Assembly (NCBI GenBank): GCA_017630405.1
Contig: JAGBVH010000015.1
Coordinates: 81,026 to 145,025 of the forward strand
Reading direction: 5' to 3'
DNA from: Alphaproteobacteria bacterium
Lineage (GTDB): Bacteria; Pseudomonadota; Alphaproteobacteria; Rs-D84
Length of the DNA stretch: 64,000 nt
The notes beneath the pieces were generated by a model that was given only the letters and a program-made list of their open reading frames with translations, did not search any database and was not told the origin of the DNA. Made by a program: the position numbers and the translations under genes. Numbering within the stretch: position 1 is the stretch's first letter; each line of letters starts with the position of its first letter. Positions 1-64,000 of this stretch are shown one piece after another.

Positions 1-564
1 TGGGTTTGAAAAGCCCATGCCCAAAACTTCAAATCTTGATGCTTTGACATTCTGACCCTGCAGATATGCAGCAACAGACTGTGCGCGTTCTTTGGACAGA
101 TTCAGATTGTATTCCGCGCTGCCTGTGTTATCTGTGTGCCCAGAAACCATAACGGTTGAATTGTCATATTTGTTCAAAACTTTTGCTACAGAATTCAACA
201 CAGGATAAAATGAAGAATTAATATCTGCGGAATCTGTTTTAAATGTGATATTGCCCGGCATAATCAAGCGAATATTATCATCGGATTCGACAACCTGAAC
301 GCCTGTAGAAACCAATTCTGCGCGCAATTCTGCTGCCTGGGCATCCAAATAATAACCTGCACCACCACCAACAGCTGCGCCTGCCAAACCTCCAATCAAA
401 GCACCTTTTGAACTCTGTGTACTGCCAATCAAAGCTCCTGTTGCGGCGCCAATTGCTGTACCCCATGTTGCCTTGGAAGTCTGTGTCTGACCTGTGTATG
501 GATTTACGGTTGTGCAACCAGAAACCAATGCGGTAATTGCTAATACAGATAATAATTTTTTCAT
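1..564 (-). CDS. OmpA-family lipoprotein with N-terminal glycine-zipper region (3' end runs off the window start)
   Basis: Own translation of the minus strand from ATG at 564-562. MKKLLSVLAITALVSGC is a lipobox, GALIGGLAGAAVGGGAG a Gly zipper, and SGHTDNTGSAEYNLNLSKERAQSVAAYL an OmpA-type peptidoglycan-binding motif. The frame stays open to position 1, so it is absent from the ORF track. Confidence 0.75.
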   Translation of the reverse strand, partial: MKKLLSVLAITALVSGCTTVNPYTGQTQTSKATWGTAIGAATGALIGSTQSSKGALIGGLAGAAVGGGAGYYLDAQAAELRAELVSTGVQVVESDDNIRLIMPGNITFKTDSADINSSFYPVLNSVAKVLNKYDNSTVMVSGHTDNTGSAEYNLNLSKERAQSVAAYLQGQNVKASRFEVLGMGFSNP

Positions 565-619
565 TTTTTCTCCTTTGAGTTACAAAGAATATTCTAAACC
601 AAGATTTAGAAAAATACAG

Positions 620-642
620 AAAAAAATCACCCGATTGGGTGA
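620..642 (-). terminator. intrinsic terminator
   Basis: Hairpin TCACCC-GATT-GGGTGA (627-642). An A7 run on the plus strand (620-626) gives a U-run after the hairpin on the minus strand. Confidence 0.55.
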
Positions 643-649
643 TTTAATC

Positions 650-853
650 TTATCTGACCTTTGAACTGGTGTGAATTGGGATGATTGGCTTTTTTAATGT
701 ATCGCGCACAATCGTATCTGCCTTTTCTGTTTTAACAGTATCGCGTTCTTTTTCGTGTGTAGTTCCCATCGCGGAATGCAGATGAAATACCAAACCGCCA
801 CAAACAACCGCAATAGCACATATTTCTAAAAAGTCTTTTGTATTTTTACTCAT
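650..853 (-). CDS. small hypothetical membrane protein (67 aa)
   Basis: Internal start MSKNTKDFLEICAIAVVCGGLVFHL of track ORF 650..928. The longer version overlaps the tRNA-Val and its terminator. One hydrophobic helix, own downstream terminator, no recognisable family. Confidence 0.3.
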   Translation of the reverse strand: MSKNTKDFLEICAIAVVCGGLVFHLHSAMGTTHEKERDTVKTEKADTIVRDTLKKPIIPIHTSSKVR

Positions 854-876
854 TTTATTCTCTTGTAAATTCGGAT

Positions 877-900
877 AAAAAATCCGCCAGATTGGCGGAT
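877..900 (-). terminator. intrinsic terminator downstream of tRNA-Val
   Basis: Hairpin ATCCGCC-AGATT-GGCGGAT (882-900) with an A-run at 877-881, which reads as a U-run on the minus strand. Confidence 0.55.
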
Positions 901-906
901 AAATTC

Positions 907-983
907 TGGTGGGTGTTGAGGGACTCAAACCCCCGACCCTCTCGGTGTAAACGAGATGCTCTAATCAACTGAGCTAAACACCC
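907..983 (-). tRNA. tRNA-Val (anticodon TAC), CCA encoded
   Basis: The reverse complement folds by hand as a cloverleaf: GGGTGTT/AACACCC acceptor, GCTC..GAGC D arm, TCTCG-TTTACAC-CGAGA anticodon arm, GGGGG-TTTGAGT-CCCTC T arm, ACCA. Confidence 0.9.
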
Positions 984-1035
984 GATTGCTTAATTGCTGG
1001 CCAATAATAAGATAAATTTTTTTATTTGTCCAGTC

Positions 1036-1761
1036 TTATTTTAAATTTTTACCATTTTTTGCTAAAAATTGTTGTTTTTTAACAAGAATACGGCCGTTTT
1101 CATATACTGGTGCGGCTATTTCCTGAACAGGGGTACGCCAATAAACCTCGCCCTTATCGGTGTTTATGGCATACAAATTACTGTCTGTGCCGACTACAAA
1201 GGCAAAATCACCAACGATTATAAAGCCAACCGATACCCCAAGGTCCAAACACCACTTTTTAGCGCCATTTGTCGCATTTATCCGACAAAACGCATCACCC
1301 AGACCACCAACATACACTGAATCCCCAACTGGCATAATTGGTGCGATAATATCAACAACAGATGCTCCGCCGGTCAGATTGCTGGCACGATAAATATCGG
1401 CAATCCATACAATATGACGATTGGTTGGATTGATTTTTACCAATTCGCCAGTGGTCAATCCCGCATAGATATATTTGCCGCTGCATACTGGTTTTTGTTC
1501 GCTTTTAACAGAATTGCTGGTTGGGAACCCGCTGAATATTTTCCGTTCCCCTTGCCAAATCACATTAGAAGAATCCTGTGTATATTTACAATCTGTGCTA
1601 TCAATCACTGTGGCGATTTCTGGCAAGTTTGAAACTTCCTTGTCCAGCACCTTGATTTGATTGTTATCAAATATGGCAACGCGCGTGCCCGACAAAATAG
1701 GATCGTGTTTATCACAGGCGGTCAAACCCAGTGCGCAAATAATTGCTAGTATTTTTCGCAT
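1036..1761 (-). CDS. PQQ-like beta-propeller repeat lipoprotein, BamB-like (short)
   Basis: Lipobox ALGLTAC. Repeated Y-AG/VG..G.L.AIN...G...W type motifs (NLYAINTDKGEVYWR, AFCRINATNGAKKWC). It lies directly downstream of a YfgM-like gene, as in the yfgM-bamB arrangement. At 241 aa it is shorter than typical BamB. Confidence 0.5.
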   Translation of the reverse strand: MRKILAIICALGLTACDKHDPILSGTRVAIFDNNQIKVLDKEVSNLPEIATVIDSTDCKYTQDSSNVIWQGERKIFSGFPTSNSVKSEQKPVCSGKYIYAGLTTGELVKINPTNRHIVWIADIYRASNLTGGASVVDIIAPIMPVGDSVYVGGLGDAFCRINATNGAKKWCLDLGVSVGFIIVGDFAFVVGTDSNLYAINTDKGEVYWRTPVQEIAAPVYENGRILVKKQQFLAKNGKNLK

Positions 1762-1778
1762 ATAAAATCCCTCGTTAA

Positions 1779-2429
1779 TTAACGCAATATTTGTGCATTG
1801 CCCGCAATAGAAGCAGGTGCGTTTTTGTCGTTAATAATTTTATCCAACCACTTGTTTGCCGCATCGCGATTATCTTCAGACAAATACTTCTGTGCGATTG
1901 TCAAAGAAGCGGTGTAATAAAAAGGTGAATTTTTTGTATTCAAATCAGACAAGTATTCTTCGACCTGTTTGCCTGTCATTTGGTCGCCGCGCATTGTGAC
2001 AATATGCAGACGCGCCAAATCACGAAAATCGCGTGAATTACCATCGTTTGCTAACTGTTCTAATTTTTCTATGTTTTTATCCAACAGATATGACTGGAAC
2101 AGCGCCAAATCCGCCATCGCGCCCGAAGCATTGTTTGCGACACCCGCCAGTGCATTTGCATCAATATTTTCAACCGCCACTTCATAGTTGCGCGCCATTG
2201 CCAATTTATTTGCGCGATAAGTGCGCACACCAATTTGAATACCTGTGACAACAATCATAATACAGAAAGCAGCAATCAAAATATGCCTTGAATACTTTTT
2301 AATAAACTTCAAAGTTTTTTCATTATTAACTTCTTCCCATACTTCGCGGTACAGTGCGTCTTCGGCATGTTCTTCGCGTGTTTTAACTGGTGCTTTTGTT
2401 TTTTTGTTTCTTTCCAACATAGTTGCCAT
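1779..2429 (-). CDS. membrane-anchored TPR-like protein, YfgM-like
   Basis: N-terminal charged region, then one TM helix (ILIAAFCIMIVVTGIQIGV), then a helical repeat domain. Position upstream of the BamB-like gene supports the call. Confidence 0.5.
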   Translation of the reverse strand: MATMLERNKKTKAPVKTREEHAEDALYREVWEEVNNEKTLKFIKKYSRHILIAAFCIMIVVTGIQIGVRTYRANKLAMARNYEVAVENIDANALAGVANNASGAMADLALFQSYLLDKNIEKLEQLANDGNSRDFRDLARLHIVTMRGDQMTGKQVEEYLSDLNTKNSPFYYTASLTIAQKYLSEDNRDAANKWLDKIINDKNAPASIAGNAQILR

Positions 2430-2445
2430 TTTTAATTCTCCTGTC

Positions 2446-2473
2446 TTGAAAAATCTTATTTTATTGATATACT
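2446..2473 (+). promoter_or_regulatory. sigma70-type promoter candidate for rpoH
   Basis: TTGAAA (2446-2451), 16-nt spacer, TATACT (2468-2473). The -10 element ends only 9 nt before the rpoH ATG, and no SD is visible. Confidence 0.35.
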
Positions 2474-2482
2474 ATAAAAGAT

Positions 2483-3391
2483 ATGAAAAATCAACACAAG
2501 AACACTTTACCGACCACACAATCTGCGGGCATAGTTGCTGCCCGTGGGGTCAGTGACGAAAATGGCTTGGCCCAGTATATCCAAGATATCCAAAAATTCC
2601 CGATTTTAACCGCCCAACAGGAATATGAATATGCAACCAAATGGTCGCGCGAGCATGATTCTGTTGCAGCAGAAAAATTGGTGGCCAGTCATTTGCGTAT
2701 GGTTGTTTCTGTGGCATATGATTTCAAGAATTATGGTATTCCATTGGGTGATTTGATTGCCAGTGGTAATATGGGCCTGATGCAGGCATTACAGAAATTT
2801 GATCCAGAAAAAGGATTCCGTTTTTCGACCTATGCCATGTTCTGGGTCAAGGCCGAGATTTATGAAACAATTCTAAACAACTGGTCGATTGTTCGTATTG
2901 GCACATCCGCCAATCAAAAGCGTGTATTCTTTAATTTGTCGCGTGCAAAGCGTGCGTTGGGCATCATGGATAATAATCTTTCTGATGAACAAGCGGCACA
3001 AATCGCAAATTATCTGGAAGTACCAGAATCCGATGTCAAGCGTATGGCAACGCGCATTGGTGCGCGCGATGTATCATTAAATGCGCCCATGAATTCCGAA
3101 GACGGGGCGACTGATATTTTGTCCAATATGGCTGATAGCCGCGCTAATATCGAGGAAACTCTTGAACAATTAGAATTTCGTAAGCGTGGATATGAATTGT
3201 TGCGTAAGCATTTGGAAAAATTACCGGAGCGTGACAGGGAAATTCTCAAGGCGCGCCGTTTGACAGAACCTGCCCTTACGCTTGAGGCACTGTCACAAAA
3301 ATATAACATATCCCGCGAACGCGTCCGCCAAATCGAGGAACGCGCATATAAAAAGTTAAGTGAAGCAATACTTAAAGAAGCCCAAGGGTAA
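2483..3391 (+). CDS. rpoH: RNA polymerase sigma-32 factor
   Basis: Sigma70 regions 2-4 are present (HLRMVVSVAYDF, GNMGLMQALQKFDPEKGFRFSTYAMFW). There is an RpoH-box-like QKRVFFNLSRAKR and a region 4.2 ISRERVRQIEERAYKKL. Confidence 0.9.
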   Translation: MKNQHKNTLPTTQSAGIVAARGVSDENGLAQYIQDIQKFPILTAQQEYEYATKWSREHDSVAAEKLVASHLRMVVSVAYDFKNYGIPLGDLIASGNMGLMQALQKFDPEKGFRFSTYAMFWVKAEIYETILNNWSIVRIGTSANQKRVFFNLSRAKRALGIMDNNLSDEQAAQIANYLEVPESDVKRMATRIGARDVSLNAPMNSEDGATDILSNMADSRANIEETLEQLEFRKRGYELLRKHLEKLPERDREILKARRLTEPALTLEALSQKYNISRERVRQIEERAYKKLSEAILKEAQG

Positions 3392-3396
3392 TTTTA

Positions 3397-4416
3397 ATGA
3401 AGTTTTTTACAAGTTTATTGGTGCTGGGTTCGGTTTTAACCCCAACCTTTGCGAATGCGTTAAGTTATGATGCCGGAAAGTTTTCCTTTAAATTAACAGG
3501 CTATGGCACAGCAGGATTGATTGAACCTGATTTTGAGACTCCGATTTTTGTCGGCGACTGGCGCGTGCGCGGTCAAATGAATTACGCGATAAATGATATT
3601 TATACATTTGGTGCGGTTTATGCCATCGATGCTAATGCAGTCGAAGAAGATAAATTTATGCGTGAAGCATTTATGTCTTTGGATAACAAAAACTACGGTC
3701 GCGCGGAACTTGGTTTTACAGATTCTATTGCGCGTAAACTTGGGTTGGGATTACCTGATGTTGGTGGTTTGCGTATAAACGATAAACCGTTGTTTCATAA
3801 AAAGATTATTCCAGATGGTCCTGTGATTTCGGATACAATTATTTCTACGGGGCGCAGTGCGTTGCGTATGAATCTGGCGACAAAATCAATTGATGGTAAG
3901 CAGTATGGTGTATCTTTGGCGGGTTTAACCGATGACTATAACTGGGCGGTAGATGCAGGGCTTAAACTTCGTCATTCGTCTGGCAAGGTTAAAACGGCAT
4001 TTTCATTTGGTGCATCTTTTATGGATAATCCTGATGATTACAGCAACGATGTTTATACCCCAAATGTCACCGCGGATTGGCGTGCACAAATTGATGCGGG
4101 TATGAATCTGCAATATAATAGTTGGATATGGGGTGTGTCGGGTCGTATTGTATATGACGAAAATCCTATTGGCCCGATATCAGATGGTTTGGTTGTTGGT
4201 ACCGGTGTCAGTTATGATTTGTTAAAATACAGCGTATCTTTGACCTATATGTTCTCGGATACAGGTGTTTGGAATCATGATGTGGATGATTTTCTGGACC
4301 ATATGGTCATTGGTTCATTCCGATATAAATACAGCGCAAATGTAGATGGCTGGATGTCACTTGGTATTACATCAAAAACACCGTTTGTATCCGCCGGTAT
4401 GCGTTTAACATTCTAA
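3397..4416 (+). CDS. outer-membrane porin-like beta-barrel protein
   Basis: Signal peptide MKFFTSLLVLGSVLTPTFANA, alternating amphipathic pattern, Gly/Tyr/Asp-rich, C-terminal ...GMRLTF with terminal Phe. Confidence 0.55.
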   Translation: MKFFTSLLVLGSVLTPTFANALSYDAGKFSFKLTGYGTAGLIEPDFETPIFVGDWRVRGQMNYAINDIYTFGAVYAIDANAVEEDKFMREAFMSLDNKNYGRAELGFTDSIARKLGLGLPDVGGLRINDKPLFHKKIIPDGPVISDTIISTGRSALRMNLATKSIDGKQYGVSLAGLTDDYNWAVDAGLKLRHSSGKVKTAFSFGASFMDNPDDYSNDVYTPNVTADWRAQIDAGMNLQYNSWIWGVSGRIVYDENPIGPISDGLVVGTGVSYDLLKYSVSLTYMFSDTGVWNHDVDDFLDHMVIGSFRYKYSANVDGWMSLGITSKTPFVSAGMRLTF

Positions 4417-4450
4417 AAAAAAGCCCCAAACGGGGCCTGAATTTTTTTTT
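4414..4450. terminator. bidirectional intrinsic terminator between porin gene and ybaB
   Basis: Hairpin GCCCC-AAAC-GGGGC (4423-4436) flanked by A8 upstream and a T-run downstream. Confidence 0.7.
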
Positions 4451-4750
4451 TTACATAGGCATCGGAACGCCAGCGGTGGCCTCACCCATGACTTTGTCAA
4501 TCATGATATCCGCCTTTTGCTTTGCATCACGATATGCATCAGATACTGCCTGTGCGACTGCGTCTGCCCCCTGTGACAAGATATCAGGATTAATAACCAT
4601 TTTTACTAAATCGTATTTACCGGTCATATCAATAATACAGGCGCCGTTCAGGGCAAGACCCTTTACAACTGTTTTTGCCAATTGCTCCTGCGCTGCTGCA
4701 ACTTTGTTCTGCAGTTCCGCAGCCTGCGCCATTAATGCTTCCATATCCAT
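4451..4750 (-). CDS. ybaB: YbaB/EbfC family nucleoid-associated protein
   Basis: 99 aa. MEALMAQAAELQNKVAAAQEQLAK...V.G.A..G...I...G......V.I.P matches the pattern typical of YbaB. Confidence 0.8.
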   Translation of the reverse strand: MDMEALMAQAAELQNKVAAAQEQLAKTVVKGLALNGACIIDMTGKYDLVKMVINPDILSQGADAVAQAVSDAYRDAKQKADIMIDKVMGEATAGVPMPM

Positions 4751-4764
4751 TTTATCTCTCCTGT

Positions 4765-5127
4765 TTATTTTTGATTTTCATTAATATGCAACATCTGTAA
4801 TACGCGAACTGGTATTCCTGCCGCCTGTGCAGTAATTGGATTTAATTCCATGCGTGGCAAAATTTCTTCATTGGCATACTTGGTTGCGCGTTTCTGTGAT
4901 TCGAATTCCTTATCAGAAGTAACAAAAGGCAGAACGCGTTGCGCACCAGATGGTGTGACGCTTAACTTGGACATATAAAACAAAAACTTCCCTGTATTCT
5001 TGTTTTGCGCAATTCCAGGAAAATAAGTTTCACTTACCCATTTGCGAAGCGCAGGAATATCATGGACATCCCATTCAAGATGGGATGCCCATTGTGTATC
5101 TGTCCATTTCAATTGTTCGGGTGTCAT
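4765..5127 (-). CDS. hypothetical protein (120 aa)
   Basis: Clean ORF packed between pnp and ybaB on the same strand. No motif recognised. Confidence 0.45.
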   Translation of the reverse strand: MTPEQLKWTDTQWASHLEWDVHDIPALRKWVSETYFPGIAQNKNTGKFLFYMSKLSVTPSGAQRVLPFVTSDKEFESQKRATKYANEEILPRMELNPITAQAAGIPVRVLQMLHINENQK

Positions 5128-5136
5128 ACAGTTCCC

Positions 5137-7299
5137 TTACTTCTTGATTTCTTCGCCTGTTTTCTGGTCGATGCCAACCATAGACATACGTGTTTTGCCG
5201 CGTTTGTCGGCACCCAGATAGCGAACATAAACAGTATCACCTTCTTTAATCTTGGCGTCTTCGATTTTTGCCAATCTTTCGCCAGTGATTTCAGAAATAT
5301 GAACCATTGCTTCGAAGCCGTTCATGATTTTAACAAACAGACCAAATTCTTTCATGCCGGATACAGTCCCTTTGTAAATCTGACCTACTTCTGGTTCAGC
5401 AACGATATCTTTGATACGGCGGATTGCTTCGTCTGCATCTTCTTTTGATACAGCCATAATTTTAACTGTACCGTCATCTTCCAAATCAATGATAGTGTTT
5501 GTTTCACGAACCAATGCTTGGATAACGCTGCCACCTTTACCGATTACTTCACGAACCTTGTCTGGATTGATTTTCATCTGATATGCCTGAGGTGCATATT
5601 CAGAAACTTTTTCGCGTGGCTTTTTGATTGCTTTTTCAATCTTGCCCAAGATGTGCATACGACCATCTTTTGCCTGTGCCAAAGCGCGTTCCATAATTTC
5701 GAAAGTAATAGATGTGATTTTAATATCCATCTGCAACGCAGTTACACCTTGGTCTGTACCTGTCACCTTAAAGTCCATATCGCCCAAGTGGTCTTCGTCA
5801 CCCAAGATATCTGTCAGAATTGCGTAATCATCGCCTTCTTTGATCAGACCCATCGCGATACCAGCAACTGGACGTTTCATAGGAACACCACCGTCCATCA
5901 TTGCCAATGTTGCGCCGCATGTTGTCGCCATAGAAGAAGAACCATTAGATTCCAAAATATCTGACACGATACGAATTACATAATCGAATTCGCTGCGGCT
6001 TGGTACCATTGGATGAACCGCGCGCCATGCCAAATTCCCGTGACCAATTTCACGACGACCTGGGGACTTCAAACCTTTACATTCACCAACGGAATAACCT
6101 GGGAAGTTATAGTTCAAGATAAAGTCGCGTTCTTCTGCGCCATCCAAAGATTCGATTGGCAACGCATCTTTACCACCGCCCAATGTCAATGAAACCAAAG
6201 CCTGTGTTTCGCCGCGTGTAAACAGTGCGGAACCATGTGCGCGTGGTAATACACCCAATTCGATTTCGATTGGACGAACTGTTTTGTTATCACGACCATC
6301 GATACGTGGTTTACCAGCCAAGATATTGCCGCGCATAATGCGTGCGGTCAGATTTTCAACAACTTCATCTGCCCAGGATTCCAAAGTAGATGCAGCGCGT
6401 TCTGATTCTGGGAACAGTTCAGGAATGCGTGCTTTGGCCTGTGCGTGGATATCAGCCAATGTTTCCAAGCGAACCAATTTTTCTTTGATTTGTAATGCAG
6501 ATTCAATTGCACCAGAAAACTGTTCAAAATCAGATTCCATTGTTAACTGTTCTTCTGTTTTTTCTGGGGTTGCCCAACGTTCTTTGCCAGCTTTTTCTGC
6601 CAATTCATTGATAGCATTGATAACTGTCTGTTGTGCGTCGAAACCAAATTTAACAGCACCCAAAACAGTCTTTTCATCTAATTCGCCGATTTCAGATTCA
6701 ACCATCAACACGCCGTCTTTGGTTGCAGCAACGACCAAGTCCATTTCGGATTCTTCTACTTCCTTTTTAGAAGGATTCAAGATATATTCGCCATCTGCAT
6801 AACCAACGCGTGCAGCACCGATTGGACCCTGAAAAGGAACGCCACTCAAAGCCAATGCGGCACTAGAAGCTATCATAGCCAAAATGTCTGGCTGATTCTT
6901 TTTGTCATATGAAAATACCTGTGCGATAATTTGAACTTTGTTCTTGAATGTTTCTGGGAACAAAGGACGAATTGGGCGGTCAATCAAACGCGCTGTCAAT
7001 GTTTCAGCGGTTGATGCCTTGCCTTCGCGGCGGTCGCGGGAACCAGGGATACGACCAGCGGACGCGAACTTTTCTTGATAGTCAACTGTCAAAGGAAAGA
7101 AATCCTGACCTTCTACTGCTGCCTTTTCGGCGCACACAGTTGCCAATACCATTGTTCCACCCATTGTTGCTAATACAGAACCATTGGCTTGTTTTGCCAT
7201 ACGACCTGTTTCCAGACGCAGAACTTCATTTCCATATGGAATTTCAACTACGACTGGGTTATTCAGTTTTTCGTCTTTTTTAAATAAACCAAATACCAT
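5137..7299 (-). CDS. pnp: polyribonucleotide nucleotidyltransferase (PNPase)
   Basis: Two RNase PH-like domains, a KH domain (INPDKVREVIGKGGSVIQ) and an S1 domain (VGQIYKGTVSGMKEFGLFV). The start is placed at MVFGLFKK; the track ORF extends 10 codons further to 7329. Confidence 0.95.
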   Translation of the reverse strand: MVFGLFKKDEKLNNPVVVEIPYGNEVLRLETGRMAKQANGSVLATMGGTMVLATVCAEKAAVEGQDFFPLTVDYQEKFASAGRIPGSRDRREGKASTAETLTARLIDRPIRPLFPETFKNKVQIIAQVFSYDKKNQPDILAMIASSAALALSGVPFQGPIGAARVGYADGEYILNPSKKEVEESEMDLVVAATKDGVLMVESEIGELDEKTVLGAVKFGFDAQQTVINAINELAEKAGKERWATPEKTEEQLTMESDFEQFSGAIESALQIKEKLVRLETLADIHAQAKARIPELFPESERAASTLESWADEVVENLTARIMRGNILAGKPRIDGRDNKTVRPIEIELGVLPRAHGSALFTRGETQALVSLTLGGGKDALPIESLDGAEERDFILNYNFPGYSVGECKGLKSPGRREIGHGNLAWRAVHPMVPSRSEFDYVIRIVSDILESNGSSSMATTCGATLAMMDGGVPMKRPVAGIAMGLIKEGDDYAILTDILGDEDHLGDMDFKVTGTDQGVTALQMDIKITSITFEIMERALAQAKDGRMHILGKIEKAIKKPREKVSEYAPQAYQMKINPDKVREVIGKGGSVIQALVRETNTIIDLEDDGTVKIMAVSKEDADEAIRRIKDIVAEPEVGQIYKGTVSGMKEFGLFVKIMNGFEAMVHISEITGERLAKIEDAKIKEGDTVYVRYLGADKRGKTRMSMVGIDQKTGEEIKK

Positions 7300-7458
7300 T
7301 TGTTTTCTCCATTTTTTATTTTTCATCATATCTGCGAAGAAAAATTATTCGTTTCTGCATTCTGCCCTAAATGCACAAAAGAACAATTTCATCTCCGCTG
7401 CCCTTGATTATAAAGTATATTTAGCGGTTTTCAAGCATTGTTTACATTATGGCATTGT

Positions 7459-7487
7459 TTGTAAGACGGGTGTTTTTGTGCTATAAT
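7459..7487 (+). promoter_or_regulatory. extended -10 promoter candidate for the ABC transporter gene
   Basis: TTGTAA (7459-7464), 17-nt spacer, TGcTATAAT (7479-7487). An AGGGG SD follows before the ATG at 7516. Confidence 0.4.
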
Positions 7488-7515
7488 AATCCCAATATTT
7501 ACACAGGGGTAAATT

Positions 7516-9279
7516 ATGCGTTTTCCAAAGACAGTAATGGGATTTTATATCAAGAACTTCTGGCGTTATTGTGGACCAGTTGCCCTGCTTTATTCCTTCT
7601 TTGCGATTGTGGATACCTTTGGCACATATGTTTTGCCGGCATATTATTTGAAAAAGTCGGTATCTATCCTTGAATCTGTGCCTGTTGCGGACGCTTTTTA
7701 TGTGCTTATACCAGTGGCTGGCGCATACTTTTTACTGCGTGGTTTTCAATGGTGTGCATCATTGTTGCGCTGGTTTACTTTTGACAAGTTTATTAAGTAT
7801 CCTTCATACAATAAAATTTCGACTGATTTATATCGCTATGTATTTTCCCAAAGTGCTGAATTTTATACAACTTCTATGCCGGGCAAAATAAACAGTCAAA
7901 TTCACAGAATTGCGGAATCGTTTTTCGAAACAGTCGAAATGATTTTTGGCAGTGTGACCGGTGCGCTTATCTCGTTTGTTATAACAGCAACCAGTTTATC
8001 GGCAATTGGCTGGCAATATACGCTTGTGATTACAGTTGCGGTTCTGTTTAGAATAGTTTGGGGAATTTTTACAATCAAGAAATCGTTGCGTATGGCGGGG
8101 AAACGGGCCGAAGCCTTAAACACTCTTCAGGGGCGTCTGTTAGATGCTTTATCTAACTTTATGGTTGTAAAAATGTTTGCGCGCACAGAATACGAACAAA
8201 ATTATGTTTCGCCAATTCGCAAAAAGTACGAGCGCGATGCGAACGCAGCGCATTTTTGGTCGCGCTTTTTCTGGGCTCCTGGTAATTTGGTAATGGACAC
8301 AATATGTTTTTCGTTGTTTATATTGCTGTCTGGATATATGTACAGTATTGGTCAGTCAACAATTGCGGACATATCCTTTGCGCTGGCTGTATACGCAGGA
8401 ATCAGTTCGGTTGCATTCGGTATTGTTATGAATATCAAGAACTTTACATCAAGTCTTGGCAATGCATCTGGTTCATATAATTCCTTAATTTGTCCGATTG
8501 CTATTAATGATGATGTTAATGCGCCGGATCTGAAAATCGGTGCTGCTACAATCCAGATTAAAAATCTGAAATTCAGATATAATAAAAAATATGTTCTGGA
8601 TAATTTATCTTTAGACATCAAGGCCGGTGAAAAAGTCGGGATTGTTGGTTTGTCTGGTGCGGGCAAAACTACATTGGTAAATTTGTTATTGCGTATGTAT
8701 GATCCGACAAGTGGTGAAATATCCATAGACGGGCAAAATATCAGGCATGTCACACAGGATTCGTTGCGTAAAAACATATCTTTTATTCCTCAGGATGCAA
8801 CGATGTTTAATCGCAGTATTTATGACAATATTGCTTATGGAAATATGTCTGCGAATAAAAATGATGTATTGCGTGCGGCAAAACTAGCATCTGCACATGA
8901 GTTTATAAAAAATACAACAAATGGCTATGATACATTGGTTGGTGATCGCGGAATTAAATTGTCGGGTGGTCAGCGTCAAAGAATTGCAATCGCACGCGCA
9001 TTTCTAAAAGATGCACCGATACTGATTTTGGACGAGGCAACAGCCGCGCTGGATTCTGAAACCGAGGCCACAATTCAAAAATCGTTTGAAGAATTGTCAC
9101 ATGGTCGCACAACGGTTGTTATCGCACATCGTCTTTCAACTTTGCGCAATATGGACCGCATTATTGTCTTGGATAAAGGGCGTATATTGGAAAGTGGTAC
9201 GCACACGAAATTGTTGCGCCAAAAAGGTTTGTATTCAAAATTATGGCAAATGCAATCTGGTGGATTTATTCAGGAATAA
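7516..9279 (+). CDS. ABC exporter, fused permease/ATPase (MsbA/multidrug type)
   Basis: N-terminal six-TM domain. Walker A GLSGAGKTT, signature LSGGQRQRIAIARA, Walker B ILILDEATAALD. Confidence 0.9.
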   Translation: MRFPKTVMGFYIKNFWRYCGPVALLYSFFAIVDTFGTYVLPAYYLKKSVSILESVPVADAFYVLIPVAGAYFLLRGFQWCASLLRWFTFDKFIKYPSYNKISTDLYRYVFSQSAEFYTTSMPGKINSQIHRIAESFFETVEMIFGSVTGALISFVITATSLSAIGWQYTLVITVAVLFRIVWGIFTIKKSLRMAGKRAEALNTLQGRLLDALSNFMVVKMFARTEYEQNYVSPIRKKYERDANAAHFWSRFFWAPGNLVMDTICFSLFILLSGYMYSIGQSTIADISFALAVYAGISSVAFGIVMNIKNFTSSLGNASGSYNSLICPIAINDDVNAPDLKIGAATIQIKNLKFRYNKKYVLDNLSLDIKAGEKVGIVGLSGAGKTTLVNLLLRMYDPTSGEISIDGQNIRHVTQDSLRKNISFIPQDATMFNRSIYDNIAYGNMSANKNDVLRAAKLASAHEFIKNTTNGYDTLVGDRGIKLSGGQRQRIAIARAFLKDAPILILDEATAALDSETEATIQKSFEELSHGRTTVVIAHRLSTLRNMDRIIVLDKGRILESGTHTKLLRQKGLYSKLWQMQSGGFIQE

Positions 9280-9308
9280 AAAAACGCCCAAACGGGCGTT
9301 CCTTTTTT
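9277..9308. terminator. bidirectional intrinsic terminator
   Basis: Hairpin ACGCCC-AAAC-GGGCGT (9284-9299) flanked by an A-run and a T-run between convergent genes. Confidence 0.7.
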
Positions 9309-10311
9309 ATTCAACAGTTTTGTTTAATTCGTCCAGCAATCCTTGCAGTCTTGTTGTTGATTCTTCATCATTCAAAGCAACTGCGATTGTGTATGCTGAT
9401 TCCAAATCGCTGCGTGCGGCATCAATGTTGCCCAGCTTCAAATTCAATGCTGCGGACTTTTCAAAGTACATCATAGCATTGCTGGATTGTGCTTCACGAC
9501 CTTCCATTGTTGGTGTGCCAGCAATCTGTTCAGAAATCACGCGGATAGCAGAAGAGTAATCTTCAATTGCCTTGTCATATTCGCCCAATGCAACATATGC
9601 CTCTGCGCGTTCAGCGTAAACATCTGCAGATACAGAACCTTCTGGTCTGGCCAAAGAGTTTGTGTAATCAGCAACTGCGCCTTCCCAGTTTTTCAACCAC
9701 AGATTCAACTGGCCGCGTTTTGCGTACAAGTTGCGCATCTGTAATACTGCTGTTGGGTTTGTTGTGTTTGCTGCCAATGCGTTGTTGATATCTGCCAATG
9801 CTGCTGCATAATCTTCTACGCGTGCGTTCAGCAAAGAACGGTCATAGTACGCAACTGCATTTGTAGGATCTTTTACTAACGCTGCGTTAAAGTCAGCCAA
9901 TGCATTACGATAATCACCTGTCTGCATATACGCTTCTCCACGCAGAATATACGCATCAACCGAAGCAGCACCTGTATCGATTGCTGTTGCCAAATCAGTC
10001 AATGCTTCATCGATATTACCAGCAATCAGTTTTGCTTTACCTGTTTCGTAATAGTCATTTGCCTGCATTAAAACCTCTTCGGTAATATCCATATTGCCGG
10101 CATTTGGTTGTACATCATGACTGCGTCCTAAAATATAAAATGTTGCCGCAATAAAGAACAAAATAATGAACCAATAAACATAAATCGACAAAGACCAAGG
10201 TGCAGAGCAAGGTTTTGTTGATTGTGGTTTAATTGTTGCATTGGATGCTACAGGTCGCACCTTTACAGGCTTTTTTGTATTAACTGATTTTTTTGCAGGT
10301 GTTTTTTTCAT
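9307..10311 (-). CDS. membrane-anchored tetratricopeptide repeat protein
   Basis: Basic N-terminus, one TM helix (IYVYWFIILFFIAATFYIL), then about 7 TPR-like units (A..Y..RG.AY...G.Y..A..D.. repeated). Confidence 0.7.
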   Translation of the reverse strand: MKKTPAKKSVNTKKPVKVRPVASNATIKPQSTKPCSAPWSLSIYVYWFIILFFIAATFYILGRSHDVQPNAGNMDITEEVLMQANDYYETGKAKLIAGNIDEALTDLATAIDTGAASVDAYILRGEAYMQTGDYRNALADFNAALVKDPTNAVAYYDRSLLNARVEDYAAALADINNALAANTTNPTAVLQMRNLYAKRGQLNLWLKNWEGAVADYTNSLARPEGSVSADVYAERAEAYVALGEYDKAIEDYSSAIRVISEQIAGTPTMEGREAQSSNAMMYFEKSAALNLKLGNIDAARSDLESAYTIAVALNDEESTTRLQGLLDELNKTVE

Positions 10312-10340
10312 TGCAAATCTCCCTTCCTTTTAATGGAATA

Positions 10341-11039
10341 TTAGAGAGATTTTTTAATCTCGTCAATTGTTTTTTGATTTAATCTTTTAATTTCACCAAC
10401 TTTTATATTTTCAAGTTTGATATCACCATATGAAATACGATGTAATTTTTGTACAGGCATACCGCATTCACGCAACACAATTCTTACTTCGTTCTTTTTT
10501 CCTTCGTATATGGTAATGCGTAAATTGTTGTTATCAATCGCACTTATCTTCATCGGCGCATAGTTTATTCCGTCAACTGTTACACCCCGCTTTGCGCGCA
10601 GTATTCCACTTTGATTTATTTCTTTTACGGTCGCGATATATGTGCGTGGAATTTTTGTTGTGGGTAATGTTAATTTCCGCGCCAGTTTCCCATCGTTTGT
10701 CAGTAATAACAGCCCGGTTGTTTTAAAGTCTAATCGGCCAACATATTTTAAATTTTTGTATTTTTTATCCAGACAGTCATATATTGTTTTTCGTCCCTCG
10801 GGGTCACGCACAGTCGTCATAGTATTTATAGGTTTGAAAAACATATAGAGTTCTGTTTCGACATTCGGTGTGACGGACTTGCCGTCAACAGTCACATTGT
10901 CATCAGCATTTACAAAAGTGACAGGCGAAGATATAACCACGCCATTAACCGCAACGCGCCCTTGGCTAATCATTTCTTCGGCACCGCGTCTGGATGTTGT
11001 GCCACAGTTTGCTAAAAATTTTGCTATTCGTTCGGCCAT
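10341..11039 (-). CDS. rRNA pseudouridine synthase, RsuA/RluB family
   Basis: N-terminal S4 domain (RIAKFLANCGTTSRRGAEEMISQGRVAVNG) and catalytic motif GRLDFKTTGLLLLTNDG. Confidence 0.85.
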   Translation of the reverse strand: MAERIAKFLANCGTTSRRGAEEMISQGRVAVNGVVISSPVTFVNADDNVTVDGKSVTPNVETELYMFFKPINTMTTVRDPEGRKTIYDCLDKKYKNLKYVGRLDFKTTGLLLLTNDGKLARKLTLPTTKIPRTYIATVKEINQSGILRAKRGVTVDGINYAPMKISAIDNNNLRITIYEGKKNEVRIVLRECGMPVQKLHRISYGDIKLENIKVGEIKRLNQKTIDEIKKSL

Positions 11040-11696
11040 TTATTCCATCATTTTTGTTATCGCGACAACGGCGGCTACCTCGGCTCTTAATATAGTTTTT
11101 CCCAAAGATATACCATGTGCGTTTGCTTTATCCAGTTCGGCAAATTCTTCGTCTGAAAATCCACCTTCGGGACCAATAAGTATAGATTTTGTTTGTTTTG
11201 CTTGGTTTTTTATATTTGCGCCATATGCTGCCCTTTCATCGGCGAACCAGATATTTGTTTTATCTAAATCAGCGAACTTAATCGGTGGCAGTATAGTTGG
11301 CACACTATTTCGATTTGATTGTTCTGCAGCCTCGGTCGCGATTTTGTTCATGCGTTCCCAGTTAATATGGTGTGCCACAGTTCGTGCTGTGATAACAGGC
11401 TGAAAAGCTTTGATTCCCATCTGGGTTGCCATATTGATTAAATCATCTGTGCGTTTAATTGGTGCAAACATCAGCGTAATATCGTTCGCGGGATCTGTGT
11501 GTTCTGTCTTGCTTCCGATAATCATGTGCTTGCCGTCATCGGACAGGGTTGCGTTAAATTCCCTGCCCCCGCCAAACGCCAAGAATTGACCTGTACGCAT
11601 TACCTTGGTCAGATAATGTGCCACATCGCGCGCGACCGGCAAAGTTATGTTTTCTGATACATTATTGCCTACAAAAATTCGTGGAATATTTTTCAT
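11040..11696 (-). CDS. rsmE: 16S rRNA (uracil1498-N3)-methyltransferase
   Basis: RsmE-like length and motifs (PRIFV...H..KV.R, C-terminal LIGPEGGFSDEE...LG..ILRAE). Confidence 0.8.
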   Translation of the reverse strand: MKNIPRIFVGNNVSENITLPVARDVAHYLTKVMRTGQFLAFGGGREFNATLSDDGKHMIIGSKTEHTDPANDITLMFAPIKRTDDLINMATQMGIKAFQPVITARTVAHHINWERMNKIATEAAEQSNRNSVPTILPPIKFADLDKTNIWFADERAAYGANIKNQAKQTKSILIGPEGGFSDEEFAELDKANAHGISLGKTILRAEVAAVVAITKMME

Positions 11697-11714
11697 AAAA
11701 CTGTATTTCCTGAT

Positions 11715-11742
11715 TTATCAAATTGTCTTTTTATGGTATAAT
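11715..11742 (+). promoter_or_regulatory. extended -10 promoter candidate for the coupling-protein gene
   Basis: TTATCA (11715-11720), 16-nt spacer, TGgTATAAT (11734-11742). The -10 element ends 9 nt before the ATG at 11752, and no SD is visible. Confidence 0.35.
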
Positions 11743-11751
11743 ATTATCACT

Positions 11752-14013
11752 ATGGCAGTGAAATTCAACTTTTTATCGGCAAGTGGCAAAGGCAAGGGTT
11801 TGGATATTTTCAAATCCAGTTCCTATAAAGACCACGAAAAGAACCCAATGGCCCAGATATTCTGGTCCATTCGTTGGAATATTTTAATCTGGTTAATTGC
11901 GGCATTGATGTTTGCGTGTGCGTTTCCTGTTGAATATATCTGGCGATATGGCTGGACGGACGCCACAAAACAGTGGATTACACTATTTGTTCAAAATATG
12001 CTTTATACGGGCGGTTTATCCGTTGTGGCAGAGATTCCGTCATGGGTCTGGCGTGCATTGGTTCGCCCTGATTTTCCAGCAATAACGCCATTGTTGCCAA
12101 TAATTGGATATTTCTTCTTGGTCGATTCCACATTGACTGACGAATTTAATCCGCATGGCAAGGATAAGTTTGATGAAAAATCCTCGCGCAAGGCGACTGT
12201 CGATGATATTAAAAAGATGGTTACAAGACCTCTTGATAATAAAGAAGGATTATTTGGTGGTTTTATGATGGTTTTGGGTTATGCCAAGAACAAAGGTAAA
12301 TCCATGGCCCTTAAAATGGACGAATGCTTGTCTGCGTTGTTATTGGCGCCTGCTGGTACTGGTAAAACTGTTGGTGTTGTTATTCCGACCGTATTGGACA
12401 ACGATAATGTTTCCATGATTATTAACGACCCCAAGGTTGAATTGGTGCCCAAAACTAGTGCATATCGGGCCAGCGTTGGACCAACATTTATATTTAACTG
12501 GGCTGAAAGGGACGAACCGGAACGCGGTATTTACTATCCTTCGTGGAATCCATTGTCGCCCGAAAATATGCCAAGCGAGGCCGAGGCTAAAACAACATAT
12601 ATTCAGACAATTGTTAATTCATTGGTTGCAGAAAATGTCAAGGATCCACACTGGTCAAATACTGCGCGCGCGGCATTGACTGGATTTATTAACTTTATCG
12701 CTTCCAAGGTAGAGCGTGCCAAGGCGGACGATTATTTCTATGCACGCCTTTCTAATGGTACATTTGATAACGAAGACGCAACGGTTCTGATGGACTATTA
12801 CATGACAATGACATCTGATCCAAACTCGTATGCGGCAATAGGTTTGTTACAAAAGGGTGAATTAAACGCGATGAACTATGTTCATGTTGGTACATGGGAT
12901 GGTTTGTCAAATGAATGGCGCGGGGCCGAGGCTTCTATCCCAATGTTCCTTTCTTGGTATACGGACGGTCAATTACGTGTGGCCCAGGAACTTGAAAATC
13001 GCAAGCGTCAGGGCGATCAGATGGCTGCAATGATGGCTGACCCTATGAAGGACTTTTTAAATGCTGCTTCCGAAGAAGCACAGCGTTATTCATATGGAAA
13101 TGATGCTATATCTTCTTTGATTAACTTGGCAAATACGCCGGATAAGGAACGTGGCTCTATTATATCCACTATGAACGCCGGATTAAACATTTTCCGCCAT
13201 CCTGCGGTTAACATGCATACAAGAACATCCGACTTTCACTTTTCGGATATGCGCGGTATGGTTGATCCAATTGATGGCAAGGTTAAGCCGGTCACAGTAT
13301 ATCTGTCGGTTAATGTTGCGGATGCGTCTGCCTTTGCCCAGATTACCAGTATGTTTATTGAATTGCTGTCCAAGTTCTTGATTGCAAATCCGCCTGAAAA
13401 TATCAGCCGTGGCAAAAAAATGGGGCCATATCCAACCCTGTTCGTGTTGGACGAAATGCCAACAATGAATAAACTGGAAGCGATTATCCAAGGACCTGCG
13501 GTTGGTCGTGGACAAAAGGTGTCGTACCTGATTGTTGGTCAGGATATCAGCCAGATTGCCGAAAAATACGGCGATAAATCCGCCGATACAATTGTTGCGA
13601 ATACCGCGGCCAAGATTATATTGCGTGTAAACGACCCTTCGACGGCGGAACGCTTCTCGCGTATGATGGGTAAAAAGATTAAAATGAAAAAGGTCAAGGG
13701 TCCAGATGGCAAGGAAAAAGAAGAACCAAGCGAAGAAGACCTGTACAGTGTAATGGATTTGATGACATTAAATGTTGAAAAACAATTGGTCTTGTTCCAG
13801 GGGCATTATAATCACCCGATTGAGGCTGATCAAGAGCGTTGGTATGAGAATAAAACCCCAATCGAGAAAGTACAATATCAAAGGGTAATGATGGGCGCAG
13901 CATCACCAATACCTGAATATATGATTCCTGCACATCATCGTGCGCTGGGGTATGCGGGTGTGCCGCGCGTACTTAATCCGAAAACGCAGGAAGTAAAAGT
14001 TCTGGCGGAATAA
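11752..14013 (+). CDS. virD4: type IV secretion coupling protein, VirD4/TraG family
   Basis: N-terminal TM helices. Walker A region LLLAPAGTGKTVGVVIPTVL, DPKVE (DPKGE-like), Walker B LFVLDEMPTMNKL, and VGQDISQIAEKYG. Start placed at MAVKFNF because the track start at 11647 overlaps rsmE. A later start at 11848 (MAQIFW) is also possible. Confidence 0.85.
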   Translation: MAVKFNFLSASGKGKGLDIFKSSSYKDHEKNPMAQIFWSIRWNILIWLIAALMFACAFPVEYIWRYGWTDATKQWITLFVQNMLYTGGLSVVAEIPSWVWRALVRPDFPAITPLLPIIGYFFLVDSTLTDEFNPHGKDKFDEKSSRKATVDDIKKMVTRPLDNKEGLFGGFMMVLGYAKNKGKSMALKMDECLSALLLAPAGTGKTVGVVIPTVLDNDNVSMIINDPKVELVPKTSAYRASVGPTFIFNWAERDEPERGIYYPSWNPLSPENMPSEAEAKTTYIQTIVNSLVAENVKDPHWSNTARAALTGFINFIASKVERAKADDYFYARLSNGTFDNEDATVLMDYYMTMTSDPNSYAAIGLLQKGELNAMNYVHVGTWDGLSNEWRGAEASIPMFLSWYTDGQLRVAQELENRKRQGDQMAAMMADPMKDFLNAASEEAQRYSYGNDAISSLINLANTPDKERGSIISTMNAGLNIFRHPAVNMHTRTSDFHFSDMRGMVDPIDGKVKPVTVYLSVNVADASAFAQITSMFIELLSKFLIANPPENISRGKKMGPYPTLFVLDEMPTMNKLEAIIQGPAVGRGQKVSYLIVGQDISQIAEKYGDKSADTIVANTAAKIILRVNDPSTAERFSRMMGKKIKMKKVKGPDGKEKEEPSEEDLYSVMDLMTLNVEKQLVLFQGHYNHPIEADQERWYENKTPIEKVQYQRVMMGAASPIPEYMIPAHHRALGYAGVPRVLNPKTQEVKVLAE

Positions 14014-14025
14014 AAAGTGATAAAA

Positions 14026-14049
14026 ACACCGGCAAATACCGGTGTTTTT
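14026..14049 (+). terminator. intrinsic terminator after virD4
   Basis: Hairpin CACCGG-CAAATA-CCGGTG followed by T6. Confidence 0.75.
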
Positions 14050-14080
14050 TATTATGAATAGTCACTAATAAAATTGTTAA

Positions 14081-14107
14081 TAAAAAGCCGGCATTTGCCG
14101 GCTTTTT
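14081..14107. terminator. intrinsic terminator after parB (bidirectional shape)
   Basis: Hairpin GCCGGC-ATTT-GCCGGC flanked by A5 and T6. Confidence 0.7.
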
Positions 14108-14117
14108 TGATATGTTT

Positions 14118-14996
14118 TTATTTGGTTAAACTGTCAACCAATTCATACATTTGTGTGCGCGTGGCAAACGATAGTGTTATTTGCCCTGCCCCGCCCCGCT
14201 TTTCGGTTAATTTGACTGGTACACACAATGCGGCCTTGATGCGAGATTCGATCTCGCGTACCGTTGCTGCATCGATAGTTTTTTGTTCGTGTTTGCGAGT
14301 GTTTTTTGCGCGTGGTGCGCTTTTTACCAGTTTGTCAGCTTCGGTCACAGACAGATTTTCTTTAACGATTTTGCGTGCCAATTCATCTGGATTTTCAGCC
14401 ACAGCAATTGTTCGCGCATGTGATGCGGACAGTTTACCCTGCTCTACCATTTCTTGTACAGTCAGCGGCAGTGTGGTTAGTCGCATAATGTTGCGAATAT
14501 AACTTTCGGATTTACCAATCAGTCGAACAACATCCGCTAATTCATATCCGCATTGATTCATCAGATTTTTATATGCGTTTGCTTCTTCGATTGGACTAAG
14601 GTTTTCACGCTGAACATTTTCAATCAGCGCAATTTCCATTGCGTTTTCGTTAGATAGTGTTTTTACCAATGCTGGTATTTCGTTAAGTCCAGCCAACTTG
14701 GATGCACGAAAACGACGCTCGCCTGCGACAATTTCGTACATATATGGCTGGCCTGTCACAGTGCGCAGTAAAATCGGCTGTAATACGCCCTTCTCTTTTA
14801 TAGATGCCGCCAAATCCGCCAATTCTTCATCTGCAAAGATTTTGCGTGGCTGATCTGGATTTGCACCAATTTGTACCAGTGGTATTTGCTTTACAATAAC
14901 GCGTTCGCTTGGTGTCAGCAGTGATATATCGGGAATGGTGCCTTTTGCTTGTTGCAGGTCGGCCAACCCGCGCCCTAGTCCAAATTTATTCGCCAT
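14118..14996 (-). CDS. parB: chromosome partitioning protein ParB
   Basis: ParB box IVAGERRFRASKLAGL, an HTH region, and N-terminal GLGRGL. The gene overlaps parA. Confidence 0.92.
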   Translation of the reverse strand: MANKFGLGRGLADLQQAKGTIPDISLLTPSERVIVKQIPLVQIGANPDQPRKIFADEELADLAASIKEKGVLQPILLRTVTGQPYMYEIVAGERRFRASKLAGLNEIPALVKTLSNENAMEIALIENVQRENLSPIEEANAYKNLMNQCGYELADVVRLIGKSESYIRNIMRLTTLPLTVQEMVEQGKLSASHARTIAVAENPDELARKIVKENLSVTEADKLVKSAPRAKNTRKHEQKTIDAATVREIESRIKAALCVPVKLTEKRGGAGQITLSFATRTQMYELVDSLTK

Positions 14997-15768
14997 ATGT
15001 CTCCCCTGTGGTTCTTTCTACAACTTCTGTTGCTACACGCAAATATGCCTGTGCGCCTGTTGAATTAAAGTCGTAAAATAATGCTGGTTTACCGTGACTT
15101 GGTGCCTCGGACACGCGGACATTACGCGGAACAACTGTTTTGAATACCAAATCACCAAATGTGTCGCGCACATCATTATCAACCGCGCGTGTTAATCCAT
15201 ATCGTTTGTCATACATAGTTAACAGCACGCCCAAAATATTCAGTTCAGGGTTCCATTTTTCTTTAACTATATTAATAGTGTCTGTTAACTGTTGTACACC
15301 TTCCAGTGCGAAGAATTCACACTGTAATGGCACGATAACAGAATCTGCGGCGGTTAACGCGTTAATTGTCAAATATCCCAGTGCTGGCGGACAGTCCAAC
15401 AATATATAATCATAATGTTGAAGTATTGGTTTAAGTGCATCGCGTAAACGAAACTCTTTGTTATCCATATCCAGTAAATCGATATCAGCGCCGGCCAGTG
15501 CTTGTGAAGATGGTAATATATGCATGCCCTGAACGGCGGTGGTCAGTATGTTGTCCGCGATGTTTGCGGTACCCATAATCACGCCATAAATGCTCTGGTG
15601 ATGTGATGCGCGAACAAATCCTAATCCTGTGCCAGCGTTGCCCTGTGGGTCCAAATCTATTAACAAAACGCGCTTTTTAATGGCGGCCAAAGACGCGCCA
15701 ATGTTGATGGCGGTTGTTGTTTTTCCTACCCCGCCCTTTTGATTAGCAAATGCTATTATTTTTGTCAT
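14986..15768 (-). CDS. parA: chromosome partitioning ATPase ParA
   Basis: Deviant Walker A NQKGGVGKTTTAINIGASLA, then LLIDLDPQGNA. Confidence 0.93.
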   Translation of the reverse strand: MTKIIAFANQKGGVGKTTTAINIGASLAAIKKRVLLIDLDPQGNAGTGLGFVRASHHQSIYGVIMGTANIADNILTTAVQGMHILPSSQALAGADIDLLDMDNKEFRLRDALKPILQHYDYILLDCPPALGYLTINALTAADSVIVPLQCEFFALEGVQQLTDTINIVKEKWNPELNILGVLLTMYDKRYGLTRAVDNDVRDTFGDLVFKTVVPRNVRVSEAPSHGKPALFYDFNSTGAQAYLRVATEVVERTTGETYGE

Positions 15769-15879
15769 TTTTCCTTTCCGATTTAATTTTTTTCAATTAT
15801 ACCTTATAAAATCCTGACGATTCGGTCAAGGTATTATATTTTGTTTTGTTGAATATAACTAAAAACAAAGCGTTATTCC

Positions 15880-15897
15880 TTATTTCATATGAAATAA
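15880..15897. promoter_or_regulatory. parS-like palindrome 1 (TTATTTCAT|ATGAAATAA)
   Basis: Perfect 18-bp palindrome. The central 16 nt match canonical parS TGTTTCACGTGAAACA at 11/16, with the TTTCA..TGAAA core retained. It lies in the parA-rsmG intergenic region. Confidence 0.4.
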
Positions 15898-15986
15898 AAA
15901 TATTGTTTTTGAATAAAAAATACCGGTGTTTGCCGGCTGTTTTGAATAAAAATGTTAAAAAAATAGTGTTTTCAATAAGTTGTAGT

Positions 15987-16004
15987 TAATTTCATGTGAA
16001 ATTA
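15987..16004. promoter_or_regulatory. parS-like palindrome 2 (TAATTTCATGTGAAATTA)
   Basis: Near-perfect 18-bp palindrome. AATTTCATGTGAAATT matches canonical parS at 11/16. It overlaps the rsmG stop codon. Confidence 0.4.
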
Positions 16005-16562
16005 CCGGTGTTTTTGTATGGAAATGATAAATCCGTCACCTGTTTTGGATGGTGTTAATTCATAGTCGAATTTATATTTCTTTTTTGCGGTGGCAACTTC
16101 TGCTTCTATTTCCCGGCCTTTTAGCAGAAAAAGCCGGTAATTTGTTGGTGCGGTGTAATCCAGTATCTTAATCAGTGGTGCAAAAGCACGTGCGGTAAAT
16201 ACAAAATCATTCGATTTTGCCGGTAAATGCCGGACATAATCTTCGACCCTGCCATGAAAAATAGTCAGGTTTGGCAGGTTTAGTTCTTGTTTTAATGTCG
16301 ACAAAAACGATGCTTTTTTGCCGATTGATTCAATACAGGTGACATTCCATCCTAAAATTGCCAGTACGACCCCCGGAAACCCTGCCCCGCTGCCAAGATC
16401 GATTATTGATACATCTTTGGGTAAAATGTCGGCCAATTGTGCCGAGTCTGCAAAATGTCGATTTTCTATATCGTTAAGTGTGCTGGGCGCGACCAGATTC
16501 ATACGCGTTGACCAATCGCGCAACATATCAGCATACTGTTCAAATTTGACTTTATTGTTCAT
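16002..16562 (-). CDS. rsmG: 16S rRNA (guanine527-N7)-methyltransferase
   Basis: SAM-binding motif IDLGSGAGFPGVVLAI. GidB-like length and position next to parAB. Confidence 0.9.
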   Translation of the reverse strand: MNNKVKFEQYADMLRDWSTRMNLVAPSTLNDIENRHFADSAQLADILPKDVSIIDLGSGAGFPGVVLAILGWNVTCIESIGKKASFLSTLKQELNLPNLTIFHGRVEDYVRHLPAKSNDFVFTARAFAPLIKILDYTAPTNYRLFLLKGREIEAEVATAKKKYKFDYELTPSKTGDGFIISIQKHR

Positions 16563-16583
16563 AAGCGGTATTCTAGCATAGTT

Positions 16584-18200
16584 ATGAAAAAAATCGACAA
16601 TTTATTTTTGATTGGTGGCGTTGTGGTAATTGCGGGATTGTCTGGGCTGTTATGGCCGGGTGTTCGTAATGCTAATATGGTTATACCGCAGGCCGAGTTT
16701 GAAACAACTAAATATGGTGCTTTTTTGGCGGCCCAGCACGCGGTATTTATCAATGATTTTGATACTGCATCTAAATATACTGCGCAACTAGAAGATGTTG
16801 ATTATGCGGTTGTACAAAATACTAAATTAATCGCAGATTTTTTAAGTGGTCGTATGCCGTCTGATGCGGGTATTTTAAAGAACGAAAAAAAGATGCCTGA
16901 GCATTTAATCTATGACGCGTATCTGATTAAGCAAAATAATTGGAAGGAATTACATAATCGTCATAAAAACGACAGTTCGGCACTTGGTGCGCCTTTGCGC
17001 ATATGGCCAGCGATTGCTAATGATTGGCAAACGAACACTTTAAAATTTATTGATGGTCTGTCTACCAATGATTCATGGAAGGCTTTTGTTCGTGGTCAGG
17101 TTTATGCCGAACTGGGAAAAATCGACAAGGCTGCTGAAGAATTTGCCAAGGTCACACCAGATTTTATGAATATAAATGATTATCTGTATATCATGTCGTT
17201 TTATCAGCACAATGGTATGACACAGGATATGGATATTTTGCGTGCTGATTTTACTGCGCGTCCTGGCGGAATGTTTATGTTGGATTATCCAGAAATTCCA
17301 GATTGGTCTGAATACAGTGGCTATACAAATGCTTTGGCGTTTAGTATTGTACAGAACATATCGCACACCCAGATTATGATGTATTCAGATTTGGCAGTAT
17401 TGCTATTGCGTTTTGTAGAAATTATTGCGCCAGATTTTGCGAAAAACACTCAATCAGTTAACTATTATCTGGGCCAGTATTTTTATACTAACACAGGTGA
17501 TTACAAGTCGCATTTTGACAAGATTGATGTGACCAGCCCGTATCATCCGTTTGCCACAATGCGCATGGCGGAAGGGGCAGGGGATGTGCGTGCTTTGGAA
17601 AAGACAGTTCGTGAACATCCTTTGTTTGTGCCAGCGGTTAACAAACTGATTGGTTATTATATCAAGGTTGGTGACAAGCGTGCAGCGTTGCGTGTTGTGG
17701 GACGTGCGCTTGACAACGAAAATATTGATGGTATGGGTCGTGCGTTTTTTATCAAGAGCAGGGCGCAAATTCACTTTGTTTTTGGTGATATAGATGCTGC
17801 GCAAAGTGATATTCATGTGGCTTCAAGCGTACTTGGTATGGATGCCGAGATTTTATCGCTTCAGGCGAAAATCTGGGCGGAACAAGACCGCGAAATTGAA
17901 AATGCATATAACTATGCGATGTCATTGGTAAAACAAAATCCTGCGGATGTTTTGGCGTGGGATACGGTTGGAATGGTTGTTTGGAAACGCGAAGGTATTG
18001 ATGCTGCGCTAGAAATATTTGAACGCGTTGGCAGCGCATCCAGAAACTGTTCGTCTTTGTTTATGCACTTGGGGGACATATACGCGGCAAAGGGCGATAA
18101 AGAACATGCTCGTGATGCGTATATGCGTGCGATTGATTTGTCTGATGATGGATTGACAGTTGTCCCCGAAATTGAAAGAAAAATAAGGAAACTAAAATGA
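16584..18200 (+). CDS. membrane-anchored TPR-like repeat protein
   Basis: N-terminal TM helix (LFLIGGVVVIAGLSGLLW). C-terminal TPR-like units (LGDIYAAKGDKEHARDAYMRAIDL). No specific family recognised. Confidence 0.5.
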   Translation: MKKIDNLFLIGGVVVIAGLSGLLWPGVRNANMVIPQAEFETTKYGAFLAAQHAVFINDFDTASKYTAQLEDVDYAVVQNTKLIADFLSGRMPSDAGILKNEKKMPEHLIYDAYLIKQNNWKELHNRHKNDSSALGAPLRIWPAIANDWQTNTLKFIDGLSTNDSWKAFVRGQVYAELGKIDKAAEEFAKVTPDFMNINDYLYIMSFYQHNGMTQDMDILRADFTARPGGMFMLDYPEIPDWSEYSGYTNALAFSIVQNISHTQIMMYSDLAVLLLRFVEIIAPDFAKNTQSVNYYLGQYFYTNTGDYKSHFDKIDVTSPYHPFATMRMAEGAGDVRALEKTVREHPLFVPAVNKLIGYYIKVGDKRAALRVVGRALDNENIDGMGRAFFIKSRAQIHFVFGDIDAAQSDIHVASSVLGMDAEILSLQAKIWAEQDREIENAYNYAMSLVKQNPADVLAWDTVGMVVWKREGIDAALEIFERVGSASRNCSSLFMHLGDIYAAKGDKEHARDAYMRAIDLSDDGLTVVPEIERKIRKLK

Positions 18201-19060
18201 AAGTAGGTGTTATTGGGGCTGGCGCATGGGGTACAGCGCTGGCAATCGCTGCTGCACGCAGTGAAAATGAAGTTGTTTTGTGGTCTTATGATGGACTTTA
18301 TAAACAGTTTGAAGATGTTGAATTGCCACACACTATTCATGTCACATCTGATATGTCGGAATTAAAAGAAACAGATGCATGGTTGATTGTGACACCAGCG
18401 GCATTTTTTCGTGAAACAATGCGTGGTGCGCGTGTGCATTATAATGGCCAGCCTATTATTATTTGTACTAAAGGTGCAGAAAGTGCAACCGGTCAATTTA
18501 TGTCAGAAATATTGAAAACAGAAATTCCAGAATGTCGTGATTGTGGCGCGTTATCTGGTCCACAGTTCGCTGCCGAGGTTGCGCGTGGCGTTCCAACTGG
18601 TTCGACTTTGTCAGGAACAGTTGCGACATTGGACGCAGGACATTCGGCATTAAGTTCTTTGTATTTGGTTGACAGTGACGATATTATTGGCACCGAAATT
18701 TGTGGCGTTGGTAAAAACGCGGTTGCGTTGATTTGTGGTTATAACATGGTTGCAAGCGCTGGCGAAAATGAACGCGCTTTGTTATTTACACGCGCTTGGA
18801 ACGAAGTGGTGGACCTTGGTCTTGCGATGGGTGCCAAGACTCGCACTTTCTTGGGACTATGCGGTATAGGGGATTTATTCCTGTCGGCAACCAGTGAAAC
18901 CAGCCGTAATTTTGCAGGCGGTATGGCGATTGCGCGTGGGGAACCACCAGCCGGCACAGTCGAGGGTATATTTGCCCTGAACGGTCTGATAAATCGTGCG
19001 CGTGATTTGGGTATTGAAACACCTGTATTGGTTGAAATGAAAAGCAAATTAAAAATATAA
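18197..19060 (+). CDS. gpsA: NAD(P)H-dependent glycerol-3-phosphate dehydrogenase
   Basis: MKVGVIGAGAWGTALA Rossmann motif, then ...KG.E....F.SE, then GKNAVALICG. Somewhat short at 287 aa. The start overlaps the upstream gene by 4 nt. Confidence 0.8.
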   Translation: MKVGVIGAGAWGTALAIAAARSENEVVLWSYDGLYKQFEDVELPHTIHVTSDMSELKETDAWLIVTPAAFFRETMRGARVHYNGQPIIICTKGAESATGQFMSEILKTEIPECRDCGALSGPQFAAEVARGVPTGSTLSGTVATLDAGHSALSSLYLVDSDDIIGTEICGVGKNAVALICGYNMVASAGENERALLFTRAWNEVVDLGLAMGAKTRTFLGLCGIGDLFLSATSETSRNFAGGMAIARGEPPAGTVEGIFALNGLINRARDLGIETPVLVEMKSKLKI

Positions 19061-19061
19061 C

Positions 19062-19088
19062 AAAAAAGCCGGTAAATACCGGCTTTTA
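19062..19088 (+). terminator. intrinsic terminator after gpsA
   Basis: Hairpin AGCCGGT-AAAT-ACCGGCT followed by a T-run. Confidence 0.7.
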
Positions 19089-19096
19089 TATCAAAA

Positions 19097-19122
19097 TAAA
19101 AATCCCCAAAACGGGGATTTTT

Positions 19123-19125
<3 letters not shown>
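19097..19125. terminator. intrinsic terminator after mreB (bidirectional shape)
   Basis: Hairpin ATCCCC-AAAAC-GGGGAT flanked by A and T runs. Confidence 0.7.
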
Positions 19126-20202
<1,077 letters not shown>

Positions 20203-20284
20203 CTATAAATCACGATTTTCCAAAAATCAAGGGCAGGGCAATAAATTTATTTGCTTTATAAAATAATGTGCTATTATAGCCGCT

Positions 20285-20626
20285 ATGCGAGATACGATAA
20301 AAAGACATGAAGATTTTATTATGCAGCCAACCGATCCGGTGGCGCACAGTTCTTATTTCCTGGTACGTGCCAAATCGGCCAAGTTTCCAGACGATGCTCG
20401 CTATGGTATAACCGTCACTAAAAAGACCTTTAAGCACGCCGTTGATAGAAATCGCGCTAAACGCATGTTGCGTGACTGGATACGATTTAACGAAAAATTG
20501 ATGCGCCCCGATTGGGACTATGTGTTTATTGTTCGTCGCGGTATTATGGAAGCCACGCGCGAAGAAGGGCGCGAAGCCATGCGTAAAGCATTACATTTTC
20601 TTAAAAAACAAACCCCAGATGCCTAG
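20285..20626 (+). CDS. rnpA: ribonuclease P protein component
   Basis: 113 aa, basic, with the [17 protein letters not shown] motif (RNR motif region). Confidence 0.85.
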
Positions 20627-20855
20627 AATTTCCAAATTATCGCAAAGATTGGCCTGCGCTATGGTGCGCGCCTATCAGTATGCCATATCACCCATAATCG
20701 GGGGCAGGGCGGCTTGTCGTTTTACGCCAACCTGCAGTGAATACACCCGTCAGGCAATTGAAAAATATGGTATATTTCGAGGTGTTTGGTTGGGTATAAA
20801 ACGGATATCCAGATGTCGTCCTGGTGGCGGGTTCGGATATGACCCTGTGCCTTGA
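20619..20855 (+). CDS. yidD: membrane protein insertion efficiency factor YidD
   Basis: [33 protein letters not shown]. Start taken at MPRISK, overlapping rnpA by 8 nt; the track ORF starts earlier at 20520. Confidence 0.85.
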
Positions 20856-20913
20856 CAAAGTATTTCAATGTGGTAAAATTTAAAGATACGAGTGTAATTA
20901 ATACAAAGGATTT

Positions 20914-21354
20914 ATGATGTCATTTCGTGCAACCGTAGAGTCTATGTCAAAAATTATGGACGATATGGGGATTACAGAATTGGAATTGGAACGCCAGTTT
21001 TTATTTGGCGTATATCGTAAACATATTCATTTGTCTAAACAGGCTGTTGTGTCGGCACCGGTTGTTGCGCCTGCGACAAATACATGCGATGTGAAATGTG
21101 TGGCGCCTGCACCGATTTGCGGCCACGCGGTAAAATCTCCAATGGTTGGTGTTGTATATCTCGCGCCAGAGCCTGGGGCAAAAACATTTGTCGCCGTTGG
21201 CGCATCGGTCAAGGCTGGTGATACAGTTGCCTTGGTCGAGGCTATGAAAACATTTAACCCAATTAAATCGGACAAAGACGGTATCGTCAAAGAAATCTTG
21301 GTTTCAGACGGTGCTGCTGTTGAATTTGATCAACCATTGATTGTTATTGAATAA
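20914..21354 (+). CDS. accB: acetyl-CoA carboxylase biotin carboxyl carrier protein
   Basis: C-terminal lipoyl/biotinyl domain with VEAMKTFNPI (biotinyl-Lys motif). Followed directly by accC. Confidence 0.88.
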   Translation: MMSFRATVESMSKIMDDMGITELELERQFLFGVYRKHIHLSKQAVVSAPVVAPATNTCDVKCVAPAPICGHAVKSPMVGVVYLAPEPGAKTFVAVGASVKAGDTVALVEAMKTFNPIKSDKDGIVKEILVSDGAAVEFDQPLIVIE

Positions 21355-21357
21355 ATT

Positions 21358-22701
21358 ATGTCACAAATAAAAAAAGTTTTAATTGCGAACCGTGGTGAAA
21401 TTGCGCTGCGTATTATTCGTGCCTGTCGCGATATGGGCATACGCACAGTTGCTGTTTATTCTACTGCGGATCGCGATGCAATGCATGTGCAGCTGGCGGA
21501 TGAATCTGTATGTATTGGTCCGGCCGCGGCCAAGGATTCGTATCTTAATGAATCGGCGATATTGACGGCTGCGCTGTTGGCAAACGCTGATGCAATACAT
21601 CCTGGTTATGGATTTTTATCAGAACGCGCAGACTTTGCGCGCAAGGTTGAATCACATGGTATGATTTGGATTGGGCCAAGTCCTGATATGATTACCAAAA
21701 TGGGGGACAAGGTTAACGCCAAAAAGACGGCTATTGAATGTGGCTTGCCAGTTGTTCCTGGGTCAGATGGTGCGGTTGAAACTTTGGAATCCGCATTGGA
21801 AATCGCCGACAAGATTGGCTATCCAGTTATGTTAAAGGCGGCCGCTGGTGGTGGTGGTCGTGGTATGCGTCCTGTGATGAATGCTGATGAAATGGCCGAG
21901 GCTTTTCAGCTGACCAAAAACGAATCCAGATCCGCGTTTGGCGATGACACATTGTATATGGAAAAGCTGTTGTTGCATCCACGCCATATTGAATTTCAGG
22001 TTCTTGGGGACAAGCATGGAAATGTTGTCATTTTTGGCGAACGTGATTGTTCCTTGCAACGCCGCAATCAAAAAGTTATGGAAGAATGTCCGGCCGCTAT
22101 CCTGACCCAGAAACAGCGCGATGATATGATAGAAGTTTGTAAAAATGCCGCCAAGAAAATGGGCTATACAAACGCGGGCACATTTGAATTTATGTTCGAA
22201 GATGGTCAATTCTATTTCTTGGAAATGAACACCAGACTTCAGGTTGAACACCCTGTCACAGAAATGGTATATGGTGTTGATTTGGTTCGTGAACAGATAC
22301 GCATCGCGGCGGGTGAAAAATTGGGTTATAATCAGTCTAATGTTATTCCAAACGGTCACGCGATTGAATTTCGTATCAATGCCGAAGATCCAGAAACATT
22401 TATCCCTAATGCGGGCAAGATAACAATGTATGCGCCATCTGGCGGAATGGGTGTTCGTGTGGATAGCGCGGTTTATACTGGCTATACAATTCCACCAACC
22501 TATGATTCTATGATTGCTAAATTGATTGTTCATGCGCAAAACAGACCGGCGTGCATTTTGCGTGCAACGCGTGCGCTGGATGAATTTGTTATCGAAGGGG
22601 TCAAGACAACAATCCCATTACAGCAAAAACTTTTGAATAACAAAGATGTGAAACAGTTAAAGTTTGACAACCATTGGTTGGAAAGTTTTTTGGCCAAATA
22701 A
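21358..22701 (+). CDS. accC: acetyl-CoA carboxylase biotin carboxylase subunit
   Basis: VLIANRGEIALRIIRACRDMGI, an ATP-grasp region, and EMNTRLQVEHPVTE. Confidence 0.95.
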   Translation: MSQIKKVLIANRGEIALRIIRACRDMGIRTVAVYSTADRDAMHVQLADESVCIGPAAAKDSYLNESAILTAALLANADAIHPGYGFLSERADFARKVESHGMIWIGPSPDMITKMGDKVNAKKTAIECGLPVVPGSDGAVETLESALEIADKIGYPVMLKAAAGGGGRGMRPVMNADEMAEAFQLTKNESRSAFGDDTLYMEKLLLHPRHIEFQVLGDKHGNVVIFGERDCSLQRRNQKVMEECPAAILTQKQRDDMIEVCKNAAKKMGYTNAGTFEFMFEDGQFYFLEMNTRLQVEHPVTEMVYGVDLVREQIRIAAGEKLGYNQSNVIPNGHAIEFRINAEDPETFIPNAGKITMYAPSGGMGVRVDSAVYTGYTIPPTYDSMIAKLIVHAQNRPACILRATRALDEFVIEGVKTTIPLQQKLLNNKDVKQLKFDNHWLESFLAK

Positions 22702-22755
22702 ATAGTGGTATATGCTTGCAATTGTAAAAAAGTTTGTTATAATTCCTTGCACATT

Positions 22756-22832
22756 GGGTGGTTAGCTCAGTTGGTTAGAGCGTTACGTTGACATCGTAAA
22801 GGTCGTTGGTTCGAGTCCAATACCACCCACCA
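22756..22832 (+). tRNA. tRNA-Val (anticodon GAC), CCA encoded
   Basis: Hand-folded cloverleaf: GGGTGGT/ACCACCC acceptor, TTACG-TTGACAT-CGTAA anticodon arm, GTTGG-TTCGAGT-CCAAT T arm. Confidence 0.9.
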
Positions 22833-22901
22833 GATTTTTTAGGATAGTTAAAAAATGCGAATGTACAAATAATCTTAACAACAAATTCAACGGGAATCAC
22901 G

Positions 22902-22925
22902 CGACACCCCGTTGGTGTCGTTTTT
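22902..22925 (+). terminator. intrinsic terminator between tRNA-Val and metG
   Basis: Hairpin CGACACC-CCGTT-GGTGTCG followed by T5. It ends 23 nt before the metG ATG. Confidence 0.7.
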
Positions 22926-22948
22926 ATTTTTAAAAAGGGTTCAAAACA

Positions 22949-24943
22949 ATGGCGAAAAAATATTTGATTACATCTGCACTTCCATATGTGAACAACAACT
23001 TACATATCGGGCATTTGGTTGGCTGTTGGCTGCCAAGTGATGTTTATGCGCGTTTTTGTCGCGCCATGGGTCGTGATGTTCTGTATGTATGTGGGGCTGA
23101 TGAACATGGCACAACCAGCGAAGTAGGCGCCAGAAAAGAAAATATGCCAATTGAAGAATATGTTGATAAATATCGTCGTGCGCACGAGCAGTCCGTTCGC
23201 GACTTTAATTTGTCCTTTGATGTATATGGTCGTACACATACGCAAAAGCACCAAGATTTAATTCAGTCATTGTTCTTGCGTCTGGAACAGGAAAATATGA
23301 TTGTTGAAAAATCATCTATGCAGCCATACTCAATTAACGAAAATATGTTTTTGGCGGACCGCTATGTTGTTGGCACCTGTCCAAAGTGTGGTTATGATCA
23401 TGCATACGGAAACGAATGTGGCAAGTGCGGCGCAACACTTGAGCCAGAACAGCTGATTAACCCACACAGTGCGGTTGATTCAACATCCCCTGTTGAAATG
23501 CGCGAAACCAAGCATTTGTATTTTCGTACAAGTGCGATGCAGGATAAATTGCGCGCATGGATTGATTCACGTGTTGGCTGGTCAAAAACAGCATTGGCCA
23601 TCGCAAACAAGTGGCTGGAAGAGGGCTTGCACGACAGTCCAATTACACGTGATTTGAAGTGGGGGATTCCTGTAAATAAACTTGGTTATGAAAACAAGGT
23701 TTTCTATGTTTGGTTTGATGCACCATGGGGTTATGTTTCTATTTCTCAGGCGGCAAATGAAAGCTGGGCTGATTGGTGGCATGGTGGCGATGATGTTAAA
23801 TATGCCCAATTTATGGCCAAGGATAATGTATCTTTCCACTCTATCTTCTTTCCAGCCCAAGAATTGGCGATGAACGATAATTGGAAAACTGTTGATATAT
23901 TAAAGGGCTTTAATTTCTTGAACTTTAACGGTGCAAAGATTTCTAAATCGACTGGCAACGGAATTTTCTTGAACGAAGCAATTAATGATGCGCCTGCGGA
24001 TTGTTGGCGTTATGCCTTAATCGCATCTGCCCCAGAAACAGACGATACAGACTTTACAGTTGCGCGTTTCGCGGATATTGTAAACAAAGACCTGAACGGT
24101 ATGTTGGGGAACTTTGTATCGCGCGTATGTAAACTGACTGCAAAGAACTTTGGTAACAATGTTCCAAAATCAGGTGCGCACGATTCCGAATTGGAAAAAC
24201 AAATCAATGATAAATTGGCTGAATTAACGGCTGAGCTGGATGCGTGTGAATTCCGTGCATCGATTGCGGCGTTGCGTGGTTTGTATGCCATCGGTAATGA
24301 ATATATGACCAAGATGGAACCATGGGCATTGGTTAAAAATGGCGAAATTGAGAAAGCTGCCGCGGTACTGAACGAATGTATGCAGATGATTGATTTGTTT
24401 GCGCGCACATCGCAGCCATTTATCCCAGATGCTGCAACAAAAATGCAGAACATATTCAAACCAACACATGATTTGTCATGGCCAACTGAATATGAACGCC
24501 GTCTGGCCGATGGTGACGAATTTGTTGTGCCGGAAAATCTGTTTAACAGAATTGATGACGAAACTATCGCAAAGTTGGTTGAAAAATACACACCTAAAAA
24601 AGAGGATAACTCGCCAAAGCCTGTTGTGGCAAAAATCGTGTCGGTTAAAAACCATCCAACGCGCGAAGACTTACATGTGTTAAGTGTTGATTGTGGGGCG
24701 GGTGCGCCTGTACAAATCGTATGTGCGGCCCCAAATGTTCGTGCGGGTATGACGGGTGTTCTGGCGCCGGTGGGGGCTGTCTTGCCAAATGCGAAGAAGC
24801 CAATTACACAAAGAACAGTTGCAGGTGTTGAATCATATGGTATGATGTGTGGTGCATCCGAACTGGGTATTGGTGTGGATGACGGCAATATTATCGAACT
24901 TGATGATAATGCGGTTGTTGGTAAAGAATTTATTAAGGAATAG
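22949..24943 (+). CDS. metG: methionine--tRNA ligase with C-terminal tRNA-binding domain
   Basis: HIGH-type motif (NNNLHIGHLVG), Zn knuckles CPKCGYDHAYGNECGKCG, KMSKS-type GAKISKSTG, and a C-terminal EMAP/Trbp111-like domain (AKIVSVKNHP...ESYGMMC). Confidence 0.95.
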   Translation: MAKKYLITSALPYVNNNLHIGHLVGCWLPSDVYARFCRAMGRDVLYVCGADEHGTTSEVGARKENMPIEEYVDKYRRAHEQSVRDFNLSFDVYGRTHTQKHQDLIQSLFLRLEQENMIVEKSSMQPYSINENMFLADRYVVGTCPKCGYDHAYGNECGKCGATLEPEQLINPHSAVDSTSPVEMRETKHLYFRTSAMQDKLRAWIDSRVGWSKTALAIANKWLEEGLHDSPITRDLKWGIPVNKLGYENKVFYVWFDAPWGYVSISQAANESWADWWHGGDDVKYAQFMAKDNVSFHSIFFPAQELAMNDNWKTVDILKGFNFLNFNGAKISKSTGNGIFLNEAINDAPADCWRYALIASAPETDDTDFTVARFADIVNKDLNGMLGNFVSRVCKLTAKNFGNNVPKSGAHDSELEKQINDKLAELTAELDACEFRASIAALRGLYAIGNEYMTKMEPWALVKNGEIEKAAAVLNECMQMIDLFARTSQPFIPDAATKMQNIFKPTHDLSWPTEYERRLADGDEFVVPENLFNRIDDETIAKLVEKYTPKKEDNSPKPVVAKIVSVKNHPTREDLHVLSVDCGAGAPVQIVCAAPNVRAGMTGVLAPVGAVLPNAKKPITQRTVAGVESYGMMCGASELGIGVDDGNIIELDDNAVVGKEFIKE

Positions 24944-24954
24944 GGGAACTGGTT

Positions 24955-25290
24955 ATGGCAGAAAAAAAAGTGAGTGTTTTTATCAAAGCAAATCCATCAT
25001 CTATGTGTTATTTACAGAAGTTGGAAGTTGAATGTGAAAACTGCGAGTTTTATTCAGAAAAATCACACCCGAACTGCTTTGAGGACAAAGGTTGTGTTGT
25101 TTATGAATATATGCAGGATAAACTGGTTGCGCCAAAGTCCCAGACTCAATTGGTATTCAGTGGTGCCGATAAAAACAATCTTAAAATAAGCGCGATATCA
25201 CAAAACATTAACGCATTAAGGAATTCCTATGAAATAGCGGAACGCGCGATTGAGATCGCGCTGGGGAATGCTGCGGTAAAACATAAATAG
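24955..25290 (+). CDS. small Cys-containing hypothetical protein (111 aa), paralog of the next gene
   Basis: Clean ORF 12 nt after metG. Shares MA.KK....IK, Y..K..V.C..C and a C-terminal (I/V)(S/T)Q....Y..A..AI pattern with 25304..25618. Confidence 0.5.
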   Translation: MAEKKVSVFIKANPSSMCYLQKLEVECENCEFYSEKSHPNCFEDKGCVVYEYMQDKLVAPKSQTQLVFSGADKNNLKISAISQNINALRNSYEIAERAIEIALGNAAVKHK

Positions 25291-25303
25291 AGAGCCCTAA
25301 GGC

Positions 25304-25618
25304 ATGGCGACAAAAAAACTGACAATACATATCAAGACATCTAACTTGGCTAAGCAGAGCTTTTACAAGTTCAATGTAAACTGTTATTGCGGGCGCTGCG
25401 TTATGCCAAAATGTACAGGTTGTCAGAACTGTTGCTGTTGTAATGTCGTTGCAGCCTTGCGCCGTAGTGGTATGATAGTTTGGCACGATCCGAATACTGC
25501 TGATAATCGTCAAGCAGTAGTAGTGACACAAAGTGTCCGAATGGTTGAAGCAGCTTATAATGCCGCATTTTCTGCAATCAGATTATGTAACTGTGTACCA
25601 AAGAAAAAAACAAAATAA
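25304..25618 (+). CDS. small Cys-rich hypothetical protein (104 aa)
   Basis: 13 Cys in total, including NCYCGRCVMPKCTGCQNCCCCN. Its stop abuts the queH ATG. Confidence 0.5.
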   Translation: MATKKLTIHIKTSNLAKQSFYKFNVNCYCGRCVMPKCTGCQNCCCCNVVAALRRSGMIVWHDPNTADNRQAVVVTQSVRMVEAAYNAAFSAIRLCNCVPKKKTK

Positions 25619-26164
25619 ATGATTAACGAAAAACTTCGTCTTGTATTATTGTCTTGTTGCGCCCCATGTTCTGTGGGCGCAATAAAACAATTGGCCGATG
25701 GTGCAATAGACGGTGTCCAAGATTTTATTGTTTTGTTTTATAACCCAAATATTTTCCCAGAAACAGAATATACCAAGCGTATGGCAGAACAGATTAAATA
25801 CTGTGAAAGCATTGGTGCTAAATATGCCGTTCTTGAATATGATCACGAAGCGTGGCGCGCGGCTGTGCGTGGATATGAAACTGCACCTGAACGCGGTGCG
25901 CGTTGTTCACTTTGTTTTGAATATCGTTTTCGTCGTGCGGTGCGTTTTGCGCGCGATAATGGATATAATGCGATTGGTTCGGTCTTGGGCGTGTCCCGTC
26001 ACAAGGACCAGTCCCAGGTGGACGCCGCTGCCAAAACAGCGTGCAACAATATTGAATATATGCCAATTAAATGGGATGAAAATTTGCGGGTACAAATCAA
26101 TCGAGAATCTGATTTTTACCGCCAAAATTATTGCGGTTGCGAATTTTCAATACGCAAAGTATAA
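25619..26164 (+). CDS. queH: epoxyqueuosine reductase QueH (DUF208)
   Basis: Conserved Cys motifs LLSCCAPCS, CSLCFEYR and YRQNYCGCEFS. 181 aa. Confidence 0.8.
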   Translation: MINEKLRLVLLSCCAPCSVGAIKQLADGAIDGVQDFIVLFYNPNIFPETEYTKRMAEQIKYCESIGAKYAVLEYDHEAWRAAVRGYETAPERGARCSLCFEYRFRRAVRFARDNGYNAIGSVLGVSRHKDQSQVDAAAKTACNNIEYMPIKWDENLRVQINRESDFYRQNYCGCEFSIRKV

Positions 26165-26195
26165 TTAGCACATAGAATTTAACAAAAGGCACAAT

Positions 26196-27071
26196 ATGTC
26201 ATCAATTTTTGTTTTCCCAGGCCAAGGCGCACAATCCGTTGGTATGGGTAAAGAGTTATATGAAACAAACGCTGCTGCCCGCGCGGTATTTGACGAAGTG
26301 GATGCGGCACTTGGCGAAAAACTGTCGGATATAATCTTTAATGGTCCGGCCGATACTTTGACACTGACCGCAAATGTTCAACCTGCGATTATGGCGACTT
26401 CTATTGCGATGTTGCGTGCATCGGGGGCGGAATTACCAGAATATGTTGCGGGTCATTCATTGGGCGAATATACAGCGCTGTGTGCGGCGGGTGCGTTATC
26501 TGTTGGTGATACAGCAAAACTGTTGCGTGTTCGTGGTAATGCTATGCAGTCCGCTGTCCCAGTTGGCGCTGGTTTAACCGCTGTTATTTTGGGGCTGGAT
26601 ATTGATGTGGTTCGTGATATTTGTGCGAAAACAGATTGTGATGTCGCAAATGATAACAGTGCGGGTCAGGTTGTGATTTCAGGTGCCAAGGATGTGGTCG
26701 AGGCAACAATGGCACTGGCCAAGGAAGCGGGTGCGAAACGCGCTATGCCATTGGCATTGTCTGTTCCGGTTCATTGTCGTATCCAGGCCCCTGCGGCCGA
26801 AGCGATGCGCGCAGCATTGGAAACGGTTGATTTGAAAAGTCCAATCGTACCAATTATTTCAAATAAAACCTGTGCGCCTATGACAGATGTTTCAGAAATC
26901 AAAGAAGCGCTTGTGTATCAAATGACACATGGTGTGCGCTGGCGCGAAAGTGTTTTGAATATGGCAGAACTTGGTATTGGCGAACAAATAGAAGTTGGAC
27001 CAGGTAATGTTCTGACGGGTCTGTGTTCCAGAATTACAGATAAAATAACAGCAAAGAAATTGGAGATATAA
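26196..27071 (+). CDS. fabD: ACP S-malonyltransferase
   Basis: FPGQGAQSVGMG and active-site GHSLGEY. Confidence 0.92.
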   Translation: MSSIFVFPGQGAQSVGMGKELYETNAAARAVFDEVDAALGEKLSDIIFNGPADTLTLTANVQPAIMATSIAMLRASGAELPEYVAGHSLGEYTALCAAGALSVGDTAKLLRVRGNAMQSAVPVGAGLTAVILGLDIDVVRDICAKTDCDVANDNSAGQVVISGAKDVVEATMALAKEAGAKRAMPLALSVPVHCRIQAPAAEAMRAALETVDLKSPIVPIISNKTCAPMTDVSEIKEALVYQMTHGVRWRESVLNMAELGIGEQIEVGPGNVLTGLCSRITDKITAKKLEI

Positions 27072-27073
27072 TT

Positions 27074-27802
27074 ATGTTTGATTTATCAGGTAAAGTTGCA
27101 TTAATCACAGGCGCAACCGGTGGTATCGGTGGCGCAATTGCGAAAAAAATGAAAGAAGCCGGTGCAACTGTTGTTGTTTCTGGTCGCAATGTTGCGAAAA
27201 TGGATGCAGAATTTGGCGAAGAATACATCAAGATTCCATGTGATTTGGCGGGCGAGGGTGCAGCGGTTGAATTGGTTATGGAAACAATCGAAAAAGCGGG
27301 TCGTATTGATATCTTGGTTAATAACGCGGGTATTACTCGCGATACATTGTTGATGCGTATGACCGATGAACAATTCGAAGAAGTTATCAATACAAATCTT
27401 CGTTCTTGTTTCAAAATGTGTCGTGCGGCAATTATGCCGATGATGAAGAACCGTTTTGGTCGCATTATCAATATGTCGTCAATTATTGGTGCGATTGGTG
27501 GTGCGGGGCAGGCAAACTATGCCGCATCCAAGGGTGGTATGATTGCAATGACCAAGTCCATCGCAGCCGAGGTTGCATCTCGTGGCATCACAGCAAACTG
27601 TGTTGCACCGGGCTTTATTAAAACCCCAATGACAGATGTTTTGCCAGAAGAATTAAAGAAAACATATCTGGCCCAGATTCCAGCTGGCCGTTTTGGCGAA
27701 CCAGAAGATATCGCGAACGCATGTGTGTTCTTGGCATCTGATGAAGCATCTTATATCAACGGTCAAGTTTTACATGTAAACGGTGGTATGGGTCGATTCT
27801 AG
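27074..27802 (+). CDS. fabG: 3-oxoacyl-ACP reductase
   Basis: SDR motifs TGATGGIGGAIA, NNAG and YAASKGG. Confidence 0.92.
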   Translation: MFDLSGKVALITGATGGIGGAIAKKMKEAGATVVVSGRNVAKMDAEFGEEYIKIPCDLAGEGAAVELVMETIEKAGRIDILVNNAGITRDTLLMRMTDEQFEEVINTNLRSCFKMCRAAIMPMMKNRFGRIINMSSIIGAIGGAGQANYAASKGGMIAMTKSIAAEVASRGITANCVAPGFIKTPMTDVLPEELKKTYLAQIPAGRFGEPEDIANACVFLASDEASYINGQVLHVNGGMGRF

Positions 27803-27807
27803 GCGCA

Positions 27808-29457
27808 ATGAAAAATTATGATGTGATTGTTATTGGTGGTGGTCATGCGGGTGTCGAGGCATCCGCAGCTGCTGCGCGTCGTGGTGCGAAAACATTGTTG
27901 TTGACACAAAGCGAAAGTGATTTGGGTGCTTTGTCTTGTAACCCCAGCATCGGTGGTCCTGGTAAATCCCAGATGGTTGCGGAAATGTCTGCGTTGGGTG
28001 GTGTTATGGGGCGTGCCGCGGACAGGGCAGGTATTCATTGGCGCACATTAAATGCTACACATGGTGCGGCAACTCAGGCTTTGCGTGCCCAGATTGATCG
28101 CGACCTTTATCACACAGCGATACTTGATATTCTGTCTGAATATAAAAATCTTGATATAGTTTATGAACCTGTGACCGTACTGGATATTGAAAACAAAACT
28201 GTAAACGACAAATATCTTGCGGGCGCGATTGTTTTAACAACGGGCACATTTTTACATGGCGTTGTGACCCGCGGAAGTGAAAAGATTTCATCGGGTCGTC
28301 TGTTAGATGACGGCACATATCAGGCAGCTGATAGAAACATATCTGATATTTTGCGTGCGGCGGGATTTGGCATATTGCGTCTTAAAACAGGAACGCCTGC
28401 GCGTATTTATCGTGATTCTATTGATTGGTCTGTGTGCGAGGTTCAAGAACCAGACACTCCACATGATTGGTTTGATTTGGGTGATGAAAACAATAACTAT
28501 CACTGTGCGTGCTATATCACACATACAAACGAAACCACGCATAATGTAATTCGCGAAAATATTAAAAACGCCCCAATGTATAACGGCGATATTCAGGGCA
28601 CAGGCCCGCGTTATTGCCCTAGTCTGGAAGATAAAGTTATGCGATTTCCAGAACACACATCGCATCATGTCTTTCTTGAACCCGAAGGTTATGACAGCGA
28701 TATAATCTATCCGAACGGCATTTCCACCAGTTTTGGTTCCGATGTTCAGGATATTTGGATACGCACAATCCCAGGTCTTGAAAATGCGCGTATTGCGCGA
28801 TATGGCTATGCGATTGAATATGATGCGATTGATGCGCGTGCGTTAAATGATAAATTACAAAGCAAGGATATTTCGCATATGTTCTTTGCGGGCCAGATAA
28901 ACGGCACCAGCGGATACGAAGAAGCCGCCGCCCAAGGGCTGGTTGCGGGCGCAAATGCGGCGGCCTTTGTACTGGGGGTGCCGACATTAAATCTGGACAG
29001 AACAAATTCAATGATTGGTGTACTGATTGATGATATCACAACACTTGGTGTGGATGAACCGTATCGTATGTTTACATCACGTGCGGAATATCGCTTGAAT
29101 CTGCGTTCAGATAACGCGATTGCGCGCCTTGGTAAGATTGGTGTTGCACTTGGTCTGATTGACAGCGAAAGATACGAAAAAATATATGAACTAAAGCGTC
29201 CAATTTTCCAAGAAAATGATAAGTTTTATGCGGGTTATATTGCGCGCAACGAACGCGAAATTGCGGCATATAAACGCGATGCGGATTTGAAAATTCCAAT
29301 GAATTTTGATTACAAGGGATTGCCAGGTCTGACAAACGAACTGATTGAAAAATTGACTCGGGCCAGACCAGAAAATATTGCGGCCTTGTCGCGTATATCT
29401 GGTATGACACCGGCTGGAATTATGGTAGTTCTGCGCAAAATAAAGGCAACAAATTGA
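27808..29457 (+). CDS. mnmG: tRNA uridine 5-carboxymethylaminomethyl modification enzyme MnmG (GidA), short form
   Basis: FAD motif YDVIVIGGGHAGVEAS, GPRYCPSLEDK and FFAGQINGTSGYEEAAAQG. At 549 aa it is shorter than typical. Confidence 0.9.
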   Translation: MKNYDVIVIGGGHAGVEASAAAARRGAKTLLLTQSESDLGALSCNPSIGGPGKSQMVAEMSALGGVMGRAADRAGIHWRTLNATHGAATQALRAQIDRDLYHTAILDILSEYKNLDIVYEPVTVLDIENKTVNDKYLAGAIVLTTGTFLHGVVTRGSEKISSGRLLDDGTYQAADRNISDILRAAGFGILRLKTGTPARIYRDSIDWSVCEVQEPDTPHDWFDLGDENNNYHCACYITHTNETTHNVIRENIKNAPMYNGDIQGTGPRYCPSLEDKVMRFPEHTSHHVFLEPEGYDSDIIYPNGISTSFGSDVQDIWIRTIPGLENARIARYGYAIEYDAIDARALNDKLQSKDISHMFFAGQINGTSGYEEAAAQGLVAGANAAAFVLGVPTLNLDRTNSMIGVLIDDITTLGVDEPYRMFTSRAEYRLNLRSDNAIARLGKIGVALGLIDSERYEKIYELKRPIFQENDKFYAGYIARNEREIAAYKRDADLKIPMNFDYKGLPGLTNELIEKLTRARPENIAALSRISGMTPAGIMVVLRKIKATN

Positions 29458-30026
29458 AGTACGATGAAATCATAAACAAGATAGGTTCTGGCGATATATT
29501 GTCTGAATACAATCACGCCAATATCATAACGCGCGACAACAATCGTGACTTTTTTCAGTTTGATTGCAGTGGTTTTGTCGCATGGTATATCGGCACAAAT
29601 GGATATCTGCGTGCCTTGGCCGAGGTAAAAAATTACCTTCGTCATACAGATTTATTAAAAATCAATCGTTTTTACTGCCGTGACTTTTCGGCATTTTATA
29701 GTTCTGATTTAAGATATTGGAAAATTCATCGTGATGTGTTGTCTGCTACACCTGAAGATATATTGGTGATTGTCTATAATGACGGAAATGGTCATATGAT
29801 GATTGTGGACAAGGTTTTAAATCGCACAGACAACAGCATTGATTTAAGAATTGTTGATTCAACGCGTCTGTTACATAAAAACGATACTCGCGCACCAAAC
29901 GGTTCTGGTATTGGATATGGAGAAGTAAGATTGTCATGTGATTCAAATGGCGTATATTATGACCCAAACAATCCAACGCGTGTACCTGTTTTGGTTGATG
30001 CGTATATTGCGCGCCCGATTAAATAA
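29454..30026 (+). CDS. NlpC/P60-like cysteine peptidase fold protein (no signal peptide)
   Basis: FDCSGFVAWYIG (catalytic Cys context) and DGNGHMMIVDKV (His context). TTG start overlapping the mnmG stop by 4 nt. Confidence 0.45.
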   Translation: MKYDEIINKIGSGDILSEYNHANIITRDNNRDFFQFDCSGFVAWYIGTNGYLRALAEVKNYLRHTDLLKINRFYCRDFSAFYSSDLRYWKIHRDVLSATPEDILVIVYNDGNGHMMIVDKVLNRTDNSIDLRIVDSTRLLHKNDTRAPNGSGIGYGEVRLSCDSNGVYYDPNNPTRVPVLVDAYIARPIK

Positions 30027-30075
30027 AAAACAACTGGAATTTTTCATAAATATATTCTACAGTCACAACCAGCCC

Positions 30076-30113
30076 GCCGGTGTAGCTCAGCTGGTAGAGC
30101 ATCTCATTCGTAA
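30076..30113 (+). pseudogene. tRNA-Thr(CGU) 5' fragment (acceptor 5' strand, D arm, 5' anticodon stem, anticodon loop)
   Basis: GCCGGTG TA GCTC AGCTGGT AGAGC A TCTCA TTCGTAA. The following sequence AGTCAGTCGG cannot pair with TCTCA. The matching 3' part lies at 36621-36665. Confidence 0.85.
30107..30113 (+). repeat. attL core TTCGTAA (the tRNA anticodon loop)
   Basis: Identical 7-mer at 36621-36627. Confidence 0.7.
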
Positions 30114-30179
30114 AGTCAGTCGGCAAATTTCCTAACCTATTGATTATCGTTGGATTTTAAGTTGTTTTTATTAACCAAA

Positions 30180-30317
30180 GGGACAATGCGGGGACATTTT
30201 TTACAAAAAAATGCAACAATTTGCATATATGTACAACACAATCTGATGTTGCTGCACACACTTAAAAACCGACTAAAATTTATGTGTTTTGCAGTGTAAT
30301 TGTCCCTTGTTTGTCCC
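30180..30317. repeat. left-end cluster of GGGACA / TGTCCC motifs (candidate integrase arm-type sites)
   Basis: GGGACA at 30180-30185 and 30191-30196. TGTCCC at 30301-30306 and 30312-30317. GGGACAAT (30180-30187) and ATTGTCCC (30299-30306) form an inverted pair. Confidence 0.5.
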
Positions 30318-30446
30318 TGTATATAAATCAACCTATCAAAACTAGCATATTATCGGGATTTTTTGGTGGTTAGTCATCTCATTGTATATGTTGAAATCAC
30401 CAAAAAACATCCTATATATTAACCAAATACAAAAGGATTATCCAAG

Positions 30447-31496
30447 ATGGCAACAATAGAAAAGCGCAAGAGTGGAGATGGTTTTGTTTATCGTGCACGT
30501 GTGCGTGTAAAGGGTGCTGAGCCCAGAACAGCGACATTCCCAAATAAGACACTTGCCAAGGCCTGGGCACAGAAGATAGAAGTCGAAATCAAAGAAGGGC
30601 AGTATATGCCCAGCATTCAATCACAAAAACGCACACTGGGCGAAATAATAAGCATTTACAAAGAAAGACATAATCCACTATCAATCACAACATCTGGACA
30701 GCTGGATGTATGGAACGAACAAATGGGCGCATGCAGTTTGAATATGATAACGCCAGACCGTATCTATAACACACTAAAAACGATAGAATCTATAACAACA
30801 CACAATGGACAACCAAAGTCCGCCAGCACATTAAACAGATATTTGGCGGTATTAAGTTCTGCATTAACTTTTGCAGTTAAAGAGTTGGGGTGGATGCGCG
30901 AAAATCCAGCCTTTAAAGTATCACGACGTAACGAGCCAAAGGGACGCGTCAGATTCTTGTCGGATGACGAACGCAACAGATTATTGACCGAGATACAAAA
31001 AGCACCAAACCCATTTTTATACCCAGCGGTTATATTGGCGATTTCAACAGGGGCAAGACGTGGCGAGATATTAAACCTAAAATGGGCAGATGTTGACTTA
31101 CATCGTGGCTGGGCAACGCTGCAAGACACCAAAAATGGCGACAGACGTGGTATTGCGTTGCGTGGTCTGGCATTAGACCTGATGCGCCAACTGTGGGCAA
31201 AGAGATTATCTAACATCTGGGTATTTCCAAACGAAACAAACTCTGGACCATTTAATATCAGATACAGCTGGAACAAAGCGGTTCGTGATGCAAATCTGAT
31301 AGATTTTAGATTTCACGACCTGCGACATACGTGTGCCAGCTATTTAATTATGAACGGTGCATCCCTGGGCGAAATTGCGGACGTTCTGGGACACAAAACA
31401 TTGCAGATGGTACAACGATATGCTCATATATCAGACAGCCACAAGGGTGGTGTTATTGAACGCATGAACGATAAAGTTTTCGGAGAATCAAAATGA
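30447..31496 (+). CDS. int: tyrosine-type site-specific integrase
   Basis: Catalytic signature ARRGEILNLKWADVD (R), FHDLRHTCAS (H-x-x-R), LGHKTLQMVQRYAH (H...Y). N-terminal SAM-like domain. Confidence 0.92.
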   Translation: MATIEKRKSGDGFVYRARVRVKGAEPRTATFPNKTLAKAWAQKIEVEIKEGQYMPSIQSQKRTLGEIISIYKERHNPLSITTSGQLDVWNEQMGACSLNMITPDRIYNTLKTIESITTHNGQPKSASTLNRYLAVLSSALTFAVKELGWMRENPAFKVSRRNEPKGRVRFLSDDERNRLLTEIQKAPNPFLYPAVILAISTGARRGEILNLKWADVDLHRGWATLQDTKNGDRRGIALRGLALDLMRQLWAKRLSNIWVFPNETNSGPFNIRYSWNKAVRDANLIDFRFHDLRHTCASYLIMNGASLGEIADVLGHKTLQMVQRYAHISDSHKGGVIERMNDKVFGESK

Positions 31497-32161
31497 CACA
31501 ACAATTACCTTTTGCCGATATTTTTCCACACTTGCATCCAATGCAAAAATTCACACAGTCCAACTATCCAATACTAGCTGATATTTTATTGGAATACGCA
31601 CAAGATTTGGCACACTATCGTGAAAACTATCTAGATGCCGACAGAATTACTAACGCACTGGATTGGATAAAACAACATGGCGATTTAGACCATAAAACAA
31701 TTAAATGCATCATCAAGCATTTTTGCATTCTTGACTTTAAATCAGATGTAAAAATTCAGACCCATAACAAACAATGGATTGTATGGTTATTCGTTATTGG
31801 TGCTTTCATCCTGATAAATCAAGCAATAGAAAATGACGACATCAATACCGTTAAAAGTGATATTCAAACATGCTTAAAAAACGCACATGACTATAAAAGA
31901 TTGTGGGGCGAAAGAAAAGGTCGTTATAAAGGCGCAAGCAAGACAAACGCCAAGAAAGCTGAAATAAAAAAAACAGTGCTAAAAATAACACGAGAAACAA
32001 ACAATGCAAACCCCGCCAAATCCGATGATGAAAAACTAATCATCATAAAAAACAAATTTAAAAAAACATCCCCCAACAGGGATTTCCCTTACAAAGATTC
32101 TAGTTTTACTAGAAACGATGACGCAAACATGTTTGCCCAGGCTGCAAAGCACAAGCCATAA
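31493..32161 (+). CDS. hypothetical protein (222 aa) with one central hydrophobic helix and Lys-rich C-terminus
   Basis: ATGA overlap with int. WIVWLFVIGAFILINQAI helix. No family recognised. Confidence 0.45.
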   Translation: MTQQLPFADIFPHLHPMQKFTQSNYPILADILLEYAQDLAHYRENYLDADRITNALDWIKQHGDLDHKTIKCIIKHFCILDFKSDVKIQTHNKQWIVWLFVIGAFILINQAIENDDINTVKSDIQTCLKNAHDYKRLWGERKGRYKGASKTNAKKAEIKKTVLKITRETNNANPAKSDDEKLIIIKNKFKKTSPNRDFPYKDSSFTRNDDANMFAQAAKHKP

Positions 32162-32266
32162 AGCCATCACGCTAGCGTTATGGGCAACCGCCTTGATAGG
32201 CGGTATTTTTGCATATATATTTGCCATGAATCCGGATTCGAACAATATCAAAATAAGGAGAAAAAT

Positions 32267-32497
32267 ATGGCAGAAATTGTGCCCAACTTTAAAACAATTC
32301 GGCAATTTGCTGAATCTTATCCTGCATTTACGCAGGGCTCGTTGCGTGATTTGGTGTTTTATGCGGACTATAACGGATTAAATCAATTTGATGCAATCCG
32401 TCGTGTCGGTGCAAAGATACTAATAAACGTTGATAATTTCTTTCGGTGGGTTGATACAAACCCTGCAAGCAAAGGAGGGTTAAATGCAAGAATTTGA
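32267..32497 (+). CDS. excisionase/AlpA-like helix-turn-helix DNA-binding protein (76 aa)
   Basis: Strong SD AAGGAG 7 nt upstream. KTIRQFAE...LRDLV....IRRVGAKILINVDNFFRWV matches the ..GR(K/R)(I/W)LI......W pattern of excisionase-family HTH proteins. The track start at 32180 is judged too early. Confidence 0.5.
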   Translation: MAEIVPNFKTIRQFAESYPAFTQGSLRDLVFYADYNGLNQFDAIRRVGAKILINVDNFFRWVDTNPASKGGLNARI

Positions 32498-33548
32498 CCC
32501 ACAATACGAAAGTGATTATCTGGACAACATCACAGGCGATGATGATATGGACAACACCGTTCAAAAACCGAACATCTTTTCTGTTGGCGATTTATTGGAC
32601 ATGGATTTACCAGAAATCAAATGGCTGCTGTATCCATTTATTCCACAAAAGGGTGTTTGTATGATTTCCGCACCACGCGGTGTCGGGAAATCGTTCTTGG
32701 CGATGACAATGGCTATTTCAATCGCATCATCTATTGACTTTCTGGGTTTCAAAACGGAACAACAATACAAAGTCCTTTATATAGATGGCGAAATGAACGG
32801 CAAGATGCTGCAAGAACGTTTTTCTAAGCTGATTGACGGCATGGAAAAAGATGGCGCAACTGTTAATCGTGAAAATCTAAAAATATTCGGATGCGATTTT
32901 CAGGGTCGTTCATCTATGCCAGATATGTCAAAGCCAGCGCACTGGCGTATCATAGAAAACGCTATCAACAGCATTGGCGGTGTTGACCTTATCATTCTTG
33001 ATAATGTGTTTACCCTGTACGGTTGCCAGGATGAAAATGCAGCATCCAGCTGGCAGGCATTTAACCGATGGTCTGTCAGCCAGCGCATACAAAATCGTTC
33101 TGTCTTGTGGATACACCATACGGGCAAGGATACAGAAAAGGGCGGACGTGGTTCGTCAGCGATTGAAACGCTGATGGATTCGTCCATACTGCTAAAAAGG
33201 CCTGCTGGATATAACCAACAAGATGGCGCAGCGGTTGTTGTAGAATACACAAAAAGCCGCAGCGTTGCTGGCGATGCGGTTGCAAAATTTGCAATCAAAT
33301 TGTGTGGCACAGATAATATACTTTATTGGACAGTCGCAAAAACAGACGAGCAGTCCGAATTGGACGACTTGTTGGATTTTGTCGATAACAAAGGGATGGA
33401 CGTGTCGGAAATCTCAAAAGAAACAGGTATGTCCAAATCTGCACTTTATCGAAAATTCCAGGCAGCTGGAATAAAGGATGTATCCGCACGCGCAAAGCTC
33501 GCCAAACAAAAACAAGCTGAAGACACAAAATCTTTAATTGATATTTAA
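32484..33548 (+). CDS. RepA-like RecA-fold ATPase (AAA_25-type) with C-terminal HTH
   Basis: Walker A ISAPRGVGKSFLAMTMAISIA, Walker B LIILDNVF, WIHHTGKDTEKGGRGSSA sensor region, and C-terminal MDVSEISKETGMSKSALYRKF. Confidence 0.65.
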   Translation: MQEFDPQYESDYLDNITGDDDMDNTVQKPNIFSVGDLLDMDLPEIKWLLYPFIPQKGVCMISAPRGVGKSFLAMTMAISIASSIDFLGFKTEQQYKVLYIDGEMNGKMLQERFSKLIDGMEKDGATVNRENLKIFGCDFQGRSSMPDMSKPAHWRIIENAINSIGGVDLIILDNVFTLYGCQDENAASSWQAFNRWSVSQRIQNRSVLWIHHTGKDTEKGGRGSSAIETLMDSSILLKRPAGYNQQDGAAVVVEYTKSRSVAGDAVAKFAIKLCGTDNILYWTVAKTDEQSELDDLLDFVDNKGMDVSEISKETGMSKSALYRKFQAAGIKDVSARAKLAKQKQAEDTKSLIDI

Positions 33549-33635
33549 TAGCAAGAAAAATCCCATTTTCCCACCCTATTAAGGTACGGGAAAATGGGAA
33601 TTGTGTTTTTGTCCGTTTTTTGTGGATAGTTTTAA

Positions 33636-33896
33636 TCAAATATACTTAGGTTTGCTCTGACGTGGTTCTGTCCGGTATAATTCTTCTGCAATTCTATAAC
33701 TTTCTTTTACTACATAGTTTAATGCTTCTTTTTCTGTTGTGAACCTTCCCACTTCACCACCAGCAACAATAACGACATATTCTATCCCATTAGGTATAAC
33801 AATGTACATTTTTGATACTTCTTTAGCCTTATTATACAGCCAACGTTCTCGTTTCGCTGTATTCACAATCCCCCTAGCCATATTTATCAACCCCAT
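33636..33896 (-). CDS. hypothetical small protein (86 aa)
   Basis: ORF in the minus-strand cargo block. No motif recognised, and the start is uncertain (internal MYIVIPNG possible). Confidence 0.3.
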   Translation of the reverse strand: MGLINMARGIVNTAKRERWLYNKAKEVSKMYIVIPNGIEYVVIVAGGEVGRFTTEKEALNYVVKESYRIAEELYRTEPRQSKPKYI

Positions 33897-33931
33897 ATTA
33901 TTCCTCCTTATTTACAGTATAAACATTTTAG

Positions 33932-34135
33932 TTACCACTCTTCTATTAACATATAAATCCAGCATAAAGCTAGCCAAGCTACAATGGACCACACTCCACT
34001 TCGAAACAATATTTTTATTACTTTACCAACAACCTGGGATTCTTTAACTGTTGTCCCGGCGTTCTTAAAACCACGGCCAATTTTATAAAAAAATCTATCA
34101 ATTGCGTTCTCTGGAATATGTTCTTTTTTCATCAT
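33932..34135 (-). CDS. hypothetical small membrane protein (67 aa)
   Basis: C-terminal TM helix VWSIVAWLALCWIYMLI. Starts 3 nt after the stop of the upstream gene. Confidence 0.35.
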   Translation of the reverse strand: MMKKEHIPENAIDRFFYKIGRGFKNAGTTVKESQVVGKVIKILFRSGVWSIVAWLALCWIYMLIEEW

Positions 34136-34138
34136 TCA

Positions 34139-34912
34139 CTACCTTGTTTTAGATGCCAGAATCATACAAAAAACAAACAACGCTATATAAATCATAGAAA
34201 ATACAGGTGCGTCAAATATTGCAACCAAAACACTAACTATGCCGCCGCATATAACAATATGCTTACCGGTTTCTCTATCGTGTTTACGTGCAATAGATGC
34301 AGGTATAAAAAACAATAACATTCCACCTAGTATGCGACCTAAAATTATCGCCGATAGTTTTGTGTCTTTTTCCGTTATATCCGTATACGAAACATGGGTT
34401 GTTTCACGAAGTTTTTGTTCCGCTTCTTCTGATAGTATGGGTGAAGCAATGTCTGAAACAATTTTACCCGGGACATTTATGGAAGAACGAACTATCCCTT
34501 GCGCCATAGACTCTTTTTGTTTTGAGCCAAGCGTTTTATATCCAGCCCAATCCATATCCTTAACACCATCAACATTATTTACAAACAAAAGCATTGCTTT
34601 TTGCATCTTATTCTCGTGCGTGTTTTCTATTGCTATCGGTTTTACTGGGCTATACTTTACTTTTAAATATTTGTGCGTTCTGTCGTCTGGCAGGTCTGCA
34701 TACAGCTTTCGACCCGGACTTACGATACCGCCAGTATAAGGCATGCCATCATCAGGATTGTCTGTTATTACAACACCACGTTTTTCATTCATTGGGATTT
34801 CTGCCCATCTGCCGTCTTCATACACAACCCTACGCTCCAGTGAGATAGCGGGTGTACATAACGAACCAATTAACAAACACACAAAAAGCATATTGTGTAT
34901 AATCTTATTCAT
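34139..34912 (-). CDS. hypothetical exported protein with C-terminal multi-TM anchor (257 aa)
   Basis: Start at MNKIIHNMLFVCLLIGSLCTPAIS (signal peptide), preceded by a GGAG SD. The C-terminal third has about 3 TM helices. The track ORF extends to 34978 across a terminator hairpin. Confidence 0.45.
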   Translation of the reverse strand: MNKIIHNMLFVCLLIGSLCTPAISLERRVVYEDGRWAEIPMNEKRGVVITDNPDDGMPYTGGIVSPGRKLYADLPDDRTHKYLKVKYSPVKPIAIENTHENKMQKAMLLFVNNVDGVKDMDWAGYKTLGSKQKESMAQGIVRSSINVPGKIVSDIASPILSEEAEQKLRETTHVSYTDITEKDTKLSAIILGRILGGMLLFFIPASIARKHDRETGKHIVICGGIVSVLVAIFDAPVFSMIYIALFVFCMILASKTR

Positions 34913-34929
34913 TTTTGCTCCATTTATAT

Positions 34930-34959
34930 AAAAACAACCGCCATGGGAATTATGGCGGT
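34930..34959 (-). terminator. intrinsic terminator abutting the SD of the 34139..34912 gene
   Basis: 8-bp stem ACCGCCAT/ATGGCGGT (34937-34944 / 34952-34959). The minus strand reads hairpin, then TGTTTTTAT, then AAATGGAGCAAAAATG. Confidence 0.55.
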
Positions 34960-35365
34960 CGGGTGCTTTCAAAATCATAACATGAATGACCCTGTTGCTT
35001 TCGGATAAATCCTATTATATAACAACAGACACCCGGCCAATAAGGTCAGGCAATAACGGTGCGATGCACCATAATGGAATCACGATGCAAACGCACCGCA
35101 TGTTATGGGGTTTGAAAGCCCCGAATCCAATTCCCATCGGATTCATATCTAATTATATCAGGAAAATATGCAAATGTAAAATTTTGATAACCATACTATG
35201 CACCACCCTAAAATTTTTGATGGGGGACCTAGGGGTATCAAATTATAAAGAACAACAAACAATCCCCATGCTAACGCACAGAGATTGTTTCAATGACGAC
35301 TATTAAAATGGTCTGACTATATTTGCCTACACAGCATGCTATCTGCTAAAAAATTAACAATCGTT

Positions 35366-35722
35366 TTAATTTTTATAAAAATACTGCAACGATATTTTCC
35401 AAAGTGCGAACACTTCTGCAAGAGACCCTAAAATAAAACTCACTTGACCAGCAACAGGGAACTCAAGACAACCTGCACCAATTAAAACAAAAACAATACC
35501 TGTAAATACCAGCCACACTATGGATAAAACAACCAAAACCCATGATATTTTATTTCTTATTTTTCTGTTTTCGTCTTGGATGCGATATTCAAGTCCACGC
35601 TTGTACGAATCAAATTCTTCTTTAGAAAATTTCTGCTGATAATCTTTTGGGTCTTTACGAATCCCCTTTAAACCTTTATCTAACAAAGACCCTAATTCTT
35701 CAGAATAATTTTTGATACCCAT
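35366..35722 (-). CDS. small 2-TM protein (118 aa), candidate toxin/effector partner of the Panacea-domain gene
   Basis: Soluble charged N-terminal half, basic stretch RKIRNK, then two TM helices (ISWVLVVLSIVWLVFTGIVFVLIGAG and VSFILGSLAEVFALW). The start codon directly follows the stop of 35723..36223. Confidence 0.45.
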   Translation of the reverse strand: MGIKNYSEELGSLLDKGLKGIRKDPKDYQQKFSKEEFDSYKRGLEYRIQDENRKIRNKISWVLVVLSIVWLVFTGIVFVLIGAGCLEFPVAGQVSFILGSLAEVFALWKISLQYFYKN

Positions 35723-36223
35723 CTATTTACTCCAAAGGTCTTCAAACTCTTTCTTCATATCTTCTTCAGATATAACACAGCTGTTTCTGTTGTTAGAATA
35801 TACTTTTTTCCACGCAGAACCATCTCTATGAGTAAGCCCAACAAGCTCCCAATCTTTAATGTTTTTTGTCATATTGGCAACAGCATCTATGAAAGCACAC
35901 TCATCTTCGCTGCAAGATGTTAAATTTTCACCAAACGCTATCTCAGGAATATAGTCAGAACCAAAAAACTTAAATCTTTGATAAACTTCTGGAACAACAG
36001 GTCCATATTTCCAGGCCTGAATCTCCGCATTGAATAGATGTTTGCCATTTCGAAGTCCCAAAGACAAAACCTGTGCAATATAAAGAATTTTTTGCAAACG
36101 CAAATTCGTTACTTGCCATTTCTGGCTTTCACAAATCTTTTTTGCAACCTTAAACACATCACACATTTTCGCTGACCTGGGGTTATATTTACCGTTTCTC
36201 TCTTTGAGAGAATTATACCACAA
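35723..36223 (-). CDS. Panacea / DUF4065 (SocA-GepA-like) domain protein
   Basis: LRLQKILYIAQVLSLGLRNGKHLFNAEIQAWKYGPVVPEVYQRFKFFG matches the characteristic KLQKLLYYAQ...F.AW..GPV.PEVY..FK..G core. An alternative start MCDVFK lies at 36166. Confidence 0.7.
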   Translation of the reverse strand: MWYNSLKERNGKYNPRSAKMCDVFKVAKKICESQKWQVTNLRLQKILYIAQVLSLGLRNGKHLFNAEIQAWKYGPVVPEVYQRFKFFGSDYIPEIAFGENLTSCSEDECAFIDAVANMTKNIKDWELVGLTHRDGSAWKKVYSNNRNSCVISEEDMKKEFEDLWSK

Positions 36224-36254
36224 ATGGCAAAAAAAATCAATACAAATGATATGA

Positions 36255-36330
36255 TGGTGCCGGTGATAAGACTTGAACTTACGACCTTTGCATTACGAAT
36301 GCACTGCTCTACCAGCTGAGCTACACCGGC
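36255..36330 (-). tRNA. tRNA-Thr (anticodon CGT), complete, carried inside the element
   Basis: The reverse complement reads GCCGGTG TA GCTC AGCTGGT AGAGC A GTGCA TTCGTAA TGCAA AGGTC GTAAG TTCAAGT CTTAT CACCGGC ACCA. The first 26 nt are identical to the split host gene. Confidence 0.9.
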
Positions 36331-36397
36331 AACATCGGGCAGTATATCCTATCATCAAAACAATTTCAAGCATCCGTTTTAGGATTTTATAAAATAA

Positions 36398-36501
36398 ATT
36401 GTCCCCTGACGGAAACTGACCAAAAACACATGAATAAAGCAGCCATAAACATCCACCAGCAAGCAATCCAGCGCAATCTGGCCAGGGACACTATAGGGAC
36501 A
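36398..36501. repeat. right-end cluster of TGTCCC / GGGACA motifs (candidate arm-type sites)
   Basis: ATTGTCCC at 36398-36405. GGGACA at 36485-36490 and 36496-36501. Confidence 0.45.
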
Positions 36502-36620
36502 AAACGCTGCATAAACTGCAGCGAATTACAATTAGCTACAATCATAAAAAAACAACAAAAACCGCGGTAATCCGCTTGATTTTTGTTGCAGATTGTTGTA
36601 GATTACACATAGTGCTATCC

Positions 36621-36627
36621 TTCGTAA
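36621..36627 (+). repeat. attR core TTCGTAA
   Basis: Direct repeat of 30107-30113. Confidence 0.7.
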
Positions 36628-36665
36628 TGAGGGGGTCGCAGGTTCAAGTCCTGTCACCGGCACCA
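36621..36665 (+). pseudogene. tRNA-Thr(CGU) 3' fragment (anticodon loop, 3' anticodon stem, variable loop, T arm, acceptor 3' strand, CCA)
   Basis: TTCGTAA TGAGG GGGTC GCAGG TTCAAGT CCTGT CACCGGC ACCA. TGAGG pairs with TCTCA, and CACCGGC with GCCGGTG, of the 30076-30113 fragment. Confidence 0.85.
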
Positions 36666-36673
36666 TAATTAAA

Positions 36674-36695
36674 ACGCCCATTTGGGCGTTTTTTA
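36674..36695 (+). terminator. intrinsic terminator of the (split) tRNA-Thr gene
   Basis: Hairpin ACGCCC-ATTT-GGGCGT followed by a T-run. Confidence 0.7.
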
Positions 36696-36753
36696 TTTTT
36701 TTATGGTAAAAAATATGATAAAATACAAGGGATATAATGTATGGGGGATTATA

Positions 36754-38112
36754 ATGTCCAAGGAAATAAAATATTATTTTGACAAATCACAATATCTTTA
36801 TCATAAGGCTGACAGACCGTCGGTGGAAACAATTGGTGTCATAGTTTATTCTGGTGTTTATGGTCGGGGATATCATCCAGACAAAGATAAAGGTGTTGAA
36901 CTCGATCCTTTTAATCAAAGAAATGTACTGAAACATGTTTCGGAATATGTATCCAAAAATGTGACCAAAATAAAGTTTTCCAAGGATATGTCGGTCAATG
37001 ATGCTTTACATGTTATTTATACCCAGATTGGCAATCCAAAAGAAGAAGAAAAAATAGACAAGCTGATTCATGAACATTTTGCCAAATTGAAAGTCTATAA
37101 TGAAAAAATGGTCGATTATGAAAGTTATCGTAACCTGATTAATATGGTCGAATACTATACGCCAGAGGGTATAAGGGCGATGGTCAATGGCGAAAAGTAT
37201 CCTTTAAAGGCCGCAGTACATGATTTTGCGCGCGGTGTGGACAGAAAGAAGTTTCAGGCTTCTTTTGACAAACTACCTACTTATTTAAAACGTCGTTTTC
37301 GCAGTTTGTGTGAAAAGAATAACTATGTATTAACCGATGATTTATTATCTCAGGATTTTAAGCCGTTGGCGCTTGACCGTTTAAGGCCGACAATGGATGA
37401 TGGTATTAGTGTTGATGCTTTGATTGGGCGTACCGCCGATGAATTCTTGCGCGATGCGGCCAAATACAAGTATTATAAATTAACTGGTAATATGGATATC
37501 TTTTTATCAAAGTTCGAACAGATGTCCATAGACGCTATGTCTGATCATGAACTGGCAATAAAGTATGGTGCTTATGCGACCCAGCGTTATGAAAACGCCC
37601 TTATTGTCAAAAAACATATAGAATCCCTTGCGGAACAAAATAAAGACATATCGAATTTCATTGGCGAATTGTATAATTACAGTGTTCGCGCCACAACCAG
37701 TTATTGTAATCCAGATATTGTTCGAATGATGTATGAAACAATAAAAAAGTACAACAACAAGTTCAAGCAATCCAAACAGGTTATGCAGTATATGGGACTG
37801 TTGTACAATGTGACATTGGATGGCAAACTTCGTCGTGATATTTCCGAAACATTTGGAATCAAGCCGGATGAAACCCGTGCGCGTACCAAAATGTCAAAAC
37901 AACGCGTTAAGCAATCATTAAGAAAAGCGGAAAAGCGTATATCTTCTGGTGATTATGTTTTTGATGGCGCTGTTCAGCAAGAGGTTATAGCACTAGAAGA
38001 AAAATATGGTATGAGTTCTGGCCCTGAAACATTTGGCAAGGTCAAGAAACTGATCAAGCCAACGAAAACGCAAATGAAAATAGCAAAAGAGTTTTCGGAA
38101 CGCAGCAAATAA
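36754..38112 (+). CDS. hypothetical protein (452 aa)
   Basis: Start at MSKEIKYY, preceded by GGGGGA. Lys/Tyr/Asn-rich, with no catalytic motif recognised. The track ORF begins at 36682. Confidence 0.5.
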   Translation: MSKEIKYYFDKSQYLYHKADRPSVETIGVIVYSGVYGRGYHPDKDKGVELDPFNQRNVLKHVSEYVSKNVTKIKFSKDMSVNDALHVIYTQIGNPKEEEKIDKLIHEHFAKLKVYNEKMVDYESYRNLINMVEYYTPEGIRAMVNGEKYPLKAAVHDFARGVDRKKFQASFDKLPTYLKRRFRSLCEKNNYVLTDDLLSQDFKPLALDRLRPTMDDGISVDALIGRTADEFLRDAAKYKYYKLTGNMDIFLSKFEQMSIDAMSDHELAIKYGAYATQRYENALIVKKHIESLAEQNKDISNFIGELYNYSVRATTSYCNPDIVRMMYETIKKYNNKFKQSKQVMQYMGLLYNVTLDGKLRRDISETFGIKPDETRARTKMSKQRVKQSLRKAEKRISSGDYVFDGAVQQEVIALEEKYGMSSGPETFGKVKKLIKPTKTQMKIAKEFSERSK

Positions 38113-38116
38113 AACA

Positions 38117-38140
38117 ACCGCCCAATGGGCGGTTTGTTTT
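38117..38140. terminator. bidirectional intrinsic terminator between convergent hypothetical genes
   Basis: Hairpin ACCGCC(C)-AAT-(G)GGCGGT followed by TTTGTTTT. Confidence 0.6.
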
Positions 38141-38146
38141 ATTTAC

Positions 38147-38977
38147 TTATTTTGTTTTTGCTTTTTGTAATTCGGCTGATATTTCGTTTGCAAGCTGTTT
38201 GATACGCGCTGCTTCTTGTTCGGCATATTGTGCATCTACTGCAATCTCGATAGCTGCCTGAACATATATCATCAGCTCAACAGGAATCGAGCCAATCCTT
38301 TTACAAAGAGGCCCGGCCTGTGTTTGAGTCTTTTTATAGATTGCGCCATCTTCGGTTATATGATAATTGCCGACAGTTGTTGTTATAAACGTTGTATCTT
38401 CTATAGACAAAGTCTGATATTTTTTAATTTCTACAACTTTTATCAATTCCAACAAATCGCCTAATCCTGCTTTGATGAATTTGTCTTTTATTTTTGGATT
38501 GGCGTTGATTATATCTTCGCGTGCTGCTTTGAATGCTGCTTTGAATTCAGCATCGCGTATTTTTTGTCTCTCGATTTCTTCCTGGCGCGCGATTTCGTCT
38601 TTAGCTGCCTTTACCATATCTTCATAGGCTTTGATGCGTGCTTTACCATTTTTCTGCGCACTGTCTGTCATCTCATTAAATATCACACCAGGTAAACTAT
38701 ATGCGGCGTGAAAATCGTCTTGGATAATCTTCCAATTACGTTTTCGTGCAGAACGTTTTTCTGAGGCATAATCCTCGCGCCAACAAGGGTTGTTGGTACG
38801 ATATTCCTGGTCAGGTTTTTTTGGGAAATGACCTTTTTTAATTAAGTCCGCGACGGATACTGTGCAACCAACTGCCGGTGCAATTGCAAATGTTGTCACA
38901 GCCACAATAACGGCACCACTAGTATACAAAACTTTTTCCGCGCCGTTTTTCCATTTAATCTTTGTTATTTCTTCCAT
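38147..38977 (-). CDS. hypothetical protein with N-terminal hydrophobic segment and central coiled-coil (276 aa)
   Basis: VLYTSGAVIVAVTTFAIAPAVG hydrophobic segment. Charged helical stretch KAAKDEIARQEEIERQKIRDAEFKAAFKAARED. No family recognised. Confidence 0.5.
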   Translation of the reverse strand: MEEITKIKWKNGAEKVLYTSGAVIVAVTTFAIAPAVGCTVSVADLIKKGHFPKKPDQEYRTNNPCWREDYASEKRSARKRNWKIIQDDFHAAYSLPGVIFNEMTDSAQKNGKARIKAYEDMVKAAKDEIARQEEIERQKIRDAEFKAAFKAAREDIINANPKIKDKFIKAGLGDLLELIKVVEIKKYQTLSIEDTTFITTTVGNYHITEDGAIYKKTQTQAGPLCKRIGSIPVELMIYVQAAIEIAVDAQYAEQEAARIKQLANEISAELQKAKTK

Positions 38978-39132
38978 TTTCTTAATTCCTTTAGTTATAG
39001 GGTTATCTTACTCACACTATGTAATATAATACATAAAAACGATTTGTCAAGTATTTGTACAAAAAATACATATAAAATATTTATGTCTTAAAAACTTGAT
39101 TTTTTGGGGTTTTGATTGTAATCTTTGTTTTG

Positions 39133-39165
39133 ATGAAAAAACAAGCAATAATTATTATTAAATAA
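39133..39165 (+). promoter_or_regulatory. candidate ileS leader peptide ORF MKKQAIIIIK
   Basis: ATG AAA AAA CAA GCA ATA ATT ATT ATT AAA TAA. Four consecutive Ile codons in 10 codons, upstream of a terminator and ileS. Confidence 0.45.
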
Positions 39166-39191
39166 AGGCTACACGCGCTTTGGCGGTGGCT

Positions 39192-39213
39192 GGGGCGCAT
39201 GGGCGCCTTTTTT
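39192..39213 (+). terminator. intrinsic terminator / candidate attenuator immediately upstream of ileS
   Basis: GGCGC-ATGG-GCGCC (39194-39207) followed by T6 (39208-39213). It ends 11 nt before the ileS SD GGAG. Confidence 0.55.
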
Positions 39214-39236
39214 AATACAAAAACGGAGTGTTTAAT

Positions 39237-42200
39237 ATGGCATACCCAAAAACAGACCCACGTGCAGATTTTTCTGCTTTGGAACAGGAAGTATTAAAAT
39301 ACTGGCGTGAAAATAACACATTTCAAAATACTTTGGATAAAACCGAGTCTGGTGCACCATTTAGTTTTTATGATGGTCCTCCGTTTGCCAATGGTCTGCC
39401 ACACTGGGGGCACTTGGGCGTATCAGTGGTCAAAGATATGGTTGCGCGATTCCAGACAATGTCTGGCCGTCATGTTGTGCGTGAACTTGGCTGGGATTGC
39501 CATGGGTTGCCTGCGGAAAATTCCGTTGAAATAAAGCAGGGTCGCAGCGCCAAGGATATTGTTGCCAATGATGGCATCGTTGCATTCTGCGATATGTGTC
39601 GCACTGATGTTATGACATACACCAACGAATGGGGTGTTTTTATCGAGCGTATGGGGCGCTGGGTAAAAATCGGTGATGAATACGGCTATAAAACAATGAA
39701 CCGCAACTATATGGAATCTATGTTGTGGACATTGAAAAGCCTGTATGAAAAGGGCTTGTTATACAAAGATTACAGTGTAAATCCATATGACTGGGTAAAT
39801 GGTACTGTTGTATCAAATTCCGAAGCATCTCAGGATTATCGTGAAATTGTTGATGATGCCGTAACTGTTTGGTTTGAATTGGAAAATGGCGATCGTGCGA
39901 TTGCTTGGACAACAACACCTTGGACATTACCAGCGAACAGCGCATTGGCGGTTAATCCGAACATGGAATATCTGCGTATGCAGGATTCTGATGGCGCGGT
40001 ATATATAATCGCGGCCAGCCGTCTGAAAGCATATGAAAAGCAGTTCGCCAACGCCACAGAAATTGGTCGTGTAAAGGGTTCTGAATTGGCGGGGTTACAT
40101 TATGCGCCTTTGTTTCCATATTACGCAGGCCAGTCTGATTTACTGTTCCAGATAATCCCAGCGGACTATGTATCGGACGGTGACGGTACAGGTATCGTTC
40201 ATATCGCACCAGCATACGGTGCCGAAGACTTCTGGGCGGCAAAAAACATCGATCCAAAATTCCCTGTATTGTTAAATGTTGATACATATGGAAACTTTGA
40301 TGAAACAGTTGTTGATTTTGCAGGTGAAAATATCTTTGCTGCCACACCAAAAATCATGGATTGGTTAAAACAGAACGGCAAACTGGTTAAAAAAGAACAG
40401 TACAAGCACAGTTATCCTTTTGGCGACCGTTCAAAGGAAAAATTAATCCAGCGCGCCACAGATTCTTGGTATATCGATGTTCCAAAGATTAAGGATAAAT
40501 TATTGGCCAACAATGCCAAAGTAAATTGGACATCCGCTGGTGAACGCTTCCGTTCTTGGATTGAAAATGCGCGTCCATGGTCAATATCCAGAAATCGTTT
40601 CTGGGGTATGCCACTGCCTATCTGGGAACGCGATGGTGAATTCAAGGTATTTGGCTCAATCGCAGAATTGGAAGAATTCTTTGGTGTCGAAGTAAAAGAT
40701 TTGCATCGTCCAACATTGGATAAATTGACACGCGATGGCTGGACTCGTATCAGCGATGTTTTGGATTGCTGGGTTGAATCCGGTTCTATGCCTTGGGCGT
40801 CATTACATTACCCATTTGAAAATGTGGACAAGTTCAATGCGACTTTCCCAGCAGATTATATTATCGAAGGTCAGGACCAAACACGTGGTTGGTTCTATGC
40901 GTTGATGGTTTTGGCGACAGCATTGTTTGACAAGCCGGCGTTTATGACTGTGTCAGCAAATGGTATGGTTGTGGACGAAAACAAAAAGAAGTTCTCGAAA
41001 TCATTAAAGAACTTTGTAAATCCATCTGACCAGATTGAACAATACGGTGCTGATGCGGTCCGTCTGTTTATCCTTGGGTCAAACTTTATGAAGGCTGAAC
41101 CAGTGCCTGTTGATAAAGAAGGTAAAGTATTTGCAGAATCGACCAAGACAATCCAGACACCATTGTGGAACGCATATCACTTCTTTACACTGTATGCGAA
41201 CGCCGGTAATGTCACTGCACAAGAAATTACTGATTCTGACAATGCGCTGGATAAATACATTATGGCGGAATTAAATGTTCTGACCGATGCGGTAAAAGAC
41301 GCGTTAACAGAATACAAACCAGATGCCGCAATCAAGGAATTTGTTCGCTTCTTGGACATCTTGAACAATTGGTACATCCGTCGTGGTCGCGCACGCTTCT
41401 GGGACGAAGAACAAACAGCGTTCGACACATTGTACACAGTGCTTGTATCATTGTGTCGCCTGTTGGCACCATTTGCGCCATTTGTATCTGAATACATCTA
41501 TCGCGCGTTGACTGGTGGTGAATCTGTTCATTTGACAGACTTCCCAACAGCCTCTGCACCAGATATGCAAATCGTATCTGATATGCGTCGTGTTCAGTCC
41601 GTTGTATCCACCGGAAAACAGTTGCGCGAAAAGTATGGCCTGCGTAATCGTCTGCCGCTGCGCGGAATGATTGTTGCGGGTGCGGATTTGTCCAGATACA
41701 CAGACATTATCCAAGAAGAACTTAATGTAAAGTCTGTTAAGTTTGAATCGAACACAGACAATGTTGCGGACAGTTTTGTTTACCTGATTACACCAAAGAT
41801 TGGTGCGCGCCTTGGTGGTGCATTAAAAGACATTATCCCATCTGTAAAGCGTGGCGATTATGAATTGGTGGGCGATAAATTGCTGGCCGCGGGTCACGAA
41901 CTGAACGCAGATGAATTTGAAAATCGCTTAACTGTGCGTGATGGCGTATCGGGGGCTGCGTTGCCTGATAATACAGCGGTTGTTGTTCTGGATACAGATG
42001 TTGATGCTTCATTGGTTGCCGAAGGTTTGGCAAACGATGCCTTGCGCTTTATTCAGGATACACGAAAAGCGGTAAACCTTGATGTTTCGGACAGAATCGT
42101 TTTGACATATGCGGCGGACCCTGCATTGGCAAATGCAATCGAACAGCATAAAAAGCGTATCATGCGCGAAGCACTGATTACCCAGATGGTCACAGGCGAC

Positions 42201-42260
42201 GGCGAATATACAACCGAATTCGAAGGCTATAACTTGGCAATATCTATTAACAAAGCATAA
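39237..42260 (+). CDS. ileS: isoleucine--tRNA ligase
   Basis: PFANGLPHWGHL (HIGH-type), editing CP1 domain, KFSKSLKN (KMSKS-type). ATG at 39237 lies 8 nt after GGAG; the track start at 39228 is a GTG inside the SD. Confidence 0.95.
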   Translation: MAYPKTDPRADFSALEQEVLKYWRENNTFQNTLDKTESGAPFSFYDGPPFANGLPHWGHLGVSVVKDMVARFQTMSGRHVVRELGWDCHGLPAENSVEIKQGRSAKDIVANDGIVAFCDMCRTDVMTYTNEWGVFIERMGRWVKIGDEYGYKTMNRNYMESMLWTLKSLYEKGLLYKDYSVNPYDWVNGTVVSNSEASQDYREIVDDAVTVWFELENGDRAIAWTTTPWTLPANSALAVNPNMEYLRMQDSDGAVYIIAASRLKAYEKQFANATEIGRVKGSELAGLHYAPLFPYYAGQSDLLFQIIPADYVSDGDGTGIVHIAPAYGAEDFWAAKNIDPKFPVLLNVDTYGNFDETVVDFAGENIFAATPKIMDWLKQNGKLVKKEQYKHSYPFGDRSKEKLIQRATDSWYIDVPKIKDKLLANNAKVNWTSAGERFRSWIENARPWSISRNRFWGMPLPIWERDGEFKVFGSIAELEEFFGVEVKDLHRPTLDKLTRDGWTRISDVLDCWVESGSMPWASLHYPFENVDKFNATFPADYIIEGQDQTRGWFYALMVLATALFDKPAFMTVSANGMVVDENKKKFSKSLKNFVNPSDQIEQYGADAVRLFILGSNFMKAEPVPVDKEGKVFAESTKTIQTPLWNAYHFFTLYANAGNVTAQEITDSDNALDKYIMAELNVLTDAVKDALTEYKPDAAIKEFVRFLDILNNWYIRRGRARFWDEEQTAFDTLYTVLVSLCRLLAPFAPFVSEYIYRALTGGESVHLTDFPTASAPDMQIVSDMRRVQSVVSTGKQLREKYGLRNRLPLRGMIVAGADLSRYTDIIQEELNVKSVKFESNTDNVADSFVYLITPKIGARLGGALKDIIPSVKRGDYELVGDKLLAAGHELNADEFENRLTVRDGVSGAALPDNTAVVVLDTDVDASLVAEGLANDALRFIQDTRKAVNLDVSDRIVLTYAADPALANAIEQHKKRIMREALITQMVTGDGEYTTEFEGYNLAISINKA

Positions 42261-42271
42261 AGGGGTATTAT

Positions 42272-42685
42272 ATGAAACTGCCTTATTTGTATTGTGGTAA
42301 TATCGGGACAAAATGTCCCGAAAAAATGCCAGACGGTCGTTGTAAGTTAACAGAAAAATTGGATACACATGAACGTTGTCCAGATTCTGTAATTGTTGAA
42401 ACACCGGAACATGATTTTGTGATAAGATATCTTTACAGTATCCGCAATGATGTTCCGCGTCTTGTGACAATCAATTCACAGCCTATGCGAACATATCCAG
42501 ATAATCTGTATTGTGGTAAACTTGATGACCATTGTCCACACCAGACCCCAGATGGCAAGTGTAAAAGACTTGAAAATATTCCAGATTATGGTCCATGTAA
42601 AGATGAACTTTATCTTAGTCCAGAAATGGAATTAATCACACGTTTGCTTCAATACGCACATCGTGATAAGCAAAAGCAGAAATAA
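42272..42685 (+). CDS. small protein with two copies of a 4-Cys module (137 aa)
   Basis: Internal duplication: LYCGNIGTKCPEKMPDGRCKLTEKLDTHERCPD... and LYCGKLDDHCPHQTPDGKCKRLENIPDYGPCKD.... Ends in ...KQKQK. Confidence 0.55.
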   Translation: MKLPYLYCGNIGTKCPEKMPDGRCKLTEKLDTHERCPDSVIVETPEHDFVIRYLYSIRNDVPRLVTINSQPMRTYPDNLYCGKLDDHCPHQTPDGKCKRLENIPDYGPCKDELYLSPEMELITRLLQYAHRDKQKQK

Positions 42686-42695
42686 GGAACGAAAA

Positions 42696-42908
42696 ATGGC
42701 AGAAAAATATTGTGAAGAATTTTTTTATCCAGAAAGTGATTATGGTTGCCAATGTCCTGATTTTCGTGCAAACGGTCTTTGCAAAAGAGAATCGTTATGT
42801 TCACGTAAGTTAAAATTAACACGTGAAGAATATACAATACTGGACAATTTGCGGATTGTAAAAGGGCAAAACGCAAAAATTCTGGAACTGTTACAAAAGC
42901 AGAAATAA
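42696..42908 (+). CDS. small protein with one related 4-Cys module (70 aa)
   Basis: MAEKYCEEFFYPESDYGCQCPDFRANGLCKRESLCSRKL.... AAGGAA SD. Shares the 3' terminal CAAAAGCAGAAATAA with the previous gene. Its stop overlaps the nth ATG (TAATG). Confidence 0.5.
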   Translation: MAEKYCEEFFYPESDYGCQCPDFRANGLCKRESLCSRKLKLTREEYTILDNLRIVKGQNAKILELLQKQK

Positions 42909-43546
42909 TGCTGACACCGCAAAGATATTTTGAATTGATACCCCCGACCGTTGATATGACCATACGGTCGGAATTGTATCATACCAATGAATTTAACTTT
43001 GCGGTGGCGGTTATTTTATCAGCCCAGGCCACAGATAAAAAAGTAAATGAAGTAACACCTGAATTATTCCGCATCGCACCAACCCCACAAAAAATGTTGG
43101 ATTTAGGAATTGAAGAATTGCGTGAACATATTCGGGTGATTTCTTTTTTTAATAACAAGGCGAAAAATATAATCGCGCTGGCTGAAACATTGGTCGCAGA
43201 AAATGTGACAGATATGTTTCCAGCAAAATATCACAATCGCGATGCGCTTATGAAATTACCCGGCATTGGGCAAAAGACTGCAAACGTTGTATGTAATGTT
43301 TTATGGGGCGCGCCCAATATTGGTGTCGATACGCATGTTTTTCGCAATGCACATCGGTATGGCTGGGTGGAAGCGTCCGACAACACACCTGAAAAGGTAG
43401 AGTTAAAACTGTTGAAAAAAATCCCACGTAAATACCATCCAATTGTAAACCACGTTATGGTTCTGCATGGTCGGTATGTGTGTAAAGCACTGCGCCCAGA
43501 ATGTAGCAAATGCCCCGTCGCAAAATGGTGCCCTGCAAAACAATAA
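42908..43546 (+). CDS. nth: endonuclease III
   Basis: HhH-GPD motif LPGIGQKTANVV and 4Fe-4S cluster loop CKALRPECSKCPVAKWC. Confidence 0.9.
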   Translation: MLTPQRYFELIPPTVDMTIRSELYHTNEFNFAVAVILSAQATDKKVNEVTPELFRIAPTPQKMLDLGIEELREHIRVISFFNNKAKNIIALAETLVAENVTDMFPAKYHNRDALMKLPGIGQKTANVVCNVLWGAPNIGVDTHVFRNAHRYGWVEASDNTPEKVELKLLKKIPRKYHPIVNHVMVLHGRYVCKALRPECSKCPVAKWCPAKQ

Positions 43547-43549
43547 AAA

Positions 43550-43572
43550 CACCGGCAATTACCGGTGTTTTT
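43550..43572 (+). terminator. intrinsic terminator after nth
   Basis: Hairpin CACCGG-CAATTA-CCGGTG followed by T5. Confidence 0.75.
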
Positions 43573-43630
43573 ATTGCATACGCATATTTTCTGGTCTATA
43601 CTTTTCCAAGTATAACTAAAAGGATTTATT

Positions 43631-44431
43631 ATGCAGGGGTTATATTGCAAAATTGATGAACAAACCATGAATAATTTTAAGGTTAAATATTTTGGATTTG
43701 ATTCCAGTTATAAACATTTTGATAAAGACTGGAATGCGGCTAAGGTTATAGCAAACAAAATTATCAATGTAAAAAAAGATGTTTTTTATCATGTGCCTTT
43801 ACAATGGATTCAGGATTATAATAAGTTGGTTTGGAAAGAATTACAGTTTCGTATACCTAATATTTATTATGATGGACGCAATAGTGTTATGCCAAACGGC
43901 AAGGAAAGAGAAAAAATTTCCGGCCAATATATGGTAAATGACCTGGTCAACAATACACGCAGTACGAATGTTACATGGTATGATTTTGATTCCCCCAAGG
44001 CAACAACAGTGTTACTAAATCGTGGATTCAATGAAAAATTAAATGATGATTGGTTAATCATACGGGCAGACGATGTATTAAAAATCATGGAACCAGATTT
44101 CAAAGATTTGGGACTGGAAATTTCCGCGTATGTAACGGTATGTAAAAATAATGTATATGGCCCCCAGGCGGTATATGCGGCCTTATCCCAGATGCCTGTT
44201 GGCTTGGAACATGCCCTTGGGGGCGGACACGCAATCGGAAATGTAATTTGTCGTGATATGAGTACTGGTAAAATTGTACCCGTGCCAAAAAATGGTGTTT
44301 ATGTAGATAATTTTGAAGGACGTGGGGATTTGTATGAACAATCTGCATTTTCTAGTTTTTTACAAATGCTACAAAGTGTTAAATCAGCACGAAACGTTCT
44401 GGTTAATCAATACAAACAAAATAGAAAATAA
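43631..44431 (+). CDS. hypothetical protein (266 aa)
   Basis: Clean ORF with its own terminator. No motif recognised. An alternative start MNNFKVKY lies 12 codons in. Confidence 0.45.
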   Translation: MQGLYCKIDEQTMNNFKVKYFGFDSSYKHFDKDWNAAKVIANKIINVKKDVFYHVPLQWIQDYNKLVWKELQFRIPNIYYDGRNSVMPNGKEREKISGQYMVNDLVNNTRSTNVTWYDFDSPKATTVLLNRGFNEKLNDDWLIIRADDVLKIMEPDFKDLGLEISAYVTVCKNNVYGPQAVYAALSQMPVGLEHALGGGHAIGNVICRDMSTGKIVPVPKNGVYVDNFEGRGDLYEQSAFSSFLQMLQSVKSARNVLVNQYKQNRK

Positions 44432-44443
44432 ACATACTTGTAA

Positions 44444-44471
44444 TAAAAAATCCCCAATTGGGGATTTTTTA
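44444..44471. terminator. bidirectional intrinsic terminator (hypothetical gene / rpsO)
   Basis: Hairpin ATCCCC-AATT-GGGGAT flanked by A6 and T6. Confidence 0.7.
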
Positions 44472-44744
44472 TTATTTACGCAGACCCAATTTCTTAATCA
44501 GTTCTTCGTATTCAGAAGCGTTGCGCTTTTTGATGTACGCCAACAATTTCTTGCGACGGTTAACCATCAACAACAGACCACGTTTTGAATGCTGGTCTTT
44601 ATGATTTGCCTTCATGTGTTCTGTCAAGTTGCGAATGCGTTCTGTCAAAACTGCAACCTGAGATTCAACGGAACCACCGTTATCTTTTTCAGATACTTTG
44701 TATGCCTGAATCAATTCAGATTTTTTAGCTTTTGTTACGGACAT
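44472..44744 (-). CDS. rpsO: 30S ribosomal protein S15
   Basis: 90 aa. GSVESQVAVLTERIRNLTEHMKANHKDQHSKRGLLLMVNRRKKLLAYI. Confidence 0.95.
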   Translation of the reverse strand: MSVTKAKKSELIQAYKVSEKDNGGSVESQVAVLTERIRNLTEHMKANHKDQHSKRGLLLMVNRRKKLLAYIKKRNASEYEELIKKLGLRK

Positions 44745-44764
44745 TATATTTCCTTTTTGTTTTT

Positions 44765-45637
44765 TTATATTGTTCGTTTTGGTCGCAGATTTTCATCATC
44801 CACCCGTCCGATTCCAACGAAGTTTTCATTGTTATACACACGGTACAGACCTTCCTTCTGCGCCACTTTGATAAAGCCCCCGTTTTTATAAAAAGCGGCA
44901 TCTTTATCATCCAGATTCAGAACCGGAATGTCCCCCAGTCCAAAATCCAGCGGCTTAAGAACTTGTCTTAAATCGCCCCCATTATTAACCAGATTTTCCA
45001 AAAAATCAAGTTTTACGGCATTTTTTATGTCAAACCCGTTTGTCAGGGTGCGTCTTATCATATCCACAGTGGCGACTGTTTCGCACTTTTTTGCGATATC
45101 GCGCGCAATACTGCGAACATATGTCCCGCGGCTACACTTGGTCCGAAACTGCCACGAATCACCTGTTTTGCCCATAAATTCCAGTTCATAAATAGTGACA
45201 GGTCGCGCAGGAATATCAACCGCATGCCCCCGTCGTACCAGTTCATGTGCACGCGCACCGTTTACATGAATTGCGCTGTATGCTGGCGGAACCTGCATGA
45301 TATCACCAACTAACTGCCCAATAGCCCCCAATACATCAGATTCAGACGGTACCTTGTCTGTACGGGCGATTTCAGTCCCTGTGATATCCAATGTATCTGT
45401 TTCGAATCCAAACTGACACGAAAATAAATATTCTTTGATATGTGGGTTTTGTTCTTCGACCCATGGAATCATTTTGGTCGCGTCCCCAATCGCAATTGGC
45501 AGCACCCCCGTTGCCATTGGGTCCAGTGTCCCAATGTGGCCAAACTTTTTAGTTCCAATCATGCTGGCAATACGACCACCGGCCGTTCTTGAAAACAGTC
45601 CAGAATCCTTGTCCAAGATTATCCATCCAGATGTCAT
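44765..45637 (-). CDS. truB: tRNA pseudouridine(55) synthase
   Basis: GHIGTLDPMATGVLPIAIG catalytic motif. Upstream of rpsO, as is usual. Confidence 0.9.
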   Translation of the reverse strand: MTSGWIILDKDSGLFSRTAGGRIASMIGTKKFGHIGTLDPMATGVLPIAIGDATKMIPWVEEQNPHIKEYLFSCQFGFETDTLDITGTEIARTDKVPSESDVLGAIGQLVGDIMQVPPAYSAIHVNGARAHELVRRGHAVDIPARPVTIYELEFMGKTGDSWQFRTKCSRGTYVRSIARDIAKKCETVATVDMIRRTLTNGFDIKNAVKLDFLENLVNNGGDLRQVLKPLDFGLGDIPVLNLDDKDAAFYKNGGFIKVAQKEGLYRVYNNENFVGIGRVDDENLRPKRTI

Positions 45638-45643
45638 TTAATT

Positions 45644-48166
45644 CTATCCAAATAAACTAAGTTGTGGTGGCGGCAGATTATCCGACACAGTTGTTTTTTT
45701 GCGTGTGGCTGTCTTGGGCGCAGCGTTTTCGGTTGCTGGCTGTGGAACCTCGTGTGATTCCAGTGCTGCCAGCACACATTCGGCACGTGCCACAACAGAC
45801 TTTGGCATACCTGCCATACGCGCCACATGAATACCATAGGAACGATTTGCAACCCCTGCAACAATCTTGTGCATAAATATTATTTCATTGTTATGTTCGC
45901 GCACATCAATAGTCAGGCAAGACACATTCCCCAGTCCGCCATTACCTGCCAATGCGGTCAGTTCATGATAATGTGTTGCGAACAATGTTCGTGGCTGCAT
46001 ATTATTCAAAAATTCCAATACCGCCTGTGCGATTGCCATACCGTCATATGTTGCGGTACCACGACCAATTTCATCAAATATGATAAAAGAGTGTTGTGTT
46101 GCGCGGTTCAGAATATTGGCTGTTTCACTCATTTCCACCATAAATGTAGACTGTCCTGCCGCCAGATTATCAGACGCACCCACACGACTAAATAATTGGT
46201 CACAGATACCAATAGTTGCGCTTGTTGCTGGCACAAAAGACCCAAGGTGCGCCAACACAACAATAATCGCATTCTGGCGTAGATAGGTGGATTTACCCGC
46301 CATATTTGGACCTGTCAGCAACGCAATCGCATGCGAGTTCAGATTACAATCGTTCTTTACAAAATTATCGCCATGTTTGCGTAGCACTGATTCAATCACA
46401 GGATGGCGACCACCAACAACATCAAACGCACAGTCGTCTGTAATGTTTGGGCGCACCCAAGAATATTCCTGTGCGATATTTGCCATAGTCGTCCAAACAT
46501 CAGCATCCGCCAACAGATCAGCGGTTGTTAACAAATCGTCCGATATACTTTTGATATTATCAATCAGTTCGCTGATAATTTCTGCCTCTATCGCGGCGGC
46601 TTTTTCTGCTGCGCTGCGCACATCGTTATCTAAATCAATCAGGCGCGCGGTTGTAAAGCGCATATTGCCGGACATAGTCTGGCGATTAATAAATCCAGAC
46701 TCTGGCTGCATCATAGGTTCGGCGCGGGCAGATGGAACTTCGATAAAATACCCAAGGATATTGTTATACTTAATCTTAAGTGTTGTTATACCCGTTGCGT
46801 TAATATATTCGGCCTGAAGTGCCGCGATAGTTTCGCGTGCGCCATTGGACAGGTTGCGCATATGGTCCAGCGGTCCATTAAAGCCTTCGCGAATAACGCC
46901 ACCATCACGAAAGAAAGTTGGCAGTTCGTCCGCCATCGCATTCATTAATTTTATAGCCAAGTCCGAATGAGTGTTTATCTCTGCAAAGCGATGTGCAAAG
47001 CCTTCATCCAGTCTTGGTGCAATCATTTGGGCGCGTGGCAGTATTGATAAAAAATCGGATACATGTCGCATATCGCGTGGTGTTCCGCGACCGGCGGTCA
47101 ATCGTGCGATTGCGCGTCCCACATCCGGTACAGAATTCAGCACATTGTCCATCAAAGACATAATGTCTTGGTTTAATAAAAAGTGACTGATGTGTTGTTG
47201 TCTGTTTTTTATTTCCTGAATGTCGCCGGATAAAGTGCGCAAATACGCGCGCATTTTTCGTGCGCCCGCCGCCGTTTTTGTCTTGTCCAGAACATCCAAC
47301 AGACACGCGCCACCGTCATTAATCGGTGCATCAATTTCAAGACTTTTCCAAGTCGCTGAATCAATCAATAATTGTTTGCCAGATTTAAATGTATAAGGTG
47401 CGCGAAAAACAATGGATGCGCCGCGCTGTGTATTAAATAAATATCCTGCTAGCAAACAAATTGAGTTATCCGGATGCAAAGAAATATCAGCCCCAACAAC
47501 GCCACCAAAAACGCGCGTGACAACCATATCGATATCGGCGCGATGATACAGTTTTTCATACACAGGCGTTGCCTTGAAAGTATCGCGCAACGACATAATT
47601 GTTTTTTCTTCGGCAGCGCCAAATGGGAAAATAATTTCCGCAGGATTTATGCGAACCATATCGTCCAATGCATCCGCAGTTTGACCGACAAAGAATTCGC
47701 CTGTGGAAATATCACAACCCGCGATATCATATTTGCCGCCGCCCATTGGTGCAATCGCAACCAAGAAATTAGACTTCTTGGGGGTCAGTAAATTTTCATC
47801 TGTCAGCGTGCCAGGGGTTAATACGCGCACGACCTGACGATCGATATATTTGTGGCCTCGTTCTTTTGCCTGGGCGGGTGTTTCCATTTGTTCGACCAGT
47901 GCGACTTTGAATCCACTGCGCACCAAACGACCAAAATAATTGTCCGCCGCATGCCATGGAATTCCGCACATAGGAATGCTGGCCCCATCACCATCAGTAC
48001 CGCGTGCGGTCAAAACTAATCCCAGATTAGAACTAATTATTTTTGCATCTTCAAAGAAAGATTCATAAAAGTCCCCCAAACGAAACATCAGCAACGCATC
48101 TGGATTTTCTGCCTTCATATCCACATACTGTTGCATAACAGGGGTCAATTTACTTTTTTCTGCCAC
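45644..48166 (-). CDS. mutS: DNA mismatch repair protein MutS
   Basis: N-terminal LTPVMQQY...FYESFFEDA, Walker A TGPNMAGKST, and DEIGRGT. Confidence 0.95.
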   Translation of the reverse strand: MAEKSKLTPVMQQYVDMKAENPDALLMFRLGDFYESFFEDAKIISSNLGLVLTARGTDGDGASIPMCGIPWHAADNYFGRLVRSGFKVALVEQMETPAQAKERGHKYIDRQVVRVLTPGTLTDENLLTPKKSNFLVAIAPMGGGKYDIAGCDISTGEFFVGQTADALDDMVRINPAEIIFPFGAAEEKTIMSLRDTFKATPVYEKLYHRADIDMVVTRVFGGVVGADISLHPDNSICLLAGYLFNTQRGASIVFRAPYTFKSGKQLLIDSATWKSLEIDAPINDGGACLLDVLDKTKTAAGARKMRAYLRTLSGDIQEIKNRQQHISHFLLNQDIMSLMDNVLNSVPDVGRAIARLTAGRGTPRDMRHVSDFLSILPRAQMIAPRLDEGFAHRFAEINTHSDLAIKLMNAMADELPTFFRDGGVIREGFNGPLDHMRNLSNGARETIAALQAEYINATGITTLKIKYNNILGYFIEVPSARAEPMMQPESGFINRQTMSGNMRFTTARLIDLDNDVRSAAEKAAAIEAEIISELIDNIKSISDDLLTTADLLADADVWTTMANIAQEYSWVRPNITDDCAFDVVGGRHPVIESVLRKHGDNFVKNDCNLNSHAIALLTGPNMAGKSTYLRQNAIIVVLAHLGSFVPATSATIGICDQLFSRVGASDNLAAGQSTFMVEMSETANILNRATQHSFIIFDEIGRGTATYDGMAIAQAVLEFLNNMQPRTLFATHYHELTALAGNGGLGNVSCLTIDVREHNNEIIFMHKIVAGVANRSYGIHVARMAGMPKSVVARAECVLAALESHEVPQPATENAAPKTATRKKTTVSDNLPPPQLSLFG

Positions 48167-48186
48167 AACAAATCCATTATTTTAAA

Positions 48187-48381
48187 TTATGCGCCAACTT
48201 TAAGAGTTTCGATTTTAAGCTCTGCTTCCTTAAGCAGTTGTTCACAATAGGCCTTTAATTTAATTCCTTGTTCATATGCGGCAACGGAATCTGCCAGTGG
48301 CAATTCACCAGATTCCATTTTTTTCACCAATTCGGTTAATTGTTTGTATGCTTCTTCAAAAGACAATTTATTTTCTTCCAT
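48187..48381 (-). CDS. xseB: exodeoxyribonuclease VII small subunit
   Basis: 64 aa. LSFEEAYKQLTELVKKMESGELPLADSVAAYEQGIKLKAYCEQLLKEAELKIETL. Confidence 0.8.
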   Translation of the reverse strand: MEENKLSFEEAYKQLTELVKKMESGELPLADSVAAYEQGIKLKAYCEQLLKEAELKIETLKVGA

Positions 48382-48408
48382 ATCAAACCCCTATATAAAA
48401 TTAGAAAA

Positions 48409-48789
48409 TTATTGCAGTAAATTTTTTGCGCTTTCCAACAAAGCAATTGCTGTATCAATATCGTCAATACTAATTTTCTGAACACTAACATTTGCGTTTT
48501 GTGGTGCAGGGGATTGAACAGCAATTTCTGCAGCGTTTGCAGGCAAATTGCCATCGCGTAACAGTTTCTTTACACCGGCAATTGTCATCCCATGCGTATA
48601 AAGCAAGTCTTTAATAGTTATCAGTTTCGCAACAGTTTCTGTGCGATAATATCTGCGCCCGCCCGCCCCAGTTGTTGGTTTGATTGCGGTTGGGAATTGT
48701 TTTTCCCAATAGCGCAAAGTATGCGCCGGCACTTCCAACCGTTTTGAAACTTCATTTATTGATGAAAAATATTCATTACTGTTTTCCAT
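48409..48789 (-). CDS. MerR-family transcriptional regulator
   Basis: N-terminal HTH INEVSKRLEVPAHTLRYWEKQF...GGRRYY. Confidence 0.8.
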   Translation of the reverse strand: MENSNEYFSSINEVSKRLEVPAHTLRYWEKQFPTAIKPTTGAGGRRYYRTETVAKLITIKDLLYTHGMTIAGVKKLLRDGNLPANAAEIAVQSPAPQNANVSVQKISIDDIDTAIALLESAKNLLQ

Positions 48790-48801
48790 GCCGGCACCTT
48801 A

Positions 48802-51552
48802 TTATTCTGCGACCACTTCGGTTGTTTCTGATGCGTCAACTGCTGTATCGACGGCTTCTTCTTCGCTTGCGCCTTCGATGGCAATTGCGGAAACAACTTT
48901 TTCATTTTCTGCTGTACGGAACAGTGTCACACCTGCCGTAGAACGACCTGCGATGCGTACATCTGCAACAGGTGTACGGATGATTTTACCACCGTCTGTT
49001 ACCATGATAATGTCTTGGTCGTCTGTTACAGGGAATGAACCAGCCACAGCGGTATTTTTGCCGCCCAGTTTAATGTTTGTGAATCCGCCACCACCACGAT
49101 GTGTCAAACGGTATTCATAAGAACTGGTGCGTTTACCAAATCCATTTTCAGATATAGTCAAAATGAATTCTTCTTTTGCGGCCAATTCTGCCATCTTGGC
49201 ATCATCCAAAACTAATGTTGTTGTTTCTTCTTCTGCATCTGCTTCTTCTTCGATGCCAGTTGCAGCACGACGAGCGGCGCGTGATTGTTTTATATATGCG
49301 GCGCGTACAGCAGAATCAGATTCACCACGGTTCAACATAGCCATGCCGATAATTTCATCATCTTTGCCCAATGTTATACCACGAACACCGGTCGAGTTGC
49401 GTCCTGCAAACACGCGGATTTCTGGTACAGGGAATCGGATTGCGCGACCACGATATGTTGTCAGGAATACATCCTGATCTTCGGTACAAGGCAATACAGA
49501 AATCAAACTGTCGCCTTCGTCCAACTTCATCGCGATTTTACCATTTGCGCGGATTGAATCAAAGTCGCTCATACGATTGCGGCGAACTGTACCGGACGCT
49601 GTTGCGAACATCAAGAAATGTTCTTTGCCAGATTCTGCGATGCGTGTTGCGTCTTCTTCTGGTACTGGCAATATAGCGGTAATTGTCTCACCGCTTTCCA
49701 AAGGCAACAGATTTACCAACGGACGACCCTTGGCGGCTGCCGCTGCTTCTGGCAATTTATATGTTTTCAGTTTATAGCACAATCCCTTGGAACTAAAGAA
49801 CAACAAAGGTGTATGTGTATTTGCGACAAATACTTGTACAACATAATCGTCTTCTTTTGTTGCCATTGCGTTGCGTCCTTTGCCACCGCGTTTTTGTGCG
49901 CGATAAGTATCCAAAGCAACGCGCTTGATATATCCTGTGTTGGAAACAGTGATAACCATATCTTCACGTGCAATCAAATCTTCGATATCGATATCGATTT
50001 CGGCATCAGAAATTTCTGTTCTGCGTGGGGACGCCCAGTTGTCGCGTACAGCCGCTGTTTCTTCGCGGATAATTTGTACGATGCGCGCATGGCTGCCCAA
50101 AATTTCAAGCAGGTCACGAATTGTTGCGCCCAAACTGGTCAGGTCATCGTGAATCTTGTCGCGTTCCAGACCAGTTAAACGATGCAACTGCAGTTCCAAA
50201 ATCGCGCGTGCTTGATCTTCGCTCATATAGAACATGCCGTCTTTGTATTCTGTATTCGGGTCATCGATTAACTGAATATATGATTCGATATCAGACGCTT
50301 TCCAGCCGCGTGAAATCAGTGCTTCGCGTGCGGCTTCTGGATTTGGACTTGATTTAATCAATTCGATAACTTCATCCAAATTACCTACCGCAACGGACAG
50401 ACCTAACAAAGTGTGTGCACGATTGCGCGCCTTGTTCAAATCGAATATTGTGCGACGACGAATAACTTCGGCGCGGAATTCAATAAACGCATCCAAAACA
50501 CCACGAACATTGAACAACATTGGACGACCGCGGTTCAACGCCATCATGTTTACAGGAAAGTTTGTTTGCATTTCTGTGTATTGGAACAAATGATTCAATA
50601 CAACATCTGCAATCGCATCGCGTTTTAATTCGATAACAATACGCAAACCTTCTTTGGATGATTCGTCACGAATTTCAGATATGCCTTCGATGCGTTTGTC
50701 CTTAATCAGTTCGGCGATTTTGATAATCATTTGTGCCTTGTTAACCTGATAAGGAATCTCGTCAACGATAATTGCCTGATGGTCGCGAAAATCTTCGATA
50801 TGTGTTTTTGAACGAATAATAATAGAACCGCGTCCAGTTGTGTGTGCCTTGTATGCACCAGCGTGTCCCATAATCATCGCACCTGTTGGAAAATCAGGTC
50901 CTGGGATAATGCCAAACAATTCATCATCAGTAATATCTTTGTTATCTAATATTGCCAATATACCGTTGCAAACTTCGCCCAGATTGTATGTTGGAACATT
51001 TGTTGCCATACCAACAGCAATACCAGAACCGCCGTTCACCAAAAAGTTAGGGAACTTGGTTGGCAGAACAACAGGTTCCTGCAGGCTGCCGTCAAAGTTA
51101 GGTTGCCAGTCAACAGTGTCTTTATCCATATCGTCCATCAAGGATGCGCCAAGCTTTGAAAGGCGTGCTTCGGTATAACGCATAGCCGCCGCTTTATCAC
51201 CGTCACGCGAACCAAAGTTGCCCTGACCCTGAACCAGCATTTCGCCCATGGAAAAGTCTTGACCCATACGAACCATCGCTTCATAGATGGAACTGTCGCC
51301 ATGTGGGTGGTATTTACCCATCACATCACCGACAATACGAGCAGACTTTACAGTTGGCTTTGTTGCAGGTGCAACATCGTTCATAACATAAAGAATTCTG
51401 CGGTGTACAGGCTTGCATCCGTCACGCACATCTGGCAATGCACGGTCAACAATAACAGACATCGCATAGTCCAAGAAACTGGTCCGCATTTCGTGTTCCA
51501 GCGAGGACTGTGGAATCTTGATTTCATTAACTTCATTAATGTTTTCTGACAT
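48802..51552 (-). CDS. gyrA: DNA gyrase subunit A
   Basis: [12 protein letters not shown], active-site region [10 protein letters not shown], and C-terminal beta-pinwheel repeats. Start taken at MSENINE; the track extends 20 codons further upstream. Confidence 0.95.
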
Positions 51553-51923
51553 ACTTATTTTTCCCCTATTTCTAACAGACAAAACATAGCAGATTTTTAG
51601 GCTTTTCGTCAAGAAATAAAGCCAAAAAAACGCCTTGACAAAAGGCGGGTTTGTGGTATTGTTTTTTGTGTAAAATAACAGGCAAAAAACAAGAGAATAA
51701 AAATGTTTTTACCATTATGGCGTATGTTTACGGCAATATTTGTTTATTATTTGTTTCTCGAGGCTATGAAAAAGCTGGGTTTAATAAATTCTAAATAAAA
51801 AGGTTGCGTTTTTATAAAACCTGTGATTAAATAGGGGCACAAACGGATTTATTCTGGGTATTCATGATGCTGCTCGGGTACCTTGGAATGACAAAAGCAA
51901 AAGAAGAACTAAGGATTTAAGTC

Positions 51924-52076
51924 ATGGCAACAAAACGTACATATCAACCATCGAAAACACGTCGTGTTCGCACACATGGTTTCCGCGCAAGAATGGCTAC
52001 TGCTGGCGGTCGTGATGTTTTGAACCGTCGTCGCGCGACTGGTCGTAAAAGATTGGCTGTTAACGCAGTTAACTAA
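51924..52076 (+). CDS. rpmH: 50S ribosomal protein L34
   Basis: Own translation gives [50 protein letters not shown] (50 aa, below the track cutoff). AAGGA SD upstream. Confidence 0.9.
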
Positions 52077-52083
52077 AAAAATT

Positions 52084-52105
52084 ACCGCCGATTGGCGGTT
52101 TTTTA
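52084..52105. terminator. intrinsic terminator after rpmH (shared with convergent murC)
   Basis: Hairpin ACCGCC-GATT-GGCGGT followed by T6. Confidence 0.75.
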
Positions 52106-52125
52106 TTTGTTTGTTTTTTTGTTTT

Positions 52126-53487
52126 TTATCTTGTTTTCTGATTCGTTTGTACTTGCTCTTTGATATATTTACCCAGCGCTGTAATTGTTCCAGCGCCAAG
52201 TCCTACGACAACATTACCTGTTTTAAGTGTTGGCAATAACTGTTGCGCAACATTGTCTATTTTACCGCCTATGTGTTCAAATCCAGCCTGCGCGGCAAAA
52301 TTCTTGCCGGTGATACCTTCGATTGGTGCTTCTGAAGCTTCGAATACATCTGTGACGATAACTCGGTCTGCATTATCAAATGCACCAGCAAATTCATTCC
52401 ACAGTCCTTGCAATCTGGTATATCTGTGTGGTTGAAATACCGCAACGATATTTTCGCGTCCGAATTTAGTTGATGCTGCATCCAGTACTGCGCGGATTTC
52501 TGTTGGATGGTGTGCATAGTCATCAAATATTTGAATGCCATTAAATTCAAATATTTTTTGGAATCTTCTGCCCATACCAGTAAAAGTATTAAAATGTTTT
52601 TTTATCTTGGCGACATCAATACCGCATTCGTTCAAGGCAGATGCAACAGCCAAAGCATTATAAATATTATGTGTACCTGTCAGGCACAGTTGAATGTCGG
52701 TTAATTTATTTTTGTTATAAAACACATCAAATTTTACACCATTTGCAGATGTGATAATATTTTTAGCCTGATAATCTGCGTTATTTTTAATTCCAAAAGT
52801 AATAAAATCACCAGTCAGACCTTTGATACCCCTGTCATCTGCATTAGCGATAACTTTTTTTGATTTAGCAATAGATTGATTGAAAACTTTTACCAAATCA
52901 GACATACCATTTTTATAAAAATCTAAATGGTCTTCTTCAAGGTTATTGATAACCAAGATGTCTGGGGAATATTTTACCAATGTGCCATCACTTTCATCAA
53001 GTTCTGCTACAAAATGATTACCTTTTTTGTGTTGTGCGTTTGTATAAATTTCCGGCACGATTCCGCCAACTACGAAAGAAGGCATGTTGTTGGATAAATC
53101 CAACACATACGAAGCCAATCCGCTGGTTGTTGTTTTGCCGTGTGTGCCTGCAAAACCAATAAAGCATTTTTTGTCATCCTGTGCGGACTTTGCGACTTCT
53201 TCCAGCAAGTCTGAACGATGATAAATTTTGATGCCCAAATCTTTTGCTTTTTTTAATTCTGGGTTTGATTCTTTGATTGCTGTACTTACAACAACAGTAT
53301 TTGTGTCATCAGGCAGATTATCAGCCTTGTGTCCAATATTAACTGTCGCGCCCAGATCTTGAACCATACTTGAATATTTACCAGCGACAATATCTGAACC
53401 GGATACCGTATGGCCGTCTTCCAGCAAGTATTTTGCCAGACCGCTCATCCCAATTCCGCCAATTGCTATAAAATGATATTTGGACAT
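52126..53487 (-). CDS. murC: UDP-N-acetylmuramate--L-alanine ligase
   Basis: YHFIAIGGIGMSGLAKYLL and GTHGKTTTSGL. Start taken at MSKYHF. Confidence 0.92.
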   Translation of the reverse strand: MSKYHFIAIGGIGMSGLAKYLLEDGHTVSGSDIVAGKYSSMVQDLGATVNIGHKADNLPDDTNTVVVSTAIKESNPELKKAKDLGIKIYHRSDLLEEVAKSAQDDKKCFIGFAGTHGKTTTSGLASYVLDLSNNMPSFVVGGIVPEIYTNAQHKKGNHFVAELDESDGTLVKYSPDILVINNLEEDHLDFYKNGMSDLVKVFNQSIAKSKKVIANADDRGIKGLTGDFITFGIKNNADYQAKNIITSANGVKFDVFYNKNKLTDIQLCLTGTHNIYNALAVASALNECGIDVAKIKKHFNTFTGMGRRFQKIFEFNGIQIFDDYAHHPTEIRAVLDAASTKFGRENIVAVFQPHRYTRLQGLWNEFAGAFDNADRVIVTDVFEASEAPIEGITGKNFAAQAGFEHIGGKIDNVAQQLLPTLKTGNVVVGLGAGTITALGKYIKEQVQTNQKTR

Positions 53488-53560
53488 ATAAAAACCCTTT
53501 GTCAATTAACTGATGTTAATATATTACAAAGGGCCCGAAAGTCAAGGATTTAAGTGGGTT

Positions 53561-54001
53561 TTACAGGTCGCGATGTTGCAAGACCGCTGTAAAGGTTGCT
53601 TCGGTCACTTTTTTACCACCAACGAACGCAATTCCGTGGAATTTATAAAGTTTCATTTTGCTTGTAACCAATTCTACATGCAATTCCAGTTTATCGCCGG
53701 GGTGTACCATATGTGAAAACTTAATTTTTTCCATTGTGGTAAAATACCCCAACATATCTTTCTTTTCTTCGCCCAGTCGGTTCAGTGCGATAAAGCACGC
53801 CGTTTGTGCCAGTGCTTCGACCTGTAATACCCCCGGCATAATAGGTTTGCCTGGGAAATGTCCTGCGCACCAAAATTCATCATCGCGCACATACTTAACA
53901 CCAACCGCGCTTGAGTCATTTATTTCGCGGATTTCATCAATCATGCGCATATCGCCACGATGTGGAATAACGGCTTCAATACCCTTTGTGTCAATAATCA
54001 T
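53561..54001 (-). CDS. fabZ: 3-hydroxyacyl-ACP dehydratase FabZ
   Basis: HFPGKPIMPGVLQVEALAQ hot-dog fold motif. Confidence 0.92.
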   Translation of the reverse strand: MIIDTKGIEAVIPHRGDMRMIDEIREINDSSAVGVKYVRDDEFWCAGHFPGKPIMPGVLQVEALAQTACFIALNRLGEEKKDMLGYFTTMEKIKFSHMVHPGDKLELHVELVTSKMKLYKFHGIAFVGGKKVTEATFTAVLQHRDL

Positions 54002-54016
54002 AGTTTTCCTCTCTCG

Positions 54017-55060
54017 TTATTTCTTTACATTCTTACGCAGCCAGGCATAATGACGCATAAATTCTGTACCAGGGCCAGCAGGATATCCCATATGAGATTC
54101 GCCGTCTGGGATATTGCGGAACACGCCACTATTCGCGCCAACAGACGCATCGTTACCAATTTTTACCCCATTTGCGATACCAACATGGCCGCCCAACAAC
54201 ACGCGGTCGCCAACAACTACACCGCCAGCGATACCAACACCACTTGCCAAGAAGCATTCGTTACCAACAACAACCCCATGTGCAATCTGGCACAGGTTGT
54301 CAATCTTTGTTCCGTCACCAACACGGGTGTCTGTCATTGCGCCGCGATCGATACATGTGTTTGCGCCAACGGAAACGCGATTACCCAGCACAACACGACC
54401 AACATGTGGAATAAATACATTGTGACCATTTTGTCTGGTGTATCCGAATCCATCTTTGCCAATTACCGCGCCAGAGTTAATTACGCAATCGGCGCCAATC
54501 GTTGCGTTTTCGATATGGGCGCCACTGTGTACAATTGTGCCAGCACCAAGTGTCACATTACGACCGATATATGCGTATGGATAAATTTTAACCCCCGGTT
54601 CAATTACTGCGCCGCGTTCCACAGTCGCAAACTGTGCGATATAAACACTGCGTTTTTTGCGAAAGAATACACCGCGTTCCACATGTGAATATTTGTTGAT
54701 ACCAAAACGTGGTTTTTCGCGATATATTTCGCCAAGAATTTTTACGATATTTCCGCGTGGGCTGTCTGTAATCAACAGCGTTGCGCCCTTTGGTGCGTGT
54801 TTTGCCTGTTCAGGCTGAACCAAAATAACCGTTGCGCGTGTATTTTTCAACACAGATATTGGCAGGATTTTAAACGCAGAACTATTTTGTTCGGTTGAAT
54901 AGAATGCCAACTGACCCGGGCGCGCATCAGCGATTGGTGCGACCCCGCGAACTGGTGTGTTTGCGTCCCCGCGTAATTCCAGACCGAATTTTTCGGCCAA
55001 CTGACCGGCTGTTGTTTTATTTGCCGCCGGCATAAGCAAATTTTTAATAAAGTTCAACAT
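54017..55060 (-). CDS. lpxD: UDP-3-O-acylglucosamine N-acyltransferase
   Basis: Long run of hexapeptide repeats, with HNVFIPHVGRVVLGNRVSVGANTCIDRG. Start taken at MLNFIKN. Confidence 0.9.
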   Translation of the reverse strand: MLNFIKNLLMPAANKTTAGQLAEKFGLELRGDANTPVRGVAPIADARPGQLAFYSTEQNSSAFKILPISVLKNTRATVILVQPEQAKHAPKGATLLITDSPRGNIVKILGEIYREKPRFGINKYSHVERGVFFRKKRSVYIAQFATVERGAVIEPGVKIYPYAYIGRNVTLGAGTIVHSGAHIENATIGADCVINSGAVIGKDGFGYTRQNGHNVFIPHVGRVVLGNRVSVGANTCIDRGAMTDTRVGDGTKIDNLCQIAHGVVVGNECFLASGVGIAGGVVVGDRVLLGGHVGIANGVKIGNDASVGANSGVFRNIPDGESHMGYPAGPGTEFMRHYAWLRKNVKK

Positions 55061-55117
55061 AGTGCAAAGATTATAGAGCAAAAAAATACCACACGCCATA
55101 AAAATCGCTAAAATATA

Positions 55118-55795
55118 TCAGCCTTGAATTTTTGCCATAAAAGCATTGTGGTTTTCCAGTTCTTCTGGTTTTGGTTCGTATTTTCTGTATGGGAAATTGC
55201 CCCCAACCTTTGGGTGGGCCAACATTGCGGCATGCTGTTTTGCGATAATTTCGCTGACATCTGGTGCTGGTGCTGTGTTTTCCAGTTCCAGATACACTTT
55301 TGCCAAAATTTCCGAGTCGATTAATGCCCCGTGTGCGTCCGCGCGAGCAGTCAAAGAAATTCCATACCATTTTGCCAACGCATCTAAGGTATAACTTTTT
55401 GGGCCAAAAACACGATTGCGTGCGATGACCAATGTATCCATCTGTTGTTCGCGTGGTATCTGTGGCAGTCCTAATGCTGCCAATTCGTGATTTACAAACG
55501 GAAAGTCAAAGTCCAATCCATTGTGCGCAACAATAGGACTATCCCCAATAAACGCCAAGAAAGCGGGGGCGATTTCAGCAATCTTTGGTTTGTCTTCCAA
55601 AAAAGCATTAGATATTTTGTGAACCATATACGAATCAGGTGGAATAATTTTTCCATCTGGATTGATATATTCATGGAAAGTGTTATCAGTTATCTTGCCA
55701 TCAACAATTTCCACCGCACCGATTTCAATTACGCGGTCGCCGCGCATATATTCGAATCCAGTTGTTTCAATGTCAAAGCAAATAACGCGTTTCAT
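55118..55795 (-). CDS. dnaQ: DNA polymerase III subunit epsilon (3'-5' exonuclease)
   Basis: Exo motifs ICFDIETTG, VAHNGLDFDFPF and HGALIDSEILAKVY. Confidence 0.9.
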   Translation of the reverse strand: MKRVICFDIETTGFEYMRGDRVIEIGAVEIVDGKITDNTFHEYINPDGKIIPPDSYMVHKISNAFLEDKPKIAEIAPAFLAFIGDSPIVAHNGLDFDFPFVNHELAALGLPQIPREQQMDTLVIARNRVFGPKSYTLDALAKWYGISLTARADAHGALIDSEILAKVYLELENTAPAPDVSEIIAKQHAAMLAHPKVGGNFPYRKYEPKPEELENHNAFMAKIQG

Positions 55796-55856
55796 AATAA
55801 AAATCCCAGTCCTTGATAATAATTGTTTGTGGTATTATAATAGAACGGTGAATTTA

Positions 55857-57905
55857 ATGCTAGAAAATCTTAACAATGAACAAAGATTGGCGGTCGAAAC
55901 GACAACTGGGCCATTATTGGTGTTGTCTGGTGCTGGAACGGGCAAGACACGCGTTTTAACTACGCGTATTGCGTATATTTTGAATTGTAATCTGGCGCTG
56001 CCGTGGCAAGTTCTGGCTCTTACCTTTACGAACAAGGCTGCAAATGAAATGAAAAATCGCCTTGCCTCATTGTCAGACGGTGCCTGGTATTCTGGCGATG
56101 TATGGTGTGGAACATTTCACTCAATTTGTTTGCGCATATTGCGTGCGAACGCGGCGCGGGCGGGATTGCGGTCTGATTTTCTTATCTTTGGCGAAGAAGA
56201 CCAAAAATCAGTAATTAAATCCTTGATATCTCAATCAACAAAAACAGCCGGCGATTATGTCGAAGAATTTTCCGCGATTAAGGACAAGGGGCTAAGCGCG
56301 CTAAAAAACAAAGATAAATTATTCTGTGCGTATAATGCAGAACTTGCGCGCCTTAATGCGGTTGATTTTGGCGATATTATTCTAAAGGTGTTGGATTTAT
56401 TTGATAAAAATCCAGATATTTTATCGCGCTATCAGAATCAGTTTAAATATATTCTTGTTGACGAGTTTCAAGATACCAATAACGCCCAGATGGAATTTTT
56501 ATGTATGCTGACACGTGGTATTGATGCACCAAATATTTGCTGTGTTGGTGATGATGACCAGTCTATATATTCATGGCGTGGTGCGGAAATAAAGCATATT
56601 TTAAATTTTGATAAAACATTTAACGATGCCCAGATAATTCGACTTGAAACAAATTATCGCAGCACATCAAATATTTTGAATGCAGCAAATTCTTTGATAC
56701 GGCATAATCAGGGTCGTCTTGGCAAAGACTTGCGTGCATCAGACACAGCGGGTGCGGGCGAACCAGTTTATGTTTTAACCTTGCCAACTGACAGGGACGA
56801 GGCGCGTATTATCGCCGATGCTATATTGCGAGAAGGTACAAACGATTTTAACAAATTTGCTTTGCTGATACGCGCGGGCAGTCTGTCGCGTATATTCGAA
56901 GAAGAATTTGCTATGCGTGGCATACCCTACAGACTGATTGGTGCGACCAAGTTCTATGATCGCATGGAAATTCGTGATGCGATTGCGTATTTGCGTCTTT
57001 TGGTGTATCCGTTTGACGATATGTCTTTTATGCGTGTTATTGCTAAGCCCAGACGCGGTTTCGGTGACAAGGCAATTGAAAAACTTCGTGAATCGGGCGG
57101 CACATTAATGTCTGGATTGCGTGGTGCGAATTTGTCTGGTCGTCAGCGCGCTGCTGCGGATGATTTTTTATCAGCATTTGATTTTGATTGGGCGTCCATG
57201 GCACCGCGTGATGCCGCACAGCAACTGTTGGAACGCGCAGGCTATATAAAAATGTGGTCCGAATCCAAGGACCCAGATGCATCCGATCGTTTAGCTAATA
57301 TCAAAGAATTGATAACATCTGTAATTTCAAAATATGATACATTGCCGGAATTTTTGGAACAAGCGGCATTGATGACTGCTGATGATAATGATTCAGAAAA
57401 TCTGGCGAATACAAATTGTGTCAGTATTATGACAATTCACGCGGCCAAGGGGCTGGAATTTGATACTGTGTTTTTACCCGCATGGGAAGAGAGCATTTTC
57501 CCAAATGATAAAGCAATCAGCGAGGGCGCAATCGAAGAAGAACGCAGGCTTGCCTATGTTGCGATAACTCGTGCGCGCGCTCGTTGTATTATATCAAATG
57601 CGATGATGCGTGTTGTCTTTGGTTCGCGTAATTATAATTCGCCCAGTCGTTTTATTACCGAAATGGATAATCGCTATTTGGATTTTCAAGGTGGTGCCCC
57701 ACGCACATATGCACCAAAATACACAACCTATGAAAAGCCAAAGTCTGTTATAAAAAAGTCTGCATCATTTGTAGGCAAGTTGGTCACACATGATGAGCTT
57801 GGTGCGGGTGTTGTGATTGAAGATGGTGGCGATATTTTGACCATCGCATTCAAAACGCGCGGTATTAAAAAAGTCGCGCGTCAGTTTGTAAAACTTTTAG
57901 GATAA
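55857..57905 (+). CDS. uvrD: UvrD/PcrA/Rep-family ATP-dependent DNA helicase
   Basis: LVLSGAGTGKTRVL, YILVDEFQDTN, TNYRS and TIHAAKGLEFD. ATG at 55857; the track start at 55662 overlaps dnaQ. Confidence 0.9.
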   Translation: MLENLNNEQRLAVETTTGPLLVLSGAGTGKTRVLTTRIAYILNCNLALPWQVLALTFTNKAANEMKNRLASLSDGAWYSGDVWCGTFHSICLRILRANAARAGLRSDFLIFGEEDQKSVIKSLISQSTKTAGDYVEEFSAIKDKGLSALKNKDKLFCAYNAELARLNAVDFGDIILKVLDLFDKNPDILSRYQNQFKYILVDEFQDTNNAQMEFLCMLTRGIDAPNICCVGDDDQSIYSWRGAEIKHILNFDKTFNDAQIIRLETNYRSTSNILNAANSLIRHNQGRLGKDLRASDTAGAGEPVYVLTLPTDRDEARIIADAILREGTNDFNKFALLIRAGSLSRIFEEEFAMRGIPYRLIGATKFYDRMEIRDAIAYLRLLVYPFDDMSFMRVIAKPRRGFGDKAIEKLRESGGTLMSGLRGANLSGRQRAAADDFLSAFDFDWASMAPRDAAQQLLERAGYIKMWSESKDPDASDRLANIKELITSVISKYDTLPEFLEQAALMTADDNDSENLANTNCVSIMTIHAAKGLEFDTVFLPAWEESIFPNDKAISEGAIEEERRLAYVAITRARARCIISNAMMRVVFGSRNYNSPSRFITEMDNRYLDFQGGAPRTYAPKYTTYEKPKSVIKKSASFVGKLVTHDELGAGVVIEDGGDILTIAFKTRGIKKVARQFVKLLG

Positions 57906-57928
57906 AAAAACCGCCAACTGGCGGTTTT
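57904..57928. terminator. bidirectional intrinsic terminator (uvrD / skp-like)
   Basis: Hairpin ACCGCC-AACT-GGCGGT flanked by A7 and T4. Confidence 0.65.
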
Positions 57929-57947
57929 AAAATTTACAGTTTCTAAA

Positions 57948-58619
57948 TTAGAAACCCTGTGGAGTATCCATTTTTTTCTTGGAAATCTTTTTATCCAACG
58001 CTTTTACAATTTCGTTTGTGATATCCAAGTTTTCCGCATCTGCACCTGTGCGTGCGAAACGGCCATCGACAACCAAGGACAATTTTTTCTTGGCGATTGT
58101 GCCTTCGATGATTGGATCCAAATGATCTTTTTGGATTTCGTTCAGCGCTTTCTGGTATGACATTTCGATGCTTTGTGCGCGTTCTGTCAGTTCGCGTTGT
58201 AATTTTGTCACTTTATTTTGATAATCAACAACGCGGCGTTGCAAAGCTTCGCGTGACAAAACATCCTGAGATTTTTCGATTTCTGCTTTTTCTTTTTCCA
58301 GTTCATTCTGCTTTTTGGTCAATTCATCACGCAACTTTGATTCGTATTTTTCTTTCTGTTCGCGCAGGTCTTTCAATGCAGCAGCTTCTGTCTGAATTGC
58401 GTCCATACGAACAACTGCGATACGCAGGTTTGCGCCGTTTGCAGCATCAGCAGAAACTTCTTCTAATGCTTCGCCAACAGTTGCGCCACCATTTGAGTTA
58501 AGTGCGCTGACCGCCCATCCACCCAATACCGCCACGATAATAACCAGGGCAGCAATAATGCCTGTTTTTTTATAGTTTTTTACAGTTGGATTAGTTGTAT
58601 TTTTTGCCATATTTTCCAT
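57948..58619 (-). CDS. OmpH/Skp-like periplasmic chaperone
   Basis: N-terminal anchor/signal, a long charged coiled-coil (KEKYESKLRDELTKKQNELEKEKAEIEK...), and C-terminal ...VDGRF..... Resembles the OmpH family. Confidence 0.65.
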   Translation of the reverse strand: MENMAKNTTNPTVKNYKKTGIIAALVIIVAVLGGWAVSALNSNGGATVGEALEEVSADAANGANLRIAVVRMDAIQTEAAALKDLREQKEKYESKLRDELTKKQNELEKEKAEIEKSQDVLSREALQRRVVDYQNKVTKLQRELTERAQSIEMSYQKALNEIQKDHLDPIIEGTIAKKKLSLVVDGRFARTGADAENLDITNEIVKALDKKISKKKMDTPQGF

Positions 58620-58676
58620 CCTTTATTTTGTTATGGCCAAACTATAGCAATAAAAAATTAAAATGAAAAGGGAAAG

Positions 58677-59360
58677 TTATCTTGCCGGTGCGATACGTAA
58701 TTCTACGCGTCTGTTGGTCAGGCGGCCAATGTCATCCTGGCCTGCGATTGGTCGCGCCGCCCCGCGTCCAACAATAAACATGCGTGCGGTGTTAATATCG
58801 TGTTGTGTCATGTGTACTGCAACCCTTTGTGCCATATCCATAGAAAGCGCGTACGCGGCCTTGGTATCGCGCATCGCGTCTGTATATCCTGCGATTTCTA
58901 TAAAAGTTGCGTTATGTTTTTTTAGTATTTTTTCAATAGTTTTAAGTGTGTCGTTGCCTGTTGCTGATATGTCTGCAACATTTAATTCCATAATCGCATC
59001 GCGCACCAGTATAACCACGACATCTGTGCCGGCGCGCTGAACAGAAATTCCAGGTTTGCGCAGCGCGTCATATAATTCATATTCCAATACAGACATATAA
59101 TGTGTTGCGATTGTGTTATCGTTCTGTATTTTGTCGCCGTATTCCATATTGCTTGGTGTCTGGACTGTGTTTGTGACTAACTTGCCACCAGCACCCAAAT
59201 ATACAGGTCGTTTTGCAACGCGTGACATTTCAGTCATGTCTGTAAAACTTGCACCGTTAAGATATGTTTGCCAAGTTGCCCTGTCTGGACTGGAATATGT
59301 CGCACATCCTGTCAGTCCACATAATAAAATCAGAAAAAAATATTTTTTTATTTTCTTCAT
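58677..59360 (-). CDS. OmpA/MotB-domain lipoprotein
   Basis: Lipobox LLCGLTGC. C-terminal IEIAGYTDAMRDTKAAYALSMDMAQRVAVHM...NRRVELRI. Confidence 0.75.
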   Translation of the reverse strand: MKKIKKYFFLILLCGLTGCATYSSPDRATWQTYLNGASFTDMTEMSRVAKRPVYLGAGGKLVTNTVQTPSNMEYGDKIQNDNTIATHYMSVLEYELYDALRKPGISVQRAGTDVVVILVRDAIMELNVADISATGNDTLKTIEKILKKHNATFIEIAGYTDAMRDTKAAYALSMDMAQRVAVHMTQHDINTARMFIVGRGAARPIAGQDDIGRLTNRRVELRIAPAR

Positions 59361-59818
59361 TATTTAACGATAAATGATATTTGATTTGTTCCGGATGAAA
59401 AGCAACGGTCAGAACCATCGAATTCATATCCGTTTACAATAATTGCAGAGGCCCAATTATTTGATGTTGTTGTAAAATAGTCGCATTCACCACTGCTTAA
59501 ATCTGTCAGATTGATGGAAAAATAAGTTCCATCAAATGTTGGTTCCACAGACCAATTATTGCCACCGATAGGTGCCTTGTCTGACTGTAATGCCCCCGCC
59601 TTGATAAGATAGTTTACAGACACACCCTCGTATGAACCCCGCGCTTCCATCAAGATTTTTGTATCTTGTGCGATTTGTTTTAATTCAGTTGATGCGATTG
59701 TTCGAATTTGATTTTGACGCATCATATTATATACGCCCAAGGCAGATACAGTCATAACGCCGGCAATTGCCATAACTCCAATAATTTCAACCAATGATCT
59801 TCCGGATTCTTCTCTCAT
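59360..59818 (-). CDS. type IV pilin-like protein (152 aa)
   Basis: MREESG|RSLVEIIGVMAIAGVMTVSALGVY. A short charged leader ends in Gly, with Glu at +5 and then about 20 hydrophobic residues. There is a C-terminal Cys pair (GECDY...SDRCF). Confidence 0.6.
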   Translation of the reverse strand: MREESGRSLVEIIGVMAIAGVMTVSALGVYNMMRQNQIRTIASTELKQIAQDTKILMEARGSYEGVSVNYLIKAGALQSDKAPIGGNNWSVEPTFDGTYFSINLTDLSSGECDYFTTTSNNWASAIIVNGYEFDGSDRCFSSGTNQISFIVK

Positions 59819-61377
59819 TATTTCACCCCAACTATTTCTGCGTTTTCAAAAAGACTCATCGCGCTGGCGACCAATGGATCTGCTTCCAGCTCTGCTTGCT
59901 GTTGTTCTGATACTGTTTGTGTGTTAACTGTTTCCATAACGCGTTCCAATGTCCACGCATGCCCGGTTTTATCCATTAACCATACAGATAATTTGTGTGC
60001 AAAGTCCGCATCACCCTTGCGGTCAAAGTATTTAATTTTGCTGTCTTGGAAATCCGCTACTTCAATGTTGCTGCTGTAATAAGAATACAACAATATTTCT
60101 TTGCTGTTTTGTAATTCGCATGCCAAATCACCGGCCGAAGAAATAGTGCATGTTATTTTTGCTTGTGGGGCATCTGGTGTTTTGGCCATACGGTCGGCAA
60201 AGATATTCTTTACTTCGCGCACACGTTTTTCAGATTCTTGTTGTTTAATTATTTCTGGGATTGGTGGCATGTCAGCAATATGCATACAGCGCACAATCAG
60301 CATATCAAAACATTGTTTATGATTACCAGTTGCCTGCATTTCAGGAACGGCAGCAACTAAAACCTGCCATATGCGTGACAAAGTATTCAAAGATACGCGT
60401 GCGTTTATGTTTTGTATCTGTTCGCGCTGATCGGCTGTATATGGTGAATTGACAGTGTTCCCTGCGTGTAATGATGGGTGCATGCGTGTTGCCCAATGAA
60501 CCCATTCCATCATATCGGTCAGCAGCATAGTCAAATCTGCGCCATTGTTGTAAATCTCGTCAACCTTGTCCAATGCTGCTGCGGTATCGCCAGACAGAAT
60601 TGTTTTCATAAAGTCAACAACCACCCCGCGGTCGGCGCGTTTTAACATATCAAGAACCGCTGCTTCGTCAACATGGCCGCCAGTTTGTGCGATTGCCTGG
60701 TCTAACAACGATAATCCGTCACGAACAGAACCGTCGGCCGCGCGTGCCAGTAATTCGTTTGCGCCATCCGATAATTCTATCTTTTCTTGTTCTGCAATCC
60801 ATGAAAAATGTTTTTTAAGTGTATCAACTGGGACACGAACCAAATCGAAACGCTGACAGCGGGACAGAATAGTTACAGGAACTTTTCTGATTTCTGTTGT
60901 TGCCAAAATAAATATGACATGTGCAGGTGGTTCTTCCAGTGTTTTTAGCAACGCATTAAATGCCGAAGTGGACAGCATATGAACTTCGTCGATAATATAA
61001 ACTTTATAGCGTCCATTTGTTGGTCTGTATTGTGCCGCATCCAGTATGTCACGCATATTATCAACGCCAGTATGTGAAGCGGCGTCAATTTCCATAACAT
61101 CAATATGTTGACCAGCTGCGATTGCACGACAATTTTCGCACTCGCCACATGGTGCTGCGGTTGCTTTATCAGAAGACAGACAGTTCAAAGCCTTGGCCAG
61201 AATACGGGCGGTACTGGTTTTTCCGGTTCCGCGAATACCTGTAAAAATGTATGCGTGTGCGATGCGTGAAGTATTAATCGCGGTGGTCAAAGTTTTGACC
61301 AGAACATCTTGTCCGATAAGTGATTTGAAATCTTGACTGCGATATTTGCGCGCTAAAACTGTATAATTCGTGTCCAT
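59818..61377 (-). CDS. dnaX: DNA polymerase III subunit gamma/tau
   Basis: YIFTGIRGTGKTSTARILAK, Zn module CGECENC, and IIDEVHMLS. Start taken at MDTNYTVLARKYR. Confidence 0.92.
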   Translation of the reverse strand: MDTNYTVLARKYRSQDFKSLIGQDVLVKTLTTAINTSRIAHAYIFTGIRGTGKTSTARILAKALNCLSSDKATAAPCGECENCRAIAAGQHIDVMEIDAASHTGVDNMRDILDAAQYRPTNGRYKVYIIDEVHMLSTSAFNALLKTLEEPPAHVIFILATTEIRKVPVTILSRCQRFDLVRVPVDTLKKHFSWIAEQEKIELSDGANELLARAADGSVRDGLSLLDQAIAQTGGHVDEAAVLDMLKRADRGVVVDFMKTILSGDTAAALDKVDEIYNNGADLTMLLTDMMEWVHWATRMHPSLHAGNTVNSPYTADQREQIQNINARVSLNTLSRIWQVLVAAVPEMQATGNHKQCFDMLIVRCMHIADMPPIPEIIKQQESEKRVREVKNIFADRMAKTPDAPQAKITCTISSAGDLACELQNSKEILLYSYYSSNIEVADFQDSKIKYFDRKGDADFAHKLSVWLMDKTGHAWTLERVMETVNTQTVSEQQQAELEADPLVASAMSLFENAEIVGVK

Positions 61378-61460
61378 ACTAAAACTTCCTTTTGAAACAG
61401 AATAGCAGAACGCCCACAAATTTCAACAATTAAAAGCGCACAAAATCAACGAATAATAAA

Positions 61461-61781
61461 TTAATTCAGGTTTGTTATAAAGTCTGGAAAAGCAACTTCA
61501 TCTTCGTCAGAATTTTCTGTGTTTTCAGTGCTTGCTTTTTCTGCTTCGGCCTGGGCTTCGGCAACGGCTGCTTTTTCCTTTGGATCGCGAATAGAATCTA
61601 TCTTGACCTGTTCTGTATTAACCATACGGCCATAGTGTTCTGCGGTCTGCAACAGGCGTTCGCGTTCAATTTCATCAGATGTCTGACGCGCCTGATCGAT
61701 ATACTGTTTCCTTTTTTGACGCCACTTATGGCAACGCTGAATCATCTGGCCTACAGAGGATTGATTTTTTTTATTTTGCAT
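61461..61781 (-). CDS. DUF4167-like small basic/acidic protein
   Basis: LLQTAEHYGRM resembles the conserved ..QHAEHY.R core of DUF4167. Basic N-terminus, acidic C-terminus. Confidence 0.45.
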   Translation of the reverse strand: MQNKKNQSSVGQMIQRCHKWRQKRKQYIDQARQTSDEIERERLLQTAEHYGRMVNTEQVKIDSIRDPKEKAAVAEAQAEAEKASTENTENSDEDEVAFPDFITNLN

Positions 61782-61928
61782 ATATTTTTCTTTCTTACAG
61801 GAAATTACATTTAATAGCAGTCAACTACTGCTATCGCTTCTCAACATTTCAAATGTTAATTCATCTTAAAACTGATTGCAATATTTTTTTTCAATTGCTA
61901 ATCTTGTCATATGTAGGAGGGGGCGAAC

Positions 61929-63284
61929 TTGCACCATCAACGCGGTAATTTTCTTGTTCAGGCATTATTGGCATTGACCTTGGTCTTTGCTTTTATACCT
62001 TTTTTTGCGCGCCAATTATCTGACCGAAATCAGGATTCGCGCATGTTTGCCGCAACAAATCAAATAGAAGTTGCTCAAACAGCGGCGCGTATATTTTTGC
62101 GTGAGAATATGAATCTTATATCATATGACACGACGGTGGTTGTTGGTGATGACTTTGCTGATTTGCTGGAACCGTATGGTTTGCCTCTGGGGTTTGTACC
62201 GCGTACCGCGTTGGGACAGGATATCGCGTTCATTATTCATAAAACGCCAAATAATATCAGTGCGTATCTTGAATTAACGGGCGGTGATTTATCCGAATTA
62301 GACAGGGCCGAATTGGCACGCAGAATTGGTTTTTATGCTGATGTAGTAAATGAAGCGATACATGTTGGCATTGATATCCAAGAAATTTATTCTGATATTG
62401 TTCGCAGAAACGAACCTGACTTGAATAATGGTGCGTTTTTAACAGATCTTGATATGGGTGGATTTGCATTTGATAATGCGGGCAATGTTTTTGGAGTGCG
62501 TGGCGAATTTGAAACGGCGCAAATTGGCACATTGTCTGTGACGGGTATAGAAAAGGACAGAAAAATTCGTAACAAGATTGAAAATATGTATGCCGGCAAA
62601 ACTGTTTTTCAAAGCAAATCCGGCGAAGCTGCCTTGTCGTTGACACGCGGTTCATTAGTTGCAGATAGTGTAAGTTTGAAAACAGTATCGCAATACGGCG
62701 AAACGGGTAATTTGGTCACAGATAATTTGGCTGTGTATGATATGTCTATGGCGGCGGGGCGTACTGGTTTTACGGGTCCATCCAAATGGGATGTTCGTGG
62801 GAATCTGGTGTCTGACCATATAAACTTTTCGGTCGAGCGTTTGGATGTGTCTGCTTCAATCAACGCAACGCGTGGTCAAAGCGTTTATGTTAATACGGAT
62901 GAACTAGAATACAGCAGCCGCAGTGGAATTGATGTTAAAAATTTGTATGTATCCAATATAACCTTACGCGATCAAACATCCAAGGCGCTTAACGAGGGAC
63001 AAAGTGGTGCGGTGATTTTGGATGTTCGTCCTGCGGGAACTTCGTTGTTGCCCGATGTTTTGGTTTCGGATATTAATAATGACAATATCGCCATATTGGC
63101 AAATCCAGCATCTGATGATTCTAAAACAGTTAATTGTAAAACTGTTATAACCAGTTTGGACGGAAAATATAACAAGAATTCATTGTCGCAACATTTGTTG
63201 TGTCAGTATTTGTTCTGGCACAGACTTGAGCAGCGTATAAATATAAAAGAGTGTTTAATGTCGGGCAGGGGAAACTGTGAATAG
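61929..63284 (+). CDS. large pilin-like protein (451 aa) with repetitive beta-rich body
   Basis: TTG start 9 nt after AGGAGGG. MHHQRG|NFLVQALLALTLVFAFIPFF, with Gln at +5. Paralogous to the next ORF. Confidence 0.45.
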   Translation: MHHQRGNFLVQALLALTLVFAFIPFFARQLSDRNQDSRMFAATNQIEVAQTAARIFLRENMNLISYDTTVVVGDDFADLLEPYGLPLGFVPRTALGQDIAFIIHKTPNNISAYLELTGGDLSELDRAELARRIGFYADVVNEAIHVGIDIQEIYSDIVRRNEPDLNNGAFLTDLDMGGFAFDNAGNVFGVRGEFETAQIGTLSVTGIEKDRKIRNKIENMYAGKTVFQSKSGEAALSLTRGSLVADSVSLKTVSQYGETGNLVTDNLAVYDMSMAAGRTGFTGPSKWDVRGNLVSDHINFSVERLDVSASINATRGQSVYVNTDELEYSSRSGIDVKNLYVSNITLRDQTSKALNEGQSGAVILDVRPAGTSLLPDVLVSDINNDNIAILANPASDDSKTVNCKTVITSLDGKYNKNSLSQHLLCQYLFWHRLEQRINIKECLMSGRGNCE

Positions 63285-64000
63285 AAGTTGTAGAATTTTT
63301 TCGAATAACAATCGTGGTGCTTCTGTTCTAGAAGTGCTGTTGTCTATGGCGATTATCGCGGTTGTTGCGCCGTTTATATATACGCAAATTGCGCGCACAA
63401 ATCACACGATATATGATGTCGCGGTTGCGCGTAAAATCACAGAAATTCGTGACAATGTTTTAAACTATGTGCGTTCAAATCATAGCCAGTGGCCAGACAA
63501 TGCCCAAATCAGACTGGACGGTCAAGATTTATCGGGTATGTCGGAAGCGGCGATTGCGGGATTTATCGATAAATATGAAAATCGTGGCGCGACAGTAACA
63601 GATGTATATTTAGCATTTGATTTAGGGGTTGGGGAACTGCGAACAAATCAAATTGCATCACATATAGGCGCGGATGCGGCGGTTGTTGGTGCGGATGGTA
63701 TTGCGTATGGTAATACTTGGGCGGTAATGGCGCCTGACTTTTCAGCAGGTAATTTGATATACAGAATATCTCGAGATGTTGTTGGCGAAGACACCTCTAA
63801 ATATCTACATCGTGGTACAACTGGCGAAGATAATCTTAATGTTATGGAACGCGATTTTAACATGGCGGGTTATAATGTATTTGATGTTGCGGCGATATCA
63901 GCGCAGTCGGCGGAAATATCTAATGTTGCGGCTACTTTTGTGTCGTCCCAAGATGTGTCGGCGGAAAGCGTTTATTTTTCATCAGGTGCTAATATCGAGG
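63277..64000 (+). CDS. pilin-like protein, paralog of 61929..63284 (3' end beyond window)
   Basis: Own translation from GTG at 63277 gives VNRSCRIFSNNNRG|ASVLEVLLSMAIIAVVAPFIY..., open to the window end. It shares EL....IA..IG..A.VV and D(F/L)(N/D)M(A/G)G(Y/F) blocks with the previous protein. The start overlaps the previous gene by 8 nt. Confidence 0.45.
   Translation, partial: MNRSCRIFSNNNRGASVLEVLLSMAIIAVVAPFIYTQIARTNHTIYDVAVARKITEIRDNVLNYVRSNHSQWPDNAQIRLDGQDLSGMSEAAIAGFIDKYENRGATVTDVYLAFDLGVGELRTNQIASHIGADAAVVGADGIAYGNTWAVMAPDFSAGNLIYRISRDVVGEDTSKYLHRGTTGEDNLNVMERDFNMAGYNVFDVAAISAQSAEISNVAATFVSSQDVSAESVYFSSGANIE

Follow-up and report, generated by a model that had tools for sequence, protein, structure and literature searches.

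A small integrase-bearing element splits a tRNA-Thr(CGU) gene of an uncultured gut alphaproteobacterium in the window, the whole stretch of 64,000 nucleotides that was analysed. The element (30114-36620) comprises 6,514 bp counting one core copy. Very probably it entered the gene via a 7-bp core and makes up for the split with a complete tRNA-Thr(CGU) gene of its own, comparable to tRNA-dependent lysogeny. The features on which this reading is based are the following (strand given as + or -).

30076-30113, +: 5' fragment of the host tRNA-Thr(CGU) gene with acceptor 5' strand, D arm, anticodon-stem 5' strand and anticodon loop (direct reading; nhmmer, tRNA-profile positions 2-39)
30107-30113, +: attL copy of the 7-bp common core TTCGTAA, the anticodon loop and presumed crossover region; sole sequence repeated at both junctions
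30114-30446, +: integrase-proximal attP arm (P'), between attL core and integrase gene
30391-30420: promoter-like site for the integrase gene (promoter scan)
30447-31496, +: tyrosine integrase, 349 aa (PF00589, E=4e-29; phrog_1 integrase, E=1e-68)
31493-32161, +: conserved 222-aa ORF, following the integrase gene in all related elements
32267-32497, +: small 76-aa ORF, also a gene call in L001 and L002
32484-33548, +: AAA_25 (RepA/DnaB-like) ATPase with C-terminal helix-turn-helix (PF13481, E=1e-28; PHROG primase/helicase families)
33549-36223, -: variable cargo region (ORFs 33636-33896, 33932-34135, 34139-34978 and 35366-35722)
35723-36223, -: SocA/Panacea-domain antitoxin-like gene (PF13274, E=1e-18; NF047745)
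36255-36330, -: complete element-borne tRNA-Thr(CGU) gene (ARAGORN; Rfam RF00005, 68.7 bits)
36331-36620, +: integrase-distal attP arm (P)
36341-36369, -: promoter-like site TTGAAA-17-TATACT, ending 11 nt upstream of the element tRNA
36621-36665, +: attR core TTCGTAA (36621-36627), then the 3' fragment of the host tRNA-Thr(CGU) gene (nhmmer, tRNA-profile positions 31-76)
36671-36692: terminator of the split host tRNA gene, downstream of the 3' fragment

The first-pass annotation had read the sequences GCCGGTGTAGCTCAGCTGGTAGAGCATCTCATTCGTAA (30076-30113) and TTCGTAATGAGGGGGTCGCAGGTTCAAGTCCTGTCACCGGCACCA (36621-36665) as two halves of one tRNA-Thr(CGU) gene, interrupted exactly within the anticodon loop by an integrase element. 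This was borne out, as ARAGORN called a 76-nt tRNA-Thr(cgt) on the excision product from which 30114-36627 had been deleted. The duplication is limited to TTCGTAA, as had been proposed; the duplicated core is the anticodon loop itself, in which the crossover presumably lies. With 7 bp this core is too short to rebuild a functional tRNA at attL or attR, and ARAGORN and Rfam (E<=1) called none at either junction. ARAGORN also detected no tRNA at the circularised attP junction reconstructed in silico. What follows 30113 (AGTCAGTCGG...) does not constitute the tRNA 3' half that a canonical attP carries. Since neither junction rebuilds the tRNA, the chromosomal copy of the gene is inactive for as long as the element remains integrated. 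To this extent the proposed inactivation of the target stands, but the implied loss of tRNA-Thr(CGU) function does not, because a whole gene lies inside the element.

Empty sites could be found as well. The conspecific contigs L003 and L006 lack the element; at this locus each has an unbroken tRNA-Thr(cgt) gene whose sequence equals that of the in-silico join. Their left flank, with MnmG and a 190-aa gene, is as in the window (98% identical). In L003 the 5' and 3' parts of the intact gene are identical to the corresponding host fragments of the window. An origin of the halves by inversion between two inverted tRNA genes was rejected: the empty site has a single tRNA and is without the whole 6.5 kb, and inversion would yield chimeric full-length genes, not halves.

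The complete tRNA-Thr(CGU) gene of the element, missed in the first-pass annotation, lies 290 bp inside the right junction on the opposite strand and has intact stems. It is identical to the host gene at 65 of 76 positions, with differences in the anticodon stem, the variable loop and the T stem, and it is absent from the empty-site contig L003, as it belongs to the segment which that contig does not have. Its anticodon stem is common to the native tRNA-Thr(CGU) of another host (L258). An exact search of IMG/VR with the element tRNA gave no match. The arrangement CTTGAAWT/CTTGATTT-17-TATACT/TATAAT was found ahead of the element tRNA in 14/14 related loci. The element tRNA is presumably expressed and charged, and the host may depend on it. 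The altered anticodon stem was also considered as a protection from the element's own integrase. As a general rule this was rejected, since the element tRNA of L011 is identical at 76/76 positions to the host gene it replaces.

The layout is not restricted to the window. All 14 resolved loci (window, L001, L002, L010, L011, L012, L014, L015, L090, L170, L257, L258, L259 and L261), with integrases 52-99% identical, share four features: a split tRNA-Thr gene, a core of 7-11 bp, an in-silico excision product that ARAGORN accepts as a tRNA, and a complete cognate tRNA gene, located 276-365 bp from the integrase-distal core. The anticodon of the element tRNA equals that of the split target in every locus, CGT with tRNA-Thr(CGU) and TGT with tRNA-Thr(UGU); sister elements splitting tRNA-Thr(UGU) thus carry UGU copies, not CGU. 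Element and host tRNAs differ by paired stem changes, e.g. acceptor GCCGGCC/GGCCGGC in L090 and L170 versus GCCGGTG/CACCGGC in the host, which indicates selection for a folded tRNA. Integrase relatives at 44-50% identity are canonical: an intact tRNA ends about 300 bp upstream of the integrase gene, and the far end of the island is marked by a repeat of 42-58 nt, starting at tRNA position 29-33 and running to the 3' end. The split clade is nested among these canonical integrases in a neighbour-joining tree. No relative above 46% identity was detected in an integrase scan of IMG/VR. The layout may not be universal in the clade, since in L260 (integrase 55% identical) an intact tRNA-Thr adjoins the integrase gene, with no fragments within 10 kb. 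For L146 the right junction was not found within the 10 kb examined.

Other roles are common for the tRNA genes of mobile elements and phages. The internal tRNA could be ordinary cargo, serving codon supply or counteracting tRNA-cleaving defence, and the split a neutral result of a decayed attP. Defences which target tRNAs are mentioned in the discussion of PMC10865867, and the relative L011 carries an AAA_13 ATPase. Nevertheless we regard this explanation as improbable. The tRNA always follows the target in isotype and anticodon, including the switch between CGU and UGU, and its position and promoter are conserved down to 52% integrase identity. Moreover, among the integrase-anchored loci of the neighbour-joining tree, the canonical, tRNA-rebuilding ones show no cognate inward-facing tRNA of this kind at the integrase-distal end.

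The view of the first-pass annotation, an uncompensated knock-out of tRNA-Thr(CGU) which the host tolerates, is in agreement with the missing tRNA at attL, attR and reconstructed attP. Furthermore, ACG codons are often readable by tRNA-Thr(UGU), and the CGU isoacceptor can be non-essential. If tRNA-Thr(UGU) covers the ACG codons, a replacement would be dispensable in the CGU case. Sister elements, however, split the normally indispensable tRNA-Thr(UGU) and carry a tRNA-Thr(UGU) gene. Together with the complete cognate gene and promoter-like site inside the element and the matching anticodon in all 14 loci, this makes an uncompensated loss very unlikely.

A chimeric metagenome assembly or a fixed, immobile relic is hardly credible. 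The sequences do derive from metagenome assemblies, and in L001 the left flank of the window is followed, beyond the element, by an unrelated right flank, so that this contig might be chimeric at the element which both parts share. However, the junctions recur unchanged in the window, L002 and L004, which are separate assemblies, and in the further species of L010 and L012. Both core repeats are perfect, and the reading frame of the integrase is intact. Independent assemblies gave the occupied allele in L001, L002 and L004; the empty allele is present in L003, L006 and L009, and the two coexist in metagenomes. Some short contigs stop at the junction or shortly ahead of it, and in one the break follows TTCGTAA immediately. 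Between window and L010 the element backbone is 96-98% identical, with differing cargo and different chromosomal context. The same element in different host contexts and the coexisting alleles indicate recent mobility. A search of IMG/VR for the excised form with the attP junction (GTGCTATCCTTYGTAAASTCA) found no circular attP. Its single match, L256, lies inside an unrelated coding region without tRNA and was judged a chance match.

The integrase gene lies 333 bp from the split, its attB overlaps the host tRNA gene, and the enzyme presumably catalysed the insertion. A scan of the interval between the 5' tRNA fragment and the integrase gene revealed no terminator-like site. Pairs of GGGACA were found in the P' arm at 30180/30191 (direct) and 30301/30312 (inverted); the P arm holds another pair (36485/36496) and one inverted copy standing alone (36400). 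In total, 7 of the 26 GGGACA/TGTCCC copies of the window are located within the 623 bp of the two arms, and the pairs are candidate arm-type integrase sites. The last bases of the P arm, TAGTGCTATCC, resemble the tRNA sequence TAGAGCATCTCA left of the loop. In L170 the P arm is like a decayed 5' half, and ARAGORN calls a 72-nt pseudo-tRNA at attR.

Searches of Pfam, PHROGs, NCBIfam and PADLOC gave no match for the 222-aa ORF, whose position is taken by an ORF of 227-288 aa in L170, L257-L261 and L014. The 76-aa ORF likewise had no family match, and relatives have a small ORF of 67-82 aa at this position. Its product may bind DNA or act as excision directionality factor. The AAA_25 ATPase putatively initiates replication of the element or serves as its helicase; some relatives have a DUF3631 protein at its position. 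The variable cargo is of toxin-antitoxin/defence type. That of L001, too, differs from the cargo of window and L010, against a backbone 96-98% identical. PADLOC detected no defence system in the cargo. A match similar to sRNA-Xcc1 (34949-35038) was discarded, as it falls short of the Rfam threshold and the homologous segment of L010 did not show it. Matches to capsid, tail, terminase, lysis or repressor families of Pfam, PHROGs and NCBIfam were detected neither in the element nor in its relatives. By this evidence, and with no relative at 52% identity or above in IMG/VR, the element would work like tRNA-dependent lysogeny but is not a phage.

The following course of events is proposed. An integrase of the heterobivalent type would have recombined attP with the tRNA-Thr(CGU) gene, the two having only the anticodon loop TTCGTAA in common. 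As attP is without the tRNA 3' half, the host gene stays split at both junctions as long as the element is in place. The complete tRNA-Thr(CGU) gene supplied by the element, with its own promoter, would compensate for this, and precise excision would restore the host gene.

More tentatively, whole-gene tRNA replacement might be a fixed integration strategy of a non-viral, defence-carrying island lineage, beyond phages, with wider host range and host dependence as its consequences; we consider this possible, though rather doubtful at present. If it is true, attP need not match the acceptor and T stems of the host, and one element could enter the tRNA-Thr alleles of different species. Host alleles entered by the same backbone do show differences at the 7:66 pair as well as within the T stem. 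The island tRNA would then be the only tRNA-Thr of that anticodon in the cell, so that imprecise loss of the island would be lethal and the island would be stabilised like an addiction module.

A principle shown in actinobacteriophages in 2024 is extended here to islands of uncultured gut Alphaproteobacteria which are free of phage genes, and a well-sampled integrase family displays the transition from the canonical to the replacement layout. In practice, island finders that expect an intact tDNA together with a displaced fragment would set wrong limits for these elements or overlook them, and the tRNA of the element risks being counted as a host gene in annotation. Pairs of integrase and attP with a 7-bp anticodon-loop core are candidate integration vectors, provided that the tRNA is co-delivered.

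The case was treated as unprecedented in the first-pass annotation. This cannot be maintained, since it matches the published principle of tRNA-dependent lysogeny, described for Fionnbharth/K4, Cluster L, Gaia and Gordonia CQ2/DL phages (Guerrero-Bustamante and Hatfull, mBio 2024, PMC10865867). The 10-bp core of phage Fionnbharth leaves the host tRNA unrebuilt and the phage's own tRNA is required for lysogeny, while its close relatives with cores of 43-52 bp are canonical (PMC10865867). Here the layout occurs in small islands with integrase, replicase and defence-type cargo and no virion genes. The two systems have in common a tyrosine integrase whose attB lies within a tRNA gene, a core of insufficient length for rebuilding the tRNA (8-17 bp in the phages, 7 bp in the window), paired putative arm-type sites on either side of the core, and canonical close relatives of the integrase. 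The orientation of attP versus the integrase gene can flip between relatives in both (Omega and Gaia; window type and L014 type). In contrast to the phages, the carriers described here comprise 5.5-10.8 kb, and no virion, lysis or repressor genes were detectable in them; they reside in uncultured gut Alphaproteobacteria and target tRNA-Thr, and the core of the window equals the 7-nt anticodon loop exactly. For the phages the need for the tRNA was established genetically, whereas we infer it here.

The classic example of an anticodon-centred attP is that of phage P22, which integrates at the tRNA-Thr(CGU) gene thrW. Canonical islands and prophages with such an attP constitute Islander class A (Hudson, Lau and Williams 2015, PMC4383910), to which the 44-50% identical relatives of the window integrase belong. 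Integrase superfamily and sublocation are shared, with a crossover in the loop between the two strands of the symmetric anticodon stem. A canonical element brings along the tRNA from loop to 3' end, and thus one junction holds an intact gene. Unlike these, the attP described here keeps only the loop and the whole gene is supplied elsewhere.

In Sinorhizobium meliloti, prophages similar to Mesorhizobium phage Lo5R7ANS knock out tRNA-Leu(UAG) and bring a substitute gene (PMC11476347); a comparable case, cited in PMC10865867, is prophage Lj965 of Lactobacillus johnsonii. In these examples, too, a tRNA gene is disrupted centrally and the inserted DNA brings a functionally equivalent tRNA resembling those of other taxa, a parallel to the anticodon stem which the window element's tRNA has in common with L258; S. 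meliloti also belongs to the Alphaproteobacteria. They are prophages, reported as isolated cases, whereas here a whole clade of small non-phage elements has this layout.

The tRNA-Thr(CGU) gene that the first-pass annotation had recognised as two halves was borne out by reading of the sequence. The 5' half (30076-30113) terminates in the anticodon loop TTCGTAA; the 3' half (36621-36665) consists of TTCGTAA, the 3' strand of the anticodon stem, the variable loop, the T arm, the 3' strand of the acceptor stem and ACCA. After deletion of 30114-36627 in silico, a 76-nt tRNA-Thr(cgt) was called across the join by ARAGORN. For the unaltered window, no ARAGORN tRNA and no Rfam tRNA at E<=1 was found at either junction, and no tRNA was called at the reconstructed circular junction ...CATAGTGCTATCC-TTCGTAA-AGTCAGTCGGCAAA.... 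A sub-threshold match to Rfam HPnc0260 (36628-36782, minus strand, 49.7 bits vs gathering score 59) extends across the tRNA 3' half and its terminator into the beginning of the next ORF and is probably spurious.

A look-up of the 190-aa protein whose gene lies immediately upstream (29454-30026) identified 13 contigs carrying it. The empty site was found in L003, a 307-kb contig, and in L006: with a left flank 98% identical to that of the window, both carry an intact tRNA-Thr(cgt) at exactly the split position, and its 76 nt equal the in-silico join of the window halves. The occupied allele is present in L002 and L004, whose source samples are goat or ruminant gut. Three short contigs (L005, L007 and L008) end at or just before the junction, L008 directly past TTCGTAA, as assemblers behave when a sample contains both alleles. 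Thus, the two fragments once were one gene, the 6,514-bp segment between them is an insertion, and this insertion is polymorphic in natural populations.

Two further differences were observed next to this site. L003 is without window positions 36673-37947, the first 1.27 kb of a 476-aa ORF (36682-38112, no family match) directly downstream of the split tRNA, and homology restarts at window 37948 (L003 10721). It amounts to an independent second indel directly bordering that tRNA gene. The related contig L001, compared at 16900-20573 with the window from 36600 onward, has the left flank and the element backbone in common with the window. Its tRNA 3' half differs (CCTATTACCGGC) and its right flank, with SspB, an SMC_N-like ATPase and tRNA-Cys, is unrelated. 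Either two element copies residing at different tRNA-Thr loci have recombined, or metagenome assembly has produced a chimera across the element that both share.

The following genes were assigned to the element:

30447-31496, plus strand, tyrosine integrase (PF00589; phrog_1)
31493-32161, plus strand, conserved 222-aa ORF, function unassigned (no family match)
32267-32497, plus strand, 76-aa ORF, possible DNA-binding or excision factor (resemblance only)
32484-33548, plus strand, AAA_25 helicase/replicase-like protein (PF13481)
33549-36223, minus strand, variable cargo ending in a SocA/Panacea antitoxin-like gene (family searches)
36255-36330, minus strand, complete tRNA-Thr(CGU) gene (ARAGORN; Rfam RF00005, 68.7 bits)

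Family searches of the element revealed no virion, lysis or conjugation genes. L001 and L010 (the latter a locus in another host context) match the window backbone at 96-98% identity but differ in cargo. A segment of about 400 bp (34907-35309) is kept among the window, L001 and L010 (90-96% identical), with differing cargo on either side. Within it, a sub-threshold match to Rfam sRNA-Xcc1 (34949-35038, minus strand, 44.5 bits vs gathering score 53) lies just upstream of a 279-aa ORF; this match was not recovered in L010. In both arms beside the core, GGGACA occurs in pairs whose starts are 11 bp apart, and 7 of the 26 copies in the window lie within the 623 bp of the two arms. Judged by their arrangement, these pairs are candidate arm-type sites, the pattern expected of a lambda-like integrase. 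Candidate core sites of the integrase are TAGTGCTATCC and TAGAGCATCTCA.

The first-pass annotation regarded the target gene as apparently inactivated. The chromosomal gene is indeed split and not regenerated; its function, however, would be supplied by the element-borne tRNA gene, which had been overlooked. This gene lies within DNA absent from the empty-site contig and hence belongs to the element. A distance of 290 bp separates its 5' end from the right core; the gene is preceded by a promoter-like site (TTGAAA-17-TATACT) that stops 11 nt short of it. Element and host tRNA are identical at 65 of 76 positions: no position differs in the acceptor stem, the D arm or the anticodon loop, and the differences are confined to the anticodon stem, the variable loop and the T stem. 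The anticodon stem GTGCA/TGCAA is common to the element tRNA and the native tRNA-Thr(CGU) of the host of L258, a related locus, which suggests that the gene may have been captured from an earlier host.

Relatives of the integrase were collected by an integrase-alignment scan of species-representative genomes and JGI metagenomes, and six homologues were looked up individually. Each locus was then assigned to a layout by ARAGORN together with a fragment-sensitive nhmmer tRNA profile. Distant relatives (44-50% identity) occur in many Proteobacteria, Chlamydiae and other groups and show the canonical layout where a tRNA is near the integrase gene. This gene begins about 300 bp downstream of an intact tRNA (Met, Thr, Asn, Lys, Leu, Trp, Arg, Ser or Phe), and a perfect repeat of 42-58 nt, from tRNA position 29-33 to the 3' end, follows 5-9 kb downstream. 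Thus, the family is one of typical anticodon-loop integrases. In a neighbour-joining tree the integrases with split targets form a single clade, which branches from within the canonical ones. A search of IMG/VR with the integrase gave no relative above 46% identity.

Among close relatives (52-99% identity), the split layout was present in 14 of 14 resolvable loci (window, L001, L002, L010, L011, L012, L014, L015, L090, L170, L257, L258, L259 and L261). Each has a split tRNA-Thr with a core of 7-11 bp, gives an ARAGORN-valid tRNA on in-silico excision, and carries, 276-365 bp away from the integrase-distal core, a complete tRNA-Thr that reads inward and has the same promoter-like site in front of it. 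MAGs with such elements, complete or nearly so, include JAFQOQ01 (RGIG2010), CANSHD01 and DVNO01. The split gene is tRNA-Thr(CGU) in the window type, L012, L090/L170, L257 and L258, and tRNA-Thr(UGU) in L011, L014/L015, L259 and L261; at every one of these loci the element anticodon equals that of the target. In L014/L015, L259 and L261 the host gene orientation is reversed relative to the integrase gene. The element tRNAs are identical to the host genes at 62-76 of 76 positions, the differences being paired stem substitutions. In L170 (16297-16368) and L090 (near 16830-16906), whose integrases are 61% identical, the arm beside the right core resembles a decayed tRNA 5' half, and ARAGORN calls a 72-nt 'tRNA-Thr' at attR of L170. 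This arm may be a vestige of an ancestral tRNA-containing attP or may mimic the integrase core-binding site.

Two relatives fall outside this set of resolved loci. In L260 (integrase 55% identical, 10001-11059) an intact tRNA-Thr(UGU) (9571-9646, minus strand) abuts the integrase gene. Its sequence is of the element type, with anticodon stem GCTGA/TCAGT; no tRNA fragments were found within 10 kb, and the upstream DNA encodes a large serine recombinase. The locus may be an element that brings the 5' half with it, or may be organised in some other way entirely. L146, an environmental, high-GC locus, encodes an integrase 38% identical on a separate tree branch. A tRNA-Thr(CGU) 5' half (85-124) beside the integrase gene is followed by a degenerate inverted D-arm copy (GCTCTACC), and a complete cognate tRNA (3478-3553) lies 3.2 kb inside; the sequence examined stops short of the right junction. 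In L146 the same strategy may have arisen independently. The cargo comprises an Mrr-type nuclease in L170, Type III restriction-modification in L014, an AAA_13 ATPase in L011 and Type I restriction-modification in L260, and virion genes were found in none of these four.

The best-supported reading combines recombination, splitting and replacement. The integrase would recombine attP with attB inside the 7-bp anticodon loop; 7 bp is the usual overlap-region length of tyrosine recombinases. With the tRNA 3' half lost from attP, the host gene remains split as long as the element is integrated; the missing function would be provided by the element tRNA-Thr, and precise excision would restore the host gene. 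The strongest argument for a compensatory tRNA, and against unrelated cargo, is the covariation of its anticodon with the target across the clade. We infer that the element tRNA is expressed, charged and needed by the host. Where the CGU isoacceptor is split, a replacement may not be strictly necessary for the host; where UGU is the target, general rules of decoding make it almost certain that the host needs one.

For the canonical rule and the class with an anticodon-centred attP, the Islander paper provides a summary (PMC4383910). Prophages of S. meliloti inactivate tRNA-Leu(UAG) and bring a replacement (PMC11476347). tRNA-dependent lysogeny was described and genetically proved in actinobacteriophages (Guerrero-Bustamante and Hatfull, mBio 2024, PMC10865867): with cores of 8-17 bp no tRNA is reconstructed, and lysogeny depends on a cognate tRNA of the phage. 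Close phage relatives have cores of 43-52 bp, and repeated origins were inferred by the authors, who also predicted occurrence elsewhere and cited prophage Lj965 (PMC10865867). The element described here broadens the principle to non-phage elements and gut Alphaproteobacteria. Furthermore, it gives a clean view, at the level of a family, of how canonical integration passes into replacement integration, and its split-tRNA layout exposes a blind spot of island-finding software. The carrier looks like a small island with integrase, replicase and defence-type cargo. All three sequence-level criteria of tRNA-dependent lysogeny are found in the window, but on present evidence the element does not appear to be a temperate phage. 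Thus, it works like tRNA-dependent lysogeny, in an apparent small island.

Follow-up and report, generated by a model that had tools for sequence, protein, structure and literature searches.

Two short abutting genes, panA (35723..36166) and panT (35366..35722), are encoded on the minus strand of the window, that is, the whole stretch of 64,000 nt that was analysed. The product of panA is a 147-aa stand-alone Panacea (DUF4065) protein of the antitoxin type without any extra N-terminal domain, whereas panT, with an ATG start, encodes a 118-aa candidate membrane toxin, a designation based on hydropathy, AlphaFold2 modelling, family alignments and remote homology to the PanT toxins of cluster T3. 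As listed, the open reading frame of panA covers 35723..36223 (minus strand), starting with TTG and coding for 166 aa, with the coordinates and length also given in an earlier note on this DNA. Its location was right in that description, but not its start: as the TTG at 36223 falls within a promoter-like site (TTGATT-17 nt-TATAAT) and the homologues of PanA are 145-158 aa long and begin with MCDVFKVAK, the true start is almost certainly the ATG at 36166, which yields the product of 147 aa.

At the junction between both genes (...AAA TAG ATG GGT...) the stop codon of panA abuts the ATG of panT with 0-nt spacing, just as had been noted, and a Shine-Dalgarno sequence (GGAG) lies 7 nt 5' of this ATG. 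The promoter-like site mentioned above is located on the minus strand at 36212..36240, between the 3' end of a tRNA gene (36255) and the panA ATG (36166), and shows 10/12 consensus matches, with a TG preceding the second hexamer as in extended -10 promoters. On the other side, 76 nt past the panT stop codon, a terminator-like hairpin (35257..35290, minus strand) has a 15-pair stem with 5 G-C pairs and a T-rich tail (GTTGTTCTTT). An additional promoter-like site (36369..36341) was found 5' of the tRNA gene, and no terminator-like site was found in the interval between the tRNA gene and panA. From these features, panAT is predicted to be a compact operon consisting of a promoter, two abutting genes and a terminator.

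The Panacea protein and its membrane partner

The DUF4065/Panacea core claimed previously for the first gene was confirmed by profile searches, in which the panA product matched the full length of Pfam PF13274 SocA_Panacea (profile positions 1-113 of 113; E=1e-18; 68.7 bits, compared to a gathering cut-off of 25.7 bits) and also phrog_1281 of the PHROGs collection (E=7e-40). The motifs LQKILYIAQ and AWKYGPVVPEVYQRFKFFG are both present, and the W-x-[YF]-G-P-V core motif of Panacea appears as AWKYGPVVPEVY; KFGPVVPSVY is encoded by the published mutagenesis primers for V. harveyi PanA. An alignment of 18 homologues shows no variation at A51, W52, Y54, G55, P56 and V57, and NLRLQK..Y, AW.YGPV and H113 are likewise invariant across homologues. 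The AlphaFold2 model of PanA (mean pLDDT 93.9, pTM 0.91) contains eight helical segments and a beta hairpin at residues 50-57 (strands 50-52 and 55-57), a confident Panacea-like prediction that matches the fold described for this domain, with alpha1-alpha7 plus beta1-beta2 (PMC10440598). Searches of solved structures with PanA by sequence and by fold gave no match.

The name SocA recurs in the annotation of this protein, as an identical protein is labelled 'SocA family protein' at NCBI and the best NCBIfam match of PanA is SocA_antitoxin (1.2e-21). In the type VI system SocAB of Caulobacter crescentus, an alphaproteobacterium too, the antitoxin SocA has a Panacea domain and acts as a ClpXP adaptor, and PanA could similarly deliver PanT to ClpXP, FtsH or another protease that constantly degrades it, instead of inhibiting it by binding alone, with the possibility that both mechanisms coexist, as stated by Kurata et al. 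However, PanA scored 77.2 bits against the SocA equivalog, far under its cut-off of 190; its partner is a membrane protein and no SocB, the soluble replication inhibitor of cluster T10; and in the experiments of Kurata et al. (PMC8832971) neutralisation by the PanAs examined was independent of ClpXP or Lon, and PanAs pulled down their toxins. A SocA-like role of PanA is thus quite improbable.

The second protein had been described as having a charged half, a basic RKIRNK stretch and two helices, and on this hydropathy and AlphaFold2 agree, although the second helix is moderately hydrophobic. Residues 1-58 are charged, with 15 K/R and 11 D/E and with RKIRNK at the end of the stretch, residues 59-84 are strongly hydrophobic (Kyte-Doolittle values up to 2.98 over 19 residues) and residues 92-115, which include the invariant E103, are moderately so (up to 1.6). 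Helices were modelled by AlphaFold2 at residues 6-22, 35-82 and 90-116, with pLDDT values of 84-89 over the hairpin and of ~45-54 over the N-terminal part, the mean of the whole model being 67. In its predicted architecture, PanT combines a charged N-terminal half and a basic juxtamembrane helix with a membrane hairpin of two helices. In the window PanT subfamily, conservation reached 79-84% in the juxtamembrane helix (residues 40-58) compared to 28-38% in residues 1-39. Among close relatives PanA was more conserved than PanT (80-82% vs. 58-62%), which would be unusual with the whole N-terminal half as the binding surface.

Scans of the 118-aa PanT with Pfam, NCBIfam and PADLOC models gave nothing above threshold, and a Pfam scan of 74 members of its family returned scattered sub-threshold matches to membrane proteins and nothing else. 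An assignment as a phage holin was rejected, as the window protein had no holin match and a single one of the 74 family members matched Phage_holin_Dp1 (E=0.009).

Relationship to cluster T3 and conservation of the pair

In the earlier note the partner had not been recognised as any named toxin family, a view that has to be changed in favour of a remote relationship to cluster T3 of Kurata et al. (2022, PMC8832971). The protein WP_081164616.1 of Niastella populi (P0158), which is listed in Dataset S1 of that work as a PanT of cluster T3 with gene order A|T, matched the profile of the toxin family with E=3.5e-19. When the window subfamily was aligned to the Niastella subfamily with hhalign, a probability of 95.8% was obtained (E=7.9e-9) over 72 columns with 18% identity. 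In segment-preserving shuffle controls, the score in one direction (32.3 bits) was well separated from the maximum of 2000 shuffles (15.3 bits), and that in the reverse direction (19.4 bits) ranked 2 of 2001, corresponding only to the ~1-in-1000 level. By these comparisons, PanT appears to be remotely related to T3 beyond composition controls, through one listed member and not through the tested E. coli protein.

The T3 rows of Dataset S1 (PMC8832971) are annotated as 'noNTD' and 'A|T' with gaps of -8 to 22. In agreement with this, the window toxin gene is found directly 3' of a PanA gene without N-terminal domain, and hydropathy and the AlphaFold2 hairpin of PanT agree with the description of T3/T12 toxins. 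PanAT systems with T3 toxins and the window pair share the stand-alone antitoxin, the antitoxin-then-toxin order with abutting or overlapping genes and the sequence relationship to the listed Niastella member. In contrast, the window subfamily differs strongly in sequence from the Niastella T3 proteins (~18% identity), is distinguished by a motif of its own (GSLAEVFALWKISLQYFY), in which an E and a K place charges in the second helix, and is tied to an element that splits a tRNA-Thr gene. Cluster T3 includes the PanT of the validated pair from E. coli STEC O31 (PanA WP_000287252.1, PanT WP_000019185.1; PMC8832971), which is neutralised by its own PanA, and the T3 and T12 toxins depolarise and permeabilise the E. 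coli membrane (Kurata et al., 2022, PMC8832971).

Membership in T12 was also considered and rejected, as YP_003344835.1 of Aggregatibacter phage S1249, a T12 member, gave 7.2 bits against the family profile when the best of 500 shuffles gave 6.1, and so lacks similarity to the window toxin family beyond shuffles; the PanA of S1249 is 30% identical to the window PanA. The T12/D11 PanT and its PanA from Bartonella choladocola (apis) (PMC8832971, PMC10440598) nevertheless resemble the window pair, with its candidate toxin, in combining a stand-alone Panacea protein with a small membrane-depolarising toxin, and the Bartonella PanT has, like the window PanT, a charged N-terminus and a C-terminal transmembrane region.

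The conserved-neighbourhood comparison showed a PanA gene directly upstream of the toxin gene on the same strand in 34/34 related loci, that is, in every locus with at least 400 nt of upstream sequence, drawn from Alphaproteobacteria MAGs, Niastella, Pontibacter and metagenomes; a PanA gene is also carried upstream of the toxin gene in L043 and L044. As both genes occur together in all related loci examined, the pair is a conserved module and no chance adjacency of open reading frames. In an exhaustive search, the toxin family comprised no fewer than 126 clusters at the 50% identity level and no fewer than 456 at 90%, with uniform length range and architecture; none of the models of Pfam, NCBIfam or PADLOC covers this T3-like family. 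The window PanT subfamily itself comprises about nine 90%-identity clusters, all of them from metagenomes or metagenome-assembled genomes, and the two taxon-labelled genome records among these are both Alphaproteobacteria MAGs.

The alternative that the 118-aa protein is no toxin at all but a harmless membrane protein, such as an anchor or partner of PanA or a superinfection-exclusion or holin-like protein, draws on the finding of Kurata et al. (PMC8832971) that some predicted PanTs are non-toxic in E. coli, and on the weak match of PanT to phrog_5346, of unknown function, in PHROGs (E=9.5e-5). Against it stand the failure to match holin families described above, the invariable position of the gene as the second one, abutting or overlapping a gene of the antitoxin type, the homology to cluster T3, in which toxicity has been validated for a member, and the replacement of PanA by an M78 peptidase, also of the antitoxin type, in some lineages, as is typical of toxins. 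We consider this the least probable of the explanations contemplated here.

This replacement was detected in L045 and L046, the latter an IMG/VR viral contig, where members of the toxin family are encoded downstream of an ImmA/RmrA-like M78 peptidase instead of PanA, with an integrase adjacent. The peptidase of L045 matched both capP (4.8e-24) and RmrA (1.5e-13) of PADLOC. That one toxin family swaps PanA and M78-peptidase partners is consistent with the network of type II systems, in which partners are exchanged. Separately, it was observed that a PanA of an E. coli plasmid (H8) and one of P. aeruginosa each have a different partner, which is soluble.

RosmerTA (RmrT/RmrA) comes close to the window pair in that it has a small membrane-depolarising toxin and in that relatives of the window toxin are found 3' of an M78 peptidase (L045, L046), but the window carries PanA rather than such a peptidase, and its proteins have no PADLOC match to RmrT or RmrA. 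The window pair could primarily serve abortive infection or phage defence, with the Panacea protein sensing a phage cue and freeing the toxin, so that the infected cell is depolarised before the phage cycle is completed. This proposal uses the same molecular parts as a toxin-antitoxin operon and differs from it in trigger and biological role. Its basis includes the sensor role that Ernits et al. prefer for Panacea, their demonstration that the membrane-depolarising toxin of a RosmerTA system protects against phage, the location of the pair at one end of a small integrative element and the M78-peptidase loci beside integrases, one of them viral. However, in PADLOC-DB 2.0 neither protein had a match at E<=0.1, nor the toxin at E<=1, no other recognisable defence genes adjoin panAT, and no PanAT with a membrane toxin is known from the literature consulted to protect against phage. 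Moreover, none of 50,697 phage records matched the window toxin by tblastn, which was equally negative for phage and plasmid records when the queries were the window toxin, P0033 and the T3 protein of Niastella. Similarly, no relative was found when viral contigs were scanned with an alignment of the close toxin family; the metagenome scan for toxin relatives used a Niastella-type alignment. A primary role in defence is accordingly possible but unlikely.

The carrier element and the split tRNA-Thr gene

The pair had been placed on mobile-element DNA right after a tRNA of the element, and mapping of the element ends by cross-genome blastn established this location. The integrative element spans 30114-36620 (~6.5 kb) and carries a complete tRNA-Thr(CGT), detected with ARAGORN on the minus strand at 36255..36330, directly upstream of panA and on its same strand; this tRNA is also found 5' of panA in L004, L005, L007, L012 and L013. 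A tyrosine integrase (30447..31496, plus strand; Pfam PF00589, E=4e-29) is encoded at the element end opposite to panAT, with a nucleotide sequence 65.6% identical to that of its counterpart in the corresponding element of L012. No recognisable phage genes were found in the element.

Both junctions correspond to parts of a chromosomal tRNA-Thr(CGT) gene on the plus strand. The left one (30076..30113) consists of its 5' half (nt 1-38), which ends with TTCGTAA of the anticodon loop, and the right one (36621..36665) of its 3' part (nt 32-76), which starts with this same TTCGTAA. When 30076-30113 and 36621-36665 were joined, a 76-nt cloverleaf was obtained, with an anticodon stem CTCA/TGAG compared to TGCA/TGCA in the tRNA of the element. 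A search for att sites as direct repeats found none, because no more than the 7 bp of the anticodon loop is common to both junctions and because the tRNA carried by the element has the inverted orientation. The element splits the chromosomal tRNA-Thr gene at the anticodon loop, and panAT adjoins the tRNA of the element at one of its ends.

A comparable strategy is the tRNA-dependent lysogeny of actinobacteriophages (Guerrero-Bustamante and Hatfull, 2024, PMC10865867), to which the window element, though not the pair, is similar in splitting a host tRNA gene and bringing a replacement. The differences are that the carrier here is a 6.5-7 kb element without recognisable phage genes, that its host is a gut alphaproteobacterium, that the crossover lies in the anticodon loop and that the replacement tRNA adjoins a toxin-antitoxin module.

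Proposed mode of action and significance

The Pfam match, the strict co-conservation, the homology to T3 and the mapped element ends uphold the view of panAT as a toxin-antitoxin-like pair, and probably it constitutes a type II PanA-PanT operon with a T3-like membrane toxin. Transcription of this operon would start at the promoter just 3' of the element tRNA-Thr, possibly with read-through from the tRNA promoter as well. PanA would be translated first and panT, with its own GGAG and its ATG abutting the TAG of panA, would be translationally coupled. The charged N-terminal half of PanT and its basic juxtamembrane helix would stay in the cytoplasm, and the two-helix hairpin would insert into the inner membrane leaving both ends in the cytoplasm. 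With its conserved polar residues, E103 and K109 in the window subfamily and runs of Ser/Thr in the wider family, the hairpin may oligomerise and leak ions, leading to collapse of the membrane potential and growth stop, as shown for the E. coli T3 member.

PanA is proposed to hold the toxin inactive by binding PanT directly in the cytoplasm, at its N-terminal and juxtamembrane portions, because in the Bartonella model, supported by mutagenesis, the stand-alone Panacea protein makes contact with its membrane PanT in the part that precedes the transmembrane segment (PMC10440598). The toxin would be freed once a cell has lost the element and with it the supply of PanA, or after inactivation of PanA, and in the former case panAT would contribute to stabilise the element.

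A broader and rather doubtful possibility is that the replacement tRNA-Thr(CGT) and panAT form a conserved, possibly co-transcribed end module of small elements that split tRNA-Thr genes. With such a module an element would hold its host in two ways, one being the replaced tRNA and the other a membrane toxin for which the supply of antitoxin depends on the activity of the tRNA promoter; alternatively, the Panacea protein may sense phage attack and then trigger the toxin.

The combination of a Panacea antitoxin with a small membrane-spanning toxin is of a kind already described, and the pair adds to the large PanAT catalogue a divergent subfamily, so far encountered only in metagenomes and uncultured Alphaproteobacteria MAGs, from a T3-like membrane toxin family whose size goes far beyond what curated models cover. 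The carrier element is a more interesting and more useful lead than the pair itself, as a compact and apparently non-phage case in which integration destroys a tRNA gene and the element supplies its own replacement. If the tRNA-panAT end module were real, it would extend tRNA-dependent lysogeny past actinobacteriophages to non-phage elements and would link it mechanistically to a toxin-antitoxin module.

Anatomy of the panAT operon and identity of PanA

Both ORFs lie exactly where the earlier note had placed them, and the gene junction on the minus strand reads ...AAA TAG ATG GGT..., with the stop codon of panA abutting the start of panT (35366..35722, 118 aa) and a GGAG motif 7 nt 5' of the panT ATG. 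The 166-aa upstream ORF of that note was right in position and Panacea identity, but not in its start codon. The TTG at 36223 falls within a promoter-like site (36240..36212, minus strand; TTGATT, 17 nt, TATAAT, with TG before), and the PanA homologues are 145-158 aa long with the N-terminus MCDVFKVAK. Therefore, the 166-aa frame is the maximal ORF, whereas the gene is the one at 35723-36166 (minus strand, 147 aa). With a terminator-like hairpin 3' of panT (35290..35257, minus strand), the sequence reads as a compact module in the predicted order promoter, panA, panT and terminator.

The proposed DUF4065 domain was borne out by a match to Pfam PF13274 (SocA_Panacea; E=1e-18, 68.7 bits vs. a gathering score of 25.7) spanning the complete 113-position model. 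PanA also matched phrog_1281 (7e-40), has no extra domain, and its identical protein at NCBI is named "SocA family protein". As an alternative, PanA could act through a SocA-like proteolytic adaptor mechanism, but its SocA equivalog score of 77, compared to a cut-off of 190, argues against this. Among 18 homologues, residues N21, Q25, K26, L28, Y29, A51, W52, Y54, G55, P56, V57, Y62, L108, H113, W119 and I132 were invariant.

The structure of PanA was predicted very confidently (pLDDT 93.9, pTM 0.91) as a helical bundle with a beta hairpin at residues 50-57, a model in agreement with the Panacea fold as described by Ernits et al. (2023; PMC10440598); searches of solved structures by sequence and by fold revealed none resembling PanA. 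In that work, a stand-alone Panacea protein directly neutralised a Bartonella membrane toxin, contacting its N-terminal region and a short helix before the transmembrane segment, and neutralisation was lost with the Y56A and H120E substitutions. From their position in the conserved core, Y54 and H113 of PanA are the likely equivalents of Y56 and H120.

PanT and the T3 toxin cluster

Residues 1-58 of PanT are charged (15 K/R and 11 D/E), with RKIRNK at the end, and are followed by a strongly hydrophobic segment (59-84) and a moderately hydrophobic one (92-115). AlphaFold2, run with a 40-sequence alignment, predicted helices at 6-22, 35-82 and 90-116, with an overall pLDDT of 67 that rises to 84-89 over the hairpin and falls to about 45-54 in the N-terminal half. 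Membrane topology can be predicted from the positive-inside rule, according to which both ends of PanT should be cytoplasmic and the short loop EFPVAGQ outside.

The window was 100% identical to contig JAGBXO010000002.1, from the yak colon MAG Alphaproteobacteria bacterium RGIG9538, and a close PanT homologue was found in just one further species representative, likewise an Alphaproteobacteria MAG. A word-seeded search yielded nine close PanT clusters (46-99% identity), the alignment of which showed a hairpin much more conserved than the N-terminus and an invariant GSL.EVFALWKISL.YF that includes E103. When this alignment was used in an exhaustive HMMER search against 1.84 billion representatives, 126 clusters were detected with E≤1e-3, 20 of them with E≤1e-10; all are of about 95-200 aa. 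[quoted passage not shown] A further search, using a profile of 74 sequences, raised 456 clusters at 90% identity.

One of these homologues is Niastella populi WP_081164616.1. Of the 88 toxin clusters that Kurata et al. (2022; PMC8832971) described adjoining Panacea genes, three have a membrane toxin that they validated, from E. coli STEC O31 (T3), Bartonella apis (T12) and Helicobacter (T4), with depolarisation and SYTOX permeability demonstrated for those of T3 and T12. In the part of their Dataset S1 that was covered, T3 is mentioned at least 106 times, and WP_081164616.1 carries the same T3 label as the validated E. coli pair (gene order A|T, with a -4 overlap and PanA WP_081164617.1 as its partner).

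The relationship was assayed without intermediates by aligning the window subfamily (close PanT relatives) with Niastella-type sequences in hhalign, giving a probability of 95.8% (E=7.9e-9, 72 columns, 18% identity) over a region comprising the juxtamembrane helix and the two membrane helices. As composition alone can raise the scores of membrane proteins, residues were also shuffled inside each architectural segment. The Niastella protein scored 32.3 bits against the window-subfamily profile, with no shuffle out of 2000 above 15.3, and PanT scored 19.4 bits against the Niastella profile, ranking 2/2001 (shuffles: mean 1.4, sd 3.3). A T12 member, YP_003344835.1 of Aggregatibacter phage S1249, scored no better than shuffles, so PanT is related to T3 and not to T12. 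This homology appears real but remote, and runs via the Niastella T3 member rather than the tested E. coli protein.

The earlier note had recognised no named toxin family in PanT. Indeed, no Pfam, NCBIfam or PADLOC model matched it, and its C-terminal half matched only weakly phrog_5346 (E=9.5e-5), of unknown function; nevertheless, judged by these alignments, PanT is a divergent relative of a catalogued, partly validated PanT cluster and not an unknown type.

Co-conservation, partner swapping and proposed mode of action

Among the called genes, a PF13274 gene was found directly 5' of three panT homologues (P0002, P0006 and P0009), of the distant homologues of Niastella populi and Pontibacter silvestris, and of those at two further loci (L043 and L044). 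When every ORF of 37 loci was scanned with a profile built from PanA homologues, a same-strand PanA ORF was located immediately upstream in all 34 loci whose upstream sequence reached 400 nt or more; the other three, with less than 75 nt, showed none. Thus, the check proposed in the earlier note revealed co-conservation of panT with Panacea genes. The surroundings otherwise vary (tRNA-Thr islands, IS1595, IS110 and IS1 neighbours, housekeeping genes), indicating that panA and panT travel as a unit.

PanA shares 80-82% identity among close relatives, vs. 58-62% for PanT, with the divergence of the latter focused on residues 1-39 (28-38%, compared to 79-84% for residues 40-58 and 68-75% for the hairpin). 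This pattern suggests the juxtamembrane helix as the likelier PanA contact.

A toxin of the same family, matching the window-subfamily profile with E=4e-11 (whole library), immediately follows a small peptidase of the M78 (ImmA/IrrE-like) type in place of PanA, beside an integrase, in an Elusimicrobiaceae locus (L045, 3487-4366) and an IMG/VR viral contig (L046, 2349-3273). The peptidase has an HExxH motif, and its L045 copy matches PADLOC capP (4.8e-24) and RmrA (1.5e-13). This arrangement indicates antitoxin partner swapping in the PanT family, of the kind mapped by NetFlax. L045 also holds, 3 kb away, a second Panacea gene followed by that of a 150-aa partner weakly matching PADLOC NsnC (7195-8096 for the two; 1.7e-5), so that toxin-antitoxin or defence-like pairs may form a small island beside the integrase. 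On Shewanella khirikhana plasmid NZ_CP143083.1 (1501-2381), a PanA gene is followed, with one base in common, by that of a 132-aa protein likewise built of a charged N-terminus and two helices (weak family-profile match, 15.3 bits); genes for a Tn7-like TnsA and a transposase adjoin the pair.

The M78-paired toxins would, indirectly, fit phage defence as the primary role of panAT, and RosmerTA systems with membrane toxins do protect against phage; against this, the window proteins matched no defence model. The best-supported reading is a PanAT module of type II whose membrane toxin is T3-like, and the toxin-antitoxin proposal gains support from the identified Panacea domain, the layout of the operon, co-conservation, the hairpin prediction and remote T3 homology. 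By analogy with T3 and T12 toxins (PMC8832971), PanT would be toxic by depolarisation or permeabilisation, its rival role being that of a non-toxic membrane partner. As a toxin, it would be neutralised by direct binding of PanA, by analogy with other PanA proteins (PMC10440598), and, following the literature, probably with no need for ClpXP or Lon.

The tRNA-splitting element

The tRNA that the earlier note had assigned to the element was confirmed by cross-genome blastn and direct reading as a complete tRNA-Thr(CGT) inside an insert that splits the native, chromosomal one. The latter (plus strand) is interrupted at the anticodon loop, with nt 1-38 at the left junction (30076-30113) and nt 32-76 at the right (36621-36665). 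TTCGTAA is found at both junctions, and the rejoined pieces form a 76-nt cloverleaf. The element tRNA is intact and inverted (36255-36330, minus strand) and 85.5% identical to the native one, which shows compensatory differences from it in the anticodon stem (CTCA/TGAG) and T stem.

Within the 6.5 kb insert (30114-36620), the left end holds the gene of a tyrosine integrase (30447-31496). Two unknown genes come next, then one for an AAA_25 protein (32484-33548) and three for small or membrane proteins that form an operon-like run (33636-34978, minus strand), before panT, panA and the tRNA. The products of the run, 279 aa (by eye, with hydrophobic segments near both ends), 67 aa (by eye, with a hydrophobic C-terminal segment) and 86 aa, matched no family in Pfam, PHROG, PADLOC or NCBIfam; its promoter-like site (35180..35152, minus strand; 11/12 with TG) is the best in the region. 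As another such site precedes the element tRNA (36369..36341, minus strand) and no terminator-like site was found between this tRNA and panA, read-through into panAT is possible.

An equivalent layout was found in a second genome, GCA_949111565.1 (L041), with the native 3' part (9009-9053), the element tRNA (about 9419-9494, a position transferred from locus L012; blastn match 9426-9494), panAT, different cargo with DUF3631, the integrase (14862-15914) and the native 5' half (16227-16267), between the unchanged chromosomal neighbours ileS and mnmG. Loci L004 and L007 also show an inverted native fragment 5' of the element tRNA. These shared layouts indicate an element family in which the cargo varies and tRNA-Thr, panA, panT and the integrase are conserved. 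Between the window and L004 (5395-5470), the element tRNA is 100% identical, PanT 62% and ileS about 73% at the DNA level.

Between the right junction and ileS, the window has two large uncharacterised genes (36682-38977; 476 aa, plus strand; 276 aa, minus strand; GC about 0.37-0.39) that are missing from the corresponding interval of L004, L007, L012 and L041, and may represent a second, independent insertion.

The element parallels the tRNA-dependent lysogeny of actinobacteriophages (Guerrero-Bustamante and Hatfull, 2024; PMC10865867), although it has no recognisable phage genes. On sequence grounds, panAT is an already catalogued type of system to which the divergent PanT is the addition; beyond the pair, the most notable points are the carrier element, unusual in its structure, and the swap between PanA and the M78 peptidase.

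Follow-up and report, generated by a model that had tools for sequence, protein, structure and literature searches.

The island in this window (the whole 64,000-nucleotide stretch of alphaproteobacterial DNA that was analysed) lies inside a host tRNA-Thr(CGU) gene and carries an entire, inverted tRNA-Thr(CGU) gene of its own. This raises the question of whether the carried gene stands in for the one that the island splits. We think it likely that it does, as a replacement copy carried by a non-phage island that follows the strategy described as tRNA-dependent lysogeny in phages.

The split host gene and the layout of the island

Both parts of the host gene are still present at the island ends (Table 1), and when joined at TTCGTAA they give a normal 76-nt tRNA-Thr(CGU) fold. 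These 7 bp of the anticodon loop are the only sequence common to the two junctions. ARAGORN called no tRNA at either island junction, and beyond the core the attL side continues as AGTCAGTCGGC..., which is not tRNA-like, leaving the host gene unrestored there. The attL half is identical in sequence to the intact gene in many species of the genus. The attR half reads TTCGTAA TGAGG from 36621 and terminates in CACCGGCACCA at 36665; a 3′ part matching the tRNA was found at 36634-36665 (+). As its T stem varies with the host species (GCAGG/CCTGT here, GTAGG/CCTAT in G109, G064 and G160), the attR half is host DNA. The island thus has a tyrosine integrase (Pfam PF00589) and an attB that overlaps a host tRNA gene, with halves at both ends. 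It is not a canonical target-regenerating island under the Islander definition (PMC4383910), since no junction restores the split tRNA.

Several other readings of the junction sequences were considered and rejected. A match to Rfam HPnc0260 at 36628-36782 is explained by the tRNA 3′ half read in antisense. The idea that the island ends are decayed tRNA halves was not supported on the integrase side, where only about 7 of 11 T-loop positions match. On the tRNA side it would rely on a TTGTTG-rich segment, which is a feature of attP in this family, as relatives that do rebuild their target also have it. The joint 30106->36621 occurs in two DNA runs, with sides that span only 23-30 nt; it originates from intact tRNAs of other species and does not represent an empty site of this strain. 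The predicted attP junction (GTGCTATCC-TTCGTAA-AGTCAGTCGGC) had no exact match in the assembled collections of viral or metagenome contigs.

The island comprises 6514 bp (30114-36620 plus one core copy). A circular form would run from the outward-pointing tRNA through about 290 bp, the core and about 335 bp to int, which would also point outward. Of the 26 copies of GGGACA/TGTCCC in the window, seven lie in two stretches adjoining the island ends. The position of such paired repeats is conserved in all members of the integrase family, and their motif is lineage-specific (GGTCCA, GGGGCA or GGTGCA elsewhere), which fits candidate arm-type integrase sites.

Table 1. Features of the island and its junctions (positions in the window)
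Feature	Position	Strand	Remarks
Host tRNA-Thr(CGU) 5′ part (attL)	30076..30113	+	acceptor strand, D arm, TCTCA, loop TTCGTAA; core copy 30107-30113
GGGACA/TGTCCC repeats, n = 4	30180..30317		between core and int; candidate arm-type sites, int side of attP
Tyrosine integrase (int), 349 aa	30447..31496	+	Pfam Phage_integrase 4.2e-29; PHROG 1 integrase 9.9e-69
222-aa protein (orf222)	31493..32161	+	overlaps int end; no family match; homologues follow int in some relatives
Small protein	32180..32497	+	about the last 80 aa conserved; no family match
RepA/helicase-like ATPase (AAA_25)	32484..33548	+	Pfam AAA_25 9.7e-29; PHROG primase/helicase families
Three cargo genes (86, 67, 279 aa)	33636..34978	-	no family matches
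118-aa membrane protein (orf118)	35366-35722	-	partner of Panacea antitoxin
Panacea-domain antitoxin (panA)	35723-36223	-	Pfam SocA_Panacea 1e-18
tRNA-Thr(cgt), 76 nt	36255-36330	-	ARAGORN call; Rfam tRNA 68.7 bits (gathering score 29), E = 8.9e-14
Promoter-like site TTGAAA-17-TATACT	36341..36369	-	10/12 consensus matches; ends 10 nt before tRNA first base
GGGACA/TGTCCC repeats, n = 3	36400..36501		candidate arm-type sites, tRNA side of attP
Host tRNA-Thr(CGU) 3′ part (attR)	36621..36665	+	core copy 36621-36627, TGAGG, variable loop, T arm, acceptor strand, CCA

The small protein is encoded downstream of int in every family member, either directly or after orf222 (35-98% identity, tblastn), a position that suggests a candidate excision or regulatory factor. 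The two genes just downstream of the tRNA, on the same strand, are a predicted toxin-antitoxin pair of the PanA/PanT type (35366..36223) with a separate promoter-like site (36240..36212), and the order tRNA-panA-orf118 recurs in the G032 island. Pfam and PHROG searches found no virion, structural, lysis or transfer genes on the island, nor were close relatives of the integrase found in viral contigs. At 6.5 kb, with nothing but int, a RepA-like ATPase, a toxin-antitoxin pair and genes of unknown function, the element is not a temperate phage.

Other observations concern expression at the locus and its surroundings. No terminator-like site was seen between the host tRNA 5′ half and int (30040-30446), so transcription that starts at the host tRNA promoter could continue into int after integration; int also has a promoter-like site of its own (30391-30420). 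An sRNA-Xcc1 match at 34949-35038 (-) stays below the Rfam gathering score (44.5 bits against 53; E = 1.6e-5) and lies just upstream of, or overlaps, the start of the 279-aa cargo gene. Between attR and ileS are two orphan genes (476 and 276 aa, 36682-38977) that may represent a second insertion; they have no counterpart in G032, G033 and G035, where ileS follows within about 200 bp of the tRNA. A short Ile-rich leader ORF precedes ileS (MKKQAIIIIK, window 39133-39165) and recurs as MNKKAIIIIK in G035 (L024, 10185-10217), MNKKTIIIIK in G163 (L073) and MNKNTIIIK in G003 (L072, ~1288-1317), followed in G035 and G163 by a GC-rich hairpin and a T run.

The island tRNA gene, its linkage and its origin

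The first-pass annotation of the window had described an intact minus-strand tRNA-Thr(CGU) inside the element near attR, identical to the split host gene in its first 26 nt, acceptor stem and anticodon loop and yet a distinct allele in its anticodon stem, variable loop and T arm. It had also held that the element does not rebuild its target at a junction. All of these points stand, the last on the strength of the 7-bp core and the missing junction tRNA. The island gene is one of three tRNA genes called in the window. Set against the rejoined host gene, it has differences at 11 of its 76 positions: three on each strand of the anticodon stem (27-29 and 41-43), one in the variable loop (44) and four in the T stem (50, 52, 62 and 64), the latter forming two compensatory pairs. 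Its first 26 nt occur at two sites in the window, 36305-36330 (-) and 30076-30101 (+). As this segment is conserved throughout the genus, it is no sign that the copy derives from the present host.

Across eight alleles of the genus, 6 of the 22 cloverleaf pairs changed on both sides and none was broken. In Escherichia coli, the identity elements for threonyl-tRNA synthetase are G1-C72, C2-G71 and the CGU anticodon; the island allele retains all of these together with an encoded CCA. The compensatory stem changes and the upstream promoter-like site are signs of a working tRNA gene, as far as can be judged from sequence. Only 4-6% of the sequence words sampled were present in metatranscriptome runs, and no contig from these runs aligned to the window at 97% identity.

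Relatives show that the tRNA belongs to the island and not to the host, as the first-pass annotation had assumed. Most species of the genus have an unbroken plus-strand tRNA-Thr(CGU) with the TCTCA/TGAGG stem between gidA and ileS, and no inverted copy was found in the element-free relatives, where this gene is intact. Three other species carry the island at the same gene, two with an integrase 99% identical to that of the window (G109 and G064) and one with an integrase 76% identical (G160). The cargo tRNA is identical at 76 of 76 positions in all four islands, each from a different species, even though the host halves vary between these species and the DNA around the tRNA in G160 is merely 51-73% identical to that of the window. 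This identity against diverged flanks and host halves indicates that the tRNA is the island's own and strongly constrained. In addition, a 13.7-kb contig from an unrelated sample has the arrangement 5′ half, island, 3′ half with different flanks, and near-identical islands were present in metagenome-assembled genomes (MAGs) from goat and yak colon.

It is therefore extremely improbable that the inverted tRNA was ancestral in the host or arose as an artefact of assembly, given its linkage to the island across species and in an independent contig. An ancestral origin could draw on G035 and G179, which lack an island but have, between gidA and ileS, a tRNA-Thr(CGU) in minus orientation whose anticodon stem is the same. 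However, these genes have the T loop TCCGACT and flanks unrelated to those of the island, and species with the host allele have an intact plus-strand gene and nothing inverted. The identical tRNA in islands of four species speaks against ancestral DNA as well, and the recurrence of the layout in independent assemblies speaks against an artefact.

Chromosomal genes elsewhere in the genus indicate that the carried alleles come from the genus's own pool. In G032, the island tRNA is identical (76/76) to the syntenic chromosomal gene of G033, with unrelated flanks, and the Ser allele of the G132 island has the anticodon stem of the chromosomal gene in G097. The GTGCA anticodon stem was found in 7 of 257 species of the genus, comprising four islands and three chromosomal genes without an island: G035 (L024, C3), G179 (L064, C37) and G204 (L068, C1). 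These three share the GTGCA/TGCAA stem and a T loop with C at position 55. The gene is inverted relative to gidA and ileS in G035 and G179, and the G035 copy has a C1-C72 mismatch. We rejected G035 as an island remnant, because its allele and odd T loop recur in G179 and G204, where there is no island, in both orientations and with unrelated flanks.

The genome that contains the window is a MAG of 1.05 Mb in 30 contigs, 97.8% complete. A whole-assembly ARAGORN scan found 47 tRNA genes, among them Thr genes for UGU (C4:422-497), GGU (C12:16104) and the island CGU; a permuted tmRNA is also present. Within this 30-contig, 97.8% complete assembly, ARAGORN and a pattern scan identified the island copy as the only intact CGU gene, and no second one was found. 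The suggestion of the first-pass annotation that this could be the only CGU isoacceptor left was thus correct for the assembly, and the disrupted host tRNA is single-copy in it. A tRNA-Thr(UGU) normally reads ACG too, and ACG makes up only 12.8% of Thr codons (8 per 1000 codons), which softens the need for a CGU tRNA.

Species that seemingly lack the gene do not demonstrate that it is dispensable, as these absences coincide with contig breaks at the locus (G003, G163 and probably G124, where the ileS end lies at a contig start). The G003 contig start (L072, G003:C1:1-142) lies inside an island with a G032-type attR, and the 5′ half and cargo tRNA are missing from this two-contig assembly. Islands with inverted tRNA repeats seem to break assemblies and can mimic the absence of a tRNA. 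As the locus tends to break in this way, tRNA inventories of MAGs are open to misreading.

Probable compensation for the split gene and the integrase family

In the proposed mechanism, the tyrosine integrase would use TTCGTAA as a 7-bp overlap for recombination with the anticodon loop of the only tRNA-Thr(CGU) gene of the host. As the tRNA sequence of attP would stop at these 7 bp, integration would leave two dead halves. The island tRNA gene, which has its own promoter-like site, lies about 290 bp from the core on the side opposite int and is transcribed away from the core; it would then stand in for the host gene. On excision, the host halves would be joined again and the spare tRNA would leave with the island. 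This scheme presumes that the island tRNA is expressed, charged and needed, and that the island is still mobile, all of which we infer.

The first-pass annotation had instead raised addiction-like stabilisation, in which the host comes to depend on the island tRNA and cells that lose the island are penalised. That the island holds the sole intact CGU gene would suit such a role, yet reverse recombination at the 7-bp core would rebuild the host gene exactly, and the normal route of loss would therefore carry no penalty. A tRNA-Thr(UGU) isoacceptor is also present, a dedicated toxin-antitoxin pair adjoins the tRNA, and compensation accounts for the phage counterpart (PMC10865867). We therefore did not uphold the suggestion and regard addiction as unlikely; compensation that makes integration tolerable is the better reading of the copy. 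Addiction keeps some force against imprecise deletion only, mainly for the related Thr(UGU) and Ser(GCU) islands of G097 and G132. These contain the sole intact genes of their kind, so that cells losing them by random deletion should die.

Full-length relatives of the integrase were present in 17 other species of the genus, and their loci were mapped for tRNA genes and tRNA fragments (Table 2). A cognate cargo tRNA was found in all eight non-rebuilding islands and in none of the seven rebuilding ones (Fisher exact test, ~1.6e-4, with loci that are not independent). Cargo thus goes with the target as well as with an unrebuilt junction, as predicted for a compensating spare part. The perfect co-occurrence also gives indirect support to the idea that viable integrants would require the tRNA of the element. 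In the six genomes scanned (G109, G064, G160, G032, G097 and G132), the island copy was the sole intact gene with its anticodon. As only Thr(UGU) reads ACA and only Ser(GCU) reads AGY, the substitute should be indispensable in G097 and G132.

Table 2. Islands of the integrase family by target and tRNA content
Genome	int identity to the window	Target	tRNA on island
G000 (window), G109, G064, G160	100%, 99%, 99%, 76%	Thr(CGU)	identical whole Thr(CGU), inverted
G032	63%	Thr(CGU), 10-bp core	third allele, inverted, ~370 bp inside attR, then panA pair
G097	77%	Thr(UGU), core TTTGTAA	inverted whole Thr(UGU), no differences from rejoined host gene
G132	47%	Ser(GCU), 13-bp core	inverted whole Ser(GCU), a distinct allele
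G169	52%	Thr(UGU)	whole Thr(UGU), own promoter, direct orientation, ~300 bp inside junction
G136, G073, G116, G126		Thr(UGU)	rebuilders, no extra tRNA
G107, G027		Asn(GUU)	rebuilders, no extra tRNA
G076		Gln(CUG)	rebuilder, no extra tRNA

In the integrase tree, the non-rebuilding type occupies three separate, well-supported places. The first is a clade of G032 with G097, G160 and the group of G000, G109 and G064; the second is G169, within a Thr(UGU) clade of rebuilders; and the third is G132, which lies outside both clades on a long branch, its exact placement being uncertain. The tree suggests at least three origins of the whole-gene solution. Distant integrase relatives outside the genus have the canonical layout, with an intact tRNA directly upstream of int.

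One Thr(UGU)-targeting clade includes three solutions, with core polarity opposite relative to int. G136 (L030, C11) and G073 (L031, C6) supply the 3′ half and a terminator, G028 (L029, C8) apparently supplies a promoter and the 5′ half, with the host 5′ half dead at the far end, and G169 (L032, C1) supplies the whole gene in direct orientation. G097 (L027, C1:440524-455524) and the window (30100-30130 and 36600-36630) have conserved attP arms in common (GTGCTATCC / core / A(G/C)TCA…). A one-base change in the overlap (TTTGTAA in G097, TTCGTAA in the window) accompanies the switch of target and cargo from Thr(CGU) to Thr(UGU).

The tRNA could also be carried for a different reason, for instance to supply codons or to evade anticodon nucleases, with the match to the target a by-product of capture. 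The island allele departs from the host gene chiefly in the anticodon stem, chromosomal counterparts of island alleles exist in other species (G033, and the stem of G035, G179 and G204), and an anti-defence role has been raised for the phage tRNAs (PMC10865867). Against this stands the recurrence of the association: it spans three isoacceptors and arose at least three times, and every non-rebuilder but no rebuilder has a cognate tRNA. Furthermore, the G097 copy is identical to the host gene, so an altered stem is unnecessary. We consider this explanation very unlikely. The identity of cargo and target in G097 likewise weakened the idea that anticodon-stem divergence shields the cargo from the island's own integrase.

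Compensation therefore remains our preferred reading, and it might be taken further, although here we are tentative. Int, attP and an adjacent whole tRNA could form a portable cassette with no target homology to carry, which a one-base overlap change and a cargo swap would retarget, and for which the essential single-copy tRNA genes of ~1-Mb genomes would be landing sites. If this were true, islands would shuttle tRNA alleles between species, and G097 and G132, with their only Thr(UGU) and Ser(GCU) genes on islands, would depend on the island against imprecise loss. The int-attP-tRNA unit could also be put to use as a compact tool for integration, a use already proposed for its phage equivalents.

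Comparison with known systems

Integration into tRNA genes has reportedly been divided into sublocation classes by Williams in 2002, and HP1 is a tRNA-targeting phage that crosses over in the anticodon loop. The present island resembles canonical elements in its crossover in the 7-nt anticodon loop and in an integrase with arm-type sites (candidates here), and seven members of the same integrase family behave canonically. In canonical islands, one junction has a restored tRNA gene, completed by sequence that the island brings (Islander, PMC4383910). The attP of such elements includes the 3′ (rarely the 5′) part of the tRNA, from which the gene is regenerated, whereas the present island does not do this. 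Island finders that need a regenerated tRNA and a displaced fragment will therefore miss such elements or misplace their boundaries. A single integrase family here presents the solutions side by side: the 3′ half rebuilt, the 5′ half apparently rebuilt, and the whole gene supplied in either orientation.

Closer cases are the Lo5R7ANS-like prophages of Sinorhizobium meliloti, also an alphaproteobacterium, which integrate in tRNA-Leu(UAG) (PMC11476347), and prophage Lj965 of Lactobacillus johnsonii, cited as a similar case in PMC10865867. In these, integration in the middle of the tRNA inactivates the gene and the prophage brings a cognate tRNA resembling those of other species. They are full prophages and single cases, in contrast to the family-wide pattern with several isoacceptors found here.

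The closest counterpart is tRNA-dependent lysogeny in actinobacteriophages such as Fionnbharth, LeBron and Gaia (Guerrero-Bustamante & Hatfull 2024, PMC10865867). Its hallmarks are a tyrosine integrase, a tRNA attB, a core whose shortness prevents the gene from being rebuilt, a host tRNA present in single copy and an element that carries the cognate tRNA; phage relatives rebuild or do not, target switches go with cargo switches, and several origins are reported (PMC10865867). The island has all five hallmarks, and its Thr(UGU) and Ser(GCU) relatives also carry a cognate tRNA. In both systems the tRNA is not rebuilt (common core of 8-17 bp in the phages and 7 bp on the island) and the element tRNA is the only one left with its anticodon. 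Close relatives are split between rebuilding and not rebuilding, cargo follows target, and the origins are several and independent. Because the island matches the published phages in this way, the strategy itself is already known. The systems differ in that the actinobacteriophages are temperate phages, whereas the 6.5-kb island has no virion genes and hence involves no lysogeny decision. The host is a gut alphaproteobacterium with a reduced genome of ~1 Mb, essentiality is doubtful in the CGU case, and the island is known from sequence alone. In all members of the island family, the tRNA lies directly beside attP, opposite int, whereas the phage tRNA lies elsewhere in the genome. Overall, the family extends tRNA-dependent integration from temperate phages to small non-phage islands in the reduced genomes of uncultured gut Alphaproteobacteria.
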